64,000 nucleotides of DNA from Escherichia phage vB_EcoM-UFV09. Of the stretch, positions 1 through 64,000 are shown one piece after another. The notes below the pieces were generated by a model. The model did not search any database and was not told where the DNA came from. It saw only the letters and a program-made list of their open reading frames with translations. Where the stretch lies: the sequence record MZ291552.2. One strand, written 5' to 3'. Made by a program: the position numbers and the translations under genes. Each line of letters starts with the position of its first letter. Position 1 is the first letter of the stretch.

Positions 1-11
1 AATTTTCCTTA

Positions 12-2189
12 TTAGGCCGCAAGGGCCTTCATAGTTTTAGCGATTTGGGAAACTTCATCATCACTTAAAGAGTTGCGATAACCGATGAAGTCGGAAACAA
101 TACGGAATTTCTTGGTAAACTCAGCAACCATTTTATCACTATTTTTTGAAGCATTACGTGATAATTCATCAAAGAGATTAGTTACTGTCCAGATATCATG
201 ACCGATGGTATCTTTTCCACCGTTGAAGTATACACCCTGTAATGAACTAACCATATTAGCGAGTCGTGTATATTCTTCAGAAACTTCATCTACACTGAAG
301 TACTTCATCATAAAATCTAATTCAGGATACTTGATAATTTTATCAATATATCGTTTAGCTGAACTTGAATAACCTACATACTTATCATAATCTACATCAT
401 CAAAAGCATCTACATATAAATCACGCAAAGCTTCAAAAATACATTGGCACTGACCGAGTTCTTTTACCTTTTTCTGTAAAAGCGGACGAATAACATAAAA
501 TTCATTAATGCCAATAAGATTAGCCATACGAATCAAAATATTCATAGATGGATGACAAAGCGATGTAGTACCATCCATAGAGAAAATATCAGAACGATGC
601 ATATACGCTACATAACCAGTAATTTCATCTGCTTCTGATGTGAGCGTAAATAGTTCCTCTTTTTCCCAGCGCCCGTCTTTAATTTCAAACTTAAATGCTG
701 TAGCAGCTTTAGGACGAGGAGCTTTACTTTTAACTACCTTTGGAATATAGCTTTTAACTAAAGCTTCAATTTCTGACAAATAATGAATGTTAACTTCATC
801 ACTTTCAAACATTGCCATAATATCAGGTAGTAAATCAATCTGCGATTCTACTTCCGGATTAATAAACAGAAGGCGTTCGTTATGATGAATATTCAAAGTG
901 TTATTAAATTCACTATCATCTAACGCTCGTGCTAATCCACGAACAATATTAACACGATTTTTAATATTATCAATAACGATATTAATTTTTGTTGTATTAA
1001 TACCAAACAGACGATAACTTGATGCAACGGCTGAAGTTTCATGACTTTGCTTAATGCGCTTCAGTCGAGGGTCAAGATTTACTTCATACACAACTCCTGC
1101 ATTGCATAACTTACTGTCAGGTTCAAACATGCTCTGCATCTTCTTATATGACAGATTTTTAGTCGTGAATTTGACTGAATTACTAATCATATAATCTCGA
1201 GCAGAATACCCCATCTTCATCAATTCACGGTATGTGTGACGAGGAGATGTAGATTCTTTAAATCGTTTTACATCTTCATTAAATGCTTTCTCACTAAGCT
1301 CTTTAACTCGTTCAATAATATTTTTACGAGTGCGATCATCTAATGAAAGAGCTTCGCGTGATGGAGCAATATCCAGTGAACCCATTGGAAATTTAATGTA
1401 ATTCACTTCATTGCGAATGCTTAACCAGTTACGGTCTCTAATAACACCATCGATAGGATAAACAATACCGCCATAGATAGCGTACAATCCACCACGATCA
1501 GGCCAGTATCTTTCTGGATTTACACCGTAATAGTCATCAAAATCCGGAAAATAATCAATTTCGCGGTCAAGACCATTAATGATAGCCAAATCTTTGAATG
1601 GTCGCATGATATAAGAAACTTCATAAGCAAAGTTTCTAAAGTCTTTTTCTTCAACTGGAACTACGATTTCAATACCAGTTTTATCATTTGGACCCATTTC
1701 TTTTACGAATGTAGGTTTAATTTGTGGACCATCGCCATCCATGTAAGCTACATAACCACGAATTTCACCTTTATGATATGAAGTAATACTAAATGTATCA
1801 GTATAACTAAACGGAGATTTAGAACCTAAACCAAATCCACCAATGAAATCATTAGATTCAGCCTTAGATGAACTAAAGTATGAATTATACAACCCAGGAG
1901 AATTATCATCACCCTGAATATCAAAATCACTCATACCCGGACCAAAATCTCGACAAACAAATCGTGGATCTAAACGTCCAGGAACTTGAATGATAAATTT
2001 TTCAGGATTTCCATTGAGAGCATGGGCATCAATCATGTTAGTAATCAATTCACGGACTACTGCGCGAATCTTGTTTGTATACAAATCAGATGACAGAATT
2101 TTAAATACTTTAGGAGATGCTGTGATGCTAAATGCTTTTGATTTAGAACCATTACCAAGAATTGTTTCTTTTTCAGTGGTGATAATCAT
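12..2189 (-). CDS. rIIA: rIIA protein (membrane-associated, GHKL-type ATPase-like N-terminus)
   Basis: 725-aa ORF; N-terminus and length match my recall of T4 rIIA; sits at the genome start as in T4. Confidence 0.9.
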
Positions 2190-2199
2190 AATTTCCTCA

Positions 2200-2403
2200 T
2201 TAATTCATATTACGCTTAATAACTTCGGCAACTTCTAGTAGTTCATCTTTAGTTGCGGTGTCGGATTGAATTTTATCTCTAATATCCTTAAAGCGGTTTT
2301 TAAATTCTTCGGCTTCTCCCATATCGAAAAAGCGTTGAATGATTCTATATTCTCGATGAACTGCTTTATCAAAAAGTTCTAAATTTACTTTATATGATTT
2401 CAT
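2200..2403 (-). CDS. small hypothetical protein (rIIA.1 position)
   Basis: 67-aa ORF immediately upstream of rIIA; assignment by position only. Confidence 0.5.
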
Positions 2404-2428
2404 TTCAATATCCTCATTTGCCCAATTA

Positions 2429-2458
2429 ATTATACCACATCCTTGTGGTAAAGTAAAC
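2429..2458 (-). promoter_or_regulatory. T4-type early promoter (GTTTAC, ~18 nt, TATAAT on minus strand)
   Basis: Minus strand reads aGTTTACtttaccacaaggatgtggTATAATtaatt, just upstream of the rIIA.1 position. Confidence 0.55.
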
Positions 2459-4278
2459 TACTGGCTCATCCATTCTTTACGAAGGTCAGCATTATCTCCC
2501 ATGAGCATTTCAAAAAGCTCTTTCCAATTCTCAGGAAGTTTAACAACATCATATACTGGGTTTTGAATCATCTCACGATATTCAGATTTTTCCAAAGAGC
2601 CAAGTCCTTTAATATAACGGATGCTATGTTTAGGTAGAGCATCTTTGGCACTCTCATATTCAGCGACTGTATAAAACCATTCTTGTTTTTTACCGACCTG
2701 AGCGATGATTACAGGAGTTTTGACAAAGCGAATTCGTCCTTGCTCAAACAATTCTGGCCAATTACTAAAAAATCCGAGCAGAGAAGGATAAATGCTTCCT
2801 AAACCATCATGGTCAGCATCGGTCATAATAGCAATATTATGATAATTCAAGTTTTCAGCTTTTTCACCAAGAACTAATCCAGTGATTGCGCAAATATCAA
2901 ACAGTTCTTTGTTTTTAAGCATATCAGCATATGACATACCCCAGCTATTAAGAACTTTACCACGCAATGGATAACCACCGTGAAGTTCTTTATCACGAAC
3001 ATCAATAAGATATCCGATAGCAGAATCACCCTCAGTCAAGAAAAGAGTAGTGTCAGCATCTTTACCACAAAGATTCGCTTTGATATGTTTATGAACCTTA
3101 GCTTTAGAAGCCTTTTTAGCTGCTTTAGTTTCTGCTGCTTTTTCTGCCGCCAATTTACGAGCAAGGGCAGCTTCAATGATTGGCATTAAAATTGCTTCAT
3201 TATTTAGAATAGCGCGTGAAATCTTTTTAGCATCAAGTTGAATATGACTACGAATTTCGCCAAATGGAGAAGTCAAACGCTCTTTAGTTTGAGAATCAAA
3301 TCGCATGTTTTTCATATCACGGACAAACATAACGATAGTCAAACATTCTTTGACACGTGCTTTAGTCACATCAATTTTGAACTTACGTTTGATTTGTGGA
3401 ATAAGGTCTTCACAAATATCATCCATAACACAGTCAATGTGATGGCCACCATTCTTAGTGTGAATGTTATTCACATAAGTTAATTGACGAAATCCATCCG
3501 GTGAACGACCAACAGCAATAGAACAATTTTCTTGTTCTTGAACAATAGCATGTTCATCATACTGTCGTGCATATTTCTTAAAATTGCCCTGAACCTTTTT
3601 ACCATTAAAGGTAAATTGAATATCAGGATAAACAACAGCAAGTGTCTGGAGACGATCTAGTGTAATGTCAAGATAAACTTGGGACAGCTCATTAGTTTCA
3701 AATGACATAAAATCTGGAATGAAAGTAACACGAGTTCCTTTCCATTTTCCAGGAATAGTTTCCCAGGATTTATTTTCCATGCCATTTGAACAACGAACTA
3801 CAATATTATTTTGACCATCGCCAGTTTCACCGACAAACATCACAGAAAAAATGTTAGTTAAACTAGAACCAACACCATTCATACCACCGGTGACGCGTTC
3901 TTTATCATCACCAAAGTTACCACCCGCTTTTGGAATAGTCCATGCAGCAACAGGACCAGGAATTTCTTCACCGGTAGGTGTTTTAACCATCGCTTGCGGA
4001 ATACCGCGACCGTTATCTTCAACTGTCACCTGATTATTTTTAATGGTAACATTAATTTTATTCGCGAATTTAAACTTAGTACGAATACCTTCATCGACTG
4101 AGTTATCGATAATTTCATCAATAAGCTTAACAAGACCAGGTACATACTGAACACTTTCCCATTTACCAAACAGAAAGCGCTCATGCATTTCATTAGCAGA
4201 AGAGCCAATGTACATGCCACTACGCTTTTTGATATGTTCAATATCGCTCAGAATTTTAATTTCATTCTTAATCATCAC
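2458..4278 (-). CDS. 39: DNA topoisomerase II large subunit, uninterrupted form (GyrB-like ATPase plus Toprim)
   Basis: 606-aa ORF; N-terminus matches recalled T4 gp39 and continues without interruption into the gp60-equivalent C-terminal region. Confidence 0.9.
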   Translation of the reverse strand: MMIKNEIKILSDIEHIKKRSGMYIGSSANEMHERFLFGKWESVQYVPGLVKLIDEIIDNSVDEGIRTKFKFANKINVTIKNNQVTVEDNGRGIPQAMVKTPTGEEIPGPVAAWTIPKAGGNFGDDKERVTGGMNGVGSSLTNIFSVMFVGETGDGQNNIVVRCSNGMENKSWETIPGKWKGTRVTFIPDFMSFETNELSQVYLDITLDRLQTLAVVYPDIQFTFNGKKVQGNFKKYARQYDEHAIVQEQENCSIAVGRSPDGFRQLTYVNNIHTKNGGHHIDCVMDDICEDLIPQIKRKFKIDVTKARVKECLTIVMFVRDMKNMRFDSQTKERLTSPFGEIRSHIQLDAKKISRAILNNEAILMPIIEAALARKLAAEKAAETKAAKKASKAKVHKHIKANLCGKDADTTLFLTEGDSAIGYLIDVRDKELHGGYPLRGKVLNSWGMSYADMLKNKELFDICAITGLVLGEKAENLNYHNIAIMTDADHDGLGSIYPSLLGFFSNWPELFEQGRIRFVKTPVIIAQVGKKQEWFYTVAEYESAKDALPKHSIRYIKGLGSLEKSEYREMIQNPVYDVVKLPENWKELFEMLMGDNADLRKEWMSQ

Positions 4279-4302
4279 TTATCCTCGTTTGGTTTCGGGA
4301 AT

Positions 4303-4326
4303 ATTATACTCCGGCAATCATAAAGC
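4303..4326 (-). promoter_or_regulatory. possible MotA-dependent middle promoter upstream of gene 39
   Basis: Minus strand reads aGCTTTAtgattgccggagTATAAT: a MotA-box-like GCTTTA 12 nt upstream of a TATAAT -10. Confidence 0.35.
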
Positions 4327-4344
4327 TAAAGGCCCGAAGGCCTT

Positions 4345-4614
4345 TTATTTAAAACGAATAGTTGAATCCTTAAAGAACAGCCCAGAACATACTGTTCCTT
4401 CTACTTTCTGCCCGGTAGGTCCAATAGCACGAAATCCAGTATGCTGGAAATCATTTTCAGAGCAACCGAACCAATTGTATCCAGTGATTTCAATATTCGT
4501 AAAACCACTTGATGATAAAATTTTAGTTGCATTATCAGCATCAGTACATCCTACTAAAGATACTGCTAATACTAATGCTGCGATAGAACGATTAACATAT
4601 TTCATAATTTTCAC
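4345..4614 (-). CDS. small lipoprotein-like protein (39.1 position)
   Basis: 89 aa; N-terminal signal peptide ending in a lipobox-like LVGC. Confidence 0.5.
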   Translation of the reverse strand: MKIMKYVNRSIAALVLAVSLVGCTDADNATKILSSSGFTNIEITGYNWFGCSENDFQHTGFRAIGPTGQKVEGTVCSGLFFKDSTIRFK

Positions 4615-4985
4615 TTAAATTTAATGGCTTGAAGGAGACTAATAATTCTCAAACGGCTTCTTTCATCTTTAACTGTAAAAGAAAGAGGGTCGCCAGATTT
4701 CATGGTAATAGTGCATTCAAAATCAAAATCTTCAGTGACTTCTTCGAAGAAGTCAAATTCTTCATCATAAATTAGAACACTACTTTGCAGACTGTGAAGA
4801 GTTTTTCCAGCATTTCTGCTAACTGCTGTACTAATCATTGTAACATTATGACCTTTCATATCTTCAACGATAAATTCACTAGTCAATATTACAGCATTAA
4901 TAGAACTATTCCTATTACTAACAGAAAGTAGAAATTTCTGTTCTTCACCTTCACGAATACGATATTTCTTACCAATTTTAAACAT
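4611..4985 (-). CDS. hypothetical protein
   Basis: 124-aa ORF; start overlaps the upstream stop in the compact minus-strand array. Confidence 0.45.
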   Translation of the reverse strand: MFKIGKKYRIREGEEQKFLLSVSNRNSSINAVILTSEFIVEDMKGHNVTMISTAVSRNAGKTLHSLQSSVLIYDEEFDFFEEVTEDFDFECTITMKSGDPLSFTVKDERSRLRIISLLQAIKFK

Positions 4986-4987
4986 AA

Positions 4988-5164
4988 TTACCCTTTAAGT
5001 AAATCGTAAAATCCACCATTCACATGCTTAGGAGCAGAAGGCCGACGAGTAGACAAACGATGACATTTAGGACAAACATCATTTTCTCGTTCAGAAATCT
5101 TTTTAATTTTTTCATATTCATGCCCGCAATCTTCGGATTGGCATTTATAATCATACATTGGCAT
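4988..5164 (-). CDS. zinc-ribbon micro-protein (FmdB-like, two CxxC pairs)
   Basis: 58-aa ORF not in the supplied track, hand-translated: MPMYDYKCQSEDCGHEYEKI...DVCPKCHRLS...; ATG lies 2 nt after the upstream gene stop. Confidence 0.45.
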   Translation of the reverse strand: MPMYDYKCQSEDCGHEYEKIKKISERENDVCPKCHRLSTRRPSAPKHVNGGFYDLLKG

Positions 5165-5166
5165 AA

Positions 5167-5592
5167 TTATTCCTTAAAATGGGCTTTCAGCATCTGATAC
5201 AAAGACCACGCCTGTTCATTATTTTCAATAGTAACTTTCATGACCGGGAATTCTGTGAAATCTTCTATCTGTTCTTGCTCTTTCTCTTCCTGCTCTTGCT
5301 CTTCGGCTGCCTGGTATGGATTTTCCACTTCATCAAAGAACACAGCTTCGCTCGTTGAAAGCCAGATAAAATCTTCATCCAAAATATCTTTACCAGAAGA
5401 TAACGCCAATTTTCCACTAGATGTCACAAGTTTAGTAGGACGACCAAGATAGTCAATATCTGTAACTCTAAAAGGTTCCATACCAAGACGACGTGCATAA
5501 ATTCCGTTTTCAGTATGGTCCTTGATAAAATCTTCTTGAGCTTGTTTATTTTTAAATTGATACCATTTATTAACTTCAAATTTAATAGCCAT
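5167..5592 (-). CDS. acidic hypothetical protein (goF/comC-alpha position and size)
   Basis: 141 aa with an acidic [12 protein letters not shown] stretch; size and position fit recalled T4 goF, but the sequence was not recognised directly. Confidence 0.35.
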
Positions 5593-5807
5593 TAATAAGT
5601 TTCCTTCCAGTAAGTTGTGCCATCTTCAGTAATTTCACGAAACACACCATAAATTGGTTGTTTATCACCAACTTTTTCGTACACATAAACCGAAGTCAAG
5701 TGAGTAAACTTAACGGTATGTTCCTTTTGAACCACTACCAAATCTGGATCAAATAATACATCTTCAAATTCGTCATTAGTGCAATTCTGAACAATTTTAC
5801 GTTTCAT
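5592..5807 (-). CDS. small hypothetical protein (cef position)
   Basis: 71-aa ORF; positional assignment only. Confidence 0.35.
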
Positions 5808-5820
5808 TACAATTTCCTCA

Positions 5821-6102
5821 TTAATTGAACAGTGGAGCGATGCGTTTCAGAAGAGTAGCAGCACCTTTAGCGAATTTTACATCATGAAAAACAGTTTCTT
5901 CTTCCGTTACAACACGAGCTTTAATGTTTTCACAATCCCAATTTTTGCGAACAATCTTCAAAAGCTGCAGTAAATCTTTACATTCAACAATATCGATAAC
6001 ACATCCACGAGAATCTTCCATTATCGCACGATAACCGTAAGCCATACCATAATCGTTGAAAGATTGCTCGATGATAATTAAGTTTTCCATTTTATTCTCC
6101 AA
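5821..6102 (-). CDS. hypothetical protein
   Basis: 93-aa ORF preceded by GGAGAATAAT-ATG and an early-promoter-like repeat. Confidence 0.45.
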   Translation of the reverse strand: MENKMENLIIIEQSFNDYGMAYGYRAIMEDSRGCVIDIVECKDLLQLLKIVRKNWDCENIKARVVTEEETVFHDVKFAKGAATLLKRIAPLFN

Positions 6103-6187
6103 GTTATTTTCTGTATCAGTAGTTGATATTGATATAGTACCATAATCAACTACTGATGTATATAGTTTTATGAAAAAATTTTAAACT

Positions 6188-6679
6188 TTATGCATAGCGA
6201 GCTTTGCTATAGTGTTTAATCCAACTTTCAGGAATGACTTTGTATGTTCCTAAATATACCGCGTTGTACAGCTTAACACCGTCTTCTACCCACTGATCAG
6301 TAATGTATGCACACATAGCGCGAGTACGGTTAACAACACCTTCCTCACCTTCAGTAAATTCGAATTCATAAGGAGCAACGAACTTGATAGCTTGACCGAG
6401 TTTCCACTTAAAGTCTACACCTACATGTGAAGTATCAATCGTTTCAATTCCTTTAGCAGGAACAGCTTTCAAAAACGCAGACTCAAGAAATTTCGCACGA
6501 ACATAGCCAAACTGAGGTTTAGACTTTCCATCTTTAGGAATGATACGCACTTTTACTTCAGAATCTTCATCTTTAACACCATGTTTAAGCTGAATGCTTA
6601 CAATTTCGACCAATTTTCCTGCTGCTTTAGAGCGGGATTTATCAGATACACGAGCTAATTCACCAATATTAATAATCAT
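6188..6679 (-). CDS. hypothetical protein, MotB-like by size and position
   Basis: 163 aa; paralogous C-terminus with the next ORF (ITDQWVEDGVKLYNAVYLGTYKVIPESW versus VTDQWIEDGVELLNVVHAGEYSVVPRSA). Confidence 0.4.
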   Translation of the reverse strand: MIINIGELARVSDKSRSKAAGKLVEIVSIQLKHGVKDEDSEVKVRIIPKDGKSKPQFGYVRAKFLESAFLKAVPAKGIETIDTSHVGVDFKWKLGQAIKFVAPYEFEFTEGEEGVVNRTRAMCAYITDQWVEDGVKLYNAVYLGTYKVIPESWIKHYSKARYA

Positions 6680-6752
6680 AGTTATCTCTCACTTGTTAAA
6701 AAGATTTTATACTCCACGGGACCATTATACTCTGGTCCCAAGAGTTTGTAAA

Positions 6753-7187
6753 CTAGCTTACACGAACATTAATCACTGCGCTACGAGGAACTACAGAGTA
6801 TTCTCCAGCATGAACTACGTTCAGAAGTTCAACGCCATCTTCAATCCACTGGTCAGTTACCCAACCGCCGACCGGATTCGCGAATGGACGACGAATGTAA
6901 ACCGCCTTACACAACAAATCAGTCGGATCTTCAGGTTTTTCAATTTCTGTCAATAGATTAAAATCTTCTTCATAGATGATGAATGATGATACCCTTCCAT
7001 AATAGTTTCTAATTTCCATGTACACTGTACCAATGAGAATTCCGCTATTAACCCTAATAACAGTAAAAGGATATCCGCCAGTTGTACCAAGAAGTTCCCA
7101 AAACTTGCTATCAGTCGTATTCGACATTGTCTGGAAATCAATTTCAGATGGTTTTTTCATTTGATACGCAGTATTAATTTTAATCAT
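6753..7187 (-). CDS. hypothetical protein, paralog of 6188-6679
   Basis: 144 aa; shares the C-terminal motif above. Confidence 0.45.
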   Translation of the reverse strand: MIKINTAYQMKKPSEIDFQTMSNTTDSKFWELLGTTGGYPFTVIRVNSGILIGTVYMEIRNYYGRVSSFIIYEEDFNLLTEIEKPEDPTDLLCKAVYIRRPFANPVGGWVTDQWIEDGVELLNVVHAGEYSVVPRSAVINVRVS

Positions 7188-7196
7188 AATTTTCCT

Positions 7197-7709
7197 TTAA
7201 TCTAAGGTAATAAAGCCTTTTAATTCGGCATGCGATTTGCGGAACATTACTTGGTGACCGCCAATGATAACTTGGTCATCAGGAACTTCATAAATCGCAA
7301 TGTACATTCCACGATCTTTTAAGTCTTCACGCTCTTCTCGAGTAAACCATCTCATTATATCATATTCACTAGCGAAAGCAAAATGATATAATGCAATAAA
7401 CCACAATGGAATATAATTTTCAATTCGTGAATAATCTTTATTCCATTTAGTTTTAATAGCATCATTAGCATTTTCAACTAATAACTTATCATCGTGTGGA
7501 ATAGGAATACTTTCATGACTTTCATAATCATTGCTATGATGATGAAATGACGATGAATTAATACCGCAAAATTTTAGCCAAGTTCGAGTTTTCATAGAAT
7601 CAAATCCACGATAAGGAGTTGATTGAACGCATAACTCTTGCCTAATTTTCACTATACCACTATCATCATTTAATGCGCTAAACGATGATTCAACACGATA
7701 AATTTTCAT
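7197..7709 (-). CDS. hypothetical protein
   Basis: 170-aa ORF in the compact array. Confidence 0.45.
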   Translation of the reverse strand: MKIYRVESSFSALNDDSGIVKIRQELCVQSTPYRGFDSMKTRTWLKFCGINSSSFHHHSNDYESHESIPIPHDDKLLVENANDAIKTKWNKDYSRIENYIPLWFIALYHFAFASEYDIMRWFTREEREDLKDRGMYIAIYEVPDDQVIIGGHQVMFRKSHAELKGFITLD

Positions 7710-7737
7710 TTTATTATCCTCAGTAGCTATGGTGTTA

Positions 7738-7766
7738 TAATACCATAACTAACCGAGGAAGTAAAC
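7738..7766 (-). promoter_or_regulatory. T4-type early promoter upstream of dexA
   Basis: Minus strand reads GTTTACttcctcggttagttatggTATTAT. Confidence 0.5.
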
Positions 7767-7772
7767 AACTTT

Positions 7773-8456
7773 TTATCGTTTTGTTGGAAGAGATAGAGGA
7801 TCACACTCTTCCTCTGATGGAGCGTCTTCAAGACCCATAGCATAGCGCAAAGCATACTTCATCATCAGGATGTCTTTCGCACAGTCATGAATAGAATCAT
7901 GCGCAACGAATCCATCTAAAGTTCCTTTTGGAAGAGGACACGTGGTCATATCACGAACAAGGAGAAGTGCTTCAATTCTGGTACGAATATCACGCTGATT
8001 CCAAAATTTACAAGGTTCTAACTTAAATGTATCAAGCTCATTCTCGGAAACGCCGTTAAAACGTTGAATATCGCGAATGAGATCGACTAAAATTGGAAAA
8101 TCAAACGACATTCCACGGCACCAGCCTTGAGATTTCCAAGGATCGATATTATGCGCATTGATGTAATCATTAAATTTTGCAATACCATCGATAGTGCTTA
8201 CATCTTCATCTGATGGCGCAATATTTTTTCGAGCTTCAGGAGATTGATTCTTCCACCATTCAATAGTGCTTTTAGTAAAAAGACGGTGTCCTTTTTGACT
8301 TTTTAAGTCAAATTTAATTTTAATGCCACGTGAAACTAGTTCATCGAATGTTTCAACAACTTCTGGGTTAGGGTCAAAAGCAATTACAGCCAAATCAATA
8401 ACAGCTGCTTTTTCACCACTTCCCATCGTTTCAAAATCTATAATAAAATCAAACAT
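7773..8456 (-). CDS. dexA: exonuclease A (DEDD-family 3'-5' exonuclease)
   Basis: 227 aa, the size of T4 DexA; N-terminal acidic motif FIIDFETMG typical of DEDD exonucleases. Confidence 0.8.
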   Translation of the reverse strand: MFDFIIDFETMGSGEKAAVIDLAVIAFDPNPEVVETFDELVSRGIKIKFDLKSQKGHRLFTKSTIEWWKNQSPEARKNIAPSDEDVSTIDGIAKFNDYINAHNIDPWKSQGWCRGMSFDFPILVDLIRDIQRFNGVSENELDTFKLEPCKFWNQRDIRTRIEALLLVRDMTTCPLPKGTLDGFVAHDSIHDCAKDILMMKYALRYAMGLEDAPSEEECDPLSLPTKR

Positions 8457-8746
8457 TAAACTTTCCTCGCTAAATCGCGAATTTGACCTACAGTATAATC
8501 TTGGATATAAACTTTATTAATAGGCTCATCAATAAATTTTGCCATAGATTCAATATCTTTTTGCATCTCTTCAAGACTGTATACTATCTTTGAAGCTTTT
8601 TCACGAATAGTTGCATTTTCAGGTCCTGGATTTTCTTCAATGACAGCTTTAACATTTGCCATAAGAGATTTAAACTGATACCAACTTAATTCAATCATTA
8701 ATAACCGCCTTATAAAGATGGTTAATTTCACCCAAAACATAATCAC
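8456..8746 (-). CDS. hypothetical protein
   Basis: 96-aa ORF between dexA and dda. Confidence 0.4.
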   Translation of the reverse strand: MIMFWVKLTIFIRRLLMIELSWYQFKSLMANVKAVIEENPGPENATIREKASKIVYSLEEMQKDIESMAKFIDEPINKVYIQDYTVGQIRDLARKV

Positions 8747-8951
8747 TGATTGTGACAGTTTTCACTTCGCCGCAAAAGAATTCTAACGCAATTAAATCTC
8801 GTTCAATTTCTTCTAATTGAAGCATTAACTTGCCAGATTCAATTTTTACATTTCTACGATTTTTACTATAAGCTATTTCATAAATTTCGCTCACTTTATC
8901 TTGAAGCAGATAAAACTGGTCTTTAGTTATTTCCACGAATAGCTTCCTCAA
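8691..8951 (-). CDS. hypothetical protein
   Basis: 86-aa ORF between dexA and dda. Confidence 0.4.
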   Translation of the reverse strand: MRKLFVEITKDQFYLLQDKVSEIYEIAYSKNRRNVKIESGKLMLQLEEIERDLIALEFFCGEVKTVTISDYVLGEINHLYKAVIND

Positions 8952-9183
8952 ATTTAATTAGTAATTTACAGACACTTTCATCTAGTGTAATTACCGTATC
9001 TGTATTACTGTGATATGATTGTTTTTCAATTCGTTTAATTGCTAATATAGTATCACTTATAAGATAAAGCTTATGAAGGAGCTCAGCTCCTGTTACCATA
9101 ACATCGAGATTATCTTGCTTATTAGTATGCTTCCTTATACCATCTATTAGACGATTTAAATATTTTGAATTGATGTTAATCAT
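8923..9183 (-). CDS. hypothetical protein
   Basis: 86-aa ORF between dexA and dda. Confidence 0.4.
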   Translation of the reverse strand: MININSKYLNRLIDGIRKHTNKQDNLDVMVTGAELLHKLYLISDTILAIKRIEKQSYHSNTDTVITLDESVCKLLIKFEEAIRGNN

Positions 9184-9189
9184 ATATCC

Positions 9190-10509
9190 TCACACATAAA
9201 ATACGTCATAACGACCACGGGTAACACCAACATAAAGAAGTTGTTGAGCCAATTCAGCATCTGCATAATGAATACAAGGCGTATAAATGAAAGCACGGTC
9301 TACAGACATACCCTGAGCTTTATGGAATGTTGATGCAGGAAGTGCTTTCACTTTACTAAACTGTGATTTAGCATCCCAAAAATCACTCCATGGAGCTTTT
9401 CCGCCTTTGTTCCAATTTTTATAAGTTTCTGCCGTTTTACCTAAAAATAAGTTAAACTTATACAGCTCTTCATCAGATGAAATTATTTTAATCTTTTCAC
9501 GATAATATTCATCATCGCCGTAAGTTTCTACTGTTAAATCCCAATGACGAATTAGATATTCTCCAGGAACACCACGAGCTTTAACAAATGTTGATGTATA
9601 TTCTGCTTCTATAATACGAACTAATTGTCCGTTATTAAAAATAATTTCTGACACAGGCTTTCCATCAATTTTATATGTTTTAATTAATGGTTCCTGCATT
9701 ACAATAATTTCACCGACAATAAAATCTTTATCAGTTTCAAAAATCTTTTTACGAATAATGCTATTTAACTTGTCAACAGATTTATTCGTAAATGCCATTA
9801 CGCGATTTTCAAACAAATCATCTAGTGATTTGACGATTGAAAAATAATTTACCATAAAATCGCGTAAAGCGGTATCACCAGTAAATCCACGTACTCCATG
9901 CCCGTCAACAACTTTATCATAAATCCACTTACCGTTGCGAACATCAGTAGCTACATCAATAATAGGAGCATTACTGCGTTTAACTTCAGTGAGTTCACAC
10001 TGATAAAAATCTTTGTGTGTAAAAAATGGACTGATATAAGCAGTGTTTTCTCCTGGGTCAACAGGTCTAATTTGCTTATTATCACCTATTCCAATTATAG
10101 TACACCACGGCGGGATAGTTGAAAGCAGAATTTTAAATAGCTTTCTATCATACATTGACACTTCGTCGCAGATTAATACCCTGCATTTAGCTAAATCTGG
10201 TACTTCCTTCTGTTCAAAAAGAACGTTTTCTTCATATGTTACGGGGTTAATTTTAAGAATACTGTGAATAGTACTCGCTTCTTTCCCCGACAGTTTTGAA
10301 AGAATCTTTTTAGCTGCATGTGTAGGAGCTGCCAAAATGATACCAGTTTCGCCCGTAGATATTAAAGCTTCAATGATGAACTTAGTAAGAGTAGTCTTAC
10401 CAGTACCAGCAGGTCCATTAATAGTTACATGATGTTTCTTTTCTTTAATAGCCCTCATAACGATGTTAAAGGCATTTTTCTGACCTTCGGTCAAATCATC
10501 AAATGTCAT
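9190..10509 (-). CDS. dda: Dda DNA helicase (SF1)
   Basis: 439 aa, near-identical along its length to recalled T4 Dda (MTFDDLTEGQKNAF..., Walker A GPAGTGKTT). Confidence 0.95.
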   Translation of the reverse strand: MTFDDLTEGQKNAFNIVMRAIKEKKHHVTINGPAGTGKTTLTKFIIEALISTGETGIILAAPTHAAKKILSKLSGKEASTIHSILKINPVTYEENVLFEQKEVPDLAKCRVLICDEVSMYDRKLFKILLSTIPPWCTIIGIGDNKQIRPVDPGENTAYISPFFTHKDFYQCELTEVKRSNAPIIDVATDVRNGKWIYDKVVDGHGVRGFTGDTALRDFMVNYFSIVKSLDDLFENRVMAFTNKSVDKLNSIIRKKIFETDKDFIVGEIIVMQEPLIKTYKIDGKPVSEIIFNNGQLVRIIEAEYTSTFVKARGVPGEYLIRHWDLTVETYGDDEYYREKIKIISSDEELYKFNLFLGKTAETYKNWNKGGKAPWSDFWDAKSQFSKVKALPASTFHKAQGMSVDRAFIYTPCIHYADAELAQQLLYVGVTRGRYDVFYV

Positions 10510-10817
10510 CGTAAATTCCCTGCAATTGGTATACTAACAATACGCCCAGTATCTAAAATTCGCCGATATAATCTTTGTGTGTCTACATCAGGCTTAACGT
10601 GTTTAACTTCTATTTTATTAAACCAAAACTTGCGTGGAGTCTCAACTAGTCTTGGAATTCCCATACCTAAAGCTAGTTTATATTGGTCTTTGAGAGTAGT
10701 AAAAACTCTATCAGCAATCTCTCTTTCAAAAAACACAGCAGGACGATGTTCATCAAGAGGAACTGGCGCAGTAAATCCATCTTTGTCTCGGTAAACTATC
10801 GCATATACATAAACCAT
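10506..10817 (-). CDS. hypothetical protein (dda.1 position)
   Basis: 103-aa ORF. Confidence 0.45.
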   Translation of the reverse strand: MVYVYAIVYRDKDGFTAPVPLDEHRPAVFFEREIADRVFTTLKDQYKLALGMGIPRLVETPRKFWFNKIEVKHVKPDVDTQRLYRRILDTGRIVSIPIAGNLR

Positions 10818-10818
10818 A

Positions 10819-11574
10819 TTATCCTCGGATAAGTTTAAAAATTGAACAATTTAGCGGGTATCCTCTTTTCAGTTTAAGTTTATCAATAAAAGACAAGTTT
10901 TGATACCGCTCTACACCTTGAATAATTTTATCACACATATCATATTGCATTTCTGCTTCTGACAACTTTTTCACAATTTTCCAATCCGAGCCTTTAAGAA
11001 GAACGTTCAGTTTAACAACTTCAGCGCCTTCTGCTATGCGAGAACCATCAATACGAGCTTTAAGTGCTATAATCCTTAGCTTAATGTCAGAGGTCTGTTT
11101 TGATTTAGAAAGCTGAGAAATGTGTTCAATTCGATTTTCACGCTTTTTCTGTATAGCTTTAATTTGATTATAAGTCTTTTTGATTTTAGCCCATTTCTTT
11201 TCATCTAAATTTAGTTTATGAACTTTTTTCGCAGATGAACGACCAATTCGCAAAGCAAATAAATCACGCTTTTCAATCAACTCTTCTAAAGTATAATCAG
11301 AACGAAATGTATTATACTTTTTCTTTACTGCAATAACGTTCCCTTTAATGTATCCAACGTTATTATCAAAACGTTCTAATGATAATTTCTCTCCTTCAAT
11401 ACGATTATCAAAAGGTTCTCCTGAATAGGCACAAACTTTTTGATCTAAAATGTTCTTAATGTAATTGAAGTCTAAGTTAAAATCTTTAGAACGTCTTTTT
11501 GCAGATGCCTGAGTGTGCTCTAAACGACGTTTAATTTTACGAATTTGATTATTAGACATATTATGCAGTTTCAT
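10819..11574 (-). CDS. basic hypothetical protein (srd position)
   Basis: 251 aa, highly basic; position between dda and modA fits T4 srd. Confidence 0.4.
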   Translation of the reverse strand: MKLHNMSNNQIRKIKRRLEHTQASAKRRSKDFNLDFNYIKNILDQKVCAYSGEPFDNRIEGEKLSLERFDNNVGYIKGNVIAVKKKYNTFRSDYTLEELIEKRDLFALRIGRSSAKKVHKLNLDEKKWAKIKKTYNQIKAIQKKRENRIEHISQLSKSKQTSDIKLRIIALKARIDGSRIAEGAEVVKLNVLLKGSDWKIVKKLSEAEMQYDMCDKIIQGVERYQNLSFIDKLKLKRGYPLNCSIFKLIRG

Positions 11575-11696
11575 ATTTTTCTCACATCTTACGGACGGTT
11601 GACTACTATACTATAACATTTTTACCTTAGCTTGTAAACAACTTTATGCAAAAATGCTTTAAAAATTTCATGGTATAATGAATCTAAGTCCTTCCA

Positions 11697-12299
11697 TTAT
11701 AGATTAAATCCTTCAAAATCAAGAGTATAGATAGTGTATGTTGAATACTTTTTATACTCATATCTATCTGCAATTCTAAATACACTTCCAGCTGGTATCA
11801 TTACTTCTTGTTCATCTGAAACTAATTCCATATTACGATAACGATGGCTATCCGGAAACTTAAAGTTTGGATTGTATTCTTTACAGCGTAGAGCTTTTAT
11901 AGCATACTCCTGGAAATTGAATACCATAGGAGCTTTGAATTCAAAAATAACCTGTGTGTTATACTCTAAACCAGAAGCAAAATGTAGAGCTATATTTTTA
12001 TCATATGAAGCTGATACGACTTTATCAAATGTAATAATATCAATTCCTTGATTTAACACCTGCTTAGTCTCAGCTGGAACACCTCTCCAAAGAGGTTTAT
12101 CGTTTGGAACCAAACGAGATTTGATTATTTCATTTAACCAAGTATGGTCATCTGGTTTGTTGGTAATACAATGAATTAAAAGTTCAATTTCAGATAAATT
12201 AAACCCTTCAGAAAGTAATTCTTCACGAATAGAAGCACGCACCGATGCATCCATTGATTTTATTTTAAAATCTTTTAGTTGCATTACTGAGTATTTCAT
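11697..12299 (-). CDS. modA: ADP-ribosyltransferase ModA
   Basis: 200 aa; the adjacent 200-aa/207-aa pair matches T4 ModA/ModB sizes and order. Confidence 0.65.
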   Translation of the reverse strand: MKYSVMQLKDFKIKSMDASVRASIREELLSEGFNLSEIELLIHCITNKPDDHTWLNEIIKSRLVPNDKPLWRGVPAETKQVLNQGIDIITFDKVVSASYDKNIALHFASGLEYNTQVIFEFKAPMVFNFQEYAIKALRCKEYNPNFKFPDSHRYRNMELVSDEQEVMIPAGSVFRIADRYEYKKYSTYTIYTLDFEGFNL

Positions 12300-12919
12300 T
12301 CAACTACCTCAATATCATAAACTTTAAATGTTCCAAATGAATCGTGTAATTTTTCTTTTGAAATAGAAGTTATTCTATACTTTCCAATTGGAATCATCCA
12401 TTCTTGTTCACGCACAATCATCATTAAGTTATCAGTACGCTCTGAATCTAACCCATCAGTATCTTCATATGTATACTTAAACTCAGTATTAGGAGAAGAA
12501 AGTATAATATCGCTGATATGGTCAGAGTAATTAAAAGCTTTATCAGTTTTTAAGCGAAGTATTGTTTCAGTGAAATATTCAGCATAAGAAAAAGAACACG
12601 CTGTATGCAAACTAGTAGTAAATGAATCTACCCTGTTCGTTGAAAACACTTCTCCAACTTGTAAATCTTTAATGAGTTCTTTTGTCGATTTTGATATACC
12701 ACGATATAATTGATAAGGCGATTTAGTTAAATGCTTTTTAATGATTTTATTCAACTGTCTGTGAAGAGCTTCATTCTTTTTGGCTTCCATACATTGCCAA
12801 AGAATTGACTGTTCAAAGTCAGTAAATTTTTCACAGACCTTTTTATACATATCATATTGAAAATCAACGCTTTCGGCTTTTATAGATAACTGTTCAACAT
12901 CTGCAAGATTAATAATCAT
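12296..12919 (-). CDS. modB: ADP-ribosyltransferase ModB
   Basis: 207 aa; YRGI motif typical of the Arg-specific ADP-ribosyltransferase fold; adjacent to modA. Confidence 0.65.
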   Translation of the reverse strand: MIINLADVEQLSIKAESVDFQYDMYKKVCEKFTDFEQSILWQCMEAKKNEALHRQLNKIIKKHLTKSPYQLYRGISKSTKELIKDLQVGEVFSTNRVDSFTTSLHTACSFSYAEYFTETILRLKTDKAFNYSDHISDIILSSPNTEFKYTYEDTDGLDSERTDNLMMIVREQEWMIPIGKYRITSISKEKLHDSFGTFKVYDIEVVE

Positions 12920-12986
12920 GATAGCCTCCGTATACTTCAGAAGCTATCATATCATCGTTAGAAAGGAAAGTAAACAACTTTTTGAA

Positions 12987-13169
12987 TTATTTTGCCCAGG
13001 GAGCCCAAGGCGGAGGGTCAAGATGGTATGAAGCTAGTTCTTCTAGAAGAGCATCTGGGGCTTCAATTCCATAATTCTGTAATACTATACGGTACTCTTT
13101 CTTATAATCACTAGAATCATTCTGGATATTCGTAGAATGATTATCTTCTAACATCTCAAATAAATCCAT
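12987..13169 (-). CDS. small hypothetical protein
   Basis: 60-aa ORF. Confidence 0.35.
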   Translation of the reverse strand: MDLFEMLEDNHSTNIQNDSSDYKKEYRIVLQNYGIEAPDALLEELASYHLDPPPWAPWAK

Positions 13170-13177
13170 ACTAATTC

Positions 13178-13648
13178 CTAGCGATAAAAACCAAATTGAC
13201 GATTAGCTTCAATAATCTTTCTTTCTTCTTCGGACATTCTCCAGCGTAGTCCAACATCAAAATGAGCCCAGACCATCTTAACAAATGCATTTATATCTTT
13301 AATATCTTCAATAATGAATGTTTTACTTTTAGAAGGTTGACTCGCTAATTTAACTTTATCGTCTTCAAACAGGTCAAAAAGACTATATTCATGAGCTCTT
13401 TTATAGCCTTTAATAGTTAAAGCTTCGGAAGAAGAAAACGGCGAATCAGTATTCTGCAAAATATCTTCAGTATGCTTTATAATTAGAATAACATTTTCTG
13501 GATATTTTCTTTCTTTTATATCTTTAATTAAAATATCCGGATTTTCTGCTAAAGGAATAATTAATGAGCACTTTTTATCAAGTGTATTTACTGATTTACC
13601 TTCTTTAGACATAAATTCTATTGAATAATGTTTTGCTACTTCAATCAT
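13178..13648 (-). CDS. hypothetical protein
   Basis: 156-aa ORF in the region where T4 carries mrh/srh. Confidence 0.4.
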
Positions 13649-13801
13649 GTGATTTCCTTTTGCCTACTAATGGACCGTCAGGAATTTTATTTTCCTGAAT
13701 GTATTTCTCATTTTCTTCCATCATTTTACTGCCAATTTTAAGAAGCAAATCCATTGCTTCATTTGCTTTAGCCTTGGCCTCTTCCAGCGTCATATCTTTG
13801 T

Positions 13802-14005
13802 TCATGATTTATCACCATAGATGTCTCTCATCAATTTAAGCGCTGAGCGTTCTAATTTCTTTTCTTTCTCAGCACTAATCATTGATTTCATCCATTCTTC
13901 TGATTCGTTCTGCATTTCTTTATTTGCTTGTTCAACCCAACCATCATCAATATACATTGAGTTTGGTCTATTAAACCATTCAAGAATCTTCTTGAGAGCT
14001 TTCAT
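13802..14005 (-). CDS. small hypothetical protein
   Basis: 67-aa ORF. Confidence 0.4.
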
Positions 14006-14498
14006 TTATTTTACCTAAAACAATAGTATGGACACCGTCAAATTTATGAATTTTTAGCAAATTAGGATTTAAATTATTCCATAAAGAGGTAATAAAATAT
14101 GATAGCGCACTTTCGTCCGTAATTATAAATTTATTTCCCTTATCAATTTTCCAGTCATATATTGAATCATATGAATAGAAGGATAACGGTTTATTGTTAT
14201 AGTATGCTTTAGCAACATCAATATAGTTAGATTTAGTAAATGCTTGAATTGCCATAAATGGAGAATTTTGTACAGTTTCAATAATTCCGATCTTTTTAAG
14301 TTTTATTTCAACATCTTCTGGAACTGGCATTGAAATAAAATCTTCTACTAGATACATGTTATTGTCATATCTTTTATCAATCATTACTGCTACGGTAATT
14401 GGAACATCCTTGACAAACGCCATACTAATACTATTGATAGACATTTCAAACAAAATCGCTTCCATAATTTTCCTCAATCGCAAGATGTAGATGAACAA
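13980..14498 (-). CDS. hypothetical protein
   Basis: 172-aa ORF. Confidence 0.4.
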
Positions 14499-14815
14499 CT
14501 AGAATCACAAGAACTTCCACATGAATCGCCCGTCCATACATGAACAGGAACATTAGTATCATATGAATCAGAACTAGACTGTGTATTCTGTGCATTAGAT
14601 GATGTAGTAGGTGTTGACCAGCGCCAAGGATTTTTATAATATTCTTGGGCTTCTTCATAAGTCATAGTAACTGCTTCTACTGTTCCATCTCCCATATAAA
14701 CATATTCAACTACAGTTAAAGGAAGATAGTCATTTGAAATAGGAACTACACCTTCTCCGGGAGTTGTAGAGAAAAAATCTGTAAAGAAATTTTTAAACCA
14801 ATTAAAGATAAACAT
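14474..14815 (-). CDS. hypothetical protein with Ser/Cys-rich C-terminal tail
   Basis: 113 aa ending ...[18 protein letters not shown]. Confidence 0.4.
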
Positions 14816-15021
14816 TACAAAAAGCCTCTTTTGAATTCGACTTGTTTATCGCCATAATCATATCGAATCTCTGCGTTAAATTCAACAGAACCATCTGCGT
14901 ACATCATAAATGAATGCACAACAACTTCTGTAGACCATGGTTGCAATTCATATTTCTTCATTACATGCCGTGAAATGATAATATCTAAATCTTCATTTGG
15001 TTTAATCCAACGATTTAACAT
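14815..15021 (-). CDS. small hypothetical protein
   Basis: 68-aa ORF downstream of an early promoter (minus-strand -10 at 15049-15054, -35 at 15072-15077). Confidence 0.4.
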   Translation of the reverse strand: MLNRWIKPNEDLDIIISRHVMKKYELQPWSTEVVVHSFMMYADGSVEFNAEIRYDYGDKQVEFKRGFL

Positions 15022-15092
15022 AGTGCTCTCCTCTATAAGATAATTCTATTATACCATACTCATTTTGGAAAGTAAACCGGTAAAATGAAAAA

Positions 15093-15112
15093 AGGACTCC
15101 CGAAGGAGTCCT
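15093..15112 (-). terminator. intrinsic terminator downstream of soc
   Basis: Stem-loop aggactcc-cgaa-ggagtcct followed by a U-run on the minus-strand transcript. Confidence 0.6.
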
Positions 15113-15119
15113 TGAATTA

Positions 15120-15356
15120 TTAACCACCTATTTCTGTGGGTGTAAACATTGCAGCATTCTTAGTTTTCCAGTCAGCTGCATCAGAAACTACAGTAGAATA
15201 TGCCGCCTTTTCAGAAGGAAAGGTCTGATAATGAGAATCTGCAATACGATGCTCGTTAGAATAAATTTCAAACGGAACAGAAACTTCCATACCTTTAACT
15301 TCTTTGCCTTCACCTGTTGGATGAGTAAAGGTCTTGATGTTAACGAAACCACCCAT
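15120..15356 (-). CDS. soc: small outer capsid protein
   Basis: 78 aa; VNIKTF...HYQTFPSEKAAYSTV matches recalled T4 Soc; late promoter upstream. Confidence 0.85.
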   Translation of the reverse strand: MGGFVNIKTFTHPTGEGKEVKGMEVSVPFEIYSNEHRIADSHYQTFPSEKAAYSTVVSDAADWKTKNAAMFTPTEIGG

Positions 15357-15386
15357 AATAAACTCCTTTATTGTTTAATTACAGGT

Positions 15387-15394
15387 GTATTTAT
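15387..15394 (-). promoter_or_regulatory. late promoter TATAAATA for soc
   Basis: Exact TATAAATA on the minus strand about 30 nt upstream of the soc start. Confidence 0.6.
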
Positions 15395-15537
15395 AACTTA
15401 CAATTTAGCGGCTTTCCAGAGTTGTTCAATAATCTCTTGGTCTATTTCTTTAGTTATTTCATTACGTAATAAAGCAGTAAGGGCTTTCGCCCTTTTCTTA
15501 TTCAACTTTTTGAGTTGGCGTTTATTTAAACGGGACA

Positions 15538-16056
15538 TTAATAACCTCGGTCTTGACGTGCGAAATTTTCAGCATTTTTCAGATAATAAAGTTTAAAGAT
15601 TTCTTCTGCTGTAAGACCAAGACCCTGGAACATATTCAGAACGAAATGAAGAATATCAATCATTTCAAATTTAATTTCTAACTGGTCTTGTGGAGACAAA
15701 TCAGTAATCAGAGTTTCACGACGTTCACCATGCTGCGACTTCCAAGGTTTCCATACAGCAGATGCGTCTTTTTCACCATTACTCATACCACCAAGAGAAG
15801 TCAGAAGTTCACGGAATTCATCGTCAATATAATCTTTCTGATTACGCAACCAATCAACAACTTCACCGGCAGTAGCTAAGTCATCAGGATGACGATTATA
15901 TTCAGGTTTATCTTTAGCTAAACGAACCTGCAAAGATTTCTGCATATCAAGCATTACCTGCAGCGGGTCTTTTTCATCGCCGAGAATATCCCAATATTCA
16001 TTTTGAGCTTTATCAGCGCCTTCAATCAGTTGTGAACATTCGTTAAAGTAAGCCAT
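15538..16056 (-). CDS. 56: dCTP/dCDP pyrophosphatase (MazG-like dCTPase)
   Basis: Start trimmed to MAYFNECSQ... (~172 aa, T4 gp56-sized); the longer track ORF reads through upstream sequence. Confidence 0.8.
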   Translation of the reverse strand: MAYFNECSQLIEGADKAQNEYWDILGDEKDPLQVMLDMQKSLQVRLAKDKPEYNRHPDDLATAGEVVDWLRNQKDYIDDEFRELLTSLGGMSNGEKDASAVWKPWKSQHGERRETLITDLSPQDQLEIKFEMIDILHFVLNMFQGLGLTAEEIFKLYYLKNAENFARQDRGY

Positions 16057-16127
16057 TATTTTTCCTTTCAATTCATGGGTTAGTAGATTAATTATACAAT
16101 AAATATATAAAGCAATAAGGAGGACAT

Positions 16128-16328
16128 ATGGTACAAAAATTAATGGCACTTGTTAATGCCATCAAAGGTAATAAGAAACGTATAGCTTTTACTATTTCTG
16201 CTATGGTAGGAATTTTACTCTGGAACTTTATTTTATCACCAATTGCAATTGCGCATGGTGTTAATATTCCAGTAGTTACTCTTGATACATTCGTAGATCT
16301 AGCATTTGCTTTAGTTGGGTTGATTTAA
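16128..16328 (+). CDS. small hydrophobic protein on the plus strand
   Basis: 66 aa, two predicted TM segments; strong AAGGAGG Shine-Dalgarno 4 nt upstream of ATG; fills the 56-61 intergenic gap. Confidence 0.45.
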   Translation: MVQKLMALVNAIKGNKKRIAFTISAMVGILLWNFILSPIAIAHGVNIPVVTLDTFVDLAFALVGLI

Positions 16329-17353
16329 ATCTTAGCATATTTAGATAGCCGCATTTTAGCCATCAACCCCTGGGCAATATTATTTTTCATATATTCCATA
16401 ATTTGTTCAGGGGTTGCACCTTCCTTTCTAATCATATCATTAACATCTTTAGATTTCCAGGGAGATTTATCCCAAAACATAACCCTTTCTCCTGCATCAA
16501 CTAATTTAGTCATTCGTTTGATAGTGTCAGGGTGACGAGGTTCATTATCTAAAACCCACACTCGTCTATCTTTAAATGGAACAATTTCTAGGTCTAATTG
16601 ACCACCCGTAATAGCTATACCATTTTCAATAAAAAGTGAATCTATAGGTCCTTCTAGAACATATACATCGCCATCTTTAACTCGTTCGACTCCATAGATT
16701 TTTGTTGCCTCAGGATAAGCTTTAATGGTGATATATTTTTGAGGAGCATTTTTCTTTAATGCACGCCCTTGAAACGACTCGGCTTTTCCGTTAGCATTAT
16801 AAATTGGAATAACAAGACGAGGCTCAGGTATTTCCTTTTTATATGTTCCCGGTGCTATGCTATTAACCAATTTAGGCCATTCGGTTGTAAACCAAAGATA
16901 TTTCCATTTATCCTTTGGAATACAACGAGCTTTTACGTATTTTATAATTGGATGGTCTTCCGCCAGTTTATCTAATCTAACACATGACGGAAGAGATTTA
17001 ATTATTTTCTTCTCAGGTTGTTTAGGAAGTTCTTTAGGTTTTTCTACTGGACGACTTTTACCTTTTTCTTTTCTTATTTCAAAGATATACTCACGATATA
17101 AATCAGGTTCAAACTCCTTTAAATATATTCCGATTGGTGCGTGATAGTTACAGTTATAACAATGAATATTTCCTTCATTATTATCACCATAATACCATCC
17201 ACGAGCTTTATTCTGGTCGGTTTTTGAATCTCCACAAACGGGGCATCTAAACCGCAATTTAAAAGTTGAACTATTATTTACTTGTGTGAATTTAGGTAAA
17301 TGAGCCAATGCACGATACGCAAACTCATTATCAATCCAAGGTATTGATGACAT
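16325..17353 (-). CDS. 61: DNA primase
   Basis: 342 aa, zinc-ribbon CPVCGDS...CYNC N-terminus; matches recalled T4 gp61. Confidence 0.9.
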   Translation of the reverse strand: MSSIPWIDNEFAYRALAHLPKFTQVNNSSTFKLRFRCPVCGDSKTDQNKARGWYYGDNNEGNIHCYNCNYHAPIGIYLKEFEPDLYREYIFEIRKEKGKSRPVEKPKELPKQPEKKIIKSLPSCVRLDKLAEDHPIIKYVKARCIPKDKWKYLWFTTEWPKLVNSIAPGTYKKEIPEPRLVIPIYNANGKAESFQGRALKKNAPQKYITIKAYPEATKIYGVERVKDGDVYVLEGPIDSLFIENGIAITGGQLDLEIVPFKDRRVWVLDNEPRHPDTIKRMTKLVDAGERVMFWDKSPWKSKDVNDMIRKEGATPEQIMEYMKNNIAQGLMAKMRLSKYAKI

Positions 17354-17521
17354 TTTTACTCTTCTTTTTCTTTAGATTCCTCTTTTTTCTTTTTAGGAAT
17401 CTGTTCAGGACCTTTATTTACTACAGCACCTGATGTTGTTCCAGTAGAGATATTTTCAGGATTACCACCTGAATCTCCAGCAACCATATCTTCTTTAATA
17501 AATTCTTTATATGTTTTCATA

Positions 17522-17878
17522 TTAACCTCTATTCATAAAAGCATTAAAAATTTGGTCATCAATCGATGGAATAGCAACTTTTTCTGCATCATTTAGCAAA
17601 TCATTAATTTCATCAGATAGCATAACACATGTACCTTTATTTCCTGTAATTGTTACTGCACAATTACGAACGTTTTCTTTATTAAATTTTAGGTTAATAT
17701 TTTCGTAATGAAAATCCTTTAATGCTGAATATATTTTTAAAATAAAATTGTCTTTTACTACAATAAACCCAACCTCACTATTAAAACGTGGTTCATGGAA
17801 ACTGTAATAAACCTTTTCATCTATAAAATCGTATGAAATTTTTTCCATTTTTAAATATGAAAATTCAGAACTATACAT
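17522..17878 (-). CDS. hypothetical protein (61.1/61.2 region)
   Basis: 118 aa; C-terminal tail SIDDQIFNAFMNRG shared with the next ORF. Confidence 0.45.
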   Translation of the reverse strand: MYSSEFSYLKMEKISYDFIDEKVYYSFHEPRFNSEVGFIVVKDNFILKIYSALKDFHYENINLKFNKENVRNCAVTITGNKGTCVMLSDEINDLLNDAEKVAIPSIDDQIFNAFMNRG

Positions 17879-17879
17879 A

Positions 17880-18521
17880 TTAACCTTTATTCATAAAAGC
17901 ATTAAAAATTTGATCGTCAATAGAAACTTTTACTTTAGGATGTTCTTCAAACGGTAATTCATATCCACATATTACAATTTTGTGATCGATACCAAAATAC
18001 ACAGAAGCAATATGATTAATATTATTTTCAGTGAAATCTAAATCAACATCAATATCTTTTTGACTAACGCTCAAAGGATAATTAATACGAATAATTCGAT
18101 TATCTTTAACAAAGATTCCACCGACATACTCTGTGTTGCGTTTAAAGTTTACACGTTTCCTAAATGAAAAATATTCAGGTTCTTTATGAGCCCGACTCAT
18201 AGGACACAATGAGTAGCTAGAATAAGAGATGTCAAATCCTACACCTTCAATATGAGCCAACGTGTCATGATTAAACCAATTATAATCATACGCCAAATCC
18301 ATTATATTGTAATATGTGAAAGGCACCGGATTAACATCATATATTGTACCTTTAAAATCTGCCCAGGCAACGATTTCATTATCTTTAACAATTACAAAAA
18401 TTGTGCCAATAAGATATCCACGGTTATTTTCATCAGGCGTTATATTATAACATTGTGCATCAGGAAATTTACCGTATTTAAACGGTGGATTTTTGTGCAT
18501 ATAATAAATCATATTATTCAC
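17880..18521 (-). CDS. hypothetical protein (61.1/61.2 region)
   Basis: 213 aa; C-terminal tail SIDDQIFNAFMNKG shared with the previous ORF. Confidence 0.45.
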   Translation of the reverse strand: MNNMIYYMHKNPPFKYGKFPDAQCYNITPDENNRGYLIGTIFVIVKDNEIVAWADFKGTIYDVNPVPFTYYNIMDLAYDYNWFNHDTLAHIEGVGFDISYSSYSLCPMSRAHKEPEYFSFRKRVNFKRNTEYVGGIFVKDNRIIRINYPLSVSQKDIDVDLDFTENNINHIASVYFGIDHKIVICGYELPFEEHPKVKVSIDDQIFNAFMNKG

Positions 18522-18807
18522 CTGTGATTTCGGTTACGATATCTTTGTTATCAAAATTAGGGTCACAATACAAAACATAGTTATACTGCATCACACCACC
18601 TGATTTAAGCTGTTTTTGTACTTCAACTTTCATATTGGGACGATCACGCTCAACGATATTCATAATATCCGCTTCAATTTGAGTTTCAACTTCAGTCTGA
18701 TCTGCAGTCATAGACCATTCACACAAATCTTTATCATAACCTGCCATAGCAGGCTGAGCAGCACAAGAAGCTAAAGCAAAAATTGCAGCAAAGATAAATT
18801 TTTTCAT
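18514..18807 (-). CDS. sp: Spackle periplasmic protein (superinfection exclusion)
   Basis: 97 aa with signal peptide; size and position between 61 and 41 as in T4. Confidence 0.7.
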   Translation of the reverse strand: MKKFIFAAIFALASCAAQPAMAGYDKDLCEWSMTADQTEVETQIEADIMNIVERDRPNMKVEVQKQLKSGGVMQYNYVLYCDPNFDNKDIVTEITGE

Positions 18808-18867
18808 GATAATCTCCTCAGTAGTTTATGTTTATATAGTATCTCAATTTCCAACAAAAGTAAACAG

Positions 18868-19179
18868 CTATTTTAAAACTTCTGCATAATCACATGTTAC
18901 AAACTGTTTCTCTAACTTGACGATTTTACGAAAATACCTTTTACACTGACGAATCTGTCGCTTCGTAGGACGTACAGCAAACTTAATAAATTCCACTCGA
19001 CCAAATGGAGGACTTTCTTCTGCTGGAATATCTAGCACCAATTCCCACGTATCTGCAATAAGTGCTTTGAATTGCGTATTTTTCCTGACGTTATACGGAG
19101 TAGGTTTAAATAAAACAATATGCATATTATCCTCGGCAATCCACTTCGCACACTTTCTTGTCATCAATGAAAGCTTCAA
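18868..19179 (-). CDS. hypothetical protein (61.4 position)
   Basis: 103-aa ORF. Confidence 0.4.
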   Translation of the reverse strand: MKLSLMTRKCAKWIAEDNMHIVLFKPTPYNVRKNTQFKALIADTWELVLDIPAEESPPFGRVEFIKFAVRPTKRQIRQCKRYFRKIVKLEKQFVTCDYAEVLK

Positions 19180-19309
19180 CTAATGCTTTATTAACTTCAG
19201 CATATTGAGTAGTAGCCCATTGAACGTCATCTTTCATCATTGTGGTTTCTTTAGTAAACATGCTTTCATTCTTAAACCACCCCATAAAAACTACCTTTAC
19301 CAATTCCAT
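19127..19309 (-). CDS. dmd: Dmd antitoxin (inhibitor of RnlA/LsoA toxins)
   Basis: 60 aa, near-identical to recalled T4 Dmd (MELVKVVFMGWFKNESMFTKE...). Confidence 0.85.
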   Translation of the reverse strand: MELVKVVFMGWFKNESMFTKETTMMKDDVQWATTQYAEVNKALVEAFIDDKKVCEVDCRG

Positions 19310-19337
19310 AACAATCTCCTCATTTAACCAACAAAAC

Positions 19338-19368
19338 TACTATACCATAGTCTTGTCAGCTTGTAAAC
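19338..19368 (-). promoter_or_regulatory. T4-type early promoter upstream of gene 41
   Basis: Minus strand reads GTTTACaagctgacaagactatggTATAGT. Confidence 0.45.
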
Positions 19369-20795
19369 TAAAATTTTAATTCATTTGCCAAAGCATCTAA
19401 CTGAGCTCGAGCTGATTCGTTTCTTTGATAGCGATTCTGTTCAGCCTGAATCTGCTGTGAACCTGCTACTTCACTCACTTCGGTTGGAGTAGAATCTTGT
19501 TCAATTTCTACCCATTTTTGATTTCCTTTTTGAACACCCATCAAAAACTTATTCCACTTATTCTTATCACCATATCGTGATTTGATTTGCTTAATGAGTT
19601 GTTGTTCAGCAGCTGCTAGCTCCTCGGTTTCAATGACCGCAAGCATAAAATCAGCTGTTGCTGGAAGACCAGCAGATTCTGCAATATCGCTCATGTTAAC
19701 ATCGGAAGAGTCCCAAGCTTGTTTACCGACCTGTGCTGCAGTCCAAAGAACAGTTTCTGTTTCAACAGCCAGAGCACGTAATTCCTCTGCAATAGCTTTA
19801 ACAGTGGTGTAACTATTTTCTGAATAAACTCTAATGCGGCAAGATTTACAAATACCTAGATAGTCGACAATAATGATTGTTGGAACAAAATTCTTTTTGA
19901 GCTTCAATTCATTCAAGAGAGACCTGAATGTGTTAGCGTCTGCTCCACCAGTAGGATATTGCTTAACGATTAAACGACCGAGAGTAGATTTCTCACGCCA
20001 TTTTTCCATTTTTCCTTTATACTCGGCATAAGAAATATGTCCATCATCAATATCGTCAAGAGAAACATCGAGCATGTTAGCATCAATACGTTTAGCACAG
20101 ACTTCTTCTGCCATTTCCATGGAGATATAAAGAACGTTATGACCAAGCTGCAAATAATCTGCTGCTAATGAACAAAGTCCTAATGATTTACCAACGTTAA
20201 CGCCAGCCATTAAAACGTTCAGTGTTCCAGTCTCAGCTCCGCCTTTAGTAATTTTGTTTAGAATTCTGAGTTTAAATGGAACCTTACGAGCTTTATTCAT
20301 ATAAGATAGCCAACGCGCTTCATAGTCATCCATCCAATCATGACCAACGTAGCTATCAAATGAAATTGATAATGCTTGGCGCATGATGTCAGGAATAGCA
20401 CCTACATCTGGCATTTTCTTATTTCGTTTTTCCGGAGGAAGCTCAGCATTAGTTTGAATTTCAATTATTTTAGATGTGGCGTTAAACATCGCCCTTTGCT
20501 GAACATATTTTTCTGTTTCTTTTACTAACCAGCTATGGTCTTCCGGAGAATCGGCCAGTTTTGAAATAAGTGTTTTTACACCAGAATATTCTGTTTCAGT
20601 AAATGAACTATTTTCTAATGCAACATTTAACGCATTAATAGATGGAACGTTATGGTATTCATTAACATGAGATTTAATTAATTTGAATGTATTTTTAGCT
20701 GGACCACTTTCAAAATATTCTGAATCCATATATGGCCAAACTTTTGAAAAATAAGCTTGATCAAATATGAGATGAGAAAGAATAATTTCTACCAC
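19368..20795 (-). CDS. 41: replicative DNA helicase (DnaB-like)
   Basis: 475 aa, T4 gp41 size; Walker A GVNVGKS. Confidence 0.9.
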   Translation of the reverse strand: MVEIILSHLIFDQAYFSKVWPYMDSEYFESGPAKNTFKLIKSHVNEYHNVPSINALNVALENSSFTETEYSGVKTLISKLADSPEDHSWLVKETEKYVQQRAMFNATSKIIEIQTNAELPPEKRNKKMPDVGAIPDIMRQALSISFDSYVGHDWMDDYEARWLSYMNKARKVPFKLRILNKITKGGAETGTLNVLMAGVNVGKSLGLCSLAADYLQLGHNVLYISMEMAEEVCAKRIDANMLDVSLDDIDDGHISYAEYKGKMEKWREKSTLGRLIVKQYPTGGADANTFRSLLNELKLKKNFVPTIIIVDYLGICKSCRIRVYSENSYTTVKAIAEELRALAVETETVLWTAAQVGKQAWDSSDVNMSDIAESAGLPATADFMLAVIETEELAAAEQQLIKQIKSRYGDKNKWNKFLMGVQKGNQKWVEIEQDSTPTEVSEVAGSQQIQAEQNRYQRNESARAQLDALANELKF

Positions 20796-20804
20796 ACTTA
20801 CTCC

Positions 20805-21167
20805 TTAAAAGAATTTAAATTTTTTCTTTGACCTTTTATTAAATGCATCTTGTAGTTGCATTGTAATACATTTTTCTACATGAGGAGCTAACTCAGCTTT
20901 TCTTTCTTGGTCAAGAACAGCAAAGTCCATTACGACTTTTCCATCAACCCAATCTAATTTTGTCACATACACAATGTGTGTAGAACCGTCTTCTAGTTTA
21001 ATGACAATCTCCTGGATAACATTTTCCATGGCAGATTTAATTATCTTAAGAGATTCATTAAAAAGACGTTCTTTTCTTTCTTCTTCCCCCTCCGAAGAGG
21101 GGGATTCATCGATAATTTTTAGATCTAAATCTAAATCATCTTTATTCATTAAATTCTTCCATATCAC
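20805..21167 (-). CDS. 40: gp40-like protein
   Basis: 120-aa ORF between 41 and uvsX, as in T4. Confidence 0.5.
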   Translation of the reverse strand: MIWKNLMNKDDLDLDLKIIDESPSSEGEEERKERLFNESLKIIKSAMENVIQEIVIKLEDGSTHIVYVTKLDWVDGKVVMDFAVLDQERKAELAPHVEKCITMQLQDAFNKRSKKKFKFF

Positions 21168-22323
21168 TTAACTGATCTAGGTCAGTTTCTAAATCAGCTG
21201 CTGATTTACTTTTACTTTCTGGAGATTTAAATTTTTCAACCTTTGAGTTAATCAATTCATCAACTTCAGCTTCAACAATTTCATTACTATCAATAGCACC
21301 TAACTGATAAGCACGTTTAATAGCATCTCGGAACGGTTGATGCTTAAATAAAGGACCCCAGAATGTAGTGCAATTGGTATCTTTTGCACGCCAAGATTTT
21401 TCTTCGCGAATCATCTCGCCGGTTTCTTCGTCAAGAAATTCACGAGCATACCAGCCATTTTTAGGTTTTACCACAAATCCTAATTCTAAAGCCATATCTA
21501 ACAATCCAGAATAAGGATCGATGCCACCGTCAAATTTAACATCAATAAAGAATTTACTTTTTTCTTTGACGGTACGAGATTTTTCTACATTTAGAACAAA
21601 TTGATACCCCTGAAGATCAGAACCATCTTTAATCTGGCGCTTACCGATAATGAATACGGTATCAGCCGAATACATTACACCTGTACCACCTGTCATCACG
21701 GTTTTACTAAACATTTCAATTGTTTCAATTGTGTGGTTAACCGCAACACATGGAATATTTTTAATACTAAAATAAGGAGTAACAATACGGAATAATGACT
21801 TCAGTGATTTAGCACGAGTCATATCTGCCACAGATTTTTCATTCAAGGCATCTTCCGTTTCTTTCTTAGAAGCCATATTACCGATTGAGTCGATGAATAC
21901 AATAACTTTTTCACCACGCTCAATAGCTTCAAGCTGATTCACCATATCAATTTTCAGCTGTTCAACTGACTGAATTGGTGTATGAATTACTCGTTCCGGA
22001 TCAACTCCCATGGATCGCAAATAAGCTGGAGTAATACCAAATTCGCTATCATAGAATAGACACACCGCGTCAGGATATTTGTTCAAATACGCCGCAACCA
22101 TAGTCAAAGACATATTTGATTTAAAGTGTTTAGAAGGACCTGCAAAAATGGTTAAACCAGACTGCATACCACCATCAATCGCACCTGAAATAGCGATATT
22201 AAGCATTGGGATTTTTGTACGGATTACATCCTTTTCATTAAAGAATTTAGATGTAGTCAGTTCAGCAGTCATTTTAGAAGTGGAAGCTTTAATCAAACGG
22301 GATTTTAAATCTGCAATAGACAT
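21142..22323 (-). CDS. uvsX: UvsX recombinase (RecA-like)
   Basis: 393 aa, highly similar to recalled T4 UvsX throughout. Confidence 0.95.
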   Translation of the reverse strand: MSIADLKSRLIKASTSKMTAELTTSKFFNEKDVIRTKIPMLNIAISGAIDGGMQSGLTIFAGPSKHFKSNMSLTMVAAYLNKYPDAVCLFYDSEFGITPAYLRSMGVDPERVIHTPIQSVEQLKIDMVNQLEAIERGEKVIVFIDSIGNMASKKETEDALNEKSVADMTRAKSLKSLFRIVTPYFSIKNIPCVAVNHTIETIEMFSKTVMTGGTGVMYSADTVFIIGKRQIKDGSDLQGYQFVLNVEKSRTVKEKSKFFIDVKFDGGIDPYSGLLDMALELGFVVKPKNGWYAREFLDEETGEMIREEKSWRAKDTNCTTFWGPLFKHQPFRDAIKRAYQLGAIDSNEIVEAEVDELINSKVEKFKSPESKSKSAADLETDLDQLSDMEEFNE

Positions 22324-22400
22324 TCATTTTTTCCATAGGCATCATTATATTTTCCTCACTGGTTAAAGATAAAGTAATTATAACACAATAAATTTAGGCA

Positions 22401-23249
22401 TTAATCAACTGCTATTGGATGAATAGCATTAAACTTATGAAACGCTTCTGATTTTTCTTTGCGCGAAACACACATGCGAAGAACCTTTAATGGCTCGTCT
22501 TCTTCACCCAACGATTTTCTCTTTTCAATATTAGAAGTTTTCCAACGAGCTTGCTCTGGAAACTCTCTATTGATTTGCTCAAGAGCTCTATTATGTTTTG
22601 AATTACTACGAATTGAACTACATCCGCCTGGAGCTTGTGCTTTTCCAGATACAACCAGATATTTGAACAAGGCCAAATGCGGATAACCTTGATTAATTAA
22701 ATTGAGAAATGCATACATATCTTCGCATAAATCAATTTTTCCATACCCAATTTGTTCTGTTGTAAGTTTCCCGAGGTCATACCAAGTATTCGTGAATCCA
22801 TATGAATTTTCACGATAATTACCCCAAGATGAAGTAATTTTAAAAATTGGTAAACGAGCATGGCCATGATAATACCCGCAATCCATGGCATCTTCAACGT
22901 ATTGAATCAATTCATAGAACTGTTCACGAGTTAACTGATTAATTTTATCTACGCAGCGACGGTCATCTTTCTTTCGCATTGAACTCATACGAATAGTAGT
23001 ATCATCGTCAATCATCCAAATTCGTTGACCTGCATACATATCAGTAATTGCTTTACGAGTACCAGCAATTCCGTTAACATCATCAGGAATAGTTATAATT
23101 TTAGCTCTAGACCCGTAAGCGTCATAATAAGCTTTTTCTTCGTGTTCACGTACTACAATATGTGGTTCATAATCAGTCGGAAACATATCAAGGGCAGAAA
23201 CTGCCCCTACGCGTTGATAGCTTGGAATTACGAATTGAATCATTTCCAC
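22401..23249 (-). CDS. putative glycosyltransferase at the beta-gt locus, not T4 beta-gt-like
   Basis: 282 aa between uvsX and 42; acidic IDDDTTI motif resembling a GT-A DxD; no resemblance to recalled T4 beta-glucosyltransferase. Confidence 0.45.
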   Translation of the reverse strand: MEMIQFVIPSYQRVGAVSALDMFPTDYEPHIVVREHEEKAYYDAYGSRAKIITIPDDVNGIAGTRKAITDMYAGQRIWMIDDDTTIRMSSMRKKDDRRCVDKINQLTREQFYELIQYVEDAMDCGYYHGHARLPIFKITSSWGNYRENSYGFTNTWYDLGKLTTEQIGYGKIDLCEDMYAFLNLINQGYPHLALFKYLVVSGKAQAPGGCSSIRSNSKHNRALEQINREFPEQARWKTSNIEKRKSLGEEDEPLKVLRMCVSRKEKSEAFHKFNAIHPIAVD

Positions 23250-23980
23250 TCACCGTTATAATCTTTTTTCGCAATATGAGTTTCGCCAGTTTTCCACCAA
23301 TGGTCAACCAAATAAAAATGACGGGAATACACATGAAGGCTCCCGACATTCCATATAATGGAACCTGCTTTATACTGACGGGTTGAATCACCTGCATTCA
23401 AATCAGATACTAATTTATCTAGTACGTATTTTTGCCATGCATAATCATTACGGAATCCGAAGACCACGTCATTTGAACGCATGCTTACTACTGCATTGAC
23501 TTTCTTATCACGAATCAGGTACTGTACTGTATTCGTACACATGAAATCTGACATACCATCTTTATTGTAGTCAAACTGCATGGATGGACGAGTATAAATC
23601 ATGATACCACGCCGAGAATCAGGATTTTGACCAAGTTCAGCTAAACACATATCATACTGAGCATAGTTATCTTCTGACCAAATAGCCCAACCATAATTCG
23701 AGTTAATTTCGCCTTTAGAAGATGCTACCTGTTGCCAAATCTTCGGTGTTTCACCTGGAATATCTTTAACAAACAGGCTTTGAGACTTATACCATTCAAG
23801 TTCACGCTGAATGTATTCATCATTAAGAGCGCCAAAAATAAAAGGTTCATCTGCTACAAATGATGCACCAATAATTTCAATAGTTTTAACACCAGTTTTA
23901 TCAATTACGAAATCTTTTTCCTTTAATGCAAGACCCAAATCAAGACGGATTTCTTCAACTGTCATATAATCGTTAATCAT
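23240..23980 (-). CDS. 42: dCMP hydroxymethylase
   Basis: 246 aa, near-identical to recalled T4 gp42. Confidence 0.95.
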   Translation of the reverse strand: MINDYMTVEEIRLDLGLALKEKDFVIDKTGVKTIEIIGASFVADEPFIFGALNDEYIQRELEWYKSQSLFVKDIPGETPKIWQQVASSKGEINSNYGWAIWSEDNYAQYDMCLAELGQNPDSRRGIMIYTRPSMQFDYNKDGMSDFMCTNTVQYLIRDKKVNAVVSMRSNDVVFGFRNDYAWQKYVLDKLVSDLNAGDSTRQYKAGSIIWNVGSLHVYSRHFYLVDHWWKTGETHIAKKDYNGEWK

Positions 23981-24133
23981 TTAAACCTCAATTGATGCAT
24001 TCATATTTAATTTGTAACAGTAATAAACCCCAACCTATAATAAGTGTCGGAATCATACAAGGAACCGTTACGCTATAGTATATACTTATTATAATCATCA
24101 AGATTAAAAGCAATACTGCTAAAATTTTGCTTT

Positions 24134-24385
24134 TCATTCCTTCTCTCTGATGATAATTACTTGATTTGGTTGTACAGATTTTTTAGTTTCACCTGCAATT
24201 GACCAAATAAATGTAATAAACCAACCAATGATTGACCAGTTAAACAGTAAAGATGTGAAAAAGATTCCTACTGTCGATTTTGACCCACGCATCAAGGCGA
24301 TGAACCATGGAAGCATGTATATAATAATAGCCAACACGCCTGAAACTAAAACCATAAAAATTGAACCTGCTACTAAAGTTTCCAT
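24134..24385 (-). CDS. imm: Imm superinfection immunity membrane protein
   Basis: 83 aa, two TM segments; size and position match T4 Imm. Confidence 0.8.
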   Translation of the reverse strand: METLVAGSIFMVLVSGVLAIIIYMLPWFIALMRGSKSTVGIFFTSLLFNWSIIGWFITFIWSIAGETKKSVQPNQVIIIREKE

Positions 24386-24392
24386 ATTTTCC

Positions 24393-24773
24393 TCACTTAG
24401 TCAAATTTTTTACGCATGAATTATAAGAATTCACTACATACTCCATCGGAGCATTTTTACCTGTACGCCATTGGTAATTATTAGCCCAATTAGCCCAAAG
24501 CTCAGCGCAGTAGTTTTCAATTTTTTCTTCGCGTGTAATTACATCTGAATTACGATATGCTTGAGCAGATTCATCTGGGCGAATAGCTTCGTCAAAATTC
24601 GCCTGCATCTGTTCTACTGTCTGTTTTGGAGCTTCTTTATAACACTTAACATTAGGATTATAAAATTTGCTTGAACAGTTTACAATTTTTCCTACATCAG
24701 ATTGATTTACTACCGGTCCTTGAGCTACACAGCCAGTAAGACCTAATGCAATAACCAAAATAGCGATTTTCAT
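24393..24773 (-). CDS. lipoprotein-like hypothetical protein
   Basis: 126 aa; signal peptide with lipobox LTGC. Confidence 0.5.
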   Translation of the reverse strand: MKIAILVIALGLTGCVAQGPVVNQSDVGKIVNCSSKFYNPNVKCYKEAPKQTVEQMQANFDEAIRPDESAQAYRNSDVITREEKIENYCAELWANWANNYQWRTGKNAPMEYVVNSYNSCVKNLTK

Positions 24774-24783
24774 AATAATTTCC

Positions 24784-25020
24784 TCAAATACAAGTAGTAA
24801 TTACTCCAGTAGTGCTTACACAGGTATTACCTAATTGAACACCCAACGTTCCATTAGTATTCATATGAAGATTATCATCAATTTTTGTTGATACTTTACC
24901 ATTCATGTGAATAATAGTATTAGATTCAATCACATTCTGAGTGTCATTTTCAATATCAATAAATGGAACAGTTGCTAATGCAACTAAACACACTGCTAAA
25001 CAACCATAAACAATTTTCAT
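24784..25020 (-). CDS. small secreted hypothetical protein
   Basis: Trimmed to MKIVYGCLAVCLVALA... (78 aa, signal peptide) behind GGAGAATAAA-ATG; the longer track ORF reads through the promoter repeat. Confidence 0.45.
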   Translation of the reverse strand: MKIVYGCLAVCLVALATVPFIDIENDTQNVIESNTIIHMNGKVSTKIDDNLHMNTNGTLGVQLGNTCVSTTGVITTCI

Positions 25021-25174
25021 TTTATTCTCCAAATCCGTATCAGTTGATAGTTGTATAGTACCATGGAAGAACGGGGATGTAAATAGTTTTGTGAAAAAAT
25101 TTTTAATGAATTTACAGGACCTAGAATCATCTATTTTTCCTAAGTATAGATTTATATTACTTGTATGAAAAAGG

Positions 25175-25193
25175 GACCCGGAGGTCCCTAGAT
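25175..25193 (-). terminator. stem-loop terminator downstream of gene 43
   Basis: gggacc-cgga-ggtccc hairpin preceded by an A-run on the plus strand. Confidence 0.5.
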
Positions 25194-25201
25194 TTATTCT
25201 A

Positions 25202-27898
25202 TCAGCCAAACAGGAAGTCTAACGAAGCTTTTTCCTCATAGTCCATACCTGCCGATTCACACATGCCCGCAAGCGGTTTAACAAACGATTTTTGGAACAA
25301 AGTTGAGTAGTCAATCCAAGATAGTACGTCAGAACGAATTTCTTTTGGAAGTTCCGTACCCGATGGCCAAGCAATGCACTTGTCACCAAATGGATTTCCC
25401 TCACGTAACGGAAGAACCATTACCTTATTTCCATCCAAAATTGGAGCTACACCTAAACCGCTAACAGCTCGACGATAAGTTAGCACCCCACGAATATGGA
25501 ACGGGCATTTAAACCCTGGCCAACCTTTATCGTCATATTTCGCTATATCGTTCGCGGTTTTTACTTCAGCAATAACTTTATAGTCAAGTTGACGGTATTC
25601 TTTCTCAAAGTTCTTATAGTATTCTTGGACAGACTCTTCGCCTTCCTGAAGAATACGACGAATACTTTCTTCGAGAGCTTCTTGCACTGCTTTTGGTGTT
25701 GAACTCTGCTGAGTTTCCATACCCATGATTTTTAGATGTGGTTCAGCGAATCGCTTATCTTCCATATCATAAACGTTCAGAGCATAACGCTTTTTCGCTT
25801 TCCAAAATCCACCAACGCCCTTTGAACCAAGTGGAGGGCAAGAAATAGCTTCACGGTCCATATGCATCAGATGCTCGCGGTTATTCATATAATCACATAA
25901 CTCACGATATGCAACATCAATCATAGGTTCCATCTTTTTCTTACCGAACTGATTCATGAATTCAACTAAATCGTTCTGCTCTTTGAATCGGTCAAGACCA
26001 ACTTTTTCAATAACTTTATCTACACAAACATATACCGAATCAGTATCACCTGCTGCAATGAAATCTTCGCCATTAGTTCCGCACACTTTATTCAGATACT
26101 CATTAATTTTACGAGCAATCCACTGAATACCAACTTGGCCGAAAATTGTGATAGCAGTAGCATTTCGCAAATCATAGTAACGGAAATGAATATTACCAAG
26201 AGCACCATAAAGACTGTTAATAAGAATTTTACGGTTCAGCTGATTTGTGTTAGCAAGTGTAGCTGCTTTTTCACATTCTTCAATCAAACTATTGAGAACA
26301 GATTCAGTGTAATTCGATAATTCATTTAAGAAATCATCGCTGAACTTAACATATCGTTCAACTTCTGGTTTAGTTGAACAAGACCCTGCACCTTTCATAA
26401 TAATCTTTTTAATAGCTTCGGCATTCATTTCTTCAGCGAACATTTTCTTTTTCCAATCTTTACGCTGGAAAAATACTTTAGCGATTTCCTTTGGAATGAT
26501 ACCTTCTTGATGCTTATCATACATCCATCCATTCGGAGAACAAGAATATTCATCACTTGGCTTAGGAGCTGTTCCTGCGATATATTCATGAATTGGATGA
26601 ACTTTAAACTGACCACGAATAGTTTCAGGACTAATGTTAACCTGGCGAATAATGCTCGGATACAGAGACGTCAAGTCAAAACTCATAATATATCGACGAG
26701 CAATTGGTTTAGGTTCAAACACAAATGCACCCGGAAAACTCTGTTTAACGTGTGAACCTTGTTGAGGAATAACCTTATGTTCACCTTTCAATGAGTTAAA
26801 AATAATAGCATCCCAAGTTTTAATAGGACTCATTACACCAGAAAAAGGCATTTTAGCGTAATAAGACATACTTAAAACTAGATCAATAAACCCACGAATT
26901 TTATCAATTGCTTGAACTGATTCTACGTCAATGATGTTATAACTAATGTATCGTTGATGATTAGTCTCACGAAGTTTATTAATAGGACCGTCGTATGGTA
27001 ATTTACCTTTTTTGGTTTCATGCTGAGCAACTGATTCCAAAGAGAATGACGGCAAATTAGTAAATGCGAATTTCTTATACAAATCTAAATAATCAAGAAT
27101 AGATACGCCATCAATAGAATAAATTTCTTTGCTACCGTACATATTTTGGATAAGTTTAGATTTTACTCGACCGATTGGAGAGAAGCGTTTCATACTGCGT
27201 TCACCAAGAACCATTTTAACGCGATTCATGATATACGGAACGTCAAATCCCTCAATATTCCAACCAGTAAAAATAGCAGGTCGTTTCTGTTCCCAGAGAT
27301 TGATATATTCCATGAGCATATCACGCTCATTATCGAATGGCATATAAATTACTCGGTCAAGAATTTCTTGAGGAACTTCATCACCACCTTCACAGTCAAG
27401 CTTAGCAGCTAACTTTGCATCCCATTTTGATACTGAACCGTACATTGAATTCAAAAGGTCGAAAACATAAAAACGATCATCAATTGAATCATAATGAGTG
27501 ATAGCATCAATTTCATATTCTGCTTTCATTGGGTCAGGAAATTTATCACCAGTAACCTCAATGTCACAGTTAGCTACACGAACAAATTTTCGGTCATAAA
27601 CAATTTCTGAACCGTATGTATCACTGATATAAGCGAGTTTAAAATCGTTCATACCGAGAGCTTCGAGACCGATGTCTTCCATTCGCTTCATCCAATCTCG
27701 AGCATCTTTCATTGATGGAAATTTTTGAGGAGCGCAATTTTTACCATAGATGTCTTTGTATTTTGACTCTTCCTTACAATGCCTAAACATAGTTGGAAGA
27801 TATTCTACTTCACGAGTACGTTCCTTTCCGTTTTCATCAATATAACGTTCAACAATGTTATTTCCGACTGTTTCAATAGAGATATAAAATTCTTTCAT
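25202..27898 (-). CDS. 43: DNA polymerase (family B)
   Basis: 898 aa, T4 gp43 size, with 3'-5' exonuclease and polymerase motifs. Confidence 0.95.
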   Translation of the reverse strand: MKEFYISIETVGNNIVERYIDENGKERTREVEYLPTMFRHCKEESKYKDIYGKNCAPQKFPSMKDARDWMKRMEDIGLEALGMNDFKLAYISDTYGSEIVYDRKFVRVANCDIEVTGDKFPDPMKAEYEIDAITHYDSIDDRFYVFDLLNSMYGSVSKWDAKLAAKLDCEGGDEVPQEILDRVIYMPFDNERDMLMEYINLWEQKRPAIFTGWNIEGFDVPYIMNRVKMVLGERSMKRFSPIGRVKSKLIQNMYGSKEIYSIDGVSILDYLDLYKKFAFTNLPSFSLESVAQHETKKGKLPYDGPINKLRETNHQRYISYNIIDVESVQAIDKIRGFIDLVLSMSYYAKMPFSGVMSPIKTWDAIIFNSLKGEHKVIPQQGSHVKQSFPGAFVFEPKPIARRYIMSFDLTSLYPSIIRQVNISPETIRGQFKVHPIHEYIAGTAPKPSDEYSCSPNGWMYDKHQEGIIPKEIAKVFFQRKDWKKKMFAEEMNAEAIKKIIMKGAGSCSTKPEVERYVKFSDDFLNELSNYTESVLNSLIEECEKAATLANTNQLNRKILINSLYGALGNIHFRYYDLRNATAITIFGQVGIQWIARKINEYLNKVCGTNGEDFIAAGDTDSVYVCVDKVIEKVGLDRFKEQNDLVEFMNQFGKKKMEPMIDVAYRELCDYMNNREHLMHMDREAISCPPLGSKGVGGFWKAKKRYALNVYDMEDKRFAEPHLKIMGMETQQSSTPKAVQEALEESIRRILQEGEESVQEYYKNFEKEYRQLDYKVIAEVKTANDIAKYDDKGWPGFKCPFHIRGVLTYRRAVSGLGVAPILDGNKVMVLPLREGNPFGDKCIAWPSGTELPKEIRSDVLSWIDYSTLFQKSFVKPLAGMCESAGMDYEEKASLDFLFG

Positions 27899-27954
27899 AG
27901 ATATTCCTTAGTTTATAGCCCGAGTTATTAGGCTCTTGATATATTATACTCCAA

Positions 27955-27972
27955 ATAAGGGGCCGAAGCCCC
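27955..27972 (-). terminator. stem-loop terminator or RNA-stabilising hairpin
   Basis: ggggc-cgaa-gcccc hairpin just downstream of the 78-aa ORF. Confidence 0.5.
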
Positions 27973-27979
27973 TTTGCTT

Positions 27980-28216
27980 TTAAATTTCTATTGTATGACG
28001 CGATATAACGGACTTGCCATCTTTATTTGTGGTTTTGATAATCGCATGAAATACGCGTTGGCGTGGGTAAACTAATCGTTGGAATTCTTTTTGGAATTCT
28101 ATTTGTTTATCTTCTGGGAGGTCAAAAACCAGTTGGGTAGAAGACAGACCATATGTTTGTTTTAGATTTTCGAATATTAGAAAAGCTTCGGTAAACTGAA
28201 TCTTTGATTGTGTCAT
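27980..28216 (-). CDS. small hypothetical protein between regA and gene 43
   Basis: Start trimmed to MTQSKIQF... (78 aa); ATG is coupled to the regA stop. Confidence 0.45.
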   Translation of the reverse strand: MTQSKIQFTEAFLIFENLKQTYGLSSTQLVFDLPEDKQIEFQKEFQRLVYPRQRVFHAIIKTTNKDGKSVISRHTIEI

Positions 28217-28226
28217 ATAATTTACC

Positions 28227-28595
28227 TTAATTACCAATCGTATATTTAGGAACGAGTTTCCATTCATGTTTTTGTTTAAAAGAAATAACTCGGAAGTTAT
28301 TAGTTAAATCTTTCATAAAAGTTCTTTGACCAGGAACGATTTCAATCAGTCCCCAATCTTCTAACAGCCATGCAATCGAATCACGACGAACTTCATCTTC
28401 TTCTGTCATTTCAACTTGACGGCCATCCATACGAAGCATTTCTTTAAAATGAACGATATAGTATAGTCCTTTTTTCTGGAGAATGTGGCAGGACTGATAC
28501 AGAACTTTATCTTTATTATTAGCAATTCCCATACGAGTCAAAGTTTCTTTTACTTTCAGAAAATCTTCAGGTTTTTTAAGAGTAATTTCAATCAT
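28227..28595 (-). CDS. regA: RegA translational repressor
   Basis: 122 aa; matches recalled T4 RegA. Confidence 0.9.
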   Translation of the reverse strand: MIEITLKKPEDFLKVKETLTRMGIANNKDKVLYQSCHILQKKGLYYIVHFKEMLRMDGRQVEMTEEDEVRRDSIAWLLEDWGLIEIVPGQRTFMKDLTNNFRVISFKQKHEWKLVPKYTIGN

Positions 28596-28596
28596 T

Positions 28597-29160
28597 TTAC
28601 CATTCCAATGCTAGTTTTTTGAGTTGTTTCTGTTCTTTTACATTCTTAGTCACTTCTTTTAAAAAATCATCCGTGACTAAACCTTTTAGTTCTTTTAATA
28701 CTAAAGGAAGTTTTCCATTTTTAGTAAGAATTGATTTATAGTTAATTGCATCATTTGTATTAACTTGATACCGCTTAGCAAGTAACTTAATAATCAATAC
28801 TTCAGTAGAATCTTCGACCAGTTTTGCCCATTTACCATATCTTTTACCCCGAGGAACAGCAGCCATCAGGTAATTAAAATGGGCTTCATCGCTTAAACCT
28901 GATCCAATTAAATTCATAGCATATACAGCTGGCATGCATTCAGGAAATTGTGATAATGCATTCTCAACCATGTATTTTGAATAATCTTTTTGAGCAATAG
29001 AGCATTTAGTTTTATTATTAATAGCTCCAATTATTTCAAAAAACTCATTTTCAGCTTTTTCTTTAAAAGAATCAGCAGCAGATTGGACAGCTGTCCAATC
29101 TTTTGAATACCAAGCAACTTGATGCTCGTTTAATTGAATATCATCTTCAAATAAGCTCAT
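28597..29160 (-). CDS. 62: clamp loader small subunit
   Basis: Trimmed to MSLFEDDIQ... (187 aa, T4 gp62 size). Confidence 0.85.
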
Positions 29161-29161
29161 A

Positions 29162-30121
29162 TCACTTCCACTGCATTTCACATGCTAACTGAATGAAAAG
29201 ATAAACTAGATGCAATTCAGTATTAGCTGCAATACCATGATACTGATTATTTTCGCCGACAATTTCGTACATACGAATAATACTCTGTGGAGTTACACGT
29301 GAATAGATTTCTTCGGCAAGTTTACCCACGAACCACGAATAATCGGCTGCATATTTTGGCGCTAAAGCTCTGAGTTGTTTAACATCTTTATTTTTGAGAG
29401 ACTCAAGAACATCATCAATAGCACCACGATCGTTAGTAACCAGTGATAAAATACCAGCATCCAAAACACCTTTAGATGAATAACTATCGAGCTCGCCAAT
29501 AGTTTTACGAAAATCAGGAAAATTCTTTTTAACCAAAGCTGCTACAACTTTCATATCAGCTATAGCAATTCCTTCATGCTTACAGATTTCAGTCAACCGA
29601 CGAATCATCTGCTTCATCATTTCAATTTTATCTTCATCGGTCGGTTGACCGAATGTGATAACTCGGCAGCGTGACTGAAGCGGTTTAATAATACCATCAA
29701 TATTGTTAGCAGTAATAATAATACTACAGTTTGAGCTGTAAGCTTCCATAAAGGAACGAAGATGTCGCTGAGACTCTGCTAATCCTGAACGGTCAAATTC
29801 ATCAATAACGATTACTTTTTGACGACCGTCAAATGAAGCTGCGCTAGCAAAATTAGTCAAAGGACCACGAACGAAATCAATTTTACAATCTGATCCATTC
29901 ACAAACATCATATCAGCATTTACATCATGGCACAATGCTTTTGCTACAGTTGTTTTACCTGTTCCTGGAGAAGGAGAATGAAGAATAATATGTGGAATCT
30001 TACCTTTACTTGTAATAGATTTAAAGGTTTCTTTATCAAAGGCGGGAAGAATACATTCATCGATAGTAGATGGACGATATTTCTGTTCAAGAATGTGTTC
30101 TTTTTCATTTACGGTAATCAT
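29162..30121 (-). CDS. 44: clamp loader large subunit (AAA+)
   Basis: Trimmed to MITVNEKEH... (319 aa); Walker A PGTGKTT. Confidence 0.9.
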
Positions 30122-30153
30122 AATTTCCTCATTCAAGTTTTAGTGTAAATTAT

Positions 30154-30167
30154 AAAGGGCCGAAGCC
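30154..30167 (-). terminator. stem-loop downstream of gene 45
   Basis: agggc-cgaa-gccct hairpin. Confidence 0.45.
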
Positions 30168-30172
30168 CTCTA

Positions 30173-30859
30173 TTAAAAATCGTGGGTAGAATCAGCTTCA
30201 AGAGCTACTACATAATTCGCGTGTTCACCTTCAAATTTAGCAGCACCTTGTTTACCTTTTGCCCAGAGCAGAAGTTTATAATTTCCTGGTTGCATTTTCA
30301 TATTTGCCATATTGATAATGAAATTAAATGTATTTTCACCATCATAATCACCAAGAGTCAAAGAATATTTAACACGGGTCAGAGCAGAATCTTCTACTTT
30401 ATTAAAACCGTTAATTACGATTTTACCTTCTTTTACCGTGATAGCAATTGTATCAATCTGCAGACCACGAGATACACGCAACAGTTGTTGAAGGTCTTCA
30501 GCTTTAATTTCAGTAACAACAGATGCTACCGGGAATGGAATTGGTTTATTAGGAGCAACTACTGTACTCGGATCGGCTGCTGGCCAAAAAATTGTTGAAC
30601 GGGCATCAGCAATTTTAATATTTCCATCTTCTGACTGGGAAATTTCTGCATCATCATTAACTAGAGACAGAATACCGAGAAAACCGTTCAAATCGTAAAT
30701 TGCTACATCAAAATCAATAACGTCAGAAATATTTGCTTCCGCATAAGTTGTACCATTAACTGCGCGAGTCATAATAAATTGACCGGATTTAAGCATAATA
30801 CCAGAGTTAATAGTAGCGAAATTTTTAAGCAGAGCAGTAGTATCTTTAGACAGTTTCAT
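30173..30859 (-). CDS. 45: sliding clamp
   Basis: 228 aa, T4 gp45 size and position. Confidence 0.9.
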   Translation of the reverse strand: MKLSKDTTALLKNFATINSGIMLKSGQFIMTRAVNGTTYAEANISDVIDFDVAIYDLNGFLGILSLVNDDAEISQSEDGNIKIADARSTIFWPAADPSTVVAPNKPIPFPVASVVTEIKAEDLQQLLRVSRGLQIDTIAITVKEGKIVINGFNKVEDSALTRVKYSLTLGDYDGENTFNFIINMANMKMQPGNYKLLLWAKGKQGAAKFEGEHANYVVALEADSTHDF

Positions 30860-30914
30860 GTAATTTCCTTCAATTCAAATGAGATTTAATTTTATAACTA
30901 ATTTAATAAAGCAA

Positions 30915-31304
30915 TTAACGATTAAAATCAGCCGCAATTGTTTCCACAACAATTTGAGCAGCAACAATTAGACGTTCATCTGCATTACCACAATAATCAT
31001 CTTCAAGGCGTTCACCGCATGAAGTCATAATAAATTTAGCACCGGCGTTTAGGGATTCTGTAGTATGTTTGCGCATTAGTTCAATCCATTTATTACTTAC
31101 TTCACGATCGATAGCTTCATAATACGCATGACGAGCAGGTGCAGATTTAATTTTGTTCTGAATAACTTCCATTGCGTTATCAGAAAGAGACAAAACCCAT
31201 GCTCGACGAATTTTATTTTGGTTTTGTGGATTTGATTCAGAACGCACGTGTTTTGGCTGAATATCTTTTACGTCAACAGTATAATTCACAGTAATTTTAG
31301 TCAT
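30915..31304 (-). CDS. rpbA: RNA polymerase-binding protein RpbA
   Basis: 129 aa, downstream of gene 45 as in T4. Confidence 0.6.
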
Positions 31305-31313
31305 AATACACCT

Positions 31314-31505
31314 TTAGTCATAATAATCAGTAACAGTCCAAGCTTCATTTCTATTGGACATTATTTTTGTATATTCTGCTTTAAATGCATTCCTAAGCAT
31401 AGATTCAGTAACTATATGCTCTTCATTAGAAAAATTATTTCTCAGAATATATCGTTTTATTTCAGGAATAGTTAATAGATGCTGTCCAGTTGAATATTCT
31501 GCCAC
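31314..31505 (-). CDS. small hypothetical protein (45.2 position)
   Basis: 63-aa ORF. Confidence 0.45.
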   Translation of the reverse strand: MAEYSTGQHLLTIPEIKRYILRNNFSNEEHIVTESMLRNAFKAEYTKIMSNRNEAWTVTDYYD

Positions 31506-31515
31506 AGTTCCTCCG

Positions 31516-31523
31516 TATAAATA
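31516..31523 (+). promoter_or_regulatory. late promoter TATAAATA on the plus strand
   Basis: Exact TATAAATA about 34 nt upstream of the plus-strand HNH gene start. Confidence 0.55.
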
Positions 31524-31556
31524 TGTTTATCACTCGCTGTATCAAAAGGATATGTT

Positions 31557-32273
31557 ATGAATTATAAACTAATTTATGAAAAGTTAATCTCTAATGCTAA
31601 ATCTCGAAAACTTGATTGCTATACTGAATCTCATCACATTATACCGCGCTGTTTAAATGGAAGTGATGATGCTTCAAACTTAGTAGATTTAACACCAGAA
31701 GAGCACTATGTAGCTCATCAACTTTTAGTAAAAATTTATCCTTCTGAACCAAAATTAGTCTATGCTGCTAACATGATGACAGTTTCTACGAAATACGCTA
31801 AACGCAACAATAAAACTTTCGGTTGGATTCGTCGTAAACTCTGGGAAATAGAAAAGAACAAAGAATTCTCCCAGGAGACACGAAAGAAAATGTCTGATGC
31901 AGTAGCTAATAAAGCAAGATTAACTTGTCCTCATTGCGGTAAGTCTGGATTAAGCGGAAATATGAATCGTTGGCATTTTGATAACTGCCCAAATCACCCT
32001 AATCCTAAAATTAGACCACCAATGTCTAAAGAACACAGAAATAATATCTCAAACGGGCTTAAAGCAATCGTTCTTGAAGAAACATCCTGCGAATTCTGCG
32101 GAATGATAGGCAAGAAATGCGTTATCGCAGCGCATAGAAATTTCTGCAAGAAAAATCCAAATGGACGCAAGAAAACTGAAAAGACTGGTACTTGCGTCCA
32201 TTGTGGTAAAGTTACCACTTTCGGAAATTTATCAAGATGGCATAATGATAACTGTAAATATAAACTTAGCTAA
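31557..32273 (+). CDS. free-standing HNH homing endonuclease with three zinc-finger-like repeats
   Basis: 238 aa; N-terminal HNH motif ESHHIIPRCLNGSDDASNLVDLTPEEHYVAHQ; three CxxCG...RWH.DNC-type repeats; opposite strand to its neighbours. Confidence 0.75.
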   Translation: MNYKLIYEKLISNAKSRKLDCYTESHHIIPRCLNGSDDASNLVDLTPEEHYVAHQLLVKIYPSEPKLVYAANMMTVSTKYAKRNNKTFGWIRRKLWEIEKNKEFSQETRKKMSDAVANKARLTCPHCGKSGLSGNMNRWHFDNCPNHPNPKIRPPMSKEHRNNISNGLKAIVLEETSCEFCGMIGKKCVIAAHRNFCKKNPNGRKKTEKTGTCVHCGKVTTFGNLSRWHNDNCKYKLS

Positions 32274-33954
32274 TCTTAGCTAAACTAAATCTACCAACTT
32301 TTTCCATCTGAATATGCTGACCATATTCTTGTGGGTCATGGTCTTTATGTGAAATTATGAAGAAGTTGGTATCCTTCAAACCATCTAAAATTTTAGCTAC
32401 ATTTTTAATACCTTCAGCATCAAATGCACCGTCATACACTTCATCAAGAAATAAACAACTTATTTTAACACCTGAAACTTTTTCAGCAATATCACGCCAA
32501 GTAAATAAAAGAGCAATATCAATTCGCGCTTTTTCACCTTGACTGAATGAAGCATAACTAAAATCTTCACGACCACGGGATTTAATTGTCTCATTAAATT
32601 CTTCATCTAATGTAAACACATAATCCGCTTCCATTATTTTAAGATAATGGTTAATCTGCTTATTAAATAATGGAATGTACTTTTTAATAATAGCACCTTT
32701 AATACCAGAATCTTTGAGCATATCAGTCAAAATTCCTCGGTGGTATTTTTCCATTACTAAATTAGTTTTTGTCTTAACAATTTTATCAAGTTCTTCTTGA
32801 AGCAGTGCTATTTCATCAGCATGGTCAATAAACTCAGAAGATGCTTTTTCTATAGCCGCTTTAACCTTTTTAGCTTTATCTACTGCTGCGATCAGAGATT
32901 GCTTTTTATTGCGAATATCATTTGCCAACGACTGCTGGGTTTTAATATTATCTCGGTATTCATCAACAAGAACTTTTAAATTATCACGATGTGTTGAAAG
33001 ATGTTCAAACGAATGCGTGCATTCAGAAACTTTATCTTTAATTTTAGAAACAACTTTATCACCGGAACTTAATTGTGACAAACAGGTTGGACATAATCCA
33101 CCTTCGTGATACATATTAATGACTTTATTATACGAGTCAATTTTTGATTTAATTAAAACTGCTTCTTGACCGATTTTATTAAATGCATCAGTCGGGTCTT
33201 CATCTAAAACAATATTAACTAATCTTTCATTAGCTTCTTCTATTTCCGATTTTAGCGTTCTAGCTTCTTTTGCCAAATCATCATACATATTTTGAAGACG
33301 AGTAAGGTTGTCACCCGTTAATTTTTTCTGGCGTTCAACGTTATCATTATATATTTTAATTTGTTGGATAATACTATCTTTTTTAACATCAAGCACTTGG
33401 TTTTGTGAATTTAATTCACGTATTAGTGCTTTATTAAGCTTATCCATTTCAGCTAATGTTCCTACCTCGAGCAGGTCTTCCACAAGCTTTCTTCGCGCAG
33501 GGGTCGACAAACCCATGAAAGGGGTATACCCTGCTGTACCAAGGACAACAATCTGCTTGAAACTGGCATATGACATTCCGATAAGCTGTTCAAATTCTGC
33601 TTGGAAATCTTTACTGCTGGCAGATTCATTAAGACGTGTACCGTTAACGGTGATTTCGAAAACGTTTGGTTTTTGTCCTCTTTTGATATAATACTTTTTC
33701 TCATCATATTCCATCCACAGTTCAACTAAAAGTTCTTTCTTATTTGTGCTGTTTATTAATTGACCTTTCTTTACATCACGAAATGGCTTGCCAAAAAGCC
33801 CAAATGTGATGGCTTCTAACATAGTAGACTTACCACCGCCATTTCGTCCAGTAATAAGAGTTTTTTGAACCTTATCTAATTGAATGTCAATAGGATTTCC
33901 ACCTACTGACATTATATTTTGATACCTAACTCGGTTTAGTTTAAAATTCTTCAC
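32266..33954 (-). CDS. 46: recombination nuclease subunit (Rad50/SbcC-like ATPase)
   Basis: 562 aa; Walker A GRNGGGKST, coiled-coil middle, CPTC zinc hook, Walker B LFLDE. Confidence 0.9.
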   Translation of the reverse strand: MKNFKLNRVRYQNIMSVGGNPIDIQLDKVQKTLITGRNGGGKSTMLEAITFGLFGKPFRDVKKGQLINSTNKKELLVELWMEYDEKKYYIKRGQKPNVFEITVNGTRLNESASSKDFQAEFEQLIGMSYASFKQIVVLGTAGYTPFMGLSTPARRKLVEDLLEVGTLAEMDKLNKALIRELNSQNQVLDVKKDSIIQQIKIYNDNVERQKKLTGDNLTRLQNMYDDLAKEARTLKSEIEEANERLVNIVLDEDPTDAFNKIGQEAVLIKSKIDSYNKVINMYHEGGLCPTCLSQLSSGDKVVSKIKDKVSECTHSFEHLSTHRDNLKVLVDEYRDNIKTQQSLANDIRNKKQSLIAAVDKAKKVKAAIEKASSEFIDHADEIALLQEELDKIVKTKTNLVMEKYHRGILTDMLKDSGIKGAIIKKYIPLFNKQINHYLKIMEADYVFTLDEEFNETIKSRGREDFSYASFSQGEKARIDIALLFTWRDIAEKVSGVKISCLFLDEVYDGAFDAEGIKNVAKILDGLKDTNFFIISHKDHDPQEYGQHIQMEKVGRFSLAKIS

Positions 33955-34214
33955 AAAAGATTCCTTTTAATGTATCTTTTAGACCATTCTATCATATCAT
34001 CATAATCTAAAAAGTATTCATCAAATTCAGCCATGCAAACAACACCTTGTGCTGCTTTTGATGTGATATAAATTATTCCAACATATCTAGAATCTTCTTC
34101 GGTATAATCAATATTTGCTATGAATTCATCATTAATGTCAAATGTCGAAAACTTCACAGTATGCATCCTTAATACAAGATACAGCCATATCTTGTAATGA
34201 TTTAGGTGTATCAT
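33951..34214 (-). CDS. hypothetical protein (46.1 position)
   Basis: 87-aa ORF. Confidence 0.4.
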   Translation of the reverse strand: MIHLNHYKIWLYLVLRMHTVKFSTFDINDEFIANIDYTEEDSRYVGIIYITSKAAQGVVCMAEFDEYFLDYDDMIEWSKRYIKRNLL

Positions 34215-34401
34215 TATCTAAAATGTTGAAGTTAAAAGATACAGCCCAATCTGTACAGACCGTAACCTTTTTAATACAATTATCTTCAACCTCTAACGGT
34301 TCAAACCAATATTCAATAATTTCTTTATGCCCAATATCATCTTTTACTTCGCATTCAAAATGCTGACTCATCATAACATTTTTAAATTCATCAAAAGTCA
34401 T
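34138..34401 (-). CDS. hypothetical protein (46.2 position)
   Basis: 87-aa ORF. Confidence 0.4.
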   Translation of the reverse strand: MTFDEFKNVMMSQHFECEVKDDIGHKEIIEYWFEPLEVEDNCIKKVTVCTDWAVSFNFNILDNDTPKSLQDMAVSCIKDAYCEVFDI

Positions 34402-35417
34402 TGTGTTGCCTCTACATATAGCTGGTTTGCATATTGAATAAGTGCTTCACGATCAGAATCAGTGATGTCTGGAATTGCATTAATGTATTCTTCCATCAAC
34501 GTCTGAAGAGATTGAACTTCAACTTCTTCACTGTCATCTGACTCGACAGAGTTATCAATTTTTGACACAACTCGTAATGAATGCACAACTTTTTCTAGTT
34601 CAGATTCGAACTTCGTCAGATTTTTGTCTACTTCAGTTACTATAACACGTACTGATAGATTTGTAAAATCTTTATAGTCAATTTTTCCTTTAAATGGATA
34701 ATGAATTCTACGATGCCAGGTAGTATTGTTTGGAATAAATTCCATTCGTTCTGTTTCTGTATCAAACATCCAGAACCCACGAGGGTCATTCTCGTCACCT
34801 GCAGTTAGTGTCCATGGTGTCCCAATATATCTGACGTTAGCAGCCTCAGAGATAGTATGGAAGTGACCAGACCACACTTCTTTATAAGTCTTAAGGAAAT
34901 CAGGTTCAAGACCATGAGATTTCATTCCTTTATAAAAATAAAATCCGTTCAGTTCCCAGTGACCGACGCAAAAAGAAGCAGATGAAGTTTTGATGTGCTC
35001 AAGAATTTCACCAGTATTTTCTTCACACATCCAAGGAATTAAATCAATTAAACATCCGTCAAAATCTACTGTAGTAGGCTTATCATATACTTTAACATTA
35101 GGATATTTAGCCAAAAGCTCAGTAGAAGCATTTGGATGCATTACATTTTTATAGTGGAGATCGTGATTTCCTACAATAGTATGTAGGGTAATACCAGCAT
35201 CATCAAGCATTTGAACTATTTCACGGGCAAACTCCATAGTTTTATGCGTGATCGCTTTTCGCACATCAAAAATATCACCGTATTGAATCCAAGTAGTAAT
35301 TCCATTTTTCTTAGAATATTCTATCGCTTGCTTAATTCCATCAATTTGAATACCGCGAATCCACTCATCATCGGCTTTAACGCCTAAATGCCAATCACCT
35401 AAATTTAAAATTTTCAT
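34398..35417 (-). CDS. 47: recombination nuclease subunit (Mre11/SbcD-like phosphoesterase)
   Basis: 339 aa; calcineurin-like motifs GDWH, GNHD, GHxH. Confidence 0.9.
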   Translation of the reverse strand: MKILNLGDWHLGVKADDEWIRGIQIDGIKQAIEYSKKNGITTWIQYGDIFDVRKAITHKTMEFAREIVQMLDDAGITLHTIVGNHDLHYKNVMHPNASTELLAKYPNVKVYDKPTTVDFDGCLIDLIPWMCEENTGEILEHIKTSSASFCVGHWELNGFYFYKGMKSHGLEPDFLKTYKEVWSGHFHTISEAANVRYIGTPWTLTAGDENDPRGFWMFDTETERMEFIPNNTTWHRRIHYPFKGKIDYKDFTNLSVRVIVTEVDKNLTKFESELEKVVHSLRVVSKIDNSVESDDSEEVEVQSLQTLMEEYINAIPDITDSDREALIQYANQLYVEATQ

Positions 35418-35569
35418 ATATCAAGAACCGTCATTGAAATGCAAAATAAAATTATTGAAATAAAACCATCTGGAGTACTAAAGAATCCAACCCAACACGC
35501 TCTAGTGAAAAGATAAAACGCGAGAAAAAGTATCACATATCCAAGAAATATCATTATATCAAACTCCAT
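35414..35569 (-). CDS. small hydrophobic micro-protein (47.1 position)
   Basis: 51-aa ORF not in the track, hand-translated: MEFDIMIFLGYVILFLAFYLF...; stop overlaps the gene 47 ATG. Confidence 0.35.
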   Translation of the reverse strand: MEFDIMIFLGYVILFLAFYLFTRACWVGFFSTPDGFISIILFCISMTVLDI

Positions 35570-35593
35570 ATAAAGCTAAAGGGCCGAAGCCCT

Positions 35594-36796
35594 TTATTTT
35601 GTAATAATGTCAAACTGCTCTTTAAAGCAGAAGCTTGAATCTTGGTGCTGATACAAAAATTCATAAGCTTTTTCGCGTTCACGGTCATAAAGAGTTCGGT
35701 CAGATGACAGTTCTTTAATACGTTCAAATGTTGATTCCATGTCATTTTCATCAAACCAAATGATACCGCTATCATGCGAGGTCAAAGGAGTATTATCAAC
35801 ACGGAATTTTAAATTTTCGCCTGTAGATTTCCAAAATACCGGAATTGTTCCACATGCACCAAGCTCGAGATGAGTATATTCTAAAGAACGTTGTAGATAT
35901 TTTTTGTCCAACTTACTCAGCTGATAACCAAATCCGGATTTACTCATGCGTTCAAGCATTTCGCTATTTACATAACGGTCAAGAATTTGCGTTGGCAAAT
36001 TAGGAGCAATTTTAATTTGGTCTACTTGATGAAGACGATAATACTCGTATGGAATTCCTTTTTCTTTAATAGGAATGAACGCTGGAGAACGTTCCAGACC
36101 TTCCATAATAGTACTTAGTCCTGCAGGTTTAAGATGTTTTTCATGAAAATCAAACATCTGATAAAAACCTTTCCACGTAGTAGTACGACCAATCCAACGA
36201 TTGATATTCATGTTAATTTCAGAAACATCTTTCCAGTAGGTTGATCGAACCTTTGCAATATCCATCGGAGGCTGAAAGTTATATACTGTCGGTGCTTCTT
36301 CAATATCATCAAACAGAGAAACTGTTTCAGGATACCATTCTTTCATCAGAACTTTATTAAAATCGCCATTATCAGAATGGCTAAAAATAACATCAGCTCG
36401 ACGAACAGTTTCTTCTAATCCCAAATTTCGACGCAAAGAAAGAGAAGAATGGTCATGTTGATAAACTACAACACGAACAGAAGGTTTAATGTTATCAATA
36501 ATTTTTTTATAGTTATTAATAGTGTCTTCTTCAACTGAAGTAGCAGGAACTGAATTGATAATTAGAATATCACAATCATTTACCAGCTTAAGTGTTTTAT
36601 CGTATTCTTTTGCCAATAAAACCGGAATTGAAAATGATTTATAATCATGCGCGCAATTACGAGTAAATGATTTATCTTTAGCATAAACCAAAGTTACTTC
36701 ATGACCATTTTTAATAAACCAATCACGTTGCTCAAGAGAAAATTTAGTTACACCACAACCTTCAAGACCTCGAGCCATAAAAATACATACTTTCAT
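35594..36796 (-). CDS. agt: DNA alpha-glucosyltransferase
   Basis: 400 aa; N-terminus M.ICIFMARGLEGCGVTKFS matches recalled T4 alpha-gt. Confidence 0.9.
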   Translation of the reverse strand: MKVCIFMARGLEGCGVTKFSLEQRDWFIKNGHEVTLVYAKDKSFTRNCAHDYKSFSIPVLLAKEYDKTLKLVNDCDILIINSVPATSVEEDTINNYKKIIDNIKPSVRVVVYQHDHSSLSLRRNLGLEETVRRADVIFSHSDNGDFNKVLMKEWYPETVSLFDDIEEAPTVYNFQPPMDIAKVRSTYWKDVSEINMNINRWIGRTTTWKGFYQMFDFHEKHLKPAGLSTIMEGLERSPAFIPIKEKGIPYEYYRLHQVDQIKIAPNLPTQILDRYVNSEMLERMSKSGFGYQLSKLDKKYLQRSLEYTHLELGACGTIPVFWKSTGENLKFRVDNTPLTSHDSGIIWFDENDMESTFERIKELSSDRTLYDREREKAYEFLYQHQDSSFCFKEQFDIITK

Positions 36797-37036
36797 TTAA
36801 TATCCTCTTTGTTTTGGTTTATTTTACCAAAAATTTATAAAGCAATATAGGAGCCGAAGCTCCTATCCGCATAATACACCATACAAAGGCTCATTAGAGC
36901 TTCTAAATTTTATGCGCTTATATGTTATAGTTCCTTCTGCTTTAGCTTTATCATGAGACTCTTTAAAGCGTCTCATCATTTCCTTTTTAGAGGAACGAAT
37001 TTTATAATCTATTTCAGAAGTCTGGGTGTTCATCTT

Positions 37037-37243
37037 TCATAACTGCCACCATTTTTTGACTTGATAAGAATCAACCCACACTTTCATATTAGGGTCTGCT
37101 CTTACAATAGGAGGATTAACTTCTTTAATTGAACTATCATGGTATTCTTTTTCAGAAATTTTCACACAAAGATGACCATTCAAAGATTCAGTAAATCCTG
37201 CATTAATTTTAAGACGCTTGAATTTTACGTGTGTAAGCATCAA
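37037..37243 (-). CDS. small hypothetical protein
   Basis: 68-aa ORF between alpha-gt and 55. Confidence 0.4.
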   Translation of the reverse strand: MMLTHVKFKRLKINAGFTESLNGHLCVKISEKEYHDSSIKEVNPPIVRADPNMKVWVDSYQVKKWWQL

Positions 37244-37526
37244 TCATATCCTCAATCTGCGATCTAGTAGTCTTCCAAAGAATACTAATGAGTTCATCGT
37301 TATATGGCTGTTTTAGAATATCCCGACTTTTCTTGATAGCATATTCGTATTGAGCAAAATTATTATTTTCAGCTGCAATCTGAGCGTGCTTATAAAGACG
37401 ATTCAGTTCGCGTTTGTTTTTAGACAATAACTTATTTGCTTTTCTTTCTGCTTCAAGACGGTTCTTTTCTTCAATAGAAGAAATAAGCTTTTCCACTTCA
37501 TCATTAATTTCGGGTTTATCAGTCAT
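37209..37526 (-). CDS. hypothetical protein
   Basis: 105-aa ORF. Confidence 0.4.
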   Translation of the reverse strand: MTDKPEINDEVEKLISSIEEKNRLEAERKANKLLSKNKRELNRLYKHAQIAAENNNFAQYEYAIKKSRDILKQPYNDELISILWKTTRSQIEDMIDAYTRKIQAS

Positions 37527-37527
37527 A

Positions 37528-37746
37528 TTATTTCTCTAATATAAAATAAAAATCATCATCTGTTAAATGATACCGATAGTTTAATTCTACACCATTAGAT
37601 TTAAAAGCGGTATCATACGGATTTTCTGGATCAATATCAATGTCAAGAGCTAAAACTTCCCTGAGATACATTTTAAGTAAATAGGGAATAGCTTCAACTT
37701 CAGGTATTTCTTCCAAGAATCCGGAGAGGTTAATCGTTAGCCTCAT
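37528..37746 (-). CDS. small hypothetical protein
   Basis: 72-aa ORF. Confidence 0.4.
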
Positions 37747-38287
37747 ATAAAAAATCCAAACTAGGAGAATCGTCTACAACACTTTTCTTTTCAGCCCCCG
37801 GTGTTCTATAGGTTGATTCTTCGTAATGCGTCATTTTATCGTAGATGTCTTGAATAAAAGTTTCATCTACTAACGCAACCATATCGTCGTCACGGCTGTC
37901 ATAGACATTGTGAACGAAGTAACTATATTTCTTTGCAACTTCCTTACGTTCTTTTTTAATACGTTGGACGAATGCATTAAAACAAGCTTGAGTTATATAC
38001 GCATGTGGGTTTTTATATTTCGTTTCATCAAAATTATGAAGCCCCTTAATAGAAGCTTCTATACCATCTGCAATCATTTCTTGTTTCCAAGATTGGGTGT
38101 ATCCTGAAAAGTTGAAACGTTTAGATAAGCCTTCTGCAATAAGCATAATGGCTAATCCGATAGTATCATTCTGACGAACTACTTTATTTGGGTCTTTATT
38201 ATTTGCTAATTCTGTTTTCCAATCAATAATAGCTTGTAAAAGCTCTTTATTGTTTACGTAATTATATTTAGGCTTAGTTTCTGACAT
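37730..38287 (-). CDS. 55: late-transcription sigma factor gp55
   Basis: Trimmed to [17 protein letters not shown]... (185 aa); matches recalled T4 gp55. Confidence 0.9.
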
Positions 38288-38365
38288 TTTCACCTCTTAG
38301 CTCAATTCATAGATCTATTATATCATAATATTTGAAGATCTATCTTAAAGCATAGAGGATATCAG

Positions 38366-38635
38366 TTATCTAAGTAAACAGTATGCTTGGAACACTTTCT
38401 CCATCATCTTTTTAAATTCATGAATATCTATATAATGACTAGTTAGATCAGCATGATATAAAAAGTCTAAAAACTTTTCATGTGTACTAACATATTCGCT
38501 TTCATTTAATTCAGAAACATGGCTTTCCCAATATCCAACACCAGTCTTATTTGGGAAAAATGAAATTTTCATGTATTGGTCAACATAGAAAATGCCATAA
38601 TTTTCAATAGTAATAGAAATATTAATAAATTTCAT
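38366..38635 (-). CDS. small hypothetical protein
   Basis: 89-aa ORF. Confidence 0.4.
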   Translation of the reverse strand: MKFINISITIENYGIFYVDQYMKISFFPNKTGVGYWESHVSELNESEYVSTHEKFLDFLYHADLTSHYIDIHEFKKMMEKVFQAYCLLR

Positions 38636-38847
38636 ACATTCATCAACTTAGCCGCTTCAAGAGCTGCATCTAGTGAATCAAATTGGTCAACATATTCAAT
38701 CAATTCGCCGTAATTAGCGTATAACCACCATTGACTGAATTCATATTCAAGGATAAATCCATTTCCCTCAATTTGAGTTAAACCATTGCCGTTTGTATTT
38801 ACTTCATATCCGGCAAGACGCAAATCGTTAATAAGAGCTTCGTTCAT
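38632..38847 (-). CDS. small hypothetical protein
   Basis: 71-aa ORF. Confidence 0.4.
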   Translation of the reverse strand: MNEALINDLRLAGYEVNTNGNGLTQIEGNGFILEYEFSQWWLYANYGELIEYVDQFDSLDAALEAAKLMNV

Positions 38848-38849
38848 AA

Positions 38850-39176
38850 TTATACCTTAGTAATTTTCAGGTCTGCAAATTTTTTCTTGCGTTGATTTTT
38901 CATGCGACGAATAGTTTTATCGGAAATTTCATGCTTTTGATAAGCTTTAGATTCTACACCGAAAGCTTTAACATCAAATTCTGACAAGATATATTGAACC
39001 AACAATTCGCGGATAGTGTTGCGTCCAATCTTCTGATCATTCTGTTTCATCGTCTGATGAAGCTCTTTTTCCCATTTATCCAAAATTTGAGGAGTTACAA
39101 TATCGCCTTTTTCTAACAAAGAAACTACTTTATCATATGCGTAAGAATTGATGGCGTTTTTAATTTGAATAGTCAT
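38850..39176 (-). CDS. hypothetical protein
   Basis: 108-aa ORF. Confidence 0.4.
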   Translation of the reverse strand: MTIQIKNAINSYAYDKVVSLLEKGDIVTPQILDKWEKELHQTMKQNDQKIGRNTIRELLVQYILSEFDVKAFGVESKAYQKHEISDKTIRRMKNQRKKKFADLKITKV

Positions 39177-39229
39177 ACATTATCCTCAATTGCATTAAAA
39201 TTTTATTATCCAAAAAAGGGCCGAAGCCC

Positions 39230-39430
39230 TTAGCTAAACTTTTTGGCACCCTTCCAGCCTTCGTACATCATTGCGGCTGATATTAATATTGCTCCTGAGC
39301 AACTTGAATATTTGTGATTCCAAAACCAGTTTAGAAAAACTTCGTCATCAATACCTTGGGCTATCATATTTTCAAAGAACTGACGACGAGATTCGGCAAT
39401 TCGTTGCGATAATTTAGATTCAGGATTCAT
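39230..39430 (-). CDS. small hypothetical protein
   Basis: 66-aa ORF followed by an agggc-cgaa-gccct hairpin at about 39216-39232. Confidence 0.4.
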   Translation of the reverse strand: MNPESKLSQRIAESRRQFFENMIAQGIDDEVFLNWFWNHKYSSCSGAILISAAMMYEGWKGAKKFS

Positions 39431-39646
39431 TTAAATTTTCCAGTTACCATTTTCATCAATAAATTTAATCCAGTCATTTACTGACCACTTAGTTGTATCA
39501 CCTTTTGGAGTAACATTTAAAGTATATAACCCCTGCTTAAAAAGCATTCGTTTGATATTCATATTTTCCTCAGCTGTAACGATAACACTCGTTTGATTTA
39601 CGTTTAGCAACTCGTTGAGAAGTATTATAATCAAAATCATCGTCAA
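39431..39646 (-). CDS. small hypothetical protein
   Basis: 71-aa ORF. Confidence 0.35.
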   Translation of the reverse strand: MTMILIIILLNELLNVNQTSVIVTAEENMNIKRMLFKQGLYTLNVTPKGDTTKWSVNDWIKFIDENGNWKI

Positions 39647-39863
39647 TGTAAACTGATTTTTTCAACTTTCTTACTTCACCACGCAGTTGACGATTTAACT
39701 CATCTTTAACTTCTGAATCAATACCTTTCATTCTACGCCATTTATCTGAGCGAAAAATGTTTTCAACCATATCTTTATGACTTACACCATCAGGAGCTTT
39801 ACGCTTTCCGAAATAGTCATAATCACGTACTTTTAAATCTCTACGACGATACGTTTTACCCAT
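39570..39863 (-). CDS. basic hypothetical protein
   Basis: Trimmed to MGKTYRRRDLKV... (~97 aa). Confidence 0.4.
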   Translation of the reverse strand: MGKTYRRRDLKVRDYDYFGKRKAPDGVSHKDMVENIFRSDKWRRMKGIDSEVKDELNRQLRGEVRKLKKSVYIDDDFDYNTSQRVAKRKSNECYRYS

Positions 39864-40032
39864 GGAGTTTAATTTCCTTAGCAACTGAACTAAATACAGC
39901 ACGGTCACAAATCATACGTTTGTTCCATTTAATCACGGTATAATGAACATCTAAATCATCGACTGCTGTGACAATAACGATATGTCCGTTAACACGATAG
40001 TACTGGTCAATTTTAATCTCTTTATCAACCAT
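39856..40032 (-). CDS. small hypothetical protein
   Basis: 58-aa ORF not in the track, hand-translated: MVDKEIKIDQYYRVNGHIVIV.... Confidence 0.3.
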   Translation of the reverse strand: MVDKEIKIDQYYRVNGHIVIVTAVDDLDVHYTVIKWNKRMICDRAVFSSVAKEIKLHG

Positions 40033-40190
40033 ATCAATTCCTCAAAGGTAATTCATATGTTAATAATACCACGGTTTGAACTTGTTGTAAACAACTTTGT
40101 GAAAAATATTTTATGGAATGATAAGAAAGGAACGATAGCTTACAATGGTAATATACAGAATGTGAGAAAGAAGGGCCCAGAGGGCCCGTC

Positions 40191-40514
40191 TTAGTCTTCT
40201 ATGATATCTCTATCATATCCAAGTGAAATGAGAGTTTCTTTGAAGTGTTTAATGTTCTTTTGTCTAGAATCATTAATGAAAATGACAGGATACCGAATAT
40301 TAAGAGATGTGAATCCGGCGCGTTTGGCAAGAGATACAATCAGTGGACGATCATACTCAATCTTACCATTATTAGTAAGAACTTTATAGAAAGTAAAAGG
40401 AGCATTGAGCTCCTTTAGAAGTTTTGTAACTGATTGACATCCAGGACAACGACCTACTTCATCTGGAATTCCATAGACTTCAATCTTATTCTTTAAGTTC
40501 GAGTTTTGTTCCAC
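40191..40514 (-). CDS. glutaredoxin/NrdH-like redoxin (start uncertain)
   Basis: CPGC active-site motif; no in-frame ATG after the upstream stop, GTG at 40512-40514 proposed; the track ORF extends to 40643 in overlap with the upstream gene. Confidence 0.45.
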   Translation of the reverse strand: MEQNSNLKNKIEVYGIPDEVGRCPGCQSVTKLLKELNAPFTFYKVLTNNGKIEYDRPLIVSLAKRAGFTSLNIRYPVIFINDSRQKNIKHFKETLISLGYDRDIIED

Positions 40515-40797
40515 GAGAAATAATTCCTTGGTAAGCCCAATAAGGAGGATTAACAGAATCCTCACCAGAGTTTTCTTCAGGAAAATAAACCTGGATAACG
40601 AAGCCGGATTCATCAAAGGTGAAATAAGTAGTAGGCAGTTCACCTAACAAATCGGCACGAGCATTAATTTCTTCGAGGTCTTGTTCACGTCCAACCCAGA
40701 AGCTTGGGTTCAGACTACATTCATAGAAATAATAGTCATTACCGAACATATCAAAACCATTCCAACTCTCTACTACATACCGCTCAAAACTAATCAT
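40486..40797 (-). CDS. hypothetical protein
   Basis: 103-aa ORF. Confidence 0.4.
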   Translation of the reverse strand: MISFERYVVESWNGFDMFGNDYYFYECSLNPSFWVGREQDLEEINARADLLGELPTTYFTFDESGFVIQVYFPEENSGEDSVNPPYWAYQGIISRGTKLELKE

Positions 40798-40799
40798 AA

Positions 40800-41015
40800 T
40801 TAAGCCTTTTTATCAAGAACAGCATTCAGCTTGTTAGTAATTTTATCCAGACGCTCATTGAACTCACTAGAAGATAAGCCCTTTTCTGGAGAAATTAAAC
40901 TAATAACGAAAAATACAACAATAAAAGGAATAAGGAAAATAGCTCCAACTGCCATAAACAGAAAGAATGTTACAGTTGTAAGAAAATCAGCTAAACCTTT
41001 ACGAAATTTATACAT
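40800..41015 (-). CDS. small membrane protein
   Basis: 71 aa with one long hydrophobic segment. Confidence 0.4.
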   Translation of the reverse strand: MYKFRKGLADFLTTVTFFLFMAVGAIFLIPFIVVFFVISLISPEKGLSSSEFNERLDKITNKLNAVLDKKA

Positions 41016-41130
41016 ATTTTACCCTTAATTGATTAACCAAGCATTGATAAACACTAAACTATATTGGGAATAAAATTCTGGACCAAAATGAAAAATCATA
41101 TCATTTATAGTATCCATAATGTAATTCAAT

Positions 41131-41601
41131 TTAATCATGTTTCCACACCCCATCGGTATTTGACCAAAGTCGCTGATTATCTGATCCTCGCCACAGCTTT
41201 TTAGTCGGAAGATTTTTCTCATACTTCCCATCAATAATAACATCAACATATTTAAGCATTTCTAGTTGTTTAATATCTTCAAACTTATATCCTGTCCACA
41301 ACCAAATGCTTTTATTAGGATAAAGATTTTTAATAGTTTGAACCACAGAGTGAATCACGTCTCTGTTATCAGGATAGAGAGGGTCACCTCCAGTTATAGT
41401 TAATCCTTCTATATAATCATTATTCAAACATTCAATTAATTGTTCTAGTGTTTCACCAGTGAATGGAACGCCATTTCTAGCATTCCATGTTGATTTATTA
41501 TAACACCCTTCACATTTATGCAAACAACCTGTAACGAAAAGAACGACCCTGCATCCAGGGCCATTCACAAAATCACAGGGATAAAATCTATCGTAATTCA
41601 T
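41131..41601 (-). CDS. nrdG: anaerobic ribonucleotide reductase activating enzyme (radical SAM)
   Basis: 156 aa; CxxxCxxC cluster motif (CLHKCEGC). Confidence 0.9.
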   Translation of the reverse strand: MNYDRFYPCDFVNGPGCRVVLFVTGCLHKCEGCYNKSTWNARNGVPFTGETLEQLIECLNNDYIEGLTITGGDPLYPDNRDVIHSVVQTIKNLYPNKSIWLWTGYKFEDIKQLEMLKYVDVIIDGKYEKNLPTKKLWRGSDNQRLWSNTDGVWKHD

Positions 41602-43415
41602 TGGTGTTTAACCCTATGCATGATTTCTTTATTTTTGCCGAGATTAAATCCGCGTTCGTTCGGATTTCCCAAATAACCACATGTTCTTCTTATTGTGTTC
41701 ATCTTTTTAGGATCAGTTTCTCCACAAATAGAACAAACAAATCCGTTTTCAGTAGGAGTCATTTCATGGGTACTTCCACATGTAAAACATTTATCTACTG
41801 GCATATTAACACCAAAATAATCTAAATGTTGTGCAGCATAATCCCATACGGCCTCAAGACCCTTTAAGTTATTTTTCATATCAGGAAGTTCAACATAAGA
41901 AATGTGGCCGCCTGTCGCAATGAAATGATATGGTGCTTCGCGAGAAATCTTTTCAAACGGAGTAATATTTTCTTCTACTGAAACATGGAAACTGTTAGTG
42001 TACCAACCTTTATCGGTAACATCCTTTACACTTCCATATTTTTCGGTATCAAGTTTACAGAAGCGATAACAAAGGTTTTCAGCAGGAGTAGAATACAAAC
42101 TAAAAGCAAACCCAGTTCTTTCAGTCCACTGTTTAAGACGAGCATTCATTTTAGTTAAAATTTCCTGTCCAATATCACGACCGACAAGAATATTCAATTC
42201 GTGAATACCAATGTATCCTAGAGACACTGAACTTCTGCCATTTTTAAATAACTCAATTATATCGTCATCAGGTTTAAGACGAACCCCGAATGCACCTTCT
42301 TGATAAAGAATAGGAGCAACAGTCGCTTTAACTCCTTTTAAGGAACTAATTCTACACATCAAAGCTTCAAAACATAAATCCATTCGTTCATTGAATAATT
42401 CAACAAATTTCTGTTCATTGAACTGTGTTCCAATATAAGAATCTAATGCGATACGAGGAAGATTCAGTGTTACAACACCGAGATTATTACGTCCATCAAG
42501 AATTTCATTGCCAGTCGAATCTTTCCATACGCTCAAGAAACTACGACAACCCATTGGAGAAACAGGAATAGATGAGCCGGTGATAGCTTTATTGTTCTTA
42601 GCCGAAATAATATCAGGATACATTCTTTTGCTTGCGCACTCTAGAGCAAGCTGTTTAATATCATAGTTCGGATCGTCTTTATAAAGATTAACACCTTCTT
42701 CAACGAACATAACAAGCTTAGGGAAAATAGGAGTTATCCCATCACGACCAAGACCTTTAATACGATTTTTCAGAATTGCTTTCTGAATCATTCGTTCAGT
42801 CCAGTCAGTTCCTGTACCAAATGTAATTGTTACAAAAGGTGTTTGTCCGTTTGAGCTAAAGAGAGTATTTACTTCATATTCATAAGCTTGGAATGCATCG
42901 TATACATCTTTTTCTGTTTTAGATTGAGCATAATTCAACGCATCAGCGATTTGCCATTTTTCTGCATCCTCAATATGTTTTGCATAGGTGCGTTTAACAT
43001 AAGGAGAAAGTACTTTATCTACATTAGCAAAAGTCGTTCCGCCGTATTGATGGGAAGCAACCTGTGCAGTAATTTGTGCCATAATTGCAGTAGCAACACC
43101 GATTGATTTAGGAGTTTCAATCTGTGCATTACCAAGCTTAAATCCGTTCTCAAGCATTCCTTTTAAATCTACTAAACAACAATTAGTAAATGGAAGAGCA
43201 GGGGAATAATCAATATCGTGGAAATGAATAATTCCGCTTTCATGCGCTTTCATAATAAAAGACGGGACCATATTTTTGGCAATGTGTTTAGACACAATAC
43301 CAGCCATAAGGTCCCGTTGAGTTGGAAAAACACGAGAATCTTTATTAGCATTCTCGTTTAAAAGGTCTTTATTAGTTTTATGAATCAATCCTTCAATTTC
43401 TTTTTCAATTGTCAT
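41598..43415 (-). CDS. nrdD: anaerobic ribonucleoside-triphosphate reductase, uninterrupted
   Basis: 605 aa; C-terminal zinc ribbon and glycyl-radical region; single continuous ORF. Confidence 0.95.
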   Translation of the reverse strand: MTIEKEIEGLIHKTNKDLLNENANKDSRVFPTQRDLMAGIVSKHIAKNMVPSFIMKAHESGIIHFHDIDYSPALPFTNCCLVDLKGMLENGFKLGNAQIETPKSIGVATAIMAQITAQVASHQYGGTTFANVDKVLSPYVKRTYAKHIEDAEKWQIADALNYAQSKTEKDVYDAFQAYEYEVNTLFSSNGQTPFVTITFGTGTDWTERMIQKAILKNRIKGLGRDGITPIFPKLVMFVEEGVNLYKDDPNYDIKQLALECASKRMYPDIISAKNNKAITGSSIPVSPMGCRSFLSVWKDSTGNEILDGRNNLGVVTLNLPRIALDSYIGTQFNEQKFVELFNERMDLCFEALMCRISSLKGVKATVAPILYQEGAFGVRLKPDDDIIELFKNGRSSVSLGYIGIHELNILVGRDIGQEILTKMNARLKQWTERTGFAFSLYSTPAENLCYRFCKLDTEKYGSVKDVTDKGWYTNSFHVSVEENITPFEKISREAPYHFIATGGHISYVELPDMKNNLKGLEAVWDYAAQHLDYFGVNMPVDKCFTCGSTHEMTPTENGFVCSICGETDPKKMNTIRRTCGYLGNPNERGFNLGKNKEIMHRVKHQ

Positions 43416-43885
43416 TTTAAACTCTTTCTAAGCTGCTTCTTAAATGAAGCTATTAATTGTGTTTTAGTGTCAGATTCATTATATTCAAATCCTCTTTGAA
43501 GCATCTCGGCCATCATTTCCTCTTTTCCCAAACGAGAAAATTCCTTTGATTTATCTCCAACAAAGTTAGGGTGAATATTATTTTGGGTGTAATCGGATTT
43601 TAAATAAGTAAGTAAATTTTCTAACCATTCAAGATAATCAACACCTTGTCCCTTTAAGCCAGAACGATTAAATTTATGCTTCATTTGACCTTCTGCGGCA
43701 TTACAGAGATTACAAAGCAATCCACGCACCTTTCCTGCTTTCGGTCCATTTAATTCATGGTCATGGTCGAGGTGATTAGCTTGAACATCAGGATTTAGTT
43801 CTCGTTGGCAAATTAAACATTTACCATTTTGTGCATCATAAAATTTCTGTTTTTCTTCTTTGTATAATTTGCCAGTCAATAACAT
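43412..43885 (-). CDS. 49: endonuclease VII (Holliday junction resolvase)
   Basis: 157 aa; matches recalled T4 gp49. Confidence 0.9.
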   Translation of the reverse strand: MLLTGKLYKEEKQKFYDAQNGKCLICQRELNPDVQANHLDHDHELNGPKAGKVRGLLCNLCNAAEGQMKHKFNRSGLKGQGVDYLEWLENLLTYLKSDYTQNNIHPNFVGDKSKEFSRLGKEEMMAEMLQRGFEYNESDTKTQLIASFKKQLRKSLK

Positions 43886-43926
43886 AATAAACCCTTACCT
43901 TAAATAGATAAGGGTATTTATTATTT

Positions 43927-44103
43927 TCAAGTATTGTAAAAGGCTCGATGCAATCGCTTATACTGCCGAATCATCTTTTTAGTAGGACGAGAATAAGTTC
44001 CTACACAAGTGGTCATATTAGGGTCGGTAGGACTTCCTTTAATAAAAAGTTTCCAAACCTTACCACCATTTAACTTTTCAGTATAAATCAATTCAGTTTT
44101 CAT
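43927..44103 (-). CDS. small hypothetical protein
   Basis: 58-aa ORF not in the track; ATG overlaps the upstream stop (TAATG). Confidence 0.3.
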   Translation of the reverse strand: MKTELIYTEKLNGGKVWKLFIKGSPTDPNMTTCVGTYSRPTKKMIRQYKRLHRAFYNT

Positions 44104-44549
44104 TAAAACGCTCGGTCAGAAAAAGATTTTTGGGTTTCAAGCCATTCAATATATTCTGCCGCAGCTTGCATCAAATTTCCTTCATAGCCATCGTTATTTT
44201 CTTGTGCAGCTAATTTAGCCAATGCGTATGAAATACGTTCACCTTGAAAATCAGCTTTAGGCTTCTGGACAACTTGATTAGTTCGCTCTACAACTTCTTC
44301 AATTTCGCCATTTTCGACTGATTCAGTATTCCACAAGCACCAATACGTAATTGGCTTATCGTAGATGTTAATAATCTTTCCATCAGAAAGTTCAATTTCA
44401 ATAATTCCAGTGTCAGGCTCTATATCATCTTCACATTCTTTTGCAAGTTCACGAACTTTAAAGACAGTACCTGCACTAAGTTCCGGCCAGTAATTACATA
44501 GCCCTGTATCAGCACGATTAATTCTAAACCACTTATCTACTGTAATCAT
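44103..44549 (-). CDS. hypothetical protein
   Basis: Track ORF begins at a TTG (44567); first ATG gives MITVDKWF... (~148 aa). Confidence 0.4.
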   Translation of the reverse strand: MITVDKWFRINRADTGLCNYWPELSAGTVFKVRELAKECEDDIEPDTGIIEIELSDGKIINIYDKPITYWCLWNTESVENGEIEEVVERTNQVVQKPKADFQGERISYALAKLAAQENNDGYEGNLMQAAAEYIEWLETQKSFSDRAF

Positions 44550-44672
44550 GTCCCATCTCCATATCAATTAAGTCATTTATCGTTGGTTCATTATATACTG
44601 TTTCTTCATCAGTGTAAACCGGTTCTTCCGGCTCTGGCTCTACAGTTTCCCATCTAGCCGCCCACCAAGGTT

Positions 44673-44993
44673 TTATAGCGTAATCCATTCTCGTACTATC
44701 TGAGTTACTACACGTTCACGGGGCTCGACTAGTTCAACAGTCGGAACTGCATAATACCAGTCAGAATGATAGGAACCTGACCGAGATTCATTTACAGCCA
44801 CATGTACATTATGTTTTGGACTAAAGTAAACACACTGACGATATTGGCATTTACCATCTTGCACCCAGTCTTCTATTTCGATAGGTTTAAGATAATCGGA
44901 AAAATCGAAATCATAGTTTTCCGAAAATGCATCATGGTCTTCAATGATTTCGCTCAGAACTGCATCAACATCTAATTTATTTTCAATAGTCAT
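44673..44993 (-). CDS. hypothetical protein
   Basis: 106-aa ORF. Confidence 0.4.
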   Translation of the reverse strand: MTIENKLDVDAVLSEIIEDHDAFSENYDFDFSDYLKPIEIEDWVQDGKCQYRQCVYFSPKHNVHVAVNESRSGSYHSDWYYAVPTVELVEPRERVVTQIVREWITL

Positions 44994-45176
44994 TTTTCAC
45001 CAATTAATTTCGCAATTTATTAAGTTCTTCATCATCAATCCAGGATTCTAATCCTGATGGCAGGGCACATTCAATTTCCCAAAGAAGTTCTTCAATTTTC
45101 TGAAGACGATCTAGTTCTTCGGCTGGAATAGTAACCATTGACGGAGCTCGTGATACATTAATATCGTAAATCATAT

Positions 45177-45392
45177 TTACCCCAATTTAACCATACAATC
45201 GCCGTATTTCCACTTAGAAATAGACTTTTCACCATTAGAATAATAAACTTCGAGTTTAGCACGATTATTTTTAATTTGAATAACCTTTGCTGTCATCAAA
45301 GTTCCATACCCATAATAAACTGCAACTTCATCACCTACATATACCGCGCTTCCGCGGTAATCATGGATATAATCAGTTCCTTCGAGAATCAT
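45177..45392 (-). CDS. small hypothetical protein
   Basis: 71-aa ORF. Confidence 0.4.
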   Translation of the reverse strand: MILEGTDYIHDYRGSAVYVGDEVAVYYGYGTLMTAKVIQIKNNRAKLEVYYSNGEKSISKWKYGDCMVKLG

Positions 45393-45652
45393 TTAAAGTA
45401 TTCTCGCAGTTGGTCAAATCCACCAATATGACTTCCATCAGGAGCAAATACCTGAGGCATTGTCAAGCCGATTTGAGTATCACGACTTAGTTTAGTCAGA
45501 AGCTCAGCGATTTTCTCATCATCAAAAACACCTTTTTCCGGCATAATGTTGATAAATTCAAACGGCTGTTTCTTCACGGTCAAAAGACGTTTTGCATTAT
45601 CACAATACACACATTTATGGATGTTGCTATCATAACCATATAATTTAAACAT
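45389..45652 (-). CDS. nrdC: thioredoxin/glutaredoxin NrdC
   Basis: 87 aa, near-identical to recalled T4 NrdC (CVYC active site). Confidence 0.9.
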   Translation of the reverse strand: MFKLYGYDSNIHKCVYCDNAKRLLTVKKQPFEFINIMPEKGVFDDEKIAELLTKLSRDTQIGLTMPQVFAPDGSHIGGFDQLREYFK

Positions 45653-45653
45653 A

Positions 45654-45932
45654 TTATTCCTTAATTCCTAGTACTTGTTTAAAAGTCTCGTCGTAATCAA
45701 GACTTTGGCCCGTTTGTTCTTTATGTTTGTATATAATATCACTTACTTCTGATAGCATATTTTTATATGAACGAGTTAAAGCAGATTTAAGCACGCTGTA
45801 TCTATCAGGAAATTTACCGTGTTCATTATAATAAGCTATTGCTAATTCACGGACTGCCTTTTCAGCAGCCTCCATATATTCTTTACGCTTGGTCATTTTA
45901 ATCCAAAATATTATTAGGCATTGGTTGAACAC
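45654..45932 (-). CDS. hypothetical protein
   Basis: 92-aa ORF. Confidence 0.4.
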
Positions 45933-46287
45933 TCACAAGTTCTTTAAAGAACTCAGTAGAGTCAGGCAATTTAACCATTTCCGGAGCATGCTTACTGAAT
46001 TTATGTTTACATTGACGGCATTTATATTCAAGCTCTGGTTTACGCCAGTTAATCAATTGAACTTGTTCAGTACCGCATTCAGGGCAATTAGGAACGTTTT
46101 TAGAAGCTCTTTCACGTCGTTCAACCATAGCCATAATAGCATCCCATGCTGGAGGTTTAAAATCTAAATCGTCGCAGCCGTGAATCTTTCCACGCATTTC
46201 CATATCATCTTCCTCACCAGCCATAATAATTTTAATTAGACTAGAATTACTTGAAGCTGCAATGTCTTCTAATAAACGCTTTTTCAT
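45898..46287 (-). CDS. zinc-ribbon hypothetical protein
   Basis: 129 aa with CPECG...CRQC. Confidence 0.4.
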
Positions 46288-47210
46288 TTCAATACCTCAA
46301 TAGCATTACGTAAACCATTTGCTTTTGCGTTAAGAGATTTTAACAATTTGGTGTGTTCTGCAATTTGGGCTTCAACTTCAATCAAACGGGCATTGAGATA
46401 TTCGCGTTCTTCTTTCATAGTATCATTCCCATGATTGGGTTTTGGTGCAGATTTAAATTCACTAGGGTCCTTTAACTTAATAACAAATTTAGTTTCAAAC
46501 AGTGAAAGACCATAATTCGTATTATCATCAAAGGATTTAACTACATCCATATTAGATAATAACTCATGCAAATTATAAGACAAAGAACTAATAGTTTCAT
46601 TGTGTTTATTAGCTTCGCGTGGTTTCATATACGGAAGATTTTTATATATCTCATGCGGAGCACAAATGATAATTGACAATTCAAATTGTCCATTCTGGGA
46701 CGATGGAGTGAATTTAGCCGTAACCCAGTCTTTTACATTCACATTAATAGTACGGTTATCACCATGACAAAACAATCTACGAGAATGCTTAAAAAGCATA
46801 TTCACGTTATTATTGAATTCGTGTGAAAATTCACTGGCAAATTTTTCTTTACTATCTTTAGAAAACCATTCTTCTAAATAAGTTCTTTTCACGTCGTTAA
46901 TAATATTAAATGTAACAACATTAGCATTTGATACATTAGTCTCAATGTAGCTTGGATACATAAATTTTTTAACATTATTAACAGCTATCACAGAAGATAG
47001 TAATCGGGAACGTTTGAACCACTCGAGCAAAGAACCAAGAGAATGTGAATACGCGTTTTGCGTATCTTTACAAATATGGTTTTCCCATCCAATATAGTCT
47101 AAAAAATCACGAAGAATATTATTGATTACTGCTCTGTGTCCTATCTGATAATTACGATGTTTAGTAATAAGACTGTCAAAATAATCAATATAATGTTTAC
47201 GAGTTTTCAT
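46284..47210 (-). CDS. hypothetical protein with C-terminal coiled coil (family member 1 of 4)
   Basis: 308 aa; C-terminal ~40 aa heptad-like (…[29 protein letters not shown]). Confidence 0.5.
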   Translation of the reverse strand: MKTRKHYIDYFDSLITKHRNYQIGHRAVINNILRDFLDYIGWENHICKDTQNAYSHSLGSLLEWFKRSRLLSSVIAVNNVKKFMYPSYIETNVSNANVVTFNIINDVKRTYLEEWFSKDSKEKFASEFSHEFNNNVNMLFKHSRRLFCHGDNRTINVNVKDWVTAKFTPSSQNGQFELSIIICAPHEIYKNLPYMKPREANKHNETISSLSYNLHELLSNMDVVKSFDDNTNYGLSLFETKFVIKLKDPSEFKSAPKPNHGNDTMKEEREYLNARLIEVEAQIAEHTKLLKSLNAKANGLRNAIEVLK

Positions 47211-47264
47211 GTTCTTCTCACTTGGTTAATGATTTATACTCCGAGCCATCCTTGGCTTTAAATT

Positions 47265-48296
47265 TTACTTAATTAACTGTAAAGCTTGTTCAAGACGATC
47301 AAGACGATTAACGGATTCTTCCCAAATCTTTTTAGCCTTCTCATATTCTTTCTGTGCTTTATTAGAAATTTCTAGAGCTCCTTTATAAGCTTTTTCTAAT
47401 GCAATAATTTCTGGACGAATTTCTACCGGTTCAGGCGAATCATCAAGATTATCCATTAGTTCCTCAAGGGTAGTTTCTTCTTTAGGGGTATTCACAATTT
47501 CTTCGCATTTTTGTTGGTAAATTTCTTTATCAGTCGGTGAATACGCACATTTCACTTCACGAAGACTAACTACAATTTTGTATCCTTCCCAACCACACAT
47601 ATTCTTAAAAGGATATGTATGAATATTTTCTACTGTTTCCATACAAAGTAATGCAGTCTCTAACTGACGAGTTATAGTGCTAGCAATTGAGAAAAATTTA
47701 TTAATATTCTTTTGGTTAGCGTTTGGTGTAAAAAATCCATAATTCACAAAAATAGCTACTTTATTTTCGTCAAGCTCATATTCTTTTACGATAATCATAT
47801 CAGAAGCCAAAGGATGAATTTGACGATAATCGCCATAACATAATTTAGAAGCTGATTTTAGAATTTGTCCTTTGAAAAGTCTGAAATTACTAATCCAACG
47901 ACGAGTAAAAATATTCTCAGGGTCTTCTTTATTATTAAGATGATAAGAATTAACATCACCGAACCAATTGTATCCTACTACATTTTTAGTTCGTTTAATT
48001 TCTTTCCCAAATTTACCAAGAATATCTCTGTTAACTAAATATGAAAGAAGACGAGACCCTTTAAAGGTTTCCTTAATATCATCTTTATCTGCACGACTAG
48101 AAATTTTATGAACTTCATGAATAAATTTGCTGGAAGAAACAATGCTTGCATCAGTATTATTGAGCCATTGATTGATAATAGAAATAACACTATTCTGACT
48201 AGACATAGGTTTAACTTTATCATCAATAACGCTATTGAATGATTTGATATATTCGTTGCGAGTCATATTAATCTCCTCAGTAGAAAGTAAGAACAT
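47265..48296 (-). CDS. hypothetical protein with C-terminal coiled coil (member 2 of 4)
   Basis: 343 aa; C-terminal coiled-coil-like tail. Confidence 0.5.
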   Translation of the reverse strand: MFLLSTEEINMTRNEYIKSFNSVIDDKVKPMSSQNSVISIINQWLNNTDASIVSSSKFIHEVHKISSRADKDDIKETFKGSRLLSYLVNRDILGKFGKEIKRTKNVVGYNWFGDVNSYHLNNKEDPENIFTRRWISNFRLFKGQILKSASKLCYGDYRQIHPLASDMIIVKEYELDENKVAIFVNYGFFTPNANQKNINKFFSIASTITRQLETALLCMETVENIHTYPFKNMCGWEGYKIVVSLREVKCAYSPTDKEIYQQKCEEIVNTPKEETTLEELMDNLDDSPEPVEIRPEIIALEKAYKGALEISNKAQKEYEKAKKIWEESVNRLDRLEQALQLIK

Positions 48297-48324
48297 TATA
48301 CCACATCCTTGTGGCGAAGTAAAC
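48295..48324 (-). promoter_or_regulatory. T4-type early promoter
   Basis: Minus strand reads GTTTACttcgccacaaggatgtggTATAAT. Confidence 0.5.
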
Positions 48325-49343
48325 TAGTTTAGTGCATTTAGTGCATTGTTCAATTTAGAACGTTGCTTTGTCAGATTTTGAACCCTTGACTGAGCTTGTT
48401 CTAACACCTTTTCAGCTTCTAGCACTTCATTGGTCGCTTTAATGAGTTCAGCATCTACTGCCTTAAGAGACTTCTCAATCGCGTCAGCGTGCCATTTTTC
48501 TACAGGTTTAAAATTTGAATTTTCAGTAGGAAGAAAATTCACTTTATTAAATTTCCATGCATCTTTATTACCTGAGCTATACATCCAAAATTTAGGATCG
48601 TTTGATGAGCAATTAGATAAATTTAAGTTATCTTGTACTTCCTGCTTTTTCTCTTGCGGGACTTCATCCTTTCTCAAAAAATCGTATTTAAATGAAACGA
48701 TCATATCAAGTTCATACGTTGTTGTATGTTCCCAATTTCGCTCAAAATGAGGTAAAATCTTAGACTGAACAGCGGCAACAACATCCATATACTTAAATGC
48801 TTCTGTCAACTGTGATTTAAGGCATTCACAAATTGAAAGAGAATTTTTTGTATTAGGCTTAAAGCTAATTCGTGCAGTTCTATTATTTTCTTTTAACGGT
48901 CTTACTTCCATCTGAAGAGTATAACCATCAAATTTCAGGTTCTTTAAGTTAATGTCAGAACCTTTTAATCGACTAGCAGTAGACAAAATTTGCTTTAATT
49001 GTTTACGGAATAAAGCAATAAATCTCCATTCAAGACGATAATGATTTGGATTAAAAAATCCTGTTGATAAATCAACCTTACTCTGACCAACGCCTTGAAC
49101 AAATAGAGGATTTTTATAATCAATAGTTTTACAGAAATCGGTGAGCTGCTCACGAGCAGTCATTTGTGTAATATATCCCGCTTTACTAAAATGACGTAAC
49201 CATTCACTGCTATTCATATACTTAAAGTGAATGGAACTATTAACTCTATCAGGGTCTAAATTATTTTGGCACAAAAATGTCATAACATTACGGGTATAGC
49301 TAGCATTACGAACCATATCTTCAATTTGAGAACGAGTTTTCAT
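48324..49343 (-). CDS. hypothetical protein with C-terminal coiled coil (member 3 of 4)
   Basis: 339 aa; C-terminal coiled-coil-like tail. Confidence 0.5.
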   Translation of the reverse strand: MKTRSQIEDMVRNASYTRNVMTFLCQNNLDPDRVNSSIHFKYMNSSEWLRHFSKAGYITQMTAREQLTDFCKTIDYKNPLFVQGVGQSKVDLSTGFFNPNHYRLEWRFIALFRKQLKQILSTASRLKGSDINLKNLKFDGYTLQMEVRPLKENNRTARISFKPNTKNSLSICECLKSQLTEAFKYMDVVAAVQSKILPHFERNWEHTTTYELDMIVSFKYDFLRKDEVPQEKKQEVQDNLNLSNCSSNDPKFWMYSSGNKDAWKFNKVNFLPTENSNFKPVEKWHADAIEKSLKAVDAELIKATNEVLEAEKVLEQAQSRVQNLTKQRSKLNNALNALN

Positions 49344-49351
49344 AGTGTTCC

Positions 49352-50260
49352 TTAAGATTTAAGTAAATCAACAATTTTAATTAATTTTTCACGCTCAGAT
49401 TTAGCTTTACTACTCAATCCAGATAGTCTGAAAATTTCATCGTCATACTGTTGAATAGAAATATTTAGCTCTTCAATTTGCTTATTAAAATAATCAATTT
49501 GCTCAGAATGTTTTTCATTACTGCGAACTGGTATAGGGTTTGTAGGCAATTTAGTTGAACTAGATTCATCCGGGCGATAAATTAAAATACAACTTGAACC
49601 AATTGGACATTTTGCACCAGATGAATATTCTAATGTTCCGGCTTCTTTTAAAACTTCAAAAGCTAAACAGAGATGATGCCCCATATTAACATAATCTGTA
49701 GAGCGAGCTCTGATGTAATAATCATCTCCGCGAATACTAAATTTAAAGCATTTAAGGTCTTCTGTATTATTGGTCTTAAAAATCATTTGTTTATCTAGAC
49801 CTTTAGCTAATCGAGCGCCTAATGCTAATAATCGTCGTTGATTTTCCCACAAATCTGCGATCATTTGGTCAAATGATAATTTCGGCATTAGTCGACCATA
49901 AAGGTCATATCCTTTATTATAATTACGAAGGATTTCACTCGCGTTAATACGAGACAATGCTCCAATTTTATTAAGGGCTTTCATAATGCGATTAGATAAA
50001 CCCATTCCAGACCCGTTTGTTCGCTGCAAATGTTTTTCTAATCCAAATCCAATATCAACTTTAAACTTATCTAAAATTTCTGCATGAACATCTCTGTCAA
50101 TAACATTCAAATCCAAAGTTGGGTTAAATCTATGAAAAAATTTATCTGGCTCTCCACGACGAAGTACAGTCCATTCATTCATTTTTTTATTAACTAAAGA
50201 TTTAATTACTGTATTGACATTATTAATTACTACTGACATATTTTCCTCACTCAATTTCAA
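49352..50260 (-). CDS. hypothetical protein with C-terminal coiled coil (member 4 of 4)
   Basis: 302 aa; C-terminal coiled-coil-like tail. Confidence 0.5.
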   Translation of the reverse strand: MKLSEENMSVVINNVNTVIKSLVNKKMNEWTVLRRGEPDKFFHRFNPTLDLNVIDRDVHAEILDKFKVDIGFGLEKHLQRTNGSGMGLSNRIMKALNKIGALSRINASEILRNYNKGYDLYGRLMPKLSFDQMIADLWENQRRLLALGARLAKGLDKQMIFKTNNTEDLKCFKFSIRGDDYYIRARSTDYVNMGHHLCLAFEVLKEAGTLEYSSGAKCPIGSSCILIYRPDESSSTKLPTNPIPVRSNEKHSEQIDYFNKQIEELNISIQQYDDEIFRLSGLSSKAKSEREKLIKIVDLLKS

Positions 50261-50654
50261 TTTTACTAAATATACAGAATATGATGGAAAAGACTATATA
50301 AGCACCACAAACAGATTGAACTAATACCATTCCAAAGAACCAAACAATATTATCAAACCATGTCTGTTTTACGTCGAAAGGACGTAAACTTACAGTAATA
50401 TTATCACCTTTTTCTATTGAAGAATACATCTCTGGGGAAATATATTCACTAAATCTATAACCGTCTTTGAGTTCATATACAGCAATAAACGATAAACTAG
50501 ACCCCTTTCCTTGTGTTCCTGTAATAGTATTAACTACAGTAACATCATAATCTTTATAATGCATATAATCATTAATTGCGTAATAACCATATGCAACTAC
50601 TACACATAAACAACATATCAATAAATTCAATCTTTTAATTATCAACTGTTTCAT
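50247..50654 (-). CDS. membrane protein
   Basis: 135 aa with N- and C-terminal hydrophobic segments. Confidence 0.45.
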   Translation of the reverse strand: MKQLIIKRLNLLICCLCVVVAYGYYAINDYMHYKDYDVTVVNTITGTQGKGSSLSFIAVYELKDGYRFSEYISPEMYSSIEKGDNITVSLRPFDVKQTWFDNIVWFFGMVLVQSVCGAYIVFSIIFCIFSKIEIE

Positions 50655-50709
50655 AATAATCTCAATTAAAAGGGCTTAGAACCATTATACCATCCTTGGT
50701 ATAAAGCGG

Positions 50710-51237
50710 TTATGCGAGTACCGTCTTTAACCGTTCTTCAAACTTCCGAAGAGTATTCTGGCGTTCAGCTCTTTGCTTTTTGTAAGTTTCAATACGCTCT
50801 GAAATGAGAGTGTATCGTTCATTTACTGATTCTTTCATAAAATCAGGAATTTCACGAGAAGCTTTAATCTCGTCAAATTTATCAATAACAGCTTGCTCTT
50901 CAGCAATTAAGTTATCATACATCAAAATATCTTTCTTGATGAACTCAATATCTTCTTGAGTTACACGAGATAATTTAAATGCTTTATCCTTTTTGTACTG
51001 TTCGTTAGTATCACGAGACCAGTGTAATGTACGATTTTTATTCGTATTCTTATAAATTTCTACAATACCAATATCATCAATAATAACGATCCAATTCCAA
51101 CGGGATTTGTAAATTTGTCCTCCATCAACTGTGATTTCACCTCCGATTGAGATGTCATTAAAGAACTTGCTTTGTGCTTCTGATTTAAATTTACCATCGT
51201 TGTAATTTACCAAGTTGAAAATATCTTTAGCGTTCAT
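50710..51237 (-). CDS. hypothetical protein
   Basis: Trimmed to MNAKDIFNLV... (~175 aa); the track ORF reads through the promoter repeat. Confidence 0.45.
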   Translation of the reverse strand: MNAKDIFNLVNYNDGKFKSEAQSKFFNDISIGGEITVDGGQIYKSRWNWIVIIDDIGIVEIYKNTNKNRTLHWSRDTNEQYKKDKAFKLSRVTQEDIEFIKKDILMYDNLIAEEQAVIDKFDEIKASREIPDFMKESVNERYTLISERIETYKKQRAERQNTLRKFEERLKTVLA

Positions 51238-51297
51238 TTTCTGTTCCTCCGTAGTTGATAGTTGTATAGTACCACAGAGGAACAGTCTTGTAAACAA

Positions 51298-51612
51298 CTA
51301 AAAGAAACTTCTTTCACAATTTTTTCCACTGAACCACGCGCTCACTGCTTTCTTAGTCTCAGGAGCAGTGTTATCCATAAACCATTCAAAGGCAGCCTTT
51401 TTATGATTCTGGAGGGCTTCTCGGGCTTTAATCTGCTCACGGTCTATTAACACTAACATATGAGCCTTTCTTGTCACCATGGGCTTCTTATGATTTTTTG
51501 AATATTCCCAATCATTTGTCCATCGCATCGTTGTTGCGAATTGAAGTACAGCTTCTTTAATTTTAGTTTCGTAAATTTCACGAGCCTTTGAGTATAACAT
51601 TACTACCTCCAT
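51298..51612 (-). CDS. hypothetical protein
   Basis: About 100 aa; start may be at the internal MLYSKAREIY. Confidence 0.4.
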   Translation of the reverse strand: MEVVMLYSKAREIYETKIKEAVLQFATTMRWTNDWEYSKNHKKPMVTRKAHMLVLIDREQIKAREALQNHKKAAFEWFMDNTAPETKKAVSAWFSGKNCERSFF

Positions 51613-51701
51613 TTACCAGTTTAATTCTAGTCATCTTTTTGATGGCAGTCCATATAATCTATTTCTGAACTGCCTTTTTATCTTAGAAGGCCTCTTATGA
51701 A

Positions 51702-52670
51702 TTATTTCAGAAGAGTAACCTCAGCGATTTCTTCCCAACCGTTTTTGTCGGTCATAATAAAGTCAGCAAGATAAAGAGCAGTACGCAGTGAAACATTGCG
51801 TAAACGATTAACATTGACTTTCATCCATGATAATGCTTTATAAGTTTCTTCATCAGAAAGACCGCGCTTTTGCATCATGTCAGTTGAAAGAATAACATCT
51901 TCAACCCTGACCATAATTTCTTCATTAGTGTGAACACCCAAATCCAAATAAACTGAGCGGGACACTAATGCTTGTAAATGTGGAGCAAGTTTAGTACCAC
52001 GGTCTAATTCGCGGTCAATGTCAACGTTTGTGATAAAAACAATCGTTCCTTTAAATTCAAACTCACGCTCAATGCCTTTTTCTTCTAAGTAAGAAGATGC
52101 AGTGCTCCAGCAGACTTTACGGGTCTCTCCAGTGTCCAGAGCAGCTTTCAGAAGATTAAGAATGTCCATATCAGAGAAAACATCCACATCATCAATCAAA
52201 AGGACAGAATTCTCTTCACGATTATTCCAAAGCTGCTCATAAAGACCAATACCAGAGATTTTACCATTAATGCTTTTATATTCAATGTATCCAATATCAT
52301 TTGCTTTATTTAAAGCTTTATCTAAAGAATACGTTTTACCAATACCCGCCGCACCAGAGATAATTAATGAACGAATGTTTCCGTTAATAATACCATTCGT
52401 CATCATTCCCATAACATTAAATCTTTTATTAATGCGGGTTTTCATATCTTCATATGATTCTTTAACTTCTTCAACTTTTACACCATCATATGAAATGTCT
52501 GATTTGTAAACCCAAACACCGCGACGTTTACCGTCAATTTCAACAAAAACTTTACCATCTCCTTGTGCATCTACTGGGGCATTATCAGGGAACCACTCAC
52601 CTAAGAGTTCAAAAGTTCCAGAGATTTCTTTGCCAAAGTAGATACCCTTATTGATAGTTACAGTTTTCAT
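51702..52670 (-). CDS. P-loop ATPase (AAA+-like)
   Basis: Trimmed to MKTVTINKG... (322 aa); Walker A GAAGIGKTYS, Walker B VLLIDDVD. Confidence 0.55.
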   Translation of the reverse strand: MKTVTINKGIYFGKEISGTFELLGEWFPDNAPVDAQGDGKVFVEIDGKRRGVWVYKSDISYDGVKVEEVKESYEDMKTRINKRFNVMGMMTNGIINGNIRSLIISGAAGIGKTYSLDKALNKANDIGYIEYKSINGKISGIGLYEQLWNNREENSVLLIDDVDVFSDMDILNLLKAALDTGETRKVCWSTASSYLEEKGIEREFEFKGTIVFITNVDIDRELDRGTKLAPHLQALVSRSVYLDLGVHTNEEIMVRVEDVILSTDMMQKRGLSDEETYKALSWMKVNVNRLRNVSLRTALYLADFIMTDKNGWEEIAEVTLLK

Positions 52671-52765
52671 TTTATTCTCCAAATCCGTATCAGTTGATAG
52701 TTGTATAGTACCATAAAGCTTTATGCTTGTAAACTGTTTTGTGAAAAAATTTTTGAAATAAAAAA

Positions 52766-52784
52766 GGGAGCCCGAAGGCTCCCT
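52766..52784 (-). terminator. stem-loop downstream of the NTase-like gene
   Basis: gggagcc-cgaa-ggctccc hairpin after an A-run on the plus strand. Confidence 0.5.
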
Positions 52785-52785
52785 A

Positions 52786-53799
52786 TCATTTATAATAACT
52801 TCGGTGGTTTTCAAGATAGACCTTCTCAAGGAAGTCATCCCAGAAACCCATGTCTACTTTTTGCTGCATACCGTTCTTAGAAGCTTCAGTAGATGCTGCT
52901 TCTACTTGATCGACCACATCTTCCAAAAACTCTTGAACTGTTTTAAATGGATGTTTACCCAACTTCACGTCGAGAATAAATGGAGCGTCTTGAAGTGGAT
53001 AAACTAAGTCACCAGTTTTGTAAATTTCCAATAGTTGAAGTCCACCACGACAGGCATGGCTCAGAGCTTTCCAGTCAATACCTTCATTGGCTTCGGCCTT
53101 ACGAGCACGTTCACCATATTCAGCATCTAATTTGTTCAGTGACTGCTTAAGCTCAATAAGAGAAAGCGTTGTCTGATATTTACGACCCAACACAGTGTAG
53201 AACGTTTGTGGGCCTGTTTTCTCATGATTATGGAACACCCATTCACAGAATTCGTTTTCTGGAAGACGATGCTTAATATCTTCAATTTTAGTGCGACGTT
53301 GTCCTTGTGTTCCATCTTCTCGGTAGACATTCCGTTGATCAGGAATTTGATTAACTACTTTCAACACATCACGTAATGCAGCCAAACGAGAACCCTTGAC
53401 ACCGTATTTAGAAGCTTGCTTGCGAACATATCCTAAATAGGATTTCATGTTAGTCGTATAAAAACGAGAACGATTGTCTTGAATAAACTTCCACACATCA
53501 GGCAAATCAGATTTAACCACTAGTTCAGGTGGAGTGTGAAGCATATCCAATGCTACAGTTTCACCATCTGCTGCTAATTTAAAGAAATACTTAAGACTAT
53601 ACAATTCGTGGTCAATATCATCTTTAGTGTTTTTAGATGATGTGTTGTTAGTGTTTTTACTCATGTGCTCTTTGACATTTCCAATAAGAATATCGCGAGC
53701 AGGAGGAACAAAGATTTCTTTAAAATCTACATCAGATTCTGGAGTAGAAGTTCCATAAAGATGACTACCAAAATAGCTTTTCATTACTGTTTTCATCAT
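52786..53799 (-). CDS. nucleotidyltransferase-fold protein (Pol-beta-like)
   Basis: 337 aa; N-terminal G-S...D-x-D signature (YFGSHLYGTSTPESDVDF) with a downstream acidic residue (ETVALD). Confidence 0.5.
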   Translation of the reverse strand: MMKTVMKSYFGSHLYGTSTPESDVDFKEIFVPPARDILIGNVKEHMSKNTNNTSSKNTKDDIDHELYSLKYFFKLAADGETVALDMLHTPPELVVKSDLPDVWKFIQDNRSRFYTTNMKSYLGYVRKQASKYGVKGSRLAALRDVLKVVNQIPDQRNVYREDGTQGQRRTKIEDIKHRLPENEFCEWVFHNHEKTGPQTFYTVLGRKYQTTLSLIELKQSLNKLDAEYGERARKAEANEGIDWKALSHACRGGLQLLEIYKTGDLVYPLQDAPFILDVKLGKHPFKTVQEFLEDVVDQVEAASTEASKNGMQQKVDMGFWDDFLEKVYLENHRSYYK

Positions 53800-54257
53800 T
53801 CAGCCTTATATTCAATAACAGGACATACTTTAGCTTTACGGGCTTTTAAAAATTCGACGATAATAGATTTCTTGGGTTGAATAGGAGGTAAACCTTTATA
53901 CGCCCTATCAATATTTTCTACATGTAAAGCATAATCCTTTTTCCATTTATAATCTTTATATTTTTCATGCAGTTGTGCAGGAATAACAAATGAACCAATA
54001 ATAAGTAAAACAAGCAAAATGGCAAGTATAAATGCCGATGGAATAAGAGTCCATAAACTACCAAAAATAAGCCATTTCTGTATGATTTCTGCGCAGATAA
54101 TAGTTAGACCTGCGAGTATAGTACATCCGAAAAAAGAAACGAAAAATGTAGGGATAACAATAGACCAAAAGTATGCACACAGTGTCTTAGGTCGTTTCCA
54201 TTCGTCGTTAAACAGTTTGAATAATTTATAGTGCCAAGAGTTTTCATTAATAATCAT
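53796..54257 (-). CDS. multi-pass membrane protein
   Basis: 153 aa with several hydrophobic segments. Confidence 0.45.
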   Translation of the reverse strand: MIINENSWHYKLFKLFNDEWKRPKTLCAYFWSIVIPTFFVSFFGCTILAGLTIICAEIIQKWLIFGSLWTLIPSAFILAILLVLLIIGSFVIPAQLHEKYKDYKWKKDYALHVENIDRAYKGLPPIQPKKSIIVEFLKARKAKVCPVIEYKAE

Positions 54258-54259
54258 AA

Positions 54260-54781
54260 TTATCCTTTCATTGAAGGTGTAACAGTTGTTAAATACTTAA
54301 TCATAGCTTCAGCTTCTGATTTTGATAATGAAATTTCTCCATTGTTTTGACGAATAGAAATAAAATCCGGATGACGGTCACCACCAGCTTTTAAAACACA
54401 CATATAAGTATCAGTTTCATCTTCAATATCTGAAATGATTGAAGCAGTTCCGCATGAATGTGGTTTTTGATAAATCAATACAGCTTTTCTTCCACCATTT
54501 GACTGTTCATAGGCTTTTAATACATCAAACAAATCAGTTCTTTTATCAATAGCTAAAATGTTATTTTCATCTTCAATGTTAAATCCTTCGGATACTTCAT
54601 AAAGTGTTACCCATAAATCACCGATGTCAATAACAGCATTTCCTTTTCCACGACTTTCAAGAATATGACAAATTTTCTTTATTTCGTCATAACTCATTTT
54701 AATAATATCATCTCCTTGAATAAGGAAGATGTCATTTTTAAATTTAACGCGAATTAAACCGCTTTCACTAGAAATAAACAT
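54260..54781 (-). CDS. hypothetical protein, paralog of the next ORF
   Basis: 173 aa; C-terminus SLSKSEAEAMIKYLTTVTPSMKG resembles that of 54788-55345. Confidence 0.45.
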   Translation of the reverse strand: MFISSESGLIRVKFKNDIFLIQGDDIIKMSYDEIKKICHILESRGKGNAVIDIGDLWVTLYEVSEGFNIEDENNILAIDKRTDLFDVLKAYEQSNGGRKAVLIYQKPHSCGTASIISDIEDETDTYMCVLKAGGDRHPDFISIRQNNGEISLSKSEAEAMIKYLTTVTPSMKG

Positions 54782-54787
54782 ATTTCC

Positions 54788-55345
54788 TCACTTTGAAATC
54801 ATAGTTGGAATAACAGAATCAAGATAAGTTTTTAGTGCAATAGCTTCGTCTTTGTTTAATGTAATGATATGTGATCGAAAATCGTCAATTTGACGAATAG
54901 ATACTACATCTCCCTCTTCATAGCATTTTGAAACATTTAAAATAGTTTCATCATTCTGATTACAGGAGTTAGTAATAATAGCATTACATTTTTTAAACCA
55001 TTTTAAATTATGTTTTCTTTTAGTAGAATCATAAAAATATTTAATGTTAGTTATAAAATTATCCCAATTATTAATTGATAAGCACATTGACTCGCTTTTA
55101 ATATTAAATCCTGGGCATGAAGAATAAAAATGAATTTTATGCTCATCATTAATGCTTACAATTTTATCAGTGTAAGCATATTCAATTTGGGTTAAACGAA
55201 CAATTTCACTAGGCGTAAAATATAACATGTCGTCTTCTTGCGTCAAACGATACATGTTATTTACTTTTTCGATCGCTAATTCACCAAAAAGCACACTATC
55301 TTCTAATACTAATCGTTTCATATTGATTCTCTTCGACTCACTCAC
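54788..55345 (-). CDS. hypothetical protein, paralog of the previous ORF
   Basis: 185 aa; C-terminus TLNKDEAIALKTYLDSVIPTMISK. Confidence 0.45.
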   Translation of the reverse strand: MSESKRINMKRLVLEDSVLFGELAIEKVNNMYRLTQEDDMLYFTPSEIVRLTQIEYAYTDKIVSINDEHKIHFYSSCPGFNIKSESMCLSINNWDNFITNIKYFYDSTKRKHNLKWFKKCNAIITNSCNQNDETILNVSKCYEEGDVVSIRQIDDFRSHIITLNKDEAIALKTYLDSVIPTMISK

Positions 55346-55480
55346 AATTACATACTCCTCTGAATCATATCAATAATGTTGTTCACCAGATTATAAGTAA
55401 ACATTGGGTAATTATATTGAATCATCACATACACAACAAACAAAACTTTCATTCTCTTCTCCTTGGCAGTTGACAAGATT

Positions 55481-55510
55481 ACTATACCATAACCTTGCCA
55501 ACTTGTAAAC
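55481..55510 (-). promoter_or_regulatory. T4-type early promoter
   Basis: Minus strand reads GTTTACaagttggcaaggttatggTATAGT. Confidence 0.45.
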
Positions 55511-55675
55511 CATTAAATGACGTTTTCAATAAAATTCTGAAGCTTTGTGTGAGCATCAACCATGATTTTCATTTCTTCTTTGGCGAAAGCTGTACCTCTT
55601 TCCCGAGAAGAACACTCATAGTCAGAAACTGCATTAGCATATTCTTCAATTAGTTTCATTAAAAACATCTGCTTT

Positions 55676-55870
55676 TCAGTTTTCATTATTCCACCTAATC
55701 ATTTCAAGATATTGAACTAACTTAGCTTTAGATTTATCCAAATCCTTTTTAGCTGCTTCTATACCGTCGTATGAATATCCTTCACAATGCTCAACTGCTA
55801 ATTGATATGAATCTATTTCAACATCACGTGCTAATTTAATGATTTTTTCAAACTGTTCGTGTGTCAGCAT
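55676..55870 (-). CDS. small hypothetical protein
   Basis: 64-aa ORF. Confidence 0.35.
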   Translation of the reverse strand: MLTHEQFEKIIKLARDVEIDSYQLAVEHCEGYSYDGIEAAKKDLDKSKAKLVQYLEMIRWNNEN

Positions 55871-55872
55871 AC

Positions 55873-56112
55873 TTAAACTCTCGTATTGTGATCGATAATT
55901 TCATCAAGAAACATATCTAAAGCTTCCACAGCATTATCAACTTTAGCTTCAAGTTCATCAATACCTTTATTTGCAATGCCTGACGAAAACCAAGCAAAGT
56001 CGCTAAGTTCCTCATCTGCTTTACGAATTAAAGCTACCAATTCCTTAATTTTATCCGCTTGTTCGATACTAATCATTATTCCACCACATATGAAAGAGAG
56101 AATATTGCACAT
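55873..56112 (-). CDS. small hypothetical protein
   Basis: 79-aa ORF. Confidence 0.35.
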
Positions 56113-56309
56113 GCCATGTGAGTTGCAACTTCATCACACATATTATAACGTTTCTTAAGAAGTTCTACAAGTTTTTCACTAGTAACTTCATCCATGTTGA
56201 CGAAAAAATCACCATTAATGATGACGTAGATATTTCCTTCTTGATTGAGTGCTTCAATTTTCATGATGTTCTCCTCTTTATCCGATAGTTGTATAGTATA
56301 ACAGCTCAA
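56076..56309 (-). CDS. small hypothetical protein
   Basis: 77-aa ORF. Confidence 0.35.
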
Positions 56310-56337
56310 ACGGAAAGTAAACCGGTAAAATGAAAAA

Positions 56338-56353
56338 AGTCTCCCGAAGGAGA
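56338..56353 (-). terminator. stem-loop terminator
   Basis: gtctcc-cgaa-ggagac hairpin; flanking sequence repeats that at 15070-15092. Confidence 0.5.
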
Positions 56354-56359
56354 CTAATG

Positions 56360-56746
56360 TTATTCGAGGGAAAGAAGATACTTACTCTGGTAAAACATCC
56401 CAGTAATATCATCTATCGTGCTTTGGATGGCTGGAGGCATTTCTTTATAAATGCTGTTAGATTGGTCTAGTATGCGATCAATCATTTTAATTGTGTCGGT
56501 AGGAAGTTTACTGGCATCTGGAATTGAAGGCGTGTATTTTCTACCAGAATACCCCAAATATTGCTCACCAAATTTATCAATCAAATCTGGCAACTCGGAA
56601 AAAATAAAATCGTATGCTTTGTGTCTAGCATAACTTTTAGTTTCAAAATGTGCAGAATGAAAATAAGCTTGTGCAGCCATTAATAAACCTAAGTATTCAT
56701 CTGCCTTTGAAGGTTTTCCACTTTGTGAAAAGTCGCTGAATTTCAT
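56360..56746 (-). CDS. hypothetical protein (rI.-1 position)
   Basis: 128-aa ORF immediately downstream of rI. Confidence 0.4.
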
Positions 56747-57036
56747 TCAGTCTCCAATTTAATGTTCATAATTCTAGCGTATGATTGTGCCATCTCCGCG
56801 CCTCGTTCTATACATTCAAAATCAGAAGAGCACGGGTCATTTTTATAGGTCGTTCTCATAAAACTATAGAATTGTTCAGACGATTCTACGCTTTTATTTT
56901 CAAAAAGTGTATAAACGTGCCTAATACCAGATTCCATAAATTTATCAAAATGAGGATCGACATTCGCTTCAATTGATGGAGATAAAACAAATGACAATCC
57001 TAGCATGGCAAAAAGTGCCGTTGCTTTTAAGGCCAT
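56743..57036 (-). CDS. rI: RI lysis-inhibition antiholin
   Basis: 97 aa with N-terminal signal-anchor; matches recalled T4 RI. Confidence 0.8.
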   Translation of the reverse strand: MALKATALFAMLGLSFVLSPSIEANVDPHFDKFMESGIRHVYTLFENKSVESSEQFYSFMRTTYKNDPCSSDFECIERGAEMAQSYARIMNIKLETE

Positions 57037-57048
57037 AAAGGCCTCCTA

Positions 57049-57261
57049 TCATTTTTGTCCTGTATTTACTTTATGCCGATGCACGGCCTTAACTTTATCA
57101 AGGTATTTTTCAAAATTTCGCAATCTAGTATAGTCTGCCGGAGATTGGTTGAGTGATACTTCTCGACGCAAAGCTGAAATGATATTTCCAACTTCCCTAC
57201 GAATTTCATCTAATTGAAGCACAGTAAGATTGCGAAGTTGCTTTTCAGTTAATTGTAGCAT
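57049..57261 (-). CDS. small hypothetical protein (rI.1 position)
   Basis: 70-aa ORF. Confidence 0.4.
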
Positions 57262-57303
57262 ATATACCCCTTTAGTTAGATAAACCTATTTATAACTTTT
57301 GCA

Positions 57304-57885
57304 CTAACCGAGCTTTTTAGTTAATTCATTCCAATGTTTTCTACACAAAGAAACATAAATTTCATCACCAATACAGATTTGATTACCTTCTTTAACTGGT
57401 GTTCCATCTTCCATTAATCGAGCTGTCATAATCGCTTTTTTACCGCAATGACAAACTGCCTTTAGTTCAATAAGTTTATCTGCAATCGCTAAAAGTTCTT
57501 TAGAACCTTCAAACAATTTTCCAGCGAAATCAGTCCTTAATCCATAAGCCATAACAGGAACATTATATGTATCAACAATTCGACTTAATTGATGCACCTG
57601 TTCAGTTTTTAAAAACTGAGCTTCATCTACAAATACGCAATGAATATCTTTTTGTGCTTCAGCCCATTTATAGAACTCGAAAATATCCATATCATCTGTA
57701 ATAATATTCGCTTCCTGTTTAATTCCAATGCGAGAAACAACTTCACAGACAGAATCGCGAGTATCAATAGCAGGCTTAAGAACTAATACACTCATTCCAC
57801 GTTCTTTATAATTATGTGCAGCAGTCAAAAGAGAAGCAGATTTTCCAGCATTCATTGCTGCATAAGTAAAAATTAAACTCGCCAT
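57304..57885 (-). CDS. tk: thymidine kinase
   Basis: 193 aa; Walker A NAGKS; C-terminal Cys pairs. Confidence 0.95.
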   Translation of the reverse strand: MASLIFTYAAMNAGKSASLLTAAHNYKERGMSVLVLKPAIDTRDSVCEVVSRIGIKQEANIITDDMDIFEFYKWAEAQKDIHCVFVDEAQFLKTEQVHQLSRIVDTYNVPVMAYGLRTDFAGKLFEGSKELLAIADKLIELKAVCHCGKKAIMTARLMEDGTPVKEGNQICIGDEIYVSLCRKHWNELTKKLG

Positions 57886-57894
57886 ATCACCTTC

Positions 57895-58080
57895 TTAAAG
57901 CGTATTCACATAAGCTATTAATTCATTTTCTTTCTTATCAAACCGATCAGCAAATTCTTCCTGCTGCTCGGGAGATAGCGGGCCGTATTCATCATAAAAG
58001 GTGTTTGCTTCTATATGCTCATCTAGAAGTTCATGGATAAGCTCAAACAATTTATCTTTTTGTTCTTTGCTTAGACTCAT
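57895..58080 (-). CDS. small acidic hypothetical protein
   Basis: 61-aa ORF. Confidence 0.4.
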   Translation of the reverse strand: MSLSKEQKDKLFELIHELLDEHIEANTFYDEYGPLSPEQQEEFADRFDKKENELIAYVNTL

Positions 58081-58246
58081 ATATTAATTTCCAGGAGTTT
58101 TAAAATAATTCGCTTTTGCTTAAATATTTCCATAGTTAAATGACCAGTATCTTTTTGACCGATTCCAATGGCAAAACCTTTATTAACAGCGAGTTCAATT
58201 AAATTATCAAGCTCACGTAACACTTCGTATTGTAACTCAAAACTAT

Positions 58247-58474
58247 TCATTTTGGTTTACCTTCTTTAACGAAATCAGGATAAGGGTAAAATCCTGAATA
58301 AAATCCTTCACCTTTATGATTGATGCATCCTTTATTAGAACAATAGCACCAATAATCGAAATCACAAGCCATTTCATCGTTGCATAAAGCAAAAACAACC
58401 GGCCACTTACACTTTTCACAGTGGGCATTTTTAAGAATACTAGTTTGGCTCATAACCATGTAACCTTTAAGCAA
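58247..58474 (-). CDS. small Cys-rich hypothetical protein
   Basis: 75 aa with multiple Cys/His (CEKCKW...CDFDYWCYCSNKGCINH). Confidence 0.4.
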   Translation of the reverse strand: MLKGYMVMSQTSILKNAHCEKCKWPVVFALCNDEMACDFDYWCYCSNKGCINHKGEGFYSGFYPYPDFVKEGKPK

Positions 58475-58662
58475 TATTCTTCTACATGTTGTTTACGACC
58501 TTTCTTATCAATAAAGGTATATTCAACGAATGTTCCAATGTAGTCTTTATCTACATCATGTGGACTATTAATTGGACATTTAGTACGGCAAATGCGTTCC
58601 CATTGACGAATAATTTCCACTTTGTTTTTAGGATCAAACGGATGTGGGTAATGTACTTTCAT
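58450..58662 (-). CDS. small hypothetical protein
   Basis: 70-aa ORF. Confidence 0.4.
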   Translation of the reverse strand: MKVHYPHPFDPKNKVEIIRQWERICRTKCPINSPHDVDKDYIGTFVEYTFIDKKGRKQHVEEYCLKVTWL

Positions 58663-59113
58663 AATCCACCACTATTAAATCAATATCAGGAGTAAACATG
58701 TCGATTAATTTAGAAACCTTATCCCAATCGCCGCCAGCAATACCACAACCTATGCGTGGAATGTAAATTACTGGTTTAAACAAAAGGGTTTCTGCCTGTA
58801 GATTTAATTCTATCATGCAGTTTACTAAAGCACCATAATCAAGATTAGGACCTGGTTCGTATTGCGTATACAAGTTATAACATATGCCAAAACCATTAGG
58901 TTTATGTTTAAAAACAATAGACATATCGCCTAATTTATCACGAGAACCGTACTCGGTAGTGGTTTTATCTATTTCTAAAATTTTGGGATAGGCTCTTGCT
59001 AATTGACCAGCTACACCACTGCCCATTGTATGAAAACAATTGCACCCGTGCGCAATAATATTACCTTCAAGAAAGAGGGCGACAATATCGCCCTTGATAT
59101 ATTTTACAATCAT
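58634..59113 (-). CDS. macrodomain protein (putative ADP-ribose binding/hydrolase)
   Basis: 159 aa; macro-type glycine-rich motifs (…AHGCNCFHTMGSGVAGQLA… and …IGCGIAGGDW…). Confidence 0.55.
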   Translation of the reverse strand: MIVKYIKGDIVALFLEGNIIAHGCNCFHTMGSGVAGQLARAYPKILEIDKTTTEYGSRDKLGDMSIVFKHKPNGFGICYNLYTQYEPGPNLDYGALVNCMIELNLQAETLLFKPVIYIPRIGCGIAGGDWDKVSKLIDMFTPDIDLIVVDYESTLPTSV

Positions 59114-59457
59114 CTAGTACTCAATCCTCGATTATAAGAATCTACCAAACGGTCAACCATTGAATGACAAGCGGCTTTATCTTTCTCCTCCGCAACTGAA
59201 CATTCTAAGGTATTCCACTTTTTAGCATATCGTTTTAATAATGTATCGTTTTTGTATCTGCTTGATTTATCTCTTTCTCCGTCTTTATATGCATATATTA
59301 ATTTCTGCGCAAATTCAGCTTGGCATGCTTTATTTTTCCCACAATAATCTGCCGCAGTGCGGTTCACATACTCCCTAATTTCAGTATATGATGTATCTGC
59401 TGACGCATAAGCAGAAAATGAAATTAATCCTATACATAAAACCAAAATTTTAGTCAT
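59110..59457 (-). CDS. secreted protein (vs position)
   Basis: 115 aa with signal peptide; T4 vs size and position. Confidence 0.4.
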   Translation of the reverse strand: MTKILVLCIGLISFSAYASADTSYTEIREYVNRTAADYCGKNKACQAEFAQKLIYAYKDGERDKSSRYKNDTLLKRYAKKWNTLECSVAEEKDKAACHSMVDRLVDSYNRGLSTR

Positions 59458-59995
59458 TTACTATTTCCAAAAGTTTATTATTTTTAAGGTAGTTAGCCTT
59501 TTCTAGGACTTCAGAAGCATATTTAGAACCTGCTTTAACATTCCATCCCGAATTATAAGAGGATATTGCTTTTCTTATATCGCCCTTATGTATATTTAAC
59601 CAATAAGAAAGTTCAATGTACGCCCAGGAAGCTGAATTGGATCGTTTATTCAACATTCTTTTTATTTCAGCATCGGTCATATTATAACCAAGTTCCTTAA
59701 CTCTTGCTCGCATAGTAGGCAAATAATTTTGGAACATTCCATAAGCGTGATGCTTTGGTTTAGATTTTAAATTAACTCCGCCAGAGCTTTCTTGCCATAA
59801 AATAGCAGCCATTATATGACCTAATCCGCTCTTGTGGATATTTTTATGTGTTTTATATTTTCCATCCTTAGAAAACTGTTCCCCGAATTGATACGCGTAA
59901 CGCATGTTATCGAGTTGGACATTACTGAAAGTATGCTCGGAGCTATGTGCCATCATTGAAATGGCCAATAGACCAGCGAGTAGTGCTTTTCTCAT
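59450..59995 (-). CDS. secreted lytic transglycosylase-like protein (SLT domain)
   Basis: 181 aa; signal peptide; SLT-like motifs WQESSGG, YGMFQ, YNSGW. Confidence 0.5.
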   Translation of the reverse strand: MRKALLAGLLAISMMAHSSEHTFSNVQLDNMRYAYQFGEQFSKDGKYKTHKNIHKSGLGHIMAAILWQESSGGVNLKSKPKHHAYGMFQNYLPTMRARVKELGYNMTDAEIKRMLNKRSNSASWAYIELSYWLNIHKGDIRKAISSYNSGWNVKAGSKYASEVLEKANYLKNNKLLEIVND

Positions 59996-60002
59996 GCTTA
60001 CC

Positions 60003-60464
60003 TCATTGAGTTTTAATTACTGCTTTAGAAGCCTTTCCTGGTAAACGACGACTGTTAATAATTGCCATCCTGCATTGAAGCGACGGGTCTTTGAACTTCG
60101 CATTAGGTTTACAAACTGTAAATCCAAGCCAAAGATTTCCATCTGTGATTTCTAAACGTCCAGGACGATATTCAACCCCATCAATAAAATCCTCGTCAAT
60201 GTCAGGACGCGGAGGCATACTCAGGAATTCATTAACTTCTAAAACATGGTCTTTTATTTTATGGAATAATTCAAAAACGTATGTCTCATCAATCTCCCGT
60301 TGAATTGCGCGATCAAGAAGATGTTGAGAATATTTTAGATGAAACGATGAGACCCCTGCTGCTTTTGATGCCTCACGAATCTCATTGTTAATTTGACGAA
60401 ACTCCGACTCAAAGTGACGACGAAGCTTATTTCGACGGATAAAAACTTCTGTGTTGATAGTCAT
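60003..60464 (-). CDS. regB: RegB site-specific endoribonuclease
   Basis: 153 aa, near-identical to recalled T4 RegB. Confidence 0.9.
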   Translation of the reverse strand: MTINTEVFIRRNKLRRHFESEFRQINNEIREASKAAGVSSFHLKYSQHLLDRAIQREIDETYVFELFHKIKDHVLEVNEFLSMPPRPDIDEDFIDGVEYRPGRLEITDGNLWLGFTVCKPNAKFKDPSLQCRMAIINSRRLPGKASKAVIKTQ

Positions 60465-60491
60465 GTTATTCTCCTCTTAACTGATAGAAAA

Positions 60492-60521
60492 ATTATACCA
60501 CAGTCAAGAGGAAAAGTAAAC
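60492..60521 (-). promoter_or_regulatory. T4-type early promoter
   Basis: Minus strand reads GTTTACttttcctcttgactgtggTATAAT. Confidence 0.5.
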
Positions 60522-60523
60522 AG

Positions 60524-60844
60524 TTATTCTTTAAATCTAATCAATTTATTCATAGACTTTGAAACTTCTGTACGAACCTCATGTAGATTTTTGAGTTGTT
60601 CAAGACGCTGCGTATAGTAAGCAATTTCATCTTCTTCGAGACAGTCCTGTGAATCTTCTTTAAGATAGCGTGCATAGTCCTGGAAAGCGTTACGGATTAC
60701 TTCCTGGAAATCATCAAGACTTTGAATTTTCTTAGGAGCAGCAGATACACGACGAGGGGCAGTATAATACTCATAACCAAACCCTGCGCTTAATTGAGCC
60801 ATTAGTATTTTTCCTCTGGTTGGAACACAGCACGACAAGCCCAC
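60524..60844 (-). CDS. hypothetical protein (vs.3 position)
   Basis: 106-aa ORF. Confidence 0.4.
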
Positions 60845-61104
60845 ATACTGGCTTCTTTGAGTTTCGTTTTAGCAATAGTTAACTGATCGAGGCTTTCGGC
60901 GTAATTCTTCGCGAGTTCATCATCTTCACAGCTATCAAATGCTTCCCAAAATTCATCGTATAAAGCATCAAAGATAAGTCCTAAACGAACTTCAGCGTCT
61001 TTAATAGCATTTACTTTACCGATTTTTTCGTCGGTATGTGGCTTATAACCTTTAATATCTTCAATCATATTTGACTTCCTCACCAGTACATAAATCGTAT
61101 TCAA
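60802..61104 (-). CDS. small acidic protein at the vs.4 position (possible Acb2-like sponge, by synteny only)
   Basis: About 90-100 aa, two genes upstream of the GrcA-like gene; Acb2 assignment is positional and unverified. Confidence 0.3.
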
Positions 61105-61282
61105 CTAAACGAATAGGTTCATGAATGCCATATCCCTGAACAGAAATTTCTGTCGTAGGATAAATTCCATCAATATCACCCATATTCCAGGCTTCGTTAA
61201 ATTGCTGTTCGCCTGAATTACTAAACCACTCGGCGAAAGCATTTAGCACATCTTTAGAACCTTCAATAATTATCTTTGCCAT
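61061..61282 (-). CDS. small hypothetical protein
   Basis: 73-aa ORF. Confidence 0.4.
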   Translation of the reverse strand: MAKIIIEGSKDVLNAFAEWFSNSGEQQFNEAWNMGDIDGIYPTTEISVQGYGIHEPIRLVEYDLCTGEEVKYD

Positions 61283-61644
61283 TACAAACTCTCGGTAAAG
61301 GTACGAGCGATAACGTCGCGCTGCTGTTCCGGAGTCAGAGAGTTAAAGCGAACTGCATAACCGGATACACGGATGGTCAGCTGCGGATATTTTTCCGGAT
61401 GCTTAACTGCATCTTCCAGAGTTTCACGACGCAGAACGTTAACGTTCAGGTGTTGACCACCTTCAATTTTAACTGTAGGCTGTTGCTCAATTTCAATTTC
61501 ACGGGCATGCAAACCGTAGAAAATTTCTGGGTCTACAAAAGAGTCCTCTTTAAAAGTTTTAGAGACAATAATTCGTGCTTGAATACCATCTTCAAAATAA
61601 ATAGTACCTTTATGCGTGCCTTCAAGAATTTGATATGCTTTCAT
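61282..61644 (-). CDS. autonomous glycyl-radical cofactor (GrcA/YfiD-like)
   Basis: 120 aa; C-terminal ~60 aa including glycyl-radical motif [25 protein letters not shown] closely resemble E. coli GrcA; T4 carries a known homolog (Y06Q). Confidence 0.85.
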
Positions 61645-61651
61645 ATAAACC

Positions 61652-62032
61652 TCAATTAGAAAATAAATTTATCCAAGATTGTTCTTTAATTAAAAATGGC
61701 TCAGAATCATATGCCATTAAACTCTGCGTGATTAGTCCTTTAAAAGGTCCATCAATAAATTCCATGGTAAAATATGGAATTTTATTCATTAGCCGTGCGT
61801 TAGGAGCAGTACATAAAACTCTGCATCCTTTGAATACGCCTTTTTGTAATTTGTATTGCTTAGGATAAAATTCGCTCAAGACGTTGTTATTTGCCAAAAT
61901 TTCAAAATGATTCACCAATTTATTTTTAATAGTTTTTGGCGAAAAATAAAGATATTCGAAAAGTTGCGTGTCTGTCATCATTGCATTCCGATTATGAAAA
62001 ACTGTGGACGAGTAATACCACCAATGCAACAT
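61652..62032 (-). CDS. hypothetical protein
   Basis: 126-aa ORF. Confidence 0.4.
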
Positions 62033-62565
62033 TTAATATTACAGCAGCAGTGTACAGTTTCAATATGGACACTATAAATCTTATCCATATCAGGAGATTT
62101 GACAGGTTCATCAATTATATACAAAATTCGCGAAAGCGATAAACCTCTGAACTTGCTTCCTTTATTACCAATAAAACTGCGCACAGAATCAGCAAATAAA
62201 CGAAAACGTATATCATCATTAGAATAACGCGAAAATTCCTTTTTAATGTTATTTGAAGAAATTTTAGCGTAAGCTGAAGTATTAGAAAGAACAATAACTG
62301 TTCCGCCATCATACAACCAATTAGCGGCAAAATTAGTTACTGCAGTTGATTTACCGGATTGACGTCCACCATCTAGTCGAAGTGTGCAATACTGCTTAAG
62401 TAAGTCTTCAAATGGTGGGATATAATCGTTTTTACAAATTTCTTCTACTCTAGCGTCAGAATGGTGTGTAAAAGCATTCATCAGGGATAGATAAGGACCA
62501 GTTAAAAATGTTCTCATTTTATTCTCTCTAAATTTGGGCCATTCCATGGCGCATGAATTGTCCAT
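61978..62565 (-). CDS. P-loop NTPase
   Basis: 195 aa; Walker A GGRQSGKST, Walker B-like ILYIIDEP. Confidence 0.45.
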   Translation of the reverse strand: MDNSCAMEWPKFRENKMRTFLTGPYLSLMNAFTHHSDARVEEICKNDYIPPFEDLLKQYCTLRLDGGRQSGKSTAVTNFAANWLYDGGTVIVLSNTSAYAKISSNNIKKEFSRYSNDDIRFRLFADSVRSFIGNKGSKFRGLSLSRILYIIDEPVKSPDMDKIYSVHIETVHCCCNIKCCIGGITRPQFFIIGMQ

Positions 62566-62670
62566 TTCTGTATTTACCCATTACCGCACTTGGGCTCGAC
62601 CTTATTACAGGTTGGCGGGAATCCCTCACAGAATCATGAGGTCCAGCTTGTTCCCATATTTCTTATTTGC

Positions 62671-63144
62671 TTATTTGAATGATTTAACGTACTGAATAGA
62701 ACCTTTACTATTCACAAAGGCAATTTTACCATTTTTGTTATACATAGTAGCAGTACGTTGATAGCCATAAGTTTGTTTACCAGATTGATAACCAACTAAT
62801 GCGAAATTATCTTCACCCATTTTATTCTGTTTAGCGCGAATGCGTTCATGACCATGTGCCATAAGAACCTTAGCATCACCAGTTGCAATGGACCGACGAG
62901 TTTTTTCATCTTCAACTGTATTAACAAAGTCGTCAAATGAATCAAATTTAGCATGAGATTTATTATACAGTTTTCCATCTACTGCATAATTATATCCTTG
63001 TACATCCATCTCAACTTCTGTACCATCATCTAATACCGCAGTAATTTTCTGTCCTTTTTTAAATTTCAAAAGATCAGTAAAAGATTCAGCAATAATTTGA
63101 GAATTAATAGCTGCTTCAGTAATAAATTCTTTATACGTTTTCAT
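62671..63144 (-). CDS. internal protein (IP-family, capsid-targeting leader)
   Basis: 157 aa; N-terminal MKTYKEFITEA matches the T4 IP capsid-targeting sequence; located between the vs genes and e. Confidence 0.6.
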   Translation of the reverse strand: MKTYKEFITEAAINSQIIAESFTDLLKFKKGQKITAVLDDGTEVEMDVQGYNYAVDGKLYNKSHAKFDSFDDFVNTVEDEKTRRSIATGDAKVLMAHGHERIRAKQNKMGEDNFALVGYQSGKQTYGYQRTATMYNKNGKIAFVNSKGSIQYVKSFK

Positions 63145-63160
63145 GTGTATCCTTTAATTT

Positions 63161-63478
63161 TTATTCTTTAGGGAAGTTTTTAGAATATGCATCATAAAGC
63201 TTATTTCCAATACGGCGGAAAACTCTAGCCGCAAAACGATTTTCTGGGTTTTTAATCATGATTTGCATCATATAAGTACCCGCGTCAGAAAGAGCTTCTT
63301 CATAGTACCCGTTAATTTCTTTAAGAGTCCTACGTTTACCACCAGGACCATCAACAGTGATTTTCCATTTACCTGTAGAAGTGCGACTTGGCGGTTCAAC
63401 TTGTTCAATCCAGATATAACCGCCTTCTACACGCTGTCCTGCAACAGATTCTGCAATAAATTCTTTATACGTTTTCAT
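63161..63478 (-). CDS. internal protein (IP-family, capsid-targeting leader)
   Basis: 105 aa; N-terminal MKTYKEFIAES; body unrelated to the neighbouring IP. Confidence 0.6.
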   Translation of the reverse strand: MKTYKEFIAESVAGQRVEGGYIWIEQVEPPSRTSTGKWKITVDGPGGKRRTLKEINGYYEEALSDAGTYMMQIMIKNPENRFAARVFRRIGNKLYDAYSKNFPKE

Positions 63479-63516
63479 GTGTTTCCTTTAAATATTTTAA
63501 TTAGTAACTGTGAATA

Positions 63517-63545
63517 TACTATCACAGTTTTAGGAGAAAGTAAAC
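63517..63545 (-). promoter_or_regulatory. early-type promoter downstream of e
   Basis: Minus strand reads GTTTAC, ~18 nt, TAGTAT. Confidence 0.35.
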
Positions 63546-63549
63546 AACT

Positions 63550-64000
<451 letters not shown>

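Follow-up and report, generated by a model that had tools for sequence, protein, structure and literature searches.

A conserved, probable small membrane protein gene with a late-type promoter between genes 56 and 61 of T-even-type phages

The locus and the question

Does the gap between genes 56 and 61 in a T-even-type phage contain a genuine protein-coding gene, and if so, when is this gene likely to be expressed and what kind of protein does it encode? The question arises in the window, that is, the whole stretch of 64,000 nucleotides analysed here, which is a Tequatrovirus segment with 100% identity, over the 601 bp tested, to Escherichia phage vB_EcoM-UFV05 and its siblings. The gap spans 268 bp (16057-16324) and, opposite to all the neighbouring genes, which are on the minus strand, carries an ORF for a hydrophobic protein of 66 aa (GRAVY +1.25):

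15538-16056, minus strand: gene 56 (dCTPase), the left boundary of the gap, with the ATG at 16056 and a protein that starts with MAYFNEC
16098-16105, plus strand: late-promoter-like box AATAAATA, the TATAAATA consensus with A at -13, 22 nt before the ATG
16117-16123, plus strand: Shine-Dalgarno sequence AAGGAGG, separated by 4 nt (ACAT) from the ATG at 16128
16128-16328, plus strand: coding sequence, stop codon included, of the 66-aa small membrane protein (PHROG 2024; RB32ORF030w, RB69ORF029w)
16325-17353, minus strand: gene 61 (DNA primase), convergent with the 66-aa ORF

A sequence-only reading of this region had described the 268-bp gap, the hydrophobic 66-aa ORF, AAGGAGG 4 nt from the ATG and the AATAAATA box, and all these details were reproduced. 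The same reading regarded the ORF as a possible antisense-encoded membrane peptide. The ORF is indeed located on the opposite strand but is not antisense to a gene: the coding overlap with gene 61 is only 4 nt, with overlapping stop codons (16326-16328 for the ORF and 16325-16327 for gene 61). The length of the ORF is not above chance, as indicated by spurious ORFs of 95-121 aa in the same ORF listing. What is above chance is the conservation of the protein together with its dN/dS, the conserved ATAAATA motif and the approximately 7-fold depletion of this heptamer. Conservation, purifying selection and the conserved Shine-Dalgarno and late-promoter motifs strongly support a real membrane peptide with its gene on the opposite strand; with high probability, the ORF is a genuine coding gene for a small membrane protein under a late-type promoter.

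The gene as such is already known. RB69ORF029w, RB32ORF030w and PHROG 2024 are the same gene, with no difference, and it appears as 'hypothetical protein' in hundreds of records. What is new here is the sequence-based case for probable late expression, the predicted topology, the breadth of the family and the gap in the T4 annotation.

Conservation and selection

A tblastn search matches the ORF in 692 phage records, and in 686 of these, the match covers at least 80% of its length, so that the conservation across T-even genomes, which the sequence-only reading had named as a check, holds for an intact ORF. About 500 Tequatrovirus records show 90-100% identity, and about 190 records from other genera (those examined belong to Mosigvirus and Gaprivervirus) show 44-56% identity. 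Distant versions are present at the same locus in Dhakavirus VR5, Pectobacterium phage PM2 and a Klebsiella phage, for which the loci were fetched, and identity to the window protein goes down to 17-28% in Dhakavirus, Mosugukvirus, and Klebsiella and Enterobacter phages. A profile search yields 120 clusters that fall into three subtypes, all of which match PHROG 2024. The window protein itself matches the HMM of PHROG 2024 with E = 1.5e-31 (residues 2-66 aligned with all 65 profile positions), and 33 of 33 diverse relatives match it as well. Five residues (M1, W32, N33, P38 and G44) are invariant across the family alignment, A40 and P48 are nearly invariant, and position 53 is almost always acidic; the most conserved stretch corresponds to codons 32-57. 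A phmmer search against 1.84 billion representatives returned 9 matches, of which three were judged compositional, being long repetitive proteins with many matched stretches.

The dN/dS across relatives, the other comparative check proposed in that reading, points the same way, at about 0.1 within genera. Nei-Gojobori estimates range from 0.08 to 0.15 for Tequatrovirus and give 0.13 for Mosigvirus; comparisons between genera show saturation at synonymous sites, with dN at about 0.4. Summed over three independent within-genus pairs, the non-synonymous share of changes is 36% vs the expected 75% (binomial p = 3e-9), and third and first codon positions hold most of the variable sites. The ORF evolves faster than its neighbours, with 55% identity to the Mosigvirus version compared to 74-80% for gp61 and gp56, as is usual for accessory membrane proteins.

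The family has also undergone duplication. Gaprivervirus phages VR26 and VR25 carry tandem paralogues, subtype A followed by subtype B, that are separated by 8 nt (2495-2901 of the fetched loci). The second paralogue is truncated at the 5' end in DK-13 and in another genome (about 1735-1870 and about 2735-2900 of the fetched loci); in DK-13, the truncated copy is located beside a homing endonuclease gene. Altogether, T-even-type phages have in this ORF a genuine accessory gene, the product of which has 63-74 residues and is predicted to reside in the inner membrane.

The upstream region and the probable late promoter

The box upstream of the ORF had been described as a near-late-promoter sequence, which is right but understated. 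Among 50 listed T4 late promoters, 32 have the perfect TATAAATA and 9 have A at -13, whereas most of the remaining ones carry another single deviation from TATAAATA (PMC2988020); because A at -13 is found at 9 of these 50 sites, AATAAATA represents the commonest natural variant. In each of the 14 loci checked, ATAAATA precedes the ATG by 12-22 nt, within unrelated flanks. The base that precedes it can be A, G, C or T, and the perfect TATAAATA is present in three of the 14 loci; the T4 box is GATAAATA at 17709-17716 and the Gaprivervirus box is CATAAATA, both of which are rarer variants than A at -13. The Shine-Dalgarno core GGAG/GGAGG is likewise found in the same place in all 14 loci, in the form TGGAGG in two Enterobacter-type loci.

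The heptamer is strongly depleted in this DNA. There are 6 copies of ATAAATA on both strands of the 64-kb window vs 40.2 +/- 6.2 in shuffled sequences, a depletion of about 7-fold, and ATAAATA is the rarest among the 21 permutations of its letters in the window. The copies are:

15388-15394, minus strand: ATAAATA
16099-16105, plus strand: ATAAATA
31517-31523, plus strand: ATAAATA
43915-43921, minus strand: ATAAATA
57287-57293, minus strand: ATAAATA
61597-61603, plus strand: ATAAATA

Five of the six are located 20-35 nt upstream of a Shine-Dalgarno sequence and an ATG on the same strand. The genes behind these five copies are soc, the 66-aa ORF, an HNH endonuclease, gene 49 (endonuclease VII), which is known to have a late promoter, and a 70-aa ORF at 57261; the box upstream of soc is annotated as a late promoter in a relative. 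The depletion of ATAAATA, with the remaining copies nearly all located before start codons, provides a practical late-gene finder in T-even genomes. The HNH-type homing endonuclease gene (238 aa, 31557-32273, plus strand), which has a perfect TATAAATA 33 nt upstream of its ATG, is a second plus-strand gene in a minus-strand region. The remaining copy belongs to an orphan AATAAATA (61596-61603, plus strand) that runs antisense across the start of a minus-strand 120-aa ORF (61282-61644) and is not followed by any plus-strand gene; this box has either survived by chance or acts as an antisense late promoter.

The T4 gene soc, a late gene within the same early region, provides a parallel in regulatory logic. 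Similarly to the 66-aa ORF, soc is short and has a TATAAATA-type box of its own, located 20-30 nt before the Shine-Dalgarno sequence and the ATG, and it sits among early and middle genes, about 800 bp from the 66-aa ORF. In contrast, soc is encoded, like its neighbours, on the minus strand and its product is a soluble capsid decoration protein, whereas the 66-aa ORF runs the other way and is predicted to specify a membrane protein.

Late transcription of the 66-aa ORF is very likely, judging from the motif, its conservation and its genome-wide depletion. Late in infection, the host RNA polymerase, carrying the late sigma factor gp55 of the phage together with gp33 and the gp45 clamp, would open AATAAATA at 16098-16105, with a predicted plus-strand transcription start near 16111, a position deduced from that of the box. 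The resulting mRNA would have a leader of about 16 nt, and the strong AAGGAGG would bring ribosomes to the ATG at 16128.

Predicted topology and possible functions of the protein

The protein is predicted to contain a single membrane helix followed by a short tail:

16182-16253, plus strand: predicted transmembrane helix (IAFTISAMVGILLWNFILSPIAIA), codons 19-42, with the invariant W32-N33 and P38
16254-16325, plus strand: predicted periplasmic tail, codons 43-66, with a conserved loop and the hydrophobic helix 52-65

The Kyte-Doolittle mean over 19 residues reaches 2.0 across residues 19-41, and hydropathy places the membrane helix at residues 19-42. An AlphaFold2 model based on a 33-sequence alignment has a pLDDT of 79 overall and about 85 for the helix at 15-42; it consists of helices 2-11, 15-42 and 52-65 (14 residues in the latter), with a loop at 43-51. 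The conserved pattern of the tail loop is H/Q-G-x-x-(L/I/V)-P-x-V-x-x-(D/E). In 31 of the 33 family members, the net charge is +1 to +5 for the N-terminus and 0 to -3 for the tail. Given the positive N-terminus and the neutral or acidic tail in nearly all members, the protein is predicted to be a single-pass inner-membrane protein with the N-terminus in and the C-terminus out. As the modelled C-terminal helix is only 14 residues long, the protein could also form a hairpin in the membrane, with its two ends in the cytoplasm. Under the preferred single-pass topology, the basic N-terminus (K4, K13, K16, K17 and R18) would stay in the cytoplasm, one helix (approximately 19-42) would span the membrane, and a tail of about 24 residues, with its HG-x-x-P-x-V-x-x-D/E loop and short hydrophobic helix, would be exposed in the periplasm. 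The invariant Trp-Asn pair in the middle of the helix and the Asp present in the membrane helix of subtype B suggest helix-helix association in the membrane, either of the protein with itself or with a partner.

Searches for known functions with the 66-aa protein gave no matches in Pfam, NCBIfam or PADLOC, only weak membrane-helix matches (E of 0.1 or more) in a sequence profile search of the PDB, and only family members or nothing in Foldseek comparisons with BFVD and the PDB. Based on the timing and the location, the favoured role of the protein would be to adjust a late envelope event, such as lysis timing, lysis inhibition or membrane integrity, but this is a guess that is more likely wrong than right. 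A broader and less probable proposal is that the protein is an unrecognised late envelope factor, either a modulator of lysis timing or inhibition or a counter to a membrane-based host defence, combined with a temporal switch at the promoter. If so, an envelope factor would have been overlooked because the T4 reference lacks the gene, and occupancy by the late polymerase would shut off middle transcription and priming at the gene 56 promoter in phages without dam.

Several phage proteins are comparable in kind. Lambda S, the S21 pinholin, and T4 T, RI and RIII are small, late inner-membrane proteins that engage in helix-helix association, but the likeness to the 66-aa protein is in kind only. 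The T4 proteins Imm and Sp (spackle), whose genes are located close to genes 61 and 42, are likewise short, dispensable accessory proteins directed to the envelope. However, Imm and Sp are products of early minus-strand genes that function in superinfection exclusion, whereas the 66-aa ORF, to which neither is similar, has a late-type promoter and is read from the other strand.

In one alternative reading, the product is a lysis protein, either of the holin type or regulating a holin, by which membrane lesions are formed or gated. A small protein with one helix that contains polar residues (N33, and Asp in subtype B) and a predicted late promoter would fit this function; one automatic UniRef entry for the family is named 'Holin', and 6 of the 33 relatives weakly match phrog_11161 ('holin'). 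The three matching relatives that were checked belong to subtype C, with the best E = 7.9e-4, and short hydrophobic segments often yield weak profile matches of this kind; the window protein itself has no holin match in PHROG, Pfam or NCBIfam. Apart from these weak subtype C matches to phrog_11161, the protein has no significant sequence or fold similarity to the small lysis proteins. The name 'Holin' is one among hundreds of 'hypothetical' entries in a family that has also been misnamed 'DNA packaging ATPase' and 'dCTP pyrophosphatase'. Furthermore, the gene is located among replication genes and not in a lysis cassette with an endolysin or a spanin, and its positional counterpart in the relative Bas37 is non-essential. 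T-even phages already have the holin T and the antiholins RI and RIII, which also counts against another holin. A holin-style dual start (M1 and M6) was considered and rejected, M6 being confined to Tequatrovirus, so the family has no conserved dual start, unlike the small lysis proteins. Thus, a holin or holin regulator appears to be an unlikely identity for this product.

The gene 56 middle promoter, oriA and the minus-strand hairpin

In addition to the plus-strand gene, the gap contains two predicted minus-strand elements:

16091-16113, minus strand: MotA-type middle promoter of gene 56, with GCTT at 16113-16110, a 13-nt spacer and TATAAT at 16096-16091
16130-16165, minus strand: terminator-like hairpin (stem-loop 16165-16140) and T run downstream of gene 61

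The same promoter element is annotated as a middle promoter in the relative OL960581, and it corresponds to the promoter that precedes gene 56 in T4, beside the annotated oriA. In this genome, which lacks dam, the late box on the other strand is located inside the 13-nt spacer of the middle promoter, and the predicted plus-strand start, at about 16111, falls within the MotA box. With the late box inside the spacer, the two promoters probably cannot be occupied simultaneously. In T4, about 900 bp, with the dam gene, lie between the late box and the middle promoter of gene 56; Mosigvirus and Gaprivervirus have the two next to each other but not interleaved.

The hairpin consists of 11 pairs, 3 of which are G-C, and lies, together with the T run, inside codons 1-13 of the plus-strand ORF, with the hairpin itself at codons 4-13, so that both strands of this stretch are put to use. 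Its folding energy in Tequatrovirus is -9 to -14 kcal/mol; Mosigvirus and Gaprivervirus lack the hairpin, i.e., it is Tequatrovirus-specific among the genera compared. Two records, from two groups, annotate this hairpin as a terminator. Located at codons 4-13, it could hamper initiation of translation of the ORF in Tequatrovirus.

The association of this neighbourhood with the oriA replication origin in T4, which the sequence-only reading pointed out, is borne out by the T4 record. The latter puts oriA at the 5' end of gene 56, at 16763, inside the gene, and gives the gene 56 transcript as the oriA primer RNA. An origin-related role of the plus-strand transcript, which that reading had offered as the alternative to a membrane peptide, finds no such support: in T4, the whole dam gene is inserted between oriA (16763) and the ORF (17738-17938), no iterons or other tandem repeats were found in the gap, and it is the amino acid sequence that is conserved. 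A search of Rfam detected no family match, and a single sub-threshold miRNA match was dismissed.

Another alternative is that the functional product is a plus-strand late RNA, acting by antisense shut-off of primase or by forming an R-loop near oriA, with the ORF being incidental. No convincing plus-strand terminator was found after the ORF (fold z = -0.85 vs shuffled sequences), and therefore the late RNA may run antisense into gene 61, on which the 66-aa gene always converges. An inverted repeat at 16364-16416 was examined as a candidate plus-strand terminator and rejected because it is not followed by a T run. T4 late transcripts of either polarity and sites transcribed on both strands are known (PMC2988020), and oriA is reported to be more active late (PMC3016281). 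However, an RNA-only function leaves unexplained the dN/dS of about 0.1 and the saturated synonymous sites between genera, and it does not account for the invariant residues at 17-28% identity, the conserved Shine-Dalgarno sequence and the tandem protein paralogues. The ORF is separated from gene 61 in DK-13 and TH40, and from oriA by dam in T4; there are neither Rfam matches nor repeats; and a cis-antisense RNA is hard to reconcile with a 4-nt overlap with gene 61 and with conservation that follows the codon frame. An RNA-only product is, on this evidence, very improbable, whereas an antisense effect on top of that of the protein is possible. The least credible reading, to the point of being negligible, is a chance reading frame that appears conserved due to minus-strand signals (the terminator of gene 61 and the promoters of gene 56 or dam): AT-rich phage DNA does give many spurious ORFs of this size, and a terminator-like hairpin and a middle promoter are present in or beside the ORF, but the hairpin covers codons 4-13 only and is absent outside Tequatrovirus, the promoter is upstream of the ATG, the most conserved codons contain no predicted signal, and the substitutions follow the plus-strand frame, which is open in 686/692 records. 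The gene for a small membrane protein remains the preferred interpretation.

Annotation in T4 and dispensability

The gene has the same position, strand and size in RB69, RB32, RB51 and RB14, and the exact protein sequence is present on 154 contigs. T4 has an intact copy at 17738-17938 with two different residues. Nevertheless, the gene is missing from the T4 records NC_000866.4 and AF158101.6 and from a T2 record; in the T4 reference, the 309 bp that lie between dam and gene 61, and contain it, carry no annotation. In an automatic re-annotation of a T4 derivative, the gene is called. Because the T4 annotation omits it, the gene went unmeasured in three genome-wide studies of T4, namely a time-resolved transcriptome and proteome, a CRISPRi-ART knock-down screen and the T4D arm of a transposon-sequencing screen. 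A literature search found no paper on ribosome profiling or gene re-annotation of T4 and none that mentions ORF030w or ORF029w. Standard tryptic proteomics would miss the protein as well: as predicted from the sequence, trypsin leaves one hydrophobic 48-residue peptide past R18, and the only peptide of usable size is LMALVNAIK.

A transposon-based data set for another phage provides information on dispensability. In the Tequatrovirus Bas37, bas37_0144 is a 201-nt plus-strand ORF with a 4-nt overlap with primase (HIDEN-SEQ preprint, 10.1101/2025.11.20.689424), and was assigned as the counterpart of the 66-aa ORF by position, size and strand alone. According to the supplement of the preprint, 20 of its 24 TA sites were hit by insertions, and the gene is assigned to the class 'Non-essential'; no significant change is given for it in two comparisons, and the main text does not highlight it (10.1101/2025.11.20.689424). 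Judging by this counterpart, the gene is dispensable for plaque growth on laboratory E. coli.

The interest of the locus is modest, and lies in the T4 annotation gap and in the late promoter that is interleaved with the gene 56 middle promoter in phages without dam. Given that T4 is the reference organism of this phage group, adding the gene to its annotation is cheap and would open a further, probably late membrane protein to direct tests.

Variation of the gene neighbourhood

In all loci that contain it, the gene lies between those for dCTPase and primase and runs opposite to gene 61. In most of these, it meets gene 61 at the 3' end of the latter, the two overlapping by 4 nt to about 24 nt; in TH40 they are separated, and in DK-13 a homing endonuclease is inserted between them. 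On the gene 56 side of the ORF, there is dam in T4 and mobE, beside the ORF, in VR5, and the Klebsiella and Enterobacter phages have a 94-aa gene beside it. The gene is absent from those of the relatives examined that belong to Krischvirus, to Slopekvirus (KP15) and to the Acinetobacter, Aeromonas and Providencia phages.

The phage analysed here has no dam in the corresponding interval (16057-16127), whereas in T4, dam is located between gene 56 and the ORF (2287-3238 of the fetched locus). In a megablast search, 396 of the 672 matching records had at least 80% query coverage in one place, i.e., they share the contiguous layout without dam. Identity to T4 is only 73% for gp56 compared to 99% for gp61 and 97% for the small ORF, and the break in similarity to T4 falls in the gap between gene 56 and the ORF. 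In T4, a word that contains the -10 element, AATTATA(C/T)A, is found on both sides of dam, which suggests that cassettes might have been exchanged at these promoter repeats. In the window, segF is not next to gene 56.

Finally, in the Enterobacter-type relatives, a Soc domain and a GDSL lipase domain occur together in one protein of about 500 aa (about 197-1711 of the fetched loci, minus strand), the gene for which adjoins an ordinary soc gene.

Follow-up and report, generated by a model that had tools for sequence, protein, structure and literature searches.

Genes and direct repeat at the locus

The window analyzed here is the whole stretch of 64,000 nucleotides from Escherichia phage vB_EcoM-UFV09 (record MZ291552.2), a Tequatrovirus, and its positions 17300-18600 are 100% identical to the Escherichia phages vB_EcoM-UFV05/06/10/11. 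All genes of this segment are on the minus strand, in the transcription order gene 41, dmd, 61.4, sp, 61.2, a 118-aa ORF, 61.1 and gene 61 (Table 1). The listed GTG start of 61.2 at position 18521 (213 aa) is probably an over-extension and the ATG at 18512 is probably right, which restores a TAA-T-ATG junction with sp. The 103-aa ORF listed at 18868-19179 is likewise an over-extended 61.4 (DUF7279), overlapping dmd, for which relatives annotate 85 aa. A dam methyltransferase gene is missing from the interval between genes 56 and 61 (15538-16328). At this site T4 carries dam and T2 a DNA methyltransferase, while the window holds, as does RB51, a 66-aa hydrophobic ORF of the RB32ORF030w type on the plus strand (16128-16328).

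Table 1. Positions in the window of the genes, repeat copies and predicted promoter elements
Feature	Positions	Strand	Remarks
Gene 61, DNA primase	16325-17353	-	Would be the first complete gene on the transcript from the P61 ortholog
Gene 61.1, 54 aa	17356-17520	-	Downstream of repeat copy 1
118-aa ORF (RB32ORF033c / phrog_4122 type)	17522-17878	-	Single-domain paralog of the AdfA C-terminal half, plus tail
Gene 61.2 = adfA (anti-DarT factor A), 210 aa	17880-18512	-	ATG at 18512
sp (Spackle)	18514-18807	-	Upstream boundary of the variable AdfA-family slot; TAA-T-ATG junction with 61.2
Repeat copy 1	17518-17566	-	Last 14 codons of the 118-aa ORF (SIDDQIFNAFMNRG), stop TAA, T, 61.1 ATG
Repeat copy 2	17876-17924	-	Last 14 codons of 61.2/adfA (SIDDQIFNAFMNKG), stop TAA, T, 118-aa ORF ATG
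MotA-box region of the predicted P61 ortholog, TTAATGCTTT	17538-17547	-	GCTT at 17539-17542; codons F-N-A-F of the tail
-10 of the predicted P61 ortholog, TAATAT	17519-17524	-	TAA + T + AT of the 61.1 ATG
Predicted start of the P61 ortholog	17512	-	By homology with T4 19122; codon 3 of 61.1
Second, upstream MotA-box region (predicted), TTAATGCTTT	17896-17905	-	Inside the 61.2 tail
Second -10 (predicted), TAATAT	17877-17882	-	61.2 stop + T + AT of the 118-aa ORF ATG
Predicted start, upstream copy	~17870	-	By register; codon 3 of the 118-aa ORF

A preliminary description of this DNA had reported a near-identical direct repeat of about 50 bp beginning at 17521 and 17881. A repeat search of the locus recovered it as a single family with two copies of 49 nt, identical at 45 of 49 positions (92%) and spaced 358 bp from start to start. 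The first of the two coordinates stands, while the second is 2 nt off, as the 'attaacc' of copy 2 begins at 17879. Read on the minus strand, each copy encodes SIDDQIFNAFMN(R/K)G (S-I-D-D-Q-I-F-N-A-F-M-N-(R/K)-G), followed by TAA, a single T and then the ATG of the next gene, which bears out the earlier observation that two adjacent genes end in the same tail and junction. In both copies the reading frame is kept, and the stop and start codons fall at the same positions. The copies differ at four positions: AGA versus AAA in the R/K codon, and three synonymous changes, of which one is in an S codon and two are in D codons. In the 64-kb window the 23-nt exact core TTCATAAAAGCATTAAAAATTTG is present twice, where 100 dinucleotide-preserving shuffles gave an expectation of 0.00, and the 49-mer, allowed up to 3 mismatches, had no chance match in any shuffle.

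AdfA and its single-domain paralog

The product of 61.2 is AdfA, matching the Pfam family PF23813 over profile positions 1-211 (E 1.5e-136, 452.9 bits, cut-off 27). The 118-aa ORF also passes the Pfam AdfA profile, with 34.4 bits against the gathering cut-off of 27, at profile positions 113-211 only, and it is 37% identical to the AdfA C-terminal half over 106 aa (BLASTP, E 5e-11). In a profile search the PHROG families of AdfA and of the short ORF cross-matched over body and tail, and the GenBank record of RB51 notes the ortholog of the 118-aa ORF as 'similar to gp61.2'. The two genes had been described as carrying the same tail on otherwise different bodies. The tail is indeed common to both, but the body of the 118-aa ORF shares its ancestry with the AdfA C-terminal half.

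The full two-domain AdfA architecture (~210 aa) is present in 61.2 and absent from the 118-aa ORF. What the proteins share is the C-terminal domain, which includes the residue-164 site, and the identical tail. The 118-aa ORF differs in lacking the whole N-terminal domain, in having only ~35% identity within the common domain, and in belonging to a PHROG family of its own (phrog_4122), with a candidate function only. AF2 modeling of AdfA gave five strands and a helix in each half (pLDDT 68), and the model of the 118-aa ORF has the same five-strand-plus-helix topology (pLDDT 82, pTM 0.71). In both models the tail is a low-confidence terminal helix, with pLDDT ~56-58. Because one such unit is predicted in each AdfA half and in the short ORF, the family members seem to consist of a domain of ~90-100 aa, present once or twice, followed by the tail. 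AdfA itself looks internally duplicated, as its halves share this modeled topology and an (I/V)VKDNxI motif; a comparison of the N half with the C half by hhalign gave E 0.0017.

AdfA was found in RB69, where the substitution R164H lets it bind and neutralise the DarT1 toxin; T4-type AdfA alleles already carry His at the equivalent of position 164, and T2 is naturally without adfA (PMC11257639, summarising LeRoux et al. 2022). The window 61.2 has His at the equivalent of RB69 residue 164 (NINHIAS, H167 in its own numbering), while the 118-aa ORF has Asn there (NVRNCAV) and so lacks the His of neutralising alleles. The window AdfA is nearer to that of RB69 (84.5% identity) than to that of T4 (74%), the difference being mainly N-terminal. 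In some relatives (L032, Shfl2 group) a T4-type AdfA N-terminus is combined with the gene arrangement of the window, which indicates that the adfA gene is itself mosaic.

A predicted middle promoter within the repeated tail

The preliminary description missed that the bases of the repeat match P61, a middle promoter mapped in T4. The P61 start site is at 19122 (Hinton 2010, PMC2988021, Table 1, citing Marshall, Sharma and Hinton 1999). With +1 set to position 19122 on the minus strand of AF158101.6, -35 to -26 reads TTAATGCTTT, with the MotA-box core GCTT at -30 to -27, and in the same register -12 to -7 reads TAATAT. Box and -10 of T4 P61 both lie inside the 61.2 tail and junction: the MotA box falls in the codons F-N-A-F, and the -10 is composed of the 61.2 stop TAA, the single T and the AT of the 61.1 ATG.

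Both copies in the window read TAATGCTTTT, which matches the MotA box (a/t)(a/t)(a/t)TGCTTtA except at the last position, where there is T and not A. A sigma-70 -10 of the form TAnnnT is expected 12 +/- 1 bp after the box, and in both copies TAATAT lies 12 bp after the 9-mer box. The differences between the copies are confined to -17 and to positions farther upstream than -40, and neither the MotA box nor the -10 is affected. Over the stretch that begins with the first D codon and ends with the ATG (-45 to -6 of the T4 start), MotA box, spacer and -10 included, copy 1 is identical to T4 P61, and it stands before 61.1 and 61 at the orthologous position. Copy 2 shares the MotA box, the spacing and the -10, but it is an extra upstream copy before the short ORF, has a G-to-A change at -17, and its register-predicted +1 is T and not a purine. 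While the T4 start is a mapped one, taken from the literature table, both window copies are predicted from sequence alone. The phage is thereby predicted to carry two P61-type promoter sequences 358 bp apart, both directed toward the primase gene.

As the P61 start is inside codon 3 of 61.1, the first complete gene on its transcript would be gene 61. RNA-seq of T4 suggests that gene 41/61 expression is mainly read-through from early promoters, not MotA (PMC6024815), so the contribution of P61 to gene 61 expression may be small.

The pattern TGCTTY-N12-14-TANNNT has 23 matches in the window against 7.4 expected, with both tails included and 17 of the 23 on the minus strand. Further minus-strand matches are found at 130-153, 384-408, 16091-16114 and 24088-24112, and several of the window matches coincide with mapped middle promoters of T4 (rIIB region). 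A scan of the window for sigma-70 promoters and terminators gave 31 sites versus 23 expected and was uninformative; none of the sites is at the repeats.

Conservation and distribution of the tail peptide

The tail is present on bodies of three PHROG families: phrog_3781 (AdfA), phrog_4122 (the short ORF) and phrog_8539, a 146-aa protein of Dhakavirus and Gaprivervirus whose profile similarity to the other two is confined to the tail. It is also kept on the barely alignable bodies P0059 and P0061, both of which occupy the same slot directly downstream of sp. DDQIFNAFM is almost invariant across the 62 family proteins collected, and DDQIFNAFMN(R/K)G is almost invariant in several T-even genera. 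Between lineages the synonymous sites do vary (CAA/CAG, ATT/ATA/ATC, GCT/GCC/GCA, TTT/TTC, AAT/AAC, AGA/CGA, GGT/GGC), as does the stop (TAA/TGA), yet no amino-acid change in DDQIFNAFM was seen in any DNA locus examined. This combination of a near-invariant peptide with varying synonymous sites points to strong purifying selection at the protein level. Lineages outside Tequatrovirus often lose GCTT or the -10 yet keep the peptide, so the constraint on the peptide is independent of the promoter.

The 146-aa Dhakavirus body is tentatively taken as homologous to the short-ORF body. Profile-profile comparison of the tail-free bodies yielded E 0.002-0.1 with probabilities below 16%, owing to shallow alignments, and with scores this weak the proposed homology depends on one Foldseek match of the phrog_8539 body to the short-ORF model (E 1.1e-4, TM 0.57).

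A profile search of 1.84 billion representatives returned 5 real clusters and two spurious repetitive proteins, and the back-translated tail pattern had 0 matches in 185,579 bacterial and archaeal species genomes. From these counts the tail family is small and phage-specific, with members only in phages of the T-even type. Mimicry of a host or antitoxin motif by the tail was considered and finds no support, given the empty search of bacterial and archaeal genomes.

A second tandem pair of tail-bearing genes is found at 3005-3803 of the Gaprivervirus VR25 (L020), where a 145-aa protein of the 146-aa type is followed by a 119-aa protein of the short type. Both tails end in FMKR(D/G), with a common N-to-K change that is written with different Lys codons (AAG and AAA). 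The common change may reflect co-variation with a common partner.

Gene arrangements among relatives

Four arrangements of the slot were found among relatives. The order sp-61.2-short ORF-61.1 is shared by the window, RB51, Sf21 and the loci L019, L025, L026 and L032; T4 and PE37 contain 61.2 only (sp-61.2-61.1); T2 contains the short ORF only (sp-short ORF-61.1); and phiC600P9 contains neither (sp-61.1). The difference between T4 and the window is exactly one 358-bp unit. Among the relatives compared, the break between arrangements is always at the tail junction, and all junctions end AGAGG(T/C)TA(A/G)TATG. The suggestion of module shuffling in the preliminary description is upheld by these relatives, which lack exactly the 358-bp unit (T4), 61.2 (T2) or both genes (phiC600P9), and also by the third body type of Dhakavirus. 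Within the phage collection the tail was found, approximately, in 709 records at 907 places, the short-ORF body in 298 records and the adfA body in 486 records; together these counts imply ~190 genomes with both genes.

The SNPs at the 5' end of the tail (GAC-GAT versus GAT-GAC) track the 61.2 allele, and the R/K codon (AGA versus AAA) tracks the downstream gene, which suggests past crossovers inside the invariant 24-nt core. Deletion between 7-nt repeats (TGAATAA) was also considered as a route from the window arrangement to that of T2, but was rejected as inconsistent with the junction present in T2, TAATTAGAGGTTAGTATG.

The closest described mechanism is the PeSL-mediated modular shuffling of T4-type phages (PMC2839356; Comeau et al. 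2014, PMC4122927). In both cases a short conserved regulatory sequence lies on either side of a dispensable ORF, relatives differ by exactly the flanked unit, and recombination between the flanking copies would delete or insert the ORF with the promoter carried along. However, a PeSL consists of an intergenic early sigma-70 promoter and a terminator stem-loop, whereas the repeat has a predicted middle promoter within protein-coding sequence, is without a stem-loop and is also conserved as a peptide. The repeat was rejected as a PeSL cassette for its location inside coding sequence, for folds no more stable than those of shuffles and for the lack of any sigma-70 or terminator site at the repeats.

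Origin and maintenance of the repeat

What is found here is a conserved dual-use gene junction whose components are all already known. We consider it probable that two tandem AdfA-family genes of ancient divergence share the repeat as their 3' end, that its copies are kept alike by selection on the peptide and on P61 and the ribosome-binding site, and that it serves as a recombination joint. The two genes would be a full-length adfA and a short paralog with only the C-terminal domain, and their near-identity at the 3' end would be maintained by two layers of selection and not by recent copying. One layer would be very strong protein-level selection, on every body type of the family, for a peptide of 12-14 residues, (S/A)(I/V)DDQIFNAFM(N/K)(R/K)(G/D); predicted to be a helix on a variable linker, this peptide may act as a tethered interaction motif. 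In Tequatrovirus a second layer would be added, since the same nucleotides would form the MotA-dependent P61, with its box in F-N-A-F and its -10 from TAA + T + AT, and would provide the following gene with its Shine-Dalgarno sequence and start codon as well. From both P61 sites transcription would begin inside codon 3 of the following ORF, and translation of that ORF therefore presumably relies on upstream early transcripts. Exchange within the element would add or remove one whole gene with the neighbors undamaged, potentially giving rise to the four natural arrangements. Being identical before different downstream genes and behind different bodies, the element has the appearance of a joint for homologous recombination.

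Codon identity between the copies indicates how much of the repeat goes beyond the peptide. Of the 12 degenerate codons of the tail, 9 are identical between copies, against 6.5 expected from the codon usage of the phage (P = 0.12). This expectation is near enough to what was observed that the repeat mostly follows from an invariant peptide in a codon-biased genome. In the QIFNAFMN core (8 codons, 7 of them degenerate) all codons are identical (P = 0.017, a post hoc test), and at identical residues the two genes use the same codon in 9/12 cases in the tail versus 7/24 in the body (Fisher P = 0.012). Given the P value for the whole tail, the case for additional constraint at the nucleotide level rests on the contrast between body and tail together with the post hoc core; this evidence is modest, and the promoter and ribosome-binding site can explain such a constraint.

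Recent tandem duplication, which the preliminary description had suggested, or ongoing gene conversion could also keep the tails alike. The 24-nt core that is identical in both copies beyond what amino acids and codon bias predict (the P = 0.017 above) is compatible with this, as are the genus-typical codons that the Tequatrovirus paralogs share where RB69-type adfA uses ATA/GCA/CGA, the single-base difference between the two tails of L032 and the common N-to-K change in VR25. However, bodies that are ~35% identical and have only 7/24 codons in common at identical residues show the gene duplication to be old. In every two-gene Tequatrovirus locus examined the copies can be told apart by AAA/AGA, and GAC-GAT versus GAT-GAC recurs with this 61.2 allele in the window, RB51, L025 and L026; such recurrence of copy-specific SNPs across independent phages speaks against continual homogenization. 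Further, the shared K of VR25 uses different codons, and codon identity over the whole tail is within the codon-bias expectation. We regard copying of this kind as unlikely. Conservation purely at the DNA level, with the peptide a functionless passenger of promoter, Shine-Dalgarno sequence and start codon, would account well for the exact coincidence of the tail with the P61 MotA box, spacer, -10 and the ribosome-binding site of the next gene. It is nonetheless very improbable, because the peptide is kept where these elements are altered: RB69 types read GCATTT...TAAAAT, several Dhakavirus types read GCCTTT...TGATAT with a TGA stop, and L038 is without a -10 at the right distance. In the DNA loci examined DDQIFNAFM stays constant, although almost all synonymous sites differ in one lineage or another.

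A role as an RNA element, such as a hairpin controlling translation of the next gene or a processing site, might be expected since the repeat covers the Shine-Dalgarno sequence and the start codon of the gene that follows, and since the genes are tightly coupled (TAA-T-ATG). The RegB motif is GGAG, and none lies within the repeat. The folds of 86 nt around each copy, at -8.3 and -5.4 kcal/mol, are not more stable than random (z +0.29 and +1.60 versus shuffles), and the changes between genera are without a compensatory pattern, all of which leaves this role with very little credence. Least credible of all is a chance or low-complexity match. The sequence is AT-rich, and the preliminary description had named a generic low-complexity match as grounds for dismissing the repeat, but the core, observed twice, never arose in 100 shuffles, the copies agree in reading frame and in the placing of both stops and both starts, and the tail recurs in 709 phage records, so this explanation is refuted.

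Implications for the AdfA family and for gene 61

At this locus the anti-DarT factor AdfA and the middle promoter P61, both already known from T4, are brought together. Current understanding is not overturned; the modest new angle is the dual-coded duplicated junction together with two relatives of AdfA. The 118-aa paralog and the 146-aa Dhakavirus type become candidate counter-defence genes, and the 12-residue motif, as the most constrained part of the family, is an obvious target for mutagenesis. The locus is also a clear case, found in nature, of genes being gained and lost at a short joint that is conserved as coding and as regulatory sequence.

A bolder reading, which we find conceivable but doubtful, is that the DDQIFNAFMN(R/K)G helix is a portable anchor peptide of a small T-even anti-defence family (AdfA, the 118-aa paralog and the 146-aa type), docking one conserved partner while the fast-evolving bodies set specificity. 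The partner may be a factor of the phage or the host, or else a surface that DarT-like toxins have in common. If this were the case, the 118-aa paralog and the 146-aa proteins would be uncharacterised counter-defence factors, and with the primase promoter placed in the codons of the peptide, anti-defence cassettes could be swapped without the primase ever being cut from its promoter.

Any change made to the 3' end of adfA, whether a deletion or a recoding, also reaches into the promoter region and the ribosome-binding site that serve the genes leading to the primase. In T4 the published delta-adfA allele, 61.2 delta65-196, retains the last 12 codons (PMC11257639, strain table), and with them the P61 box, the -10 and the ribosome-binding site of 61.1.

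Follow-up and report, generated by a model that had tools for sequence, protein, structure and literature searches.

Background

Which glucosyltransferase occupies the slot beside gene 42 in this phage, and which DNA modification would follow from it, is the question raised by a minus-strand open reading frame at 22401..23249 of the window (the whole 64-kb stretch of DNA analyzed here), which runs for 282 codons from a GTG and lies between uvsX (21142..22323) and gene 42 (23240..23980). An earlier note on this DNA, made from the sequence alone, had proposed for it a second-sugar transferase of T2/T6 type, to be checked by alignment to the T2/T6 enzyme and by fold prediction. In a T-even phage such a gene decides for gentiobiosyl-hmC instead of beta-glucosyl-hmC, and so shapes sensitivity to modification-dependent defences. 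The explanation that best accounts for the whole, with a probability of roughly 0.93, is that the gene is ba-gt, which together with gene 42 and an alpha-glucosyltransferase (alpha-gt) would yield gentiobiosyl-hmC and hence the DNA type predicted for T6 and TB37. Observed in its favor were the identity of the gene, its fold class and synteny, the conservation of its motifs, the presence of alpha-gt as partner and the lack of the T4-type beta-glucosyltransferase (beta-gt); activity, genetics and the DNA composition of near-identical phages are taken from the literature.

Gene structure and identity

The earlier note's reading frame of 282 amino acids is present in the slot between uvsX and gene 42, with a product of 280 amino acids when read from ATG 23243. 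Direct reading of the sequence places this ATG (23243-23241) two codons downstream of GTG 23249, and it is most likely the true start of ba-gt, the GTG being a mechanical ORF start only, because it forms an ATGA overlap with gene 42 (23240..23243, minus strand), in which two bases belong both to the ba-gt ATG and to the TGA that ends gene 42 (23242-23240), and because relatives are consistently annotated with 280 amino acids. On the same two grounds the 282-residue GTG product was rejected as a real protein. The coding sequence at 22401..23243 on the minus strand thus comprises 280 codons and a TAA stop (22401-22403), as delimited by the ORF, its start context, the matches to PHROG 842 and PF20691, and the CDS of the source record. 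A product of this length is annotated in the source record and in those of T2, TB37, Geo, EH2 and Solly, and the latter five also have the identical 4-base overlap between ba-gt and gene 42 in their annotation. Four genomes, Escherichia phages vB_EcoM-UFV05, UFV06, UFV10 and UFV11 (Tequatrovirus, from Brazilian wastewater), are 100% identical to positions 15000-35000 of the window, and in the UFV11 record the 280-residue CDS is labelled "glucosyl transferase". G+C content and skew across the locus are unremarkable.

Sequence comparisons support the identification of the gene as a T2/T6-type beta-glucosyl-HMC-alpha-glucosyltransferase (ba-gt, TAGT). The protein is matched over its whole length by PHROG 842, which bears this very name (E = 2e-89), and by PF20691 (TET-associated glycosyltransferase, TAGT) with 38.8 bits against a gathering cut-off of 27.5, residues 5-209 aligning with profile positions 2-205 of 205. 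Alignment to the reference enzymes gave 276 identical residues out of 280 for T2, and 274 plus one stop codon for T6 (MH550421); the proposal of a second-sugar transferase is borne out by these matches together with the GT-A-type fold described below. TB37, EH2 and Solly share one protein that is identical to ours at 278 of 280 positions, the only differences being K92R and I101V, and the Geo group differs by 7 substitutions. Both K92 and I101 are private to the window protein, every compared relative having R92 and V101; the two changes are conservative and fall in or beside a variable, poorly conserved segment (residues 87-100) that is modelled with low confidence. The allele in the window is intact.

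The note had also seen no similarity to T4 beta-gt, and rightly so: the best BLASTP value is E = 3.4, and T4 beta-gt belongs to PF09198, which has no match to the window protein. Hidden similarity between the two was considered and rejected on this BLASTP result and on their separate Pfam families. As to the T4 arrangement that the note used for orientation, beta-gt does lie between uvsX and gene 42 in T4, but it shares that interval with segA, located between uvsX and beta-gt; tblastn of the 64-kb window found no segA. Nor was a beta-gt found by tblastn anywhere in the 64-kb window, and the four UFV genomes are not among the beta-gt matches listed, which cover 31 of the 34 Escherichia records within the 126 records with a beta-gt homologue; one of the unlisted Escherichia records is a partial T4 entry. 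By Pfam and tblastn searches of the 64-kb window, alpha-gt is thus present and beta-gt absent, the combination expected of the partners of ba-gt.

Family motifs and predicted fold

While a word-indexed homologue search returned 11 proteins only, the family became visible in an exhaustive profile search, which at E <= 0.001 yielded 2146 representatives (50% identity level). Conservation was assessed in an alignment of 144 of these, whose identity to the window protein is 17-64%. It showed that: 1) The acidic DDD-containing motif to which the earlier note had pointed (QRIWMIDDDTTIR) is present and family-conserved beyond chance. Its three aspartates, D79-D80-D81 (23001..23009, minus strand), are of DXD type, close the strand RIWMID and are conserved in 142, 144 and 136 of the 144 representatives respectively; the DDD is therefore a true family signature of TAGT. 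By analogy it is the probable site for a divalent metal and the UDP pyrophosphate. 2) V5-R11 (VIPSYQR; 23211..23231, minus strand) corresponds to the GT2-like first-strand motif (compare IPTYNR), with I6 in 137, P7 in 130 and S or T at position 8 in 142 of 144 representatives and R11 in 143 of 143 aligned residues, and is a candidate part of the nucleotide-sugar pocket. 3) In E174-D175, the "ED" of LCEDMY (22719..22724, minus strand), the aspartate is universal (144/144) and the glutamate frequent (113/144). The ED/TED motifs of GT2 enzymes are the basis for the analogy by which D175 may be the catalytic base of an inverting GT-A enzyme. 4) The glycine-rich loop G206-G207-C208-S209-S210-I211-R212 (22608..22628, minus strand) keeps G206 in 143, G207 in 144, C208 in 124 and R212 in 141 of 144 representatives, and might act as a flexible lid or substrate-binding loop. 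5) G186 is retained in 143 of 144. Only D80, D175 and G207 are invariant across the 144 representatives, and all of the family-conserved residues (R11, D79-D81, D175, G206-G207 and R212) occur in the window protein.

The fold prediction yielded a glycosyltransferase of GT-A type, both in the structure model and in the fold search made with it. The model consists of a single Rossmann-like alpha/beta/alpha domain of the nucleotide-diphospho-sugar transferase type; it is of moderate quality, with a mean pLDDT of 71 and with the G206-R212 loop in a low-confidence segment (194-210). One of its strands (2-6) carries the first-strand motif, and another (74-79) runs into the DDD, which in the model follows the fourth strand, the place of the DXD motif in GT-A enzymes. 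The top Foldseek match is 9jma/9jn3, which is also the sole PDB sequence touched by the family profile; that profile match, which sets IPSYQR on IPTYNR and LDDD on LDDD, is weak (E = 0.23) and corroborative only. Neither the protein nor the family profile had a significant match among PDB sequences in sequence and profile searches. The fold matches listed are of GT-A type, and T4 beta-gt is not among them. Because no solved structure is detectable by sequence, the residue roles suggested here are assigned by analogy.

Neighboring genes and expression signals

Gene 42 (23240..23980, minus strand), the immediate upstream neighbor of ba-gt, encodes the dCMP hydroxymethylase (PF00303, E = 1e-15) and bears the annotation gp42 dCMP hydroxymethylase in a number of records, among them those of PP01 and T6. 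The order uvsX, ba-gt, gene 42 is the same in the window, T2, TB37, Geo and T6. The ATGA overlap, together with promoter signal at chance level, suggests that ba-gt is co-transcribed and translationally coupled with gene 42: between 22200 and 24200, 12 sites resemble sigma-70 promoters where 9.2 +/- 3.2 would be expected, and 1 site resembles a terminator where 1.0 would be expected.

A G+C-rich, 9-bp hairpin (23189-23209, minus strand; GGGGCAG TTTC TGCCC) lies inside ba-gt, about 35 bases from its start. It is at chance level in the terminator scan, and its conservation in T2, T6 and TB37 may simply reflect coding constraint. From the end of ba-gt to the beginning of uvsX there is a spacer of 77 bases (22324-22400); it contains TGCCTAAA, followed about 12 bases on by TATAAT, an arrangement like that of a T4 middle promoter (MotA box), which might serve uvsX.

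The second glucosyltransferase gene, alpha-gt (a-gt; 35594..36796, minus strand), which the note had called T4-like, is a true alpha-gt (PF11440, E = 4e-237) and about 91% identical to that of T4T. It is 100% identical to the alpha-gt of TB37 and is found at 99% identity or more in 399 phage records. The window thus has the majority allele, and T4, T6 and Geo a distinct one; since the latter is only about 91% identical to the former, Tequatrovirus has two alpha-gt allele classes as judged from their sequences. Elsewhere in the window, at about 31557-32273 on the plus strand, the source record annotates a homing endonuclease, which is opposite in strand to all of its neighbors, lies just upstream of the gene 46 homologue and is a probable mobile insertion. 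Compared with T4 and Geo over positions 15000-24000, the window has neither the dam methyltransferase nor the adjacent Geo_034 gene. T4 has dam, as do the phages of the Geo/EL/BGP group, in which gentiobiosylation is intermediate.

Proposed pathway and expected DNA modification

In the pathway that we propose, gene 42 would supply 5-hydroxymethyl-dCMP, to be built into phage DNA, alpha-gt would attach an alpha-linked glucose to hmC, and the resulting alpha-glucosyl-hmC would serve as the acceptor of ba-gt, which would transfer a second glucose from UDP-glucose onto the first in beta-1,6 linkage to give gentiobiosyl-hmC. The enzyme would be a GT2-like, GT-A-fold glucosyltransferase with an inverting mechanism, because a beta-1,6 linkage is formed from UDP-glucose, an alpha-linked donor. 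We infer the residue roles, as we do the coupling and the exact ratios in this phage: D79-D81 may hold the metal and pyrophosphate and D175 may act as general base on the acceptor 6-OH; contacts with UDP or the DNA backbone might be made by R11, R63, R212 and the G206-G207 loop, and the conserved low-confidence loops could gain order on substrate binding. Activity of ba-gt is known from classical biochemistry cited in PMC13216743, and deletion of the gene in T6 leaves only alpha-glucosyl-hmC, so that it is needed for the second, beta-linked glucose (PMC11078745).

By HPLC/MS, the DNA of TB37, EH2 and Solly contains alpha-gentiobiosyl-mdC (about 2/3) and 5-hmdC (about 1/3), with little alpha-glucosyl-mdC and without a beta-glucosyl form (PMC13390438). 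Given the absence of beta-gt, an alpha-gt 100% identical to that of TB37 and a ba-gt identical at 278 of 280 positions to that of TB37, EH2 and Solly, the virion DNA of the UFV phage is predicted to be of the same T6/TB37 type, with about 2/3 gentiobiosyl-hmC, about 1/3 hmC, traces of alpha-glucosyl-hmC and no beta-glucosyl-hmC. A confident prediction of this kind should be useful in annotating the phage for host range or phage therapy.

The alternative that survives best concedes the enzyme and changes only its output: were it weakly active, as in T2, the DNA would be mostly mono-alpha-glucosylated with a few per cent gentiobiosyl-hmC. Gentiobiosyl levels do vary despite nearly the same enzyme, from 5% in T2 through about 40% in the Geo group to about 70% in T6 and TB37. 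As the T2 protein is 276/280 identical to ours and yet accompanies about 5% gentiobiosyl-hmC, and as the Geo group with its 7 substitutions is intermediate, the ratio is unreadable from family membership alone. We nevertheless consider weak activity improbable here, because the window protein has R11 and P251, as do TB37, EH2 and Solly with their roughly 2/3 gentiobiosyl-hmC, rather than the R11H and P251S of T2, because its alpha-gt is identical to that of TB37, and because the private K92 and I101 are conservative and situated in or beside a poorly conserved segment.

Much less probable still is a TAGT of other specificity, which would transfer another sugar, form another linkage or use beta-glucosyl-hmC as acceptor. 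With 2146 representatives the family is both large and varied, two kinds of TAGT may exist (PMC13216743), and in CC31, S16-like and other phages the partner of homologues with about 65% identity is beta-gt, not alpha-gt; but the window protein is 98-99% identical to enzymes of phages with alpha-gentiobiosyl-hmC, and its sole partner is alpha-gt. Other specificity may rather apply to the more distant homologues that stand beside beta-gt. Two such neighborhoods were noted, in vB_EcoM-G3F8 (MZ234036.1 28441-30362), where a 96% TAGT adjoins a 55% beta-gt homologue, and in CC31 (GU323318.1 22120-24026), where the corresponding values are 66% and 49%; these would imply either addition of a second sugar onto beta-glucosyl-hmC or another specificity. 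Finally, a sugar-1-phosphate nucleotidylyltransferase that makes the activated sugar, instead of a glycosyltransferase, can be set aside as extremely improbable, given the GT2-type motifs (IPSYQR, DDD, ED), a Pfam family that is a glycosyltransferase family, and the T6 deletion, which removes the second glucose only, while the first still needs UDP-glucose. The gentiobiosyl-forming ba-gt acting after alpha-gt is therefore the reading that we retain.

Reference alleles of T2 and T6

All eight T2 records have an identical ba-gt with R11H (CGY to CAT) and P251S (T2 PV958097.1 3007-3849; the codon corresponds to 23211-23213 of the window). R11 and P251 are found in teqskov and 303Ecol101PP, the nearest relatives of T2 at this gene. 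Residues 11 and 251 are the only ones at which the T2 protein departs from the protein shared by TB37, EH2 and Solly, and Arg occupies position 11 in all 143 of the 143 family members aligned there. As T2 departs from the high-gentiobiosyl protein at these two positions only and R11 is family-invariant, we tentatively offer, as a possibility that we hold to be rather doubtful, that the window has the fully active wild-type ba-gt, that the classical laboratory references are not wild-type, and that the value of about 5% in T2, as against about 70%, results from R11H, possibly together with P251S. The literature consulted makes no mention of R11H as an explanation of the low gentiobiosylation of T2. 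If true, the ba-gt genotype would predict the ratio of mono- to di-glucosyl forms and hence sensitivity to glycosylases such as Brig1, although it bears on the relatives more than on the window itself.

The T6 records are also altered. In MH550421.1 (22137-22979) codon 10 is changed from CAG to the amber codon TAG, and a truncated product of 261 amino acids is annotated; in NC_054907.1/AP018814.1 (301-1140; YP_010067197.1, 279 amino acids) one GAT of GATGATGAT is missing, which turns DDD into DD. The latter protein is the TAGT query sequence in PMC13216743. These lesions could be mutations of the stocks or sequencing errors.

Prevalence and comparison with known systems

By tblastn, ba-gt is found in 689 phage records as against 126 with a homologue of T4-type beta-gt. 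Identity is at least 90% in 472 of the 689, mostly coliphages and Shigella phages, and 60-80% in about 200, which come from phages of Klebsiella, Enterobacter and Salmonella; the name beta-glucosyl-HMC-alpha-glucosyltransferase is used in many of the records. Likewise, 12 of the 14 sequenced T4-like "RB" phages have both alpha-gt and ba-gt (PMC6024577). "Non-T4-like", the earlier note's term for the gene, is thus correct, but its framing as unusual does not hold: alpha-gt with ba-gt is the majority state in Tequatrovirus and T4 is the exception, a status already published (PMC6024577, PMC13216743). Nothing here is new in this respect, as the gene, its function, fold class and prevalence have all been published and the gene is already annotated in GenBank. 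Gentiobiosyl DNA resists Brig1 in vitro, but the GmrSD and BrxU families still cut it (PMC11078745, PMC13216743, PMC13390438).

The closest known system is the ba-gt ("ggt") of T2 and T6 (UniProt Q06717 and Q06718, as cited in PMC6024577, which gives 280 amino acids for T2 Q06717), with which the window gene shares the length, the slot between gene 42 and uvsX, the ATGA overlap, the alpha-gt partner and the family-conserved residues. It differs from T2 in keeping the invariant R11 and P251, and from the two T6 reference records in having neither the amber at codon 10 nor the one-Asp deletion in the DDD. Relative to PF20691 as a whole, it has the residues that never vary (D80, D175 and G207) and those that hardly vary (R11, D79, D81, G186, G206 and R212). 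It belongs to the T-even clade of TAGT, which works on hmC that arises at the nucleotide level and has first been glucosylated by a dedicated alpha-gt, and it is without the association with TET/JBP-type DNA hydroxylases from which the family takes its name. The GT2-like GT-A enzymes (AvpGT 9jn3/9jma, SpsA 1h7q, TarS 5tze and BcsA 4p00) are only 9-15% identical to it in sequence, the GT2 class of ba-gt lying below detection by sequence (best E = 0.23), and their acceptors are lipid, polysaccharide or teichoic acid, in contrast to the sugar on duplex DNA expected for ba-gt. T4 beta-gt has in common with ba-gt an equivalent slot beside gene 42, UDP-glucose as donor, a beta linkage and hmC-containing phage DNA as substrate; however, it is a GT-B enzyme of another Pfam family (PF09198; PDB 1JG7 as cited in PMC13216743) with no sequence similarity to the GT-A-type ba-gt, and it glucosylates hmC itself, whereas ba-gt glucosylates the glucose already on hmC.

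Follow-up and report, generated by a model that had tools for sequence, protein, structure and literature searches.

The early promoters of bacteriophage T4 are defined by the succession of an UP element, a -35 element, a TGn motif and a -10 element (Hinton 2010). In T4-like phages, promoters of this kind also belong to composite motifs called PeSLs (promoter-early stem-loop cassettes), in which the sequence TTTACW-N17-TAYWAT lies downstream of a stem-loop and the 3′ end carries a Shine-Dalgarno (SD) sequence and an ATG; this is the definition given in two papers (Arbiol et al. 2010, PMC2839356; Comeau et al. 2014, PMC4122927), the second of which analysed the PST/T4 pair. A third body of work concerns the endoribonuclease RegB. 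According to Durand 2006 (PMC1702504), where 24 well-cut T4 sites are listed, the T4 RegB/S1 consensus is GGAGAAUAAAA, or GGAGRAYARAA, and the site is single-stranded and cut between G and A with S1 as cofactor; the same consensus was restated later (Uzan & Miller 2010, PMC3014915). The repeat analysed here very likely forms the conserved core of a PeSL cassette for early expression of the T4 type, providing a burst of expression followed by RegB-dependent shut-off, with copies kept alike by paralogy and exchange.

The window, i.e. the whole stretch of 64 kb that was analysed, matches Escherichia phage vB_EcoM-UFV05 (Tequatrovirus) at 100% identity, with record position = window position + 7, while the other Tequatrovirus records listed are 96.6-98.5% identical to it. 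Its G+C content is 31-37%, and the minus strand carries essentially all genes. For genome-wide counts, the complete genome (165,776 bp) was rebuilt from the public record. The preliminary description had reported a 44-nt block identical at 25021-25064 and 52671-52714. Both copies are exact, they are the only two occurrences, and no match was obtained in 100 dinucleotide-preserving shuffles. Exact identity between these loci, called A and B, in fact extends to 51 nt (25014-25064 = 52664-52714) and includes the ATGAAAA of both downstream genes; the two loci also share, without a mismatch, a separate block of 19 nt, AAAAATTTTTTCACAAAAC (25086-25104 = 52736-52754). Locus A has gene 43 (DNA polymerase) on one side and, on the other, ORF78, a 78-aa ORF preceding imm.1; locus B lies between homologues of T4 nrdC.11 and nrdC.10. 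The repeated block is real and probably functional.

Shorter copies had been claimed near 51250, 56284 and 6130 and were recovered at 51257-51294, 56284-56321 and 6125-6162 (loci C, D and F in Table 1); the copies before nrdC.10 (B) and nrdC.8 (C) are direct repeats 1,439 bp apart. The genome-wide motif search that had been proposed returned eight exact copies of TACTATACAACTATC, which comprises the -10 element and the first 9 nt downstream, as well as degenerate copies such as the one at 6139. All eight are on the minus (early) strand, half of them in the window (before ORF78, nrdC.10, nrdC.8 and mobD.5) and half outside it (before e.8, the gene after gene 32, motA and the gene after denB). 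A heuristic scan of the whole genome found ~33 early-type promoters on the minus strand versus 2 on the plus strand. The leader start CTATC(AAC/GG) is present in 12 of these ~33, which bears out the proposed promoter sub-family with a common leader. Alignment of the 12 members gives the consensus ...AAAAATTTTTCACAAAACTGTTTACA...TGTGGTACTATACAACTATCAACTACTGA...GGAGAATAAAATG, and the members are distinguished by insertions between ACTGA and GGAG; leader lengths after TACTATACAACTATC across the family are 18, 19, 25, 28, 32, 33, 34 and 35 nt. Among public sequences, the 54-nt cassette core was found at 1,630 places across 538 phage records.

Table 1. Coordinates of the cassette elements and associated genes in the window (all positions are window positions).
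Feature	Position	Strand	Remarks
Locus A, intrinsic-terminator hairpin after gene 43	25172..25189	-	7-bp stem with 5 GC pairs, followed by a T tail; supplies the stem-loop of the cassette
Locus A, UP element AAAAATTTTTTCACAAAAC	25086..25104	-	A/T-rich; identical to locus B; -40 to -60
Locus A, core promoter TTTACA-N17-(TGG)TACTAT	25055..25083	-	-35 at 25083-25078, TGn at 25063-25061, -10 at 25060-25055
Locus A, discriminator and 5′ leader ACAACTATCAACTGATACGGATTTGGAGAATAAA	25021..25054	-	predicted start near 25048
Locus A, GGAGAATAAAA	25020..25030	-	Shine-Dalgarno and perfect match to the RegB/S1 consensus; 11th nt is the A of ATG
Locus A, 78-aa accessory ORF (ORF78; phrog_4189, function unknown)	24784..25020	-	missing in T4, whose cassette lies directly before imm.1
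Locus B, terminator hairpin after the nrdC.11 homologue	52765..52784	-	8-bp stem, 6 GC pairs
Locus B, UP element AAAAATTTTTTCACAAAAC	52736..52754	-	identical to the locus A block
Locus B, core promoter (G)TTTACA-N17-(TGG)TACTAT	52705..52733	-	spacer contains the palindrome CATAAAGCTTTATG
Locus B, leader	52671..52704	-	identical to the locus A leader
Locus B, GGAGAATAAAA	52670..52680	-	SD and RegB/S1 consensus site
Locus B, nrdC.10 homologue	51702..52670	-	322 aa, P-loop ATPase-like, 99% identical to T4 NrdC.10
Locus C, promoter (51294-51266) and leader ACAACTATCAACTACGGAGGAACAGAAA	51238..51294	-	precedes the nrdC.8 homologue, CDS 50710-51237
Locus D, promoter (56321-56293) and leader ACAACTATCGGATAAAGAGGAGAACATC	56265..56321	-	precedes the mobD.5 homologue, CDS 56076-56264
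Locus F, degenerate copy: UP element, TATACA-N17-TGGTACTAT, type II leader, GGAGAATAAAA at 6100-6090	6090..6187	-	
regB gene (endoribonuclease)	60003..60464	-	tblastn match at 60006-60464, 99.3% identity over 153 aa to T4 RegB

Read on the minus strand, loci A and B display the same order of elements, namely terminator hairpin, UP element, TTTACA-N17-TGG-TACTAT, leader ACAACTATCAACTGATACGGATTT and GGAGAATAAA-ATG. The order GTTTAC, spacer, TACTAT, leader and ATG given in the preliminary description is thus right, but the base before TTTAC in copy A is an A (ATTTAC), not a G. At both loci, the A/T-rich AAAAATTTTTTCACAAAAC occupies the UP position between -40 and -60, a -35 (G)TTTACA stands 17 bp from the -10 TACTAT (25083-25055 and 52733-52705), and TGG immediately before TACTAT makes an extended -10 of the form TGn plus TAnnAT. 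All sequence features therefore fit the early-promoter interpretation that had been advanced, and orthology with T4 agrees with it. From the usual spacing, transcription is expected to start near 25048 and 52698, leaving a leader of ~28 nt. The promoters are presumably strong in this phage; with ATTTAC in copy A and TATACA in copy F as the -35 sequence, these two may differ in strength.

Orthologous positions in T4 carry the same cassette, which precedes imm.1, nrdC.10, e.8, nrdC.8 and mobD.5; the nrdC.10 cassette is the same as that of T4 from the -35 element to the ATG, and motA is preceded by the cassette in related phage contigs and in the rest of the present genome. In a time-resolved T4 transcriptome and proteome, imm.1, nrdC.8, nrdC.10, e.8 and motA are classed as 'early-RNA_early-Protein', and mobD.5 is early at the RNA level (Wolfram-Schauerte 2022 supplement). 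Because these T4 orthologues are experimentally early, the early-promoter interpretation gains support. As for public annotation, record OL960581.1 labels the site 'similar to phage T4 early promoter' and annotates a terminator at the same place as the locus A hairpin, and an old T4 record (L13089, msp1 = e.8) carries annotated -35 and -10 signals. The T4 reference records NC_000866 and AF158101 hold only CDS and RNA features at the locus and no curated promoter feature, and a literature search did not find transcriptome-wide T4 start-site data.

Two other roles for these sites, as MotA-dependent middle promoters or as part of a structured regulatory RNA (riboswitch or attenuator), are very improbable. 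Middle promoters also have TGn and a -10 element, but here a -35 (G)TTTACA is found at 17 bp and no MotA box (TGCTT) is centred at -30, so that a middle promoter is rejected on sequence. Regarding a structured RNA, Rfam searched at the gathering threshold over the whole window matched no family, the leader alone is unstructured (-0.9 kcal/mol, z +0.3), and the 89-104-nt mRNA 5′ ends fold no better than shuffles. This also holds for the 89-nt mRNA of locus B, in whose predicted fold GGAG pairs with coding sequence (z +0.15, no better than shuffles). A riboswitch or other structured RNA was rejected on these grounds.

Perfect inverted repeats were seen in and around early promoters; 14 of 31 promoters have a stem of 6 bp or more in the -35 to +17 interval, versus 18% of shuffles. 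The spacer ATCAGTAGTTGAT and the leader motif ATCAACTACTGAT at 6110-6157 are exact reverse complements of each other over 13 bp, so that the -10 element falls in the loop, and the spacer of the nrdC.10 promoter (52713-52726) is the palindrome CATAAAGCTTTATG. These repeats resemble the stem-loops over the -10 element described for the PeSLs of RB49/phi1. A second near-identical (94%) pair of early promoters is found at 2429-2460 and 48295-48326 (TTTACTT..CCACAAGGATGTGGTATAAT), with a CCACA/TGTGG hairpin in each spacer. Outside the window, at positions 118631 and 133939 of record OP572230.1, promoter and leader are identical over >50 nt (TTTACAAGTCCCTCGTGTTGTGTTATAATAATCTTACTGACATAACATGAGGA), which makes another duplicated type of cassette.

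The position of the cassette has consequences for gene starts. Mechanical ORFs at the two loci (24784..25209, 141 aa; 51702..52838, 378 aa) traverse the block in frame and both include the peptide GTIQLSTDTDLENKMK, and it could be argued that the block is coding and the long ORFs carry true N-terminal extensions, in which case GTIQLSTDTDLENK is the peptide that such an extension would contain. This reading has virtually no probability. Coding extensions would have to cross the terminator hairpin, the UP element and the promoter, the indels within the family are not multiples of three (leader lengths of 18-35 nt), a perfect SD stands at optimal spacing before the internal ATG, and the T4 copies of the block precede unrelated proteins annotated as starting at this ATG. 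True extensions were therefore rejected on the non-triplet indels and on the overlap with terminator and promoter. The opposite proposal, that the extensions are artificial, agrees with the GenBank starts of both genes, which are at the ATG after the SD. For annotation, this means that starts at cassette loci belong at the ATG following GGAGAATAAA and that ORFs running across the cassette are artefacts. One of them is the 37-aa 'hypothetical protein' UYE93013.1 of OP572230.1 (window 25017-25130, minus strand), which falls wholly within the promoter and leader of locus A and is almost certainly spurious; in the same record, the entire nrdC.x gene series is labelled 'thioredoxin'.

Pfam and PHROG searches with the downstream gene products returned only 'unknown function', plus weak P-loop ATPase matches for NrdC.10. 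An N-terminal hydrophobic segment is predicted in the product of ORF78. Elsewhere in the window, gene starts at 63115-63162 / 63449-63496 and at 17518-17566 / 17876-17924 are 90-92% identical and 334-358 bp apart; this suggests tandem paralogous small early genes.

The common strong ribosome-binding site that had been noted is present as GGAGAATAAA-ATG at both loci, at optimal spacing, and GGAGAAUAAAA is additionally an exact match to the RegB/S1 consensus. In the genome, GGAGAATAAAA occurs exactly seven times, against about 0.1 expected by chance. Each of the seven is on the early strand and adjoins an ATG, with an early-type -10 element 25-45 nt upstream. The three in the window (loci A, B and F) all fall within the cassette family. 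The properties expected of RegB targets come together at these sites, i.e. an exact 11-nt consensus, location in the intergenic SD of early transcripts, predicted single-strandedness and the presence of regB in the phage. Locus C, in front of nrdC.8, has a GGAG context deviating from the consensus; the T4 nrdC.8 site of the cassette family is also off-consensus (GGAGGAACAGA), and the published work describes it as only 'moderately cleaved' by RegB. Cleavage of the cassette sites in the present phage is a prediction drawn from sequence. The regB gene has an early-type promoter of its own (60472-60520) and an SD, GGAGAATAACA, that differs from the RegB consensus by one nucleotide; this near-consensus SD fits the published autoregulation of regB.

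Conservation of the site was assessed on 36 distinct nrdC.10 orthologue loci taken from viral contigs (61-100% protein identity), a set meant as an unbiased test. GGAGRAYARAA is found in register with the AUG at 18 of the 36. Over the 36 loci, mean pairwise identity reaches 0.705 in the SD decamer; the values are 0.66 at codon positions 1+2, 0.48 at third positions and 0.38 in the rest of the leader. Since the identity of the SD decamer exceeds that of the remaining leader and that of the codon positions, the 3′ end of the leader is under constraint.

The leader's 5′ half (ACAACTATCAACTGATAC) behaves differently, being conserved only inside the T4 group, and its sequence ACAACTATCAACT..GATAC is accounted for neither by the promoter consensus nor by the RegB site. 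Because it is not conserved across genera, it is attributed here to shared descent and recombination. One may go further and regard the identity of the copies as a mere footprint of recent ectopic recombination or gene conversion, with a functionless 5′ half and ordinary early promoters devoid of any regulation special to the sub-family. The chances of this view are evenly balanced. It draws on the mosaic structure of copy A, where the spacer ATCCCC resembles that of e.8 (ATCCCT) and not that of T4 imm.1 (AAGACT) although the leader is of the nrdC.10 type, on the swapped cassettes before identical nrdC.10 genes (see below), on the identity of only 0.38 across genera at leader positions -30 to -11, and on the ACT / ACTACT length variation, which looks like repeat slippage. 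What it leaves unexplained is the conservation of GGAGAATAAA above codon positions 1+2, in AUG register across genera. For the 5′ half it is compatible with the explanation preferred here and is not a true alternative to it; hitch-hiking likely explains the identity of this half.

A second possibility is that ACAACTATCAACT(ACT)GATAC, which spans ~+/-10 nt around the predicted start and is partly palindromic (TATCA..TGATA), acts independently as a cis-element, for instance as an operator or RNA target for a phage factor that shuts off or tunes this subset of early promoters. The sequence is common to about one third of the early promoters and is part of no described recognition element, and the mechanism by which T4 early promoters are shut off has been described as not completely understood. 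However, the spacing of the palindrome varies (N2 vs N5), its 3′ arm is missing in 6 of the 12 members, other genera do not conserve the element ahead of nrdC.10, and it has neither a stable RNA structure nor a match in Rfam. A dedicated element is accordingly considered improbable, and shared descent with recombination is retained for the 5′ half.

Evidence of exchange comes from comparisons with relatives. With respect to T4, a 247-nt insertion comprising ORF78 and its downstream SD is located exactly at the cassette ATG, bounded by 8-bp direct repeats ATGAAAAT (window 24774-25020 vs fetched T4 locus 1465-1712). ORF78 was found once each in 325 phage records, the locus query having matched 558 records; it is a presence/absence polymorphism in Tequatrovirus and is absent from T4. 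Locus F precedes an 89-aa ORF (5821-6090) that is missing in T4, and carries the longer (type II) leader, as T4 does before e.8. In viral contigs, the cassette after denB precedes different genes, encoding either MFTTAEL... or MKFKFYY..., and one contig joins an nrdC.10-type promoter, after TACTATACAACTATC, to another leader and gene. Conversely, nrdC.10 genes with 99-100% identical proteins have three unrelated promoter/leader cassettes upstream, all converging at GGAGAATAAAATG. The features of PeSLs are thus found together, with an early promoter and its adjacent upstream hairpin (25172-25189; 52765-52784), an SD and start codon at the 3′ end of the motif (GGAGAATAAA-ATG), and dispersal as eight exact cores plus degenerate copies associated with an indel at the cassette ATG and with cassette/gene swaps.

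Much of the cassette identity reflects modular recombination of the PeSL type and not selection on the whole leader. As to how copies exchange, the sequences support only a patch-wise type, as seen in the spacer of copy A. Concerted evolution within the genome was considered and rejected: AATAAA versus AATGAA in the SD does not co-vary, as T4 has A in e.8 and G in imm.1 and the reverse is found here. In Salmonella phage STML-198 (Gelderlandvirus, fetched locus 401-446), a -10 element and leader, TACTATACAACTATCAACTGATACGGATTCGGAGAATAAAAT, at 95.7% identity are found downstream of a modA/modB-like gene, without the UP and -35 part.

Taken together, a sequence of events can be proposed. The terminator hairpin would close the upstream unit, and the UP/-35/TGn/-10 promoter would be read by unmodified host sigma-70 RNA polymerase at once after infection. 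Starting about 7 nt past TACTAT, transcription would produce a CA-rich, unstructured leader of ~28 nt, whose end, GGAGAAUAAAAUG, would combine a strong SD at optimal spacing with an exact RegB/S1 match, GG^AGAAUAAAA. A leader so short and unstructured, with a well-spaced GGAG, would permit efficient initiation. RegB, itself an early product encoded in the window, would then accumulate and cut inside the SD with the help of S1, so that translation would end, decay would speed up and the mRNAs would be functionally inactivated. Cutting by RegB would make the sub-family co-regulated as an immediate-early burst followed by shut-off, and the co-regulation suggested for the sub-family is probably of this kind, expression followed by nucleolytic shut-off. 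The near-identity of the dispersed copies is probably kept because paralogous cassettes exchange segments by homologous recombination; the cassettes also act as junctions for the gain, loss and replacement of accessory genes and would be portable expression modules for them. It is possible that recombination at cassettes equips each new ORF with burst-then-self-destruct control. If so, this control would be automatic, and the published RegB consensus would in part be a product of cassette paralogy.

With regard to known systems, the cassette is a textbook T4 early promoter/leader of the PeSL type, already known and studied in T4, and the analysis restates known T4 logic, that of strong early promoters with RegB-sensitive ribosome-binding sites in portable cassettes that double as recombination junctions. 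What is added is limited to the explicit link between the cassette SD and the RegB/S1 consensus, and to the annotation consequences. The perfect RegB/S1 sites, three in the window and seven in the genome, all in the cassette family, provide a modestly useful synthesis in the form of a short list of predicted RegB targets. Their likeness to the RegB/S1 sites of T4 consists in the exact 11-nt match to the T4 consensus, cleavage being predicted for the sites of the present phage. In the available parts of the two PeSL papers (PMC2839356, PMC4122927), the PeSLs of T4-like phages are the same composite as the cassette (stem-loop, AT-rich region, promoter, SD and start codon); they are scattered over hyperplastic regions, at sites where close relatives differ by insertions, deletions or replacements, as is seen for the cassette. 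In those parts, the SD is not discussed as a RegB site, and PeSL mini-circles are shown for RB49/phi1, not for the present group. The T4 early promoters of imm.1, nrdC.10, e.8, nrdC.8, mobD.5 and motA share element order, sequence and orthologous positions with those described here, with no essential difference. Two departures from T4 stand out nevertheless: the gene 43 / imm.1 cassette, with its ATTTAC and e.8-like spacer, drives an additional ORF of 78 aa, and a further, degenerate copy (6090-6187) drives an ORF of 89 aa missing in T4.

Follow-up and report, generated by a model that had tools for sequence, protein, structure and literature searches.

Several phage HNH homing endonucleases resemble the gene described here in part. 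MobE of T4 is encoded by a free-standing HNH gene wedged beside a conserved DNA-metabolism gene. It nicks the neighbouring gene nrdB and drives co-conversion, and T4 mobE is promoterless, being read through from nrdA (PMC2790892). I-TevIII, encoded in the nrdB intron of phage RB3, has an N-terminal HNH domain in which mutagenesis has shown H26, H27, N39 and H48 to be catalytic, and C-terminal zinc-binding fingers, on which both DNA binding and the dimerisation behind its double-strand break depend (PMC1865063). In the Bacillus phage enzymes I-HmuI and I-HmuII an HNH domain is linked to a DNA-binding domain, and both promote homing although they are nickases (PMC2988022, PMC2790892). MobB, also the product of a free-standing HNH gene, is encoded in the same part of the genome as the gene analysed here.

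The 64-kb stretch of DNA analysed here (the window) comes from an RB32-like, T4-type Tequatrovirus and is 100% identical to vB_EcoM-UFV05 and ~98% identical to RB32. Its ORF listing contains a plus-strand ORF of 238 aa with an ATG start (31557-32273), which is flanked on one side by gene 45.2 (31314-31505, minus strand), rpbA, gene 45 and gene 44, and on the other by gene 46 (32266-33954, minus strand), with which it is convergent and overlaps by 8 nt at the 3' ends. The placement between replication and recombination genes given in the first-pass annotation was thus borne out. Its count of only two convincing plus-strand genes was roughly right: of eight plus-strand ORFs in the 64 kb that start with ATG and encode 90 aa or more, three are not buried in minus-strand ORFs (4208-4618, 15231-15596 and 31557-32273), and neither of the first two matches a PHROG. 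The 238-aa gene and the domains of its product are as follows.

31557-32273, plus strand: homing endonuclease coding sequence, equal to RB32ORF054w (PHROG, GenBank/RefSeq, dN/dS, AlphaFold)
31626-31718, plus strand: HNH catalytic core, aa 24-54, with H26, H27, N41, H50 and H54; ESHHIIPRCLNGSDDASNLVDLTPEEHYVAH
31869-31913, plus strand: NUMOD3-like helix 1, predicted helix 106-117; SQETRKKMSDAVANK
31926-31988, plus strand: zinc finger 1, CX2CX12HX3C, aa 124-144; CPHCGKSGLSGNMNRWHFDNC
32025-32066, plus strand: NUMOD3-like helix 2, predicted helix 158-170, sequence read directly; SKEHRNNISNGLKA
32088-32147, plus strand: zinc finger 2, CX2CX11HX3C, aa 178-197; CEFCGMIGKKCVIAAHRNFC
32193-32255, plus strand: zinc finger 3, CX2CX12HX3C, aa 213-233; CVHCGKVTTFGNLSRWHNDNC

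The 238-aa protein matches PHROG 655, "homing endonuclease" (E = 8.6e-69), the GenBank and RefSeq entries for the identical gene RB32ORF054w read "homing endonuclease, similar to mobB", and the RB32 and RB51 copies have already been tallied as 'mob-like HNH' genes. The HNH gene at 45.2/46 is therefore a real but previously annotated selfish gene. Searches of the literature returned no experiment on the protein or on RB32ORF054w, and nothing relevant on a characterised endonuclease at 45.2/46.

The HNH motif and the three zinc-finger-like repeats noticed at first reading are all present in the ORF, every quoted string being found. In an alignment of 40 family sequences H26, H27, N41, H50 and H54 are invariant, and the family profile matched the HNH motif of McrA in a PDB search (E = 1.5e-4); the Pfam HNH model (PF01844) scored 16.9 bits on the protein, below its gathering cut-off of 21.4. 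The structural model of this region shows a beta-beta-alpha core, with strands at 24-27 and 42-45 followed by a helix at 47-60. Pfam NUMOD3 (PF07460) scored 12.6 bits at aa 103-115, under the 20.4 gathering cut-off; since PF07460 is present in many more distant family members, both NUMOD3-like helices are probably diverged NUMOD3 units. The AlphaFold model of the whole protein has a mean pLDDT of 90.7, and each finger is confidently predicted as a beta-hairpin plus helix, with block-mean pLDDT of 92-95 for finger 1. Finger 1 shares 44-50% identity with the fingers of T4 nrdB.1 and I-TevIII, the ligands of finger 2 are retained in 11 of 11 same-site homologues, and those of finger 3 (C213, C216, H229, C233) are invariant in the 40-sequence alignment. 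With Foldseek, the top hits were DNA-binding finger arrays such as CTCF, none of them significant. An N-terminal HNH domain is thus followed in the protein by NUMOD3-like helices and by three CCHC zinc fingers of the I-TevIII type.

Comparison by blastp gave matches to T4 MobB (43.7% over 126 aa, E = 3e-29), MobE (42.5% over 120 aa, E = 1e-28) and MobC (37.3% over 142 aa, E = 5e-22), together with a 30-aa match at 50% to the MobA fragment. The similarity to MobB, MobE and MobC, at 37-44% identity, lies in the N-terminal 110-134 aa. By its HNH domain, free-standing intergenic slot, family-specific C-terminus and empty sites, the gene would be placed in the Mob family; of the first-pass label 'mob/seg-type', the Mob half (HNH) stands and the Seg half, which denotes GIY-YIG enzymes, does not. 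The C-terminal half of MobB has no CCHC fingers and its alignment ends at aa 110-113, so the database wording 'similar to mobB' is true for the nuclease domain only, and we rejected the description of the protein as MobB-like as a whole. Its C-terminal domain differs from those of MobB and MobC and instead matches the zinc fingers of I-TevIII and of the MobE tail, and the corrected assignment is a MobB/MobE-type HNH domain joined to I-TevIII-type fingers. Furthermore, mobB is flanked by a-gt and a-gt.2 and shares the strand of its neighbours, unlike the homing endonuclease gene (HEG) at 45.2/46, and is itself absent from the 64-kb window.

The likeness to MobE extends beyond the nuclease domain. 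MobE/nrdB.1 likewise has a NUMOD3-like segment and then a CX2CX12HX3C finger; the finger of nrdB.1, the split-off MobE tail, is 58% identical to finger 3 (nrdB.1 alignment E = 9e-8), and full-length MobE orthologues from the nrdA/nrdB site align end to end at 30-37% identity. However, the 45.2/46 HEG occupies a slot other than nrdA/nrdB, is opposite in orientation to its neighbours, has its own late promoter where T4 mobE has none, and encodes three fingers, as against one in the T4 MobE tail. I-TevIII shares the same order of modules, its four catalytic residues corresponding to H26, H27, N41 and H50 here, and fingers 2 and 3 align with the two fingers of the I-TevIII remnant in T4 (36% identity, E = 8e-8; a second alignment to this remnant gives 9e-6). 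The spacer of finger 2, 11 residues, is one below the published I-TevIII range CX2CX12-13HX3C (PMC1865063). I-TevIII is intron-encoded, has two fingers and another target gene, whereas the 45.2/46 HEG is free-standing and has three. We rejected an I-TevIII orthologue, the gene lying at 45.2/46 and not inside the nrdB group I intron; the modules are nevertheless shared. I-HmuI and I-HmuII are also intron-encoded and have the two-part HNH and DNA-binding design in common with this HEG; neither was recovered as a match in sequence and fold searches.

We next consider the distribution of the gene. The HEG is carried by 59 of ~510 Tequatrovirus GenBank records (~12%, about one in eight), and in the HEG-less records, T4, T2 and T6 among them, a 55-nt spacer separates 45.2 from 46 as a precise empty site. 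The span of the locus is 1372 nt in ~450 HEG-less records, as compared to 2086 nt in the 59 carriers, and in 448 records the sequence of the empty junction is conserved to 95% or more. In all 59 carriers the ORF is intact, with protein identity of at least 95%. An IMG/VR scan with RpbA added six loci, all HEG-less, a set too small for population statistics and used here as additional empty-site alleles. The HEG is thus polymorphic for presence and absence among otherwise near-identical phages. The proposal that the gene is a mobile insertion differing between T-even phages therefore holds, and the comparison of the 45.2-46 junction that had been suggested as its check yielded empty-site alleles.

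The insertion extends beyond the ORF. The window is 100% identical to T4 up to 31498 and then has no homology to it; past the insert, identity is ~80% over 32274-32546 (~270 bp of gene 46), and from 32547 it is 50 of 50 in each segment compared. The parts of this region are listed below.

31499-32546, strand not assigned: whole HEG-linked cassette, comprising the insert and the co-inherited diverged gene 46 3' end
31314-31505, minus strand: gene 45.2, with a GTG start from the cassette and its own GGAGG
32266-32332, minus strand: HEG-specific gene 46 end, last ~22 codons, with candidate immunity polymorphisms
32333-32546, minus strand: co-converted diverged gene 46 tract (B2), codons ~470-540, with ABC signature, Walker B and H-loop

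The cassette substitutes for ~330 bp of the T4-type allele, and the outer flanks on both sides of it are ~99% identical to T4; over flanks A and C the window is 99.3% and 98.8% identical to HEG-less T4, versus 97.2% and 98.0% to HEG-carrying RB32. Tract B2 is bimodal, at 98.6-99% identity among HEG-carrying phages and 79-82% to HEG-less phages. The records at least 90% identical to the tract query numbered 59, all with the HEG, and 471 others lay at 80-90%. The HEG-less phage vB-Eco-KMB22 also has tract B2 and looks like a natural recombinant; outside the HEG carriers and KMB22, no other GenBank phage has the tract. The Dhakavirus and Mosigvirus homologues were rejected as tract donors, their gene 46 ends being only 73-74% identical. 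At least three haplotypes of the gene 46 3' region exist even within HEG-less phages, so part of the 'co-conversion tract' could be ordinary T-even mosaicism.

At the very end of gene 46, four SNPs (32292, 32302, 32304 and 32313) split all HEG-carrying from all HEG-less loci in a comparison that covered three of the former and nine of the latter, and the gp46 C-terminal tail ends in ...VGRFSLAKIS with the cassette versus ...VGRFTVMV in T4. At the other end, the start region of 45.2 reads GGAGGAAAAACATGGAATAT in T4 and GGAGGAACTGTGGCAGAATAT in the window, and the 192-nt form of 45.2 is annotated in RB32 and RB51. The HEG is thus part of an insertion/replacement cassette at 45.2/46 that moves with a diverged gene 46 3' end, and, judged from these alignments, the mobile unit appears to be larger than the ORF and to take in ~270 bp of gene 46. 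This cassette accounts for a recurrent 714-bp indel and a local gene 46 patch of ~80% identity in Tequatrovirus genomes that are nearly identical elsewhere, an explanation useful for annotation and for phage therapy genomics.

In Dhakavirus (MX01, IME281), Mosigvirus (348Ecol098PP), Slopekvirus (phT4A) and an unclassified Pseudotevenvirus record, this slot holds homologues that are 36-64% identical and likewise converge on gene 46. It is also occupied in Enterobacter phage EC-F1 and in the metagenomic P0008, P0020, P0022 and P0031. Mosigvirus is itself polymorphic, 348Ecol098PP having the HEG and PHB12 an empty site. The dN/dS ratio against homologues is 0.07-0.22, and 0.07 between the window and the RB51 copy at dS = 0.15; by this measure the HEG is under purifying selection.

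We consider it probable, at roughly 0.78, that the gene is a free-standing Mob-family (HNH) homing endonuclease that homes into 45.2/46 of HEG-less phages. In the mechanism we propose, the zinc-finger array would, in a mixed infection, bind the conserved gene 46 3' end of the HEG-less phage, along the block that codes for the H-loop and the ~60 bp beside the stop codon, and the HNH domain would next nick or cut close by. Repair by recombination off the HEG-carrying genome would then copy in the endonuclease gene together with flanking gene 46 sequence, and the carrier genome would be shielded because the end of its own gene 46 carries substitutions and its spacer is interrupted. Taken together, the cassette map, the gene 46 linkage, KMB22, the multi-genus slot and the domain assignment point to a candidate target of ~60 bp, which we infer to lie within the last ~60 bp of gene 46.

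The gene might alternatively be a domesticated competition nuclease, retained chiefly for the harm it does to co-infecting relatives (partial exclusion, marker exclusion) or satellites by cutting their gene 46 region, where the Rad50-like recombination nuclease is encoded, with homing as a by-product. The strong purifying selection and the retention of the slot in at least four genera outlast what is expected from classical gain, decay and loss; Petrov et al. (PMC2993671) name HEG nucleases as contributors when T4 excludes T2; and over 60 aa the N-terminal domain shares ~50% identity with ICP1 'homing endonucleases'. However, a strong weapon would be expected to be commoner than a gene found in only ~12% of Tequatrovirus records, and homing itself yields cassettes of this kind, in which a flank is co-converted and the empty sites are precise; we regard this reading as unlikely. 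The competition-nuclease and homing readings are mutually compatible.

Less probable still is that the gene is an inactive relic, which once homed and is now spread by homologous recombination and descent, its pattern reflecting lineage sorting and T-even mosaicism. Several T4 HEGs are indeed defective (mobA, I-TevIII, and mobE split from nrdB.1), and the gene 46 3' end is mosaic in HEG-less phages too. A relic should, however, drift towards a dN/dS of 1 and gain stops, whereas here the ratio is 0.07 (window versus RB51), the ORF is intact in every carrier record, and the catalytic residues and zinc ligands are all kept. Finally, a zinc-finger DNA- or RNA-binding regulator, acting for instance on gene 46/47 or 45.2 transcripts, with a leftover HNH-like fold and no role in mobility, would fit the non-significant Foldseek resemblance of the three tandem beta-beta-alpha fingers to CTCF-like arrays and the precedent of I-TevI, which doubles as a repressor (PMC2988022), but is very improbable given that the HNH catalytic residues are invariant, that the gene is dispensable, being missing from ~88% of close relatives, and that it is distributed like a mobile element.

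Returning to the homing endonuclease, we tentatively suggest that it represents a distinct, long-lived HEG lineage devoted to the highly conserved gene 46 3' end and persisting at this slot in several T4-like genera, in which the three CCHC beta-beta-alpha fingers read the H-loop block and self-immunity is provided by the substitutions at 32292, 32302, 32304 and 32313; this remains a doubtful extension of the homing reading. The product of the target gene 46 is the Rad50-like subunit of the nuclease by which breaks are processed in homing. If the suggestion is true, each invasion would rewrite the gp46 tail, change the start of 45.2 to GTG and remove an apparent MotA-type middle promoter of the T4 spacer, so that the element would measurably affect host-gene expression. 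A literature search for middle promoters mapped ahead of 45.2 returned nothing relevant. What is added here to the existing annotation is the precise cassette map, the strict linkage to the diverged gene 46 end, the KMB22 recombinant, the slot shared across genera and the corrected domain assignment.

The expression signals of the HEG itself are as follows.

31516-31523, plus strand: T4 late-promoter box TATAAATA, exact match, 34 nt upstream of the ATG
31546-31550, plus strand: Shine-Dalgarno sequence AAGGA, 6 nt before the ATG, read directly
32266-32283, strand not assigned: 7-bp hairpin TTAGCTA-ATCT-TAGCTAA, spanning both convergent stop codons; -6.5 kcal/mol, z = -2.3

The exact late promoter and the GGA ribosome-binding site of the first-pass annotation are both in place, and its span of 31516-32273 accurately runs from promoter through stop codon. 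The box occurs three times in the 64 kb, as compared to 10.7 +/- 3.0 copies expected from shuffles; it is thus depleted, and chance is unlikely to have placed a copy 34 nt before the ATG. Moreover, the box is kept at 27-53 nt ahead of the homologous genes in RB32, RB51, MX01, 348Ecol098PP, P0008 and P0020 (five lineages), while the exact sequence is missing upstream of the Slopekvirus-type homologues. The HEG is thus presumably transcribed late from its own promoter, antisense to the surrounding early and middle genes. A sigma-70 and terminator scan of 31250-32650, whose model does not include late and MotA promoters, found fewer promoter-like sites than in shuffles and no terminator, and no significant RNA hairpin sequestering the AAGGA, of the kind present in Aeh1 mobE and T4 intron ORFs, was detected (z = 0.12). 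At the convergent stop codons, equivalent hairpins of other sequence lie in the same place in MX01, 348Ecol098PP and P0008 (AAGCCTC..GAGGCTT) and in P0031 (GGGGA..TCCCC); the structure may serve as a terminator or an RNA end.

The first-pass annotation had proposed a mobile HNH homing endonuclease insertion, likely to differ between T-even phages, and we compared the junction of genes 45.2 and 46 across relatives of UFV09. The window belongs to Tequatrovirus, being 100% identical to Escherichia phages vB_EcoM-UFV05/06/10/11 and ~98% identical to RB32 (Megablast). The ORF of the predicted homing endonuclease gene (HEG) was present in 59 of ~510 matching Tequatrovirus-level records (HEG+ phages), and the remainder had an empty site (HEG-). 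T4 lacks HEG and has 55 nt between 45.2 and gene 46; HEG-less records aligned in two pieces over a span of 1371-1373 nt vs 2086 nt, a clean 714-bp difference, and a 151-nt probe for the T4 empty junction matched 448 records, T6 among these, at an identity of at least 95%. Thus, the insert is polymorphic, and the possibility that relatives have no empty-site alleles falls away given the T4 site and its many conserved counterparts.

HEG is already known as an annotation and is uncharacterised. Its RB32 equivalent, RB32ORF054w, is labelled 'homing endonuclease, similar to mobB', as is the RB51 copy, and two 'mob-like HNH' genes have been listed for RB32 and one for RB51 (Petrov et al. 2010, PMC2993671); our literature search found no paper testing HEG at 45.2/46. 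A second HEG+ allele class comprised 8 records (RB51, RB68, ESH35, REP2/3, NIC06P2) that were ~96% identical over 551 nt. This class (1590-1680 of L016, the RB51 locus) has a 1-nt indel, a different HEG C-terminus (..CKHKH) and a different gp46 tail (..VGRFSVATIN), and dS to the window HEG was 0.15, far above flank divergence. A tblastn search with the HEG protein found no other Mob-type paralogue in window positions 1-64000; mobA, mobB and mobC are present in the first 50 kb of T4. This arm of UFV09 carries a different, smaller set of HNH elements than T4.

The gene and its surroundings were as follows.

Features around HEG
31557..32273, + strand: HEG ORF, 238 aa, ATG start
31314-31505, - strand: gene 45.2, upstream of HEG; rpbA, gene 45 and gene 44 lie on the same side and strand
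32266-33954, - strand: gene 46, downstream of and convergent with HEG, overlapping its 3' end by 8 nt
31516-31523, + strand: late-promoter box TATAAATA, exact match, 34 nt upstream of the HEG ATG
6 nt before the HEG ATG, + strand: ribosome-binding site AAGGA, read from sequence

The annotation had thus correctly placed a gene with an exact late promoter and a GGA ribosome-binding site between conserved genes, and every string it quoted was present where it had said. Its view of HEG as a rare plus-strand gene also held: of the + strand ORFs in the 64-kb window with an ATG start and a length of 90 aa or more, only three, HEG included, were not buried in - strand ORFs, and the other two had no PHROG match. 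TATAAATA is avoided in the UFV09 genome, with 3 copies in 64 kb against 10.7 +/- 3.0 expected from shuffles, and the copy upstream of HEG is therefore meaningful. Among 10 homologues compared, six (RB32, RB51, MX01, 348Ecol098PP, P0008, P0020) had TATAAATA 27-53 nt upstream of the ATG, three (phT4A, EC-F1, P0022) had only CTAAATA or TTAAATA, and P0031 had none of these. The other two unburied + strand ORFs are 4208-4618 (136 aa) and 15231-15596 (121 aa), each for the most part not covered by - strand ORFs; a - strand TATAAATA (15388-15395) falls within the latter.

The mobile unit exceeds the HEG ORF. On the left, the window and T4 were identical as far as 31498 (second codon of 45.2); on the right, 32274-32546 (~270 nt of gene 46) was ~80% identical to T4, with 50/50 matches per 50-nt step from 32547. 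Outside this cassette (31499..32546) the window was no closer to RB32, which bears HEG, than to T4, which lacks it.

Identity of the window to HEG- and HEG+ phages
30900-31498, left flank, gene 45 to 45.2: 99.3% to T4 (HEG-); 97.2% to RB32 (HEG+)
32333-32546, gene 46 3' tract B2: 79-82% to HEG- phages; 98.6-99% to HEG+ phages
32547-33300, remaining gene 46: 98.8% to T4 (HEG-); 98.0% to RB32 (HEG+)

A GenBank query with the tract was bimodal, with exactly 59 records at least 90% identical and 471 at 80-90%. As a sequence pattern, such a bimodal tract in T4-like flanks is the expected signature of homing, in which the donor flank would be co-converted into different backgrounds, a reading that carries two caveats: HEG-less phages have at least two haplotypes in the same part of gene 46, and HEG-less vB-Eco-KMB22 (OR539217; locus L015, 1431-1915) has a T4-type empty site and, for the final ~55 nt, a T4-type gene 46, followed by the HEG-type tract from ~32333 onward. 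KMB22 looks like a natural recombinant, useful for mapping target or immunity determinants, and it narrows the region strictly linked to HEG to 31499 through ~32332. Another patch in which identity to T4 is low and the boundaries are sharp (35897-36146; 60-80% per 50 nt, both flanks ~90-100%) lies ~500 nt downstream of gene 47, probably in a-gt.

Full-length homologues with 36-64% identity shared the position and orientation of HEG, with 45.2 (or rpbA) on one side and, on the other, gene 46, with which they converge and whose stop they abut or overlap. The carriers were Dhakavirus MX01 and IME281, Mosigvirus 348Ecol098PP, Slopekvirus phT4A, Enterobacter phage EC-F1 and four metagenomic contigs. 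Mosigvirus PHB12 has an empty 45.2/46 site, and the polymorphism thus recurs outside Tequatrovirus. Within Tequatrovirus dN/dS was 0.07-0.09, and for comparisons across genera with a measurable dS it was 0.09-0.22, which argues against HEG being a decaying relic; three fingers with every ligand were kept in all 11 copies compared. The next-nearest full-length relatives (30-37%) adjoin nrdA, the MobE position. Furthermore, N-terminal-only matches (59-69% over the first ~95 aa, unrelated remainder) lie beside gene 2 (DNA end protector), being tblastn matches H63-H67 and H72, e.g. in phages Pinarejo and QL01. These illustrate domain shuffling in the family, and the HNH module looks to have been shuffled recently among homing endonucleases that differ in their DNA-binding tails.

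The HEG protein matched PHROG 655 'homing endonuclease' (E = 8.6e-69), and Pfam HNH and NUMOD3 below cut-off. Residues 1-110/134 were 37-44% identical to T4 MobB, MobE and MobC; the C-terminal part had no match to MobB and matched the T4 I-TevIII remnant (E = 8e-8) and nrdB.1 (E = 9e-8), the split-off tail of T4 MobE. The three zinc-finger-like repeats, also claimed at first pass, are CX2CX12HX3C, CX2CX11HX3C and CX2CX12HX3C, the motif defined for RB3 I-TevIII, in which each finger holds one zinc and both DNA binding and the dimerisation giving a double-strand break depend on the fingers (PMC1865063). In an alignment of 40 sequences sampled from 2299 database relatives, H26, H27, N41, H50, H54 and the last finger (C213, C216, H229, C233) were invariant; the I-TevIII counterparts H26, H27, N39 and H48 are catalytic (PMC1865063). 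An AlphaFold model (mean pLDDT 90.7, but pTM 0.54) predicted a strand-strand-helix HNH core, a beta-hairpin and helix per finger, and two helices coinciding with NUMOD3-like segments. Against the PDB, the family profile matched the HNH motif of McrA (E = 1.5e-4), and whole-model fold searches gave nothing significant.

Empty sites, the co-inherited tract and Mob homology together support a mobile homing endonuclease. HEG had been annotated before and is an ordinary representative of a well-known class; it is of interest as an uncharacterised Mob lineage whose cassette is well defined and whose predicted target can be tested. By analogy with I-TevIII and with MobE, which nicks nrdB strand-specifically and drives co-conversion (PMC2790892), the HEG protein would, late in mixed infection, bind a conserved stretch at the HEG-less gene 46 end and cut nearby, and repair would copy the cassette in. 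We give roughly even odds (about 0.5) that the target lies in the final ~60 bp of gene 46, because the strictly linked region ends near 32332, four substitutions within 22 bp (32292, 32302, 32304, 32313) that separate 3/3 HEG+ from 9/9 HEG- loci examined cluster there, and this end, encoding the ABC-ATPase H-loop, is highly conserved (81-91% nucleotide identity even in T4-like phages of Acinetobacter, Klebsiella and Enterobacter). Homing endonucleases favour such conserved sequence.

The cassette also alters both neighbours. The gp46 C-terminus reads ...VGRFSLAKIS* in the window vs ...VGRFTVMV* in T4, with 17 replacements in residues 472-531, and 45.2 starts GTG GCA GAA... with its own GGAGG, vs ATG GAA... 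in T4. On the - strand of the T4 46/45.2 spacer (6248-6302 of the T4 locus L001 = NC_000866 33247-33301), TGCTTTA, 11-12 nt, TATAAT and GGAGG precede the 45.2 ATG, which we take from the sequence to have the appearance of a MotA-dependent middle promoter. Upstream of 45.2 in the window (cf. 31506-31560) we found no comparable MotA-type element and no recognisable promoter; insertion may therefore lower 45.2 expression. Finally, a 7-bp hairpin, TTAGCTA-ATCT-TAGCTAA (32266-32283; z = -2.3), spans both convergent stop codons. Its position is conserved and its sequence is not, the counterparts being AAGCCTC-nnTAA-GAGGCTT in homologue loci L011, L012 and L020 and GGGGA-TTAAC-TCCCC in L022, and it could serve to terminate transcription in both directions or to stabilise RNA ends.
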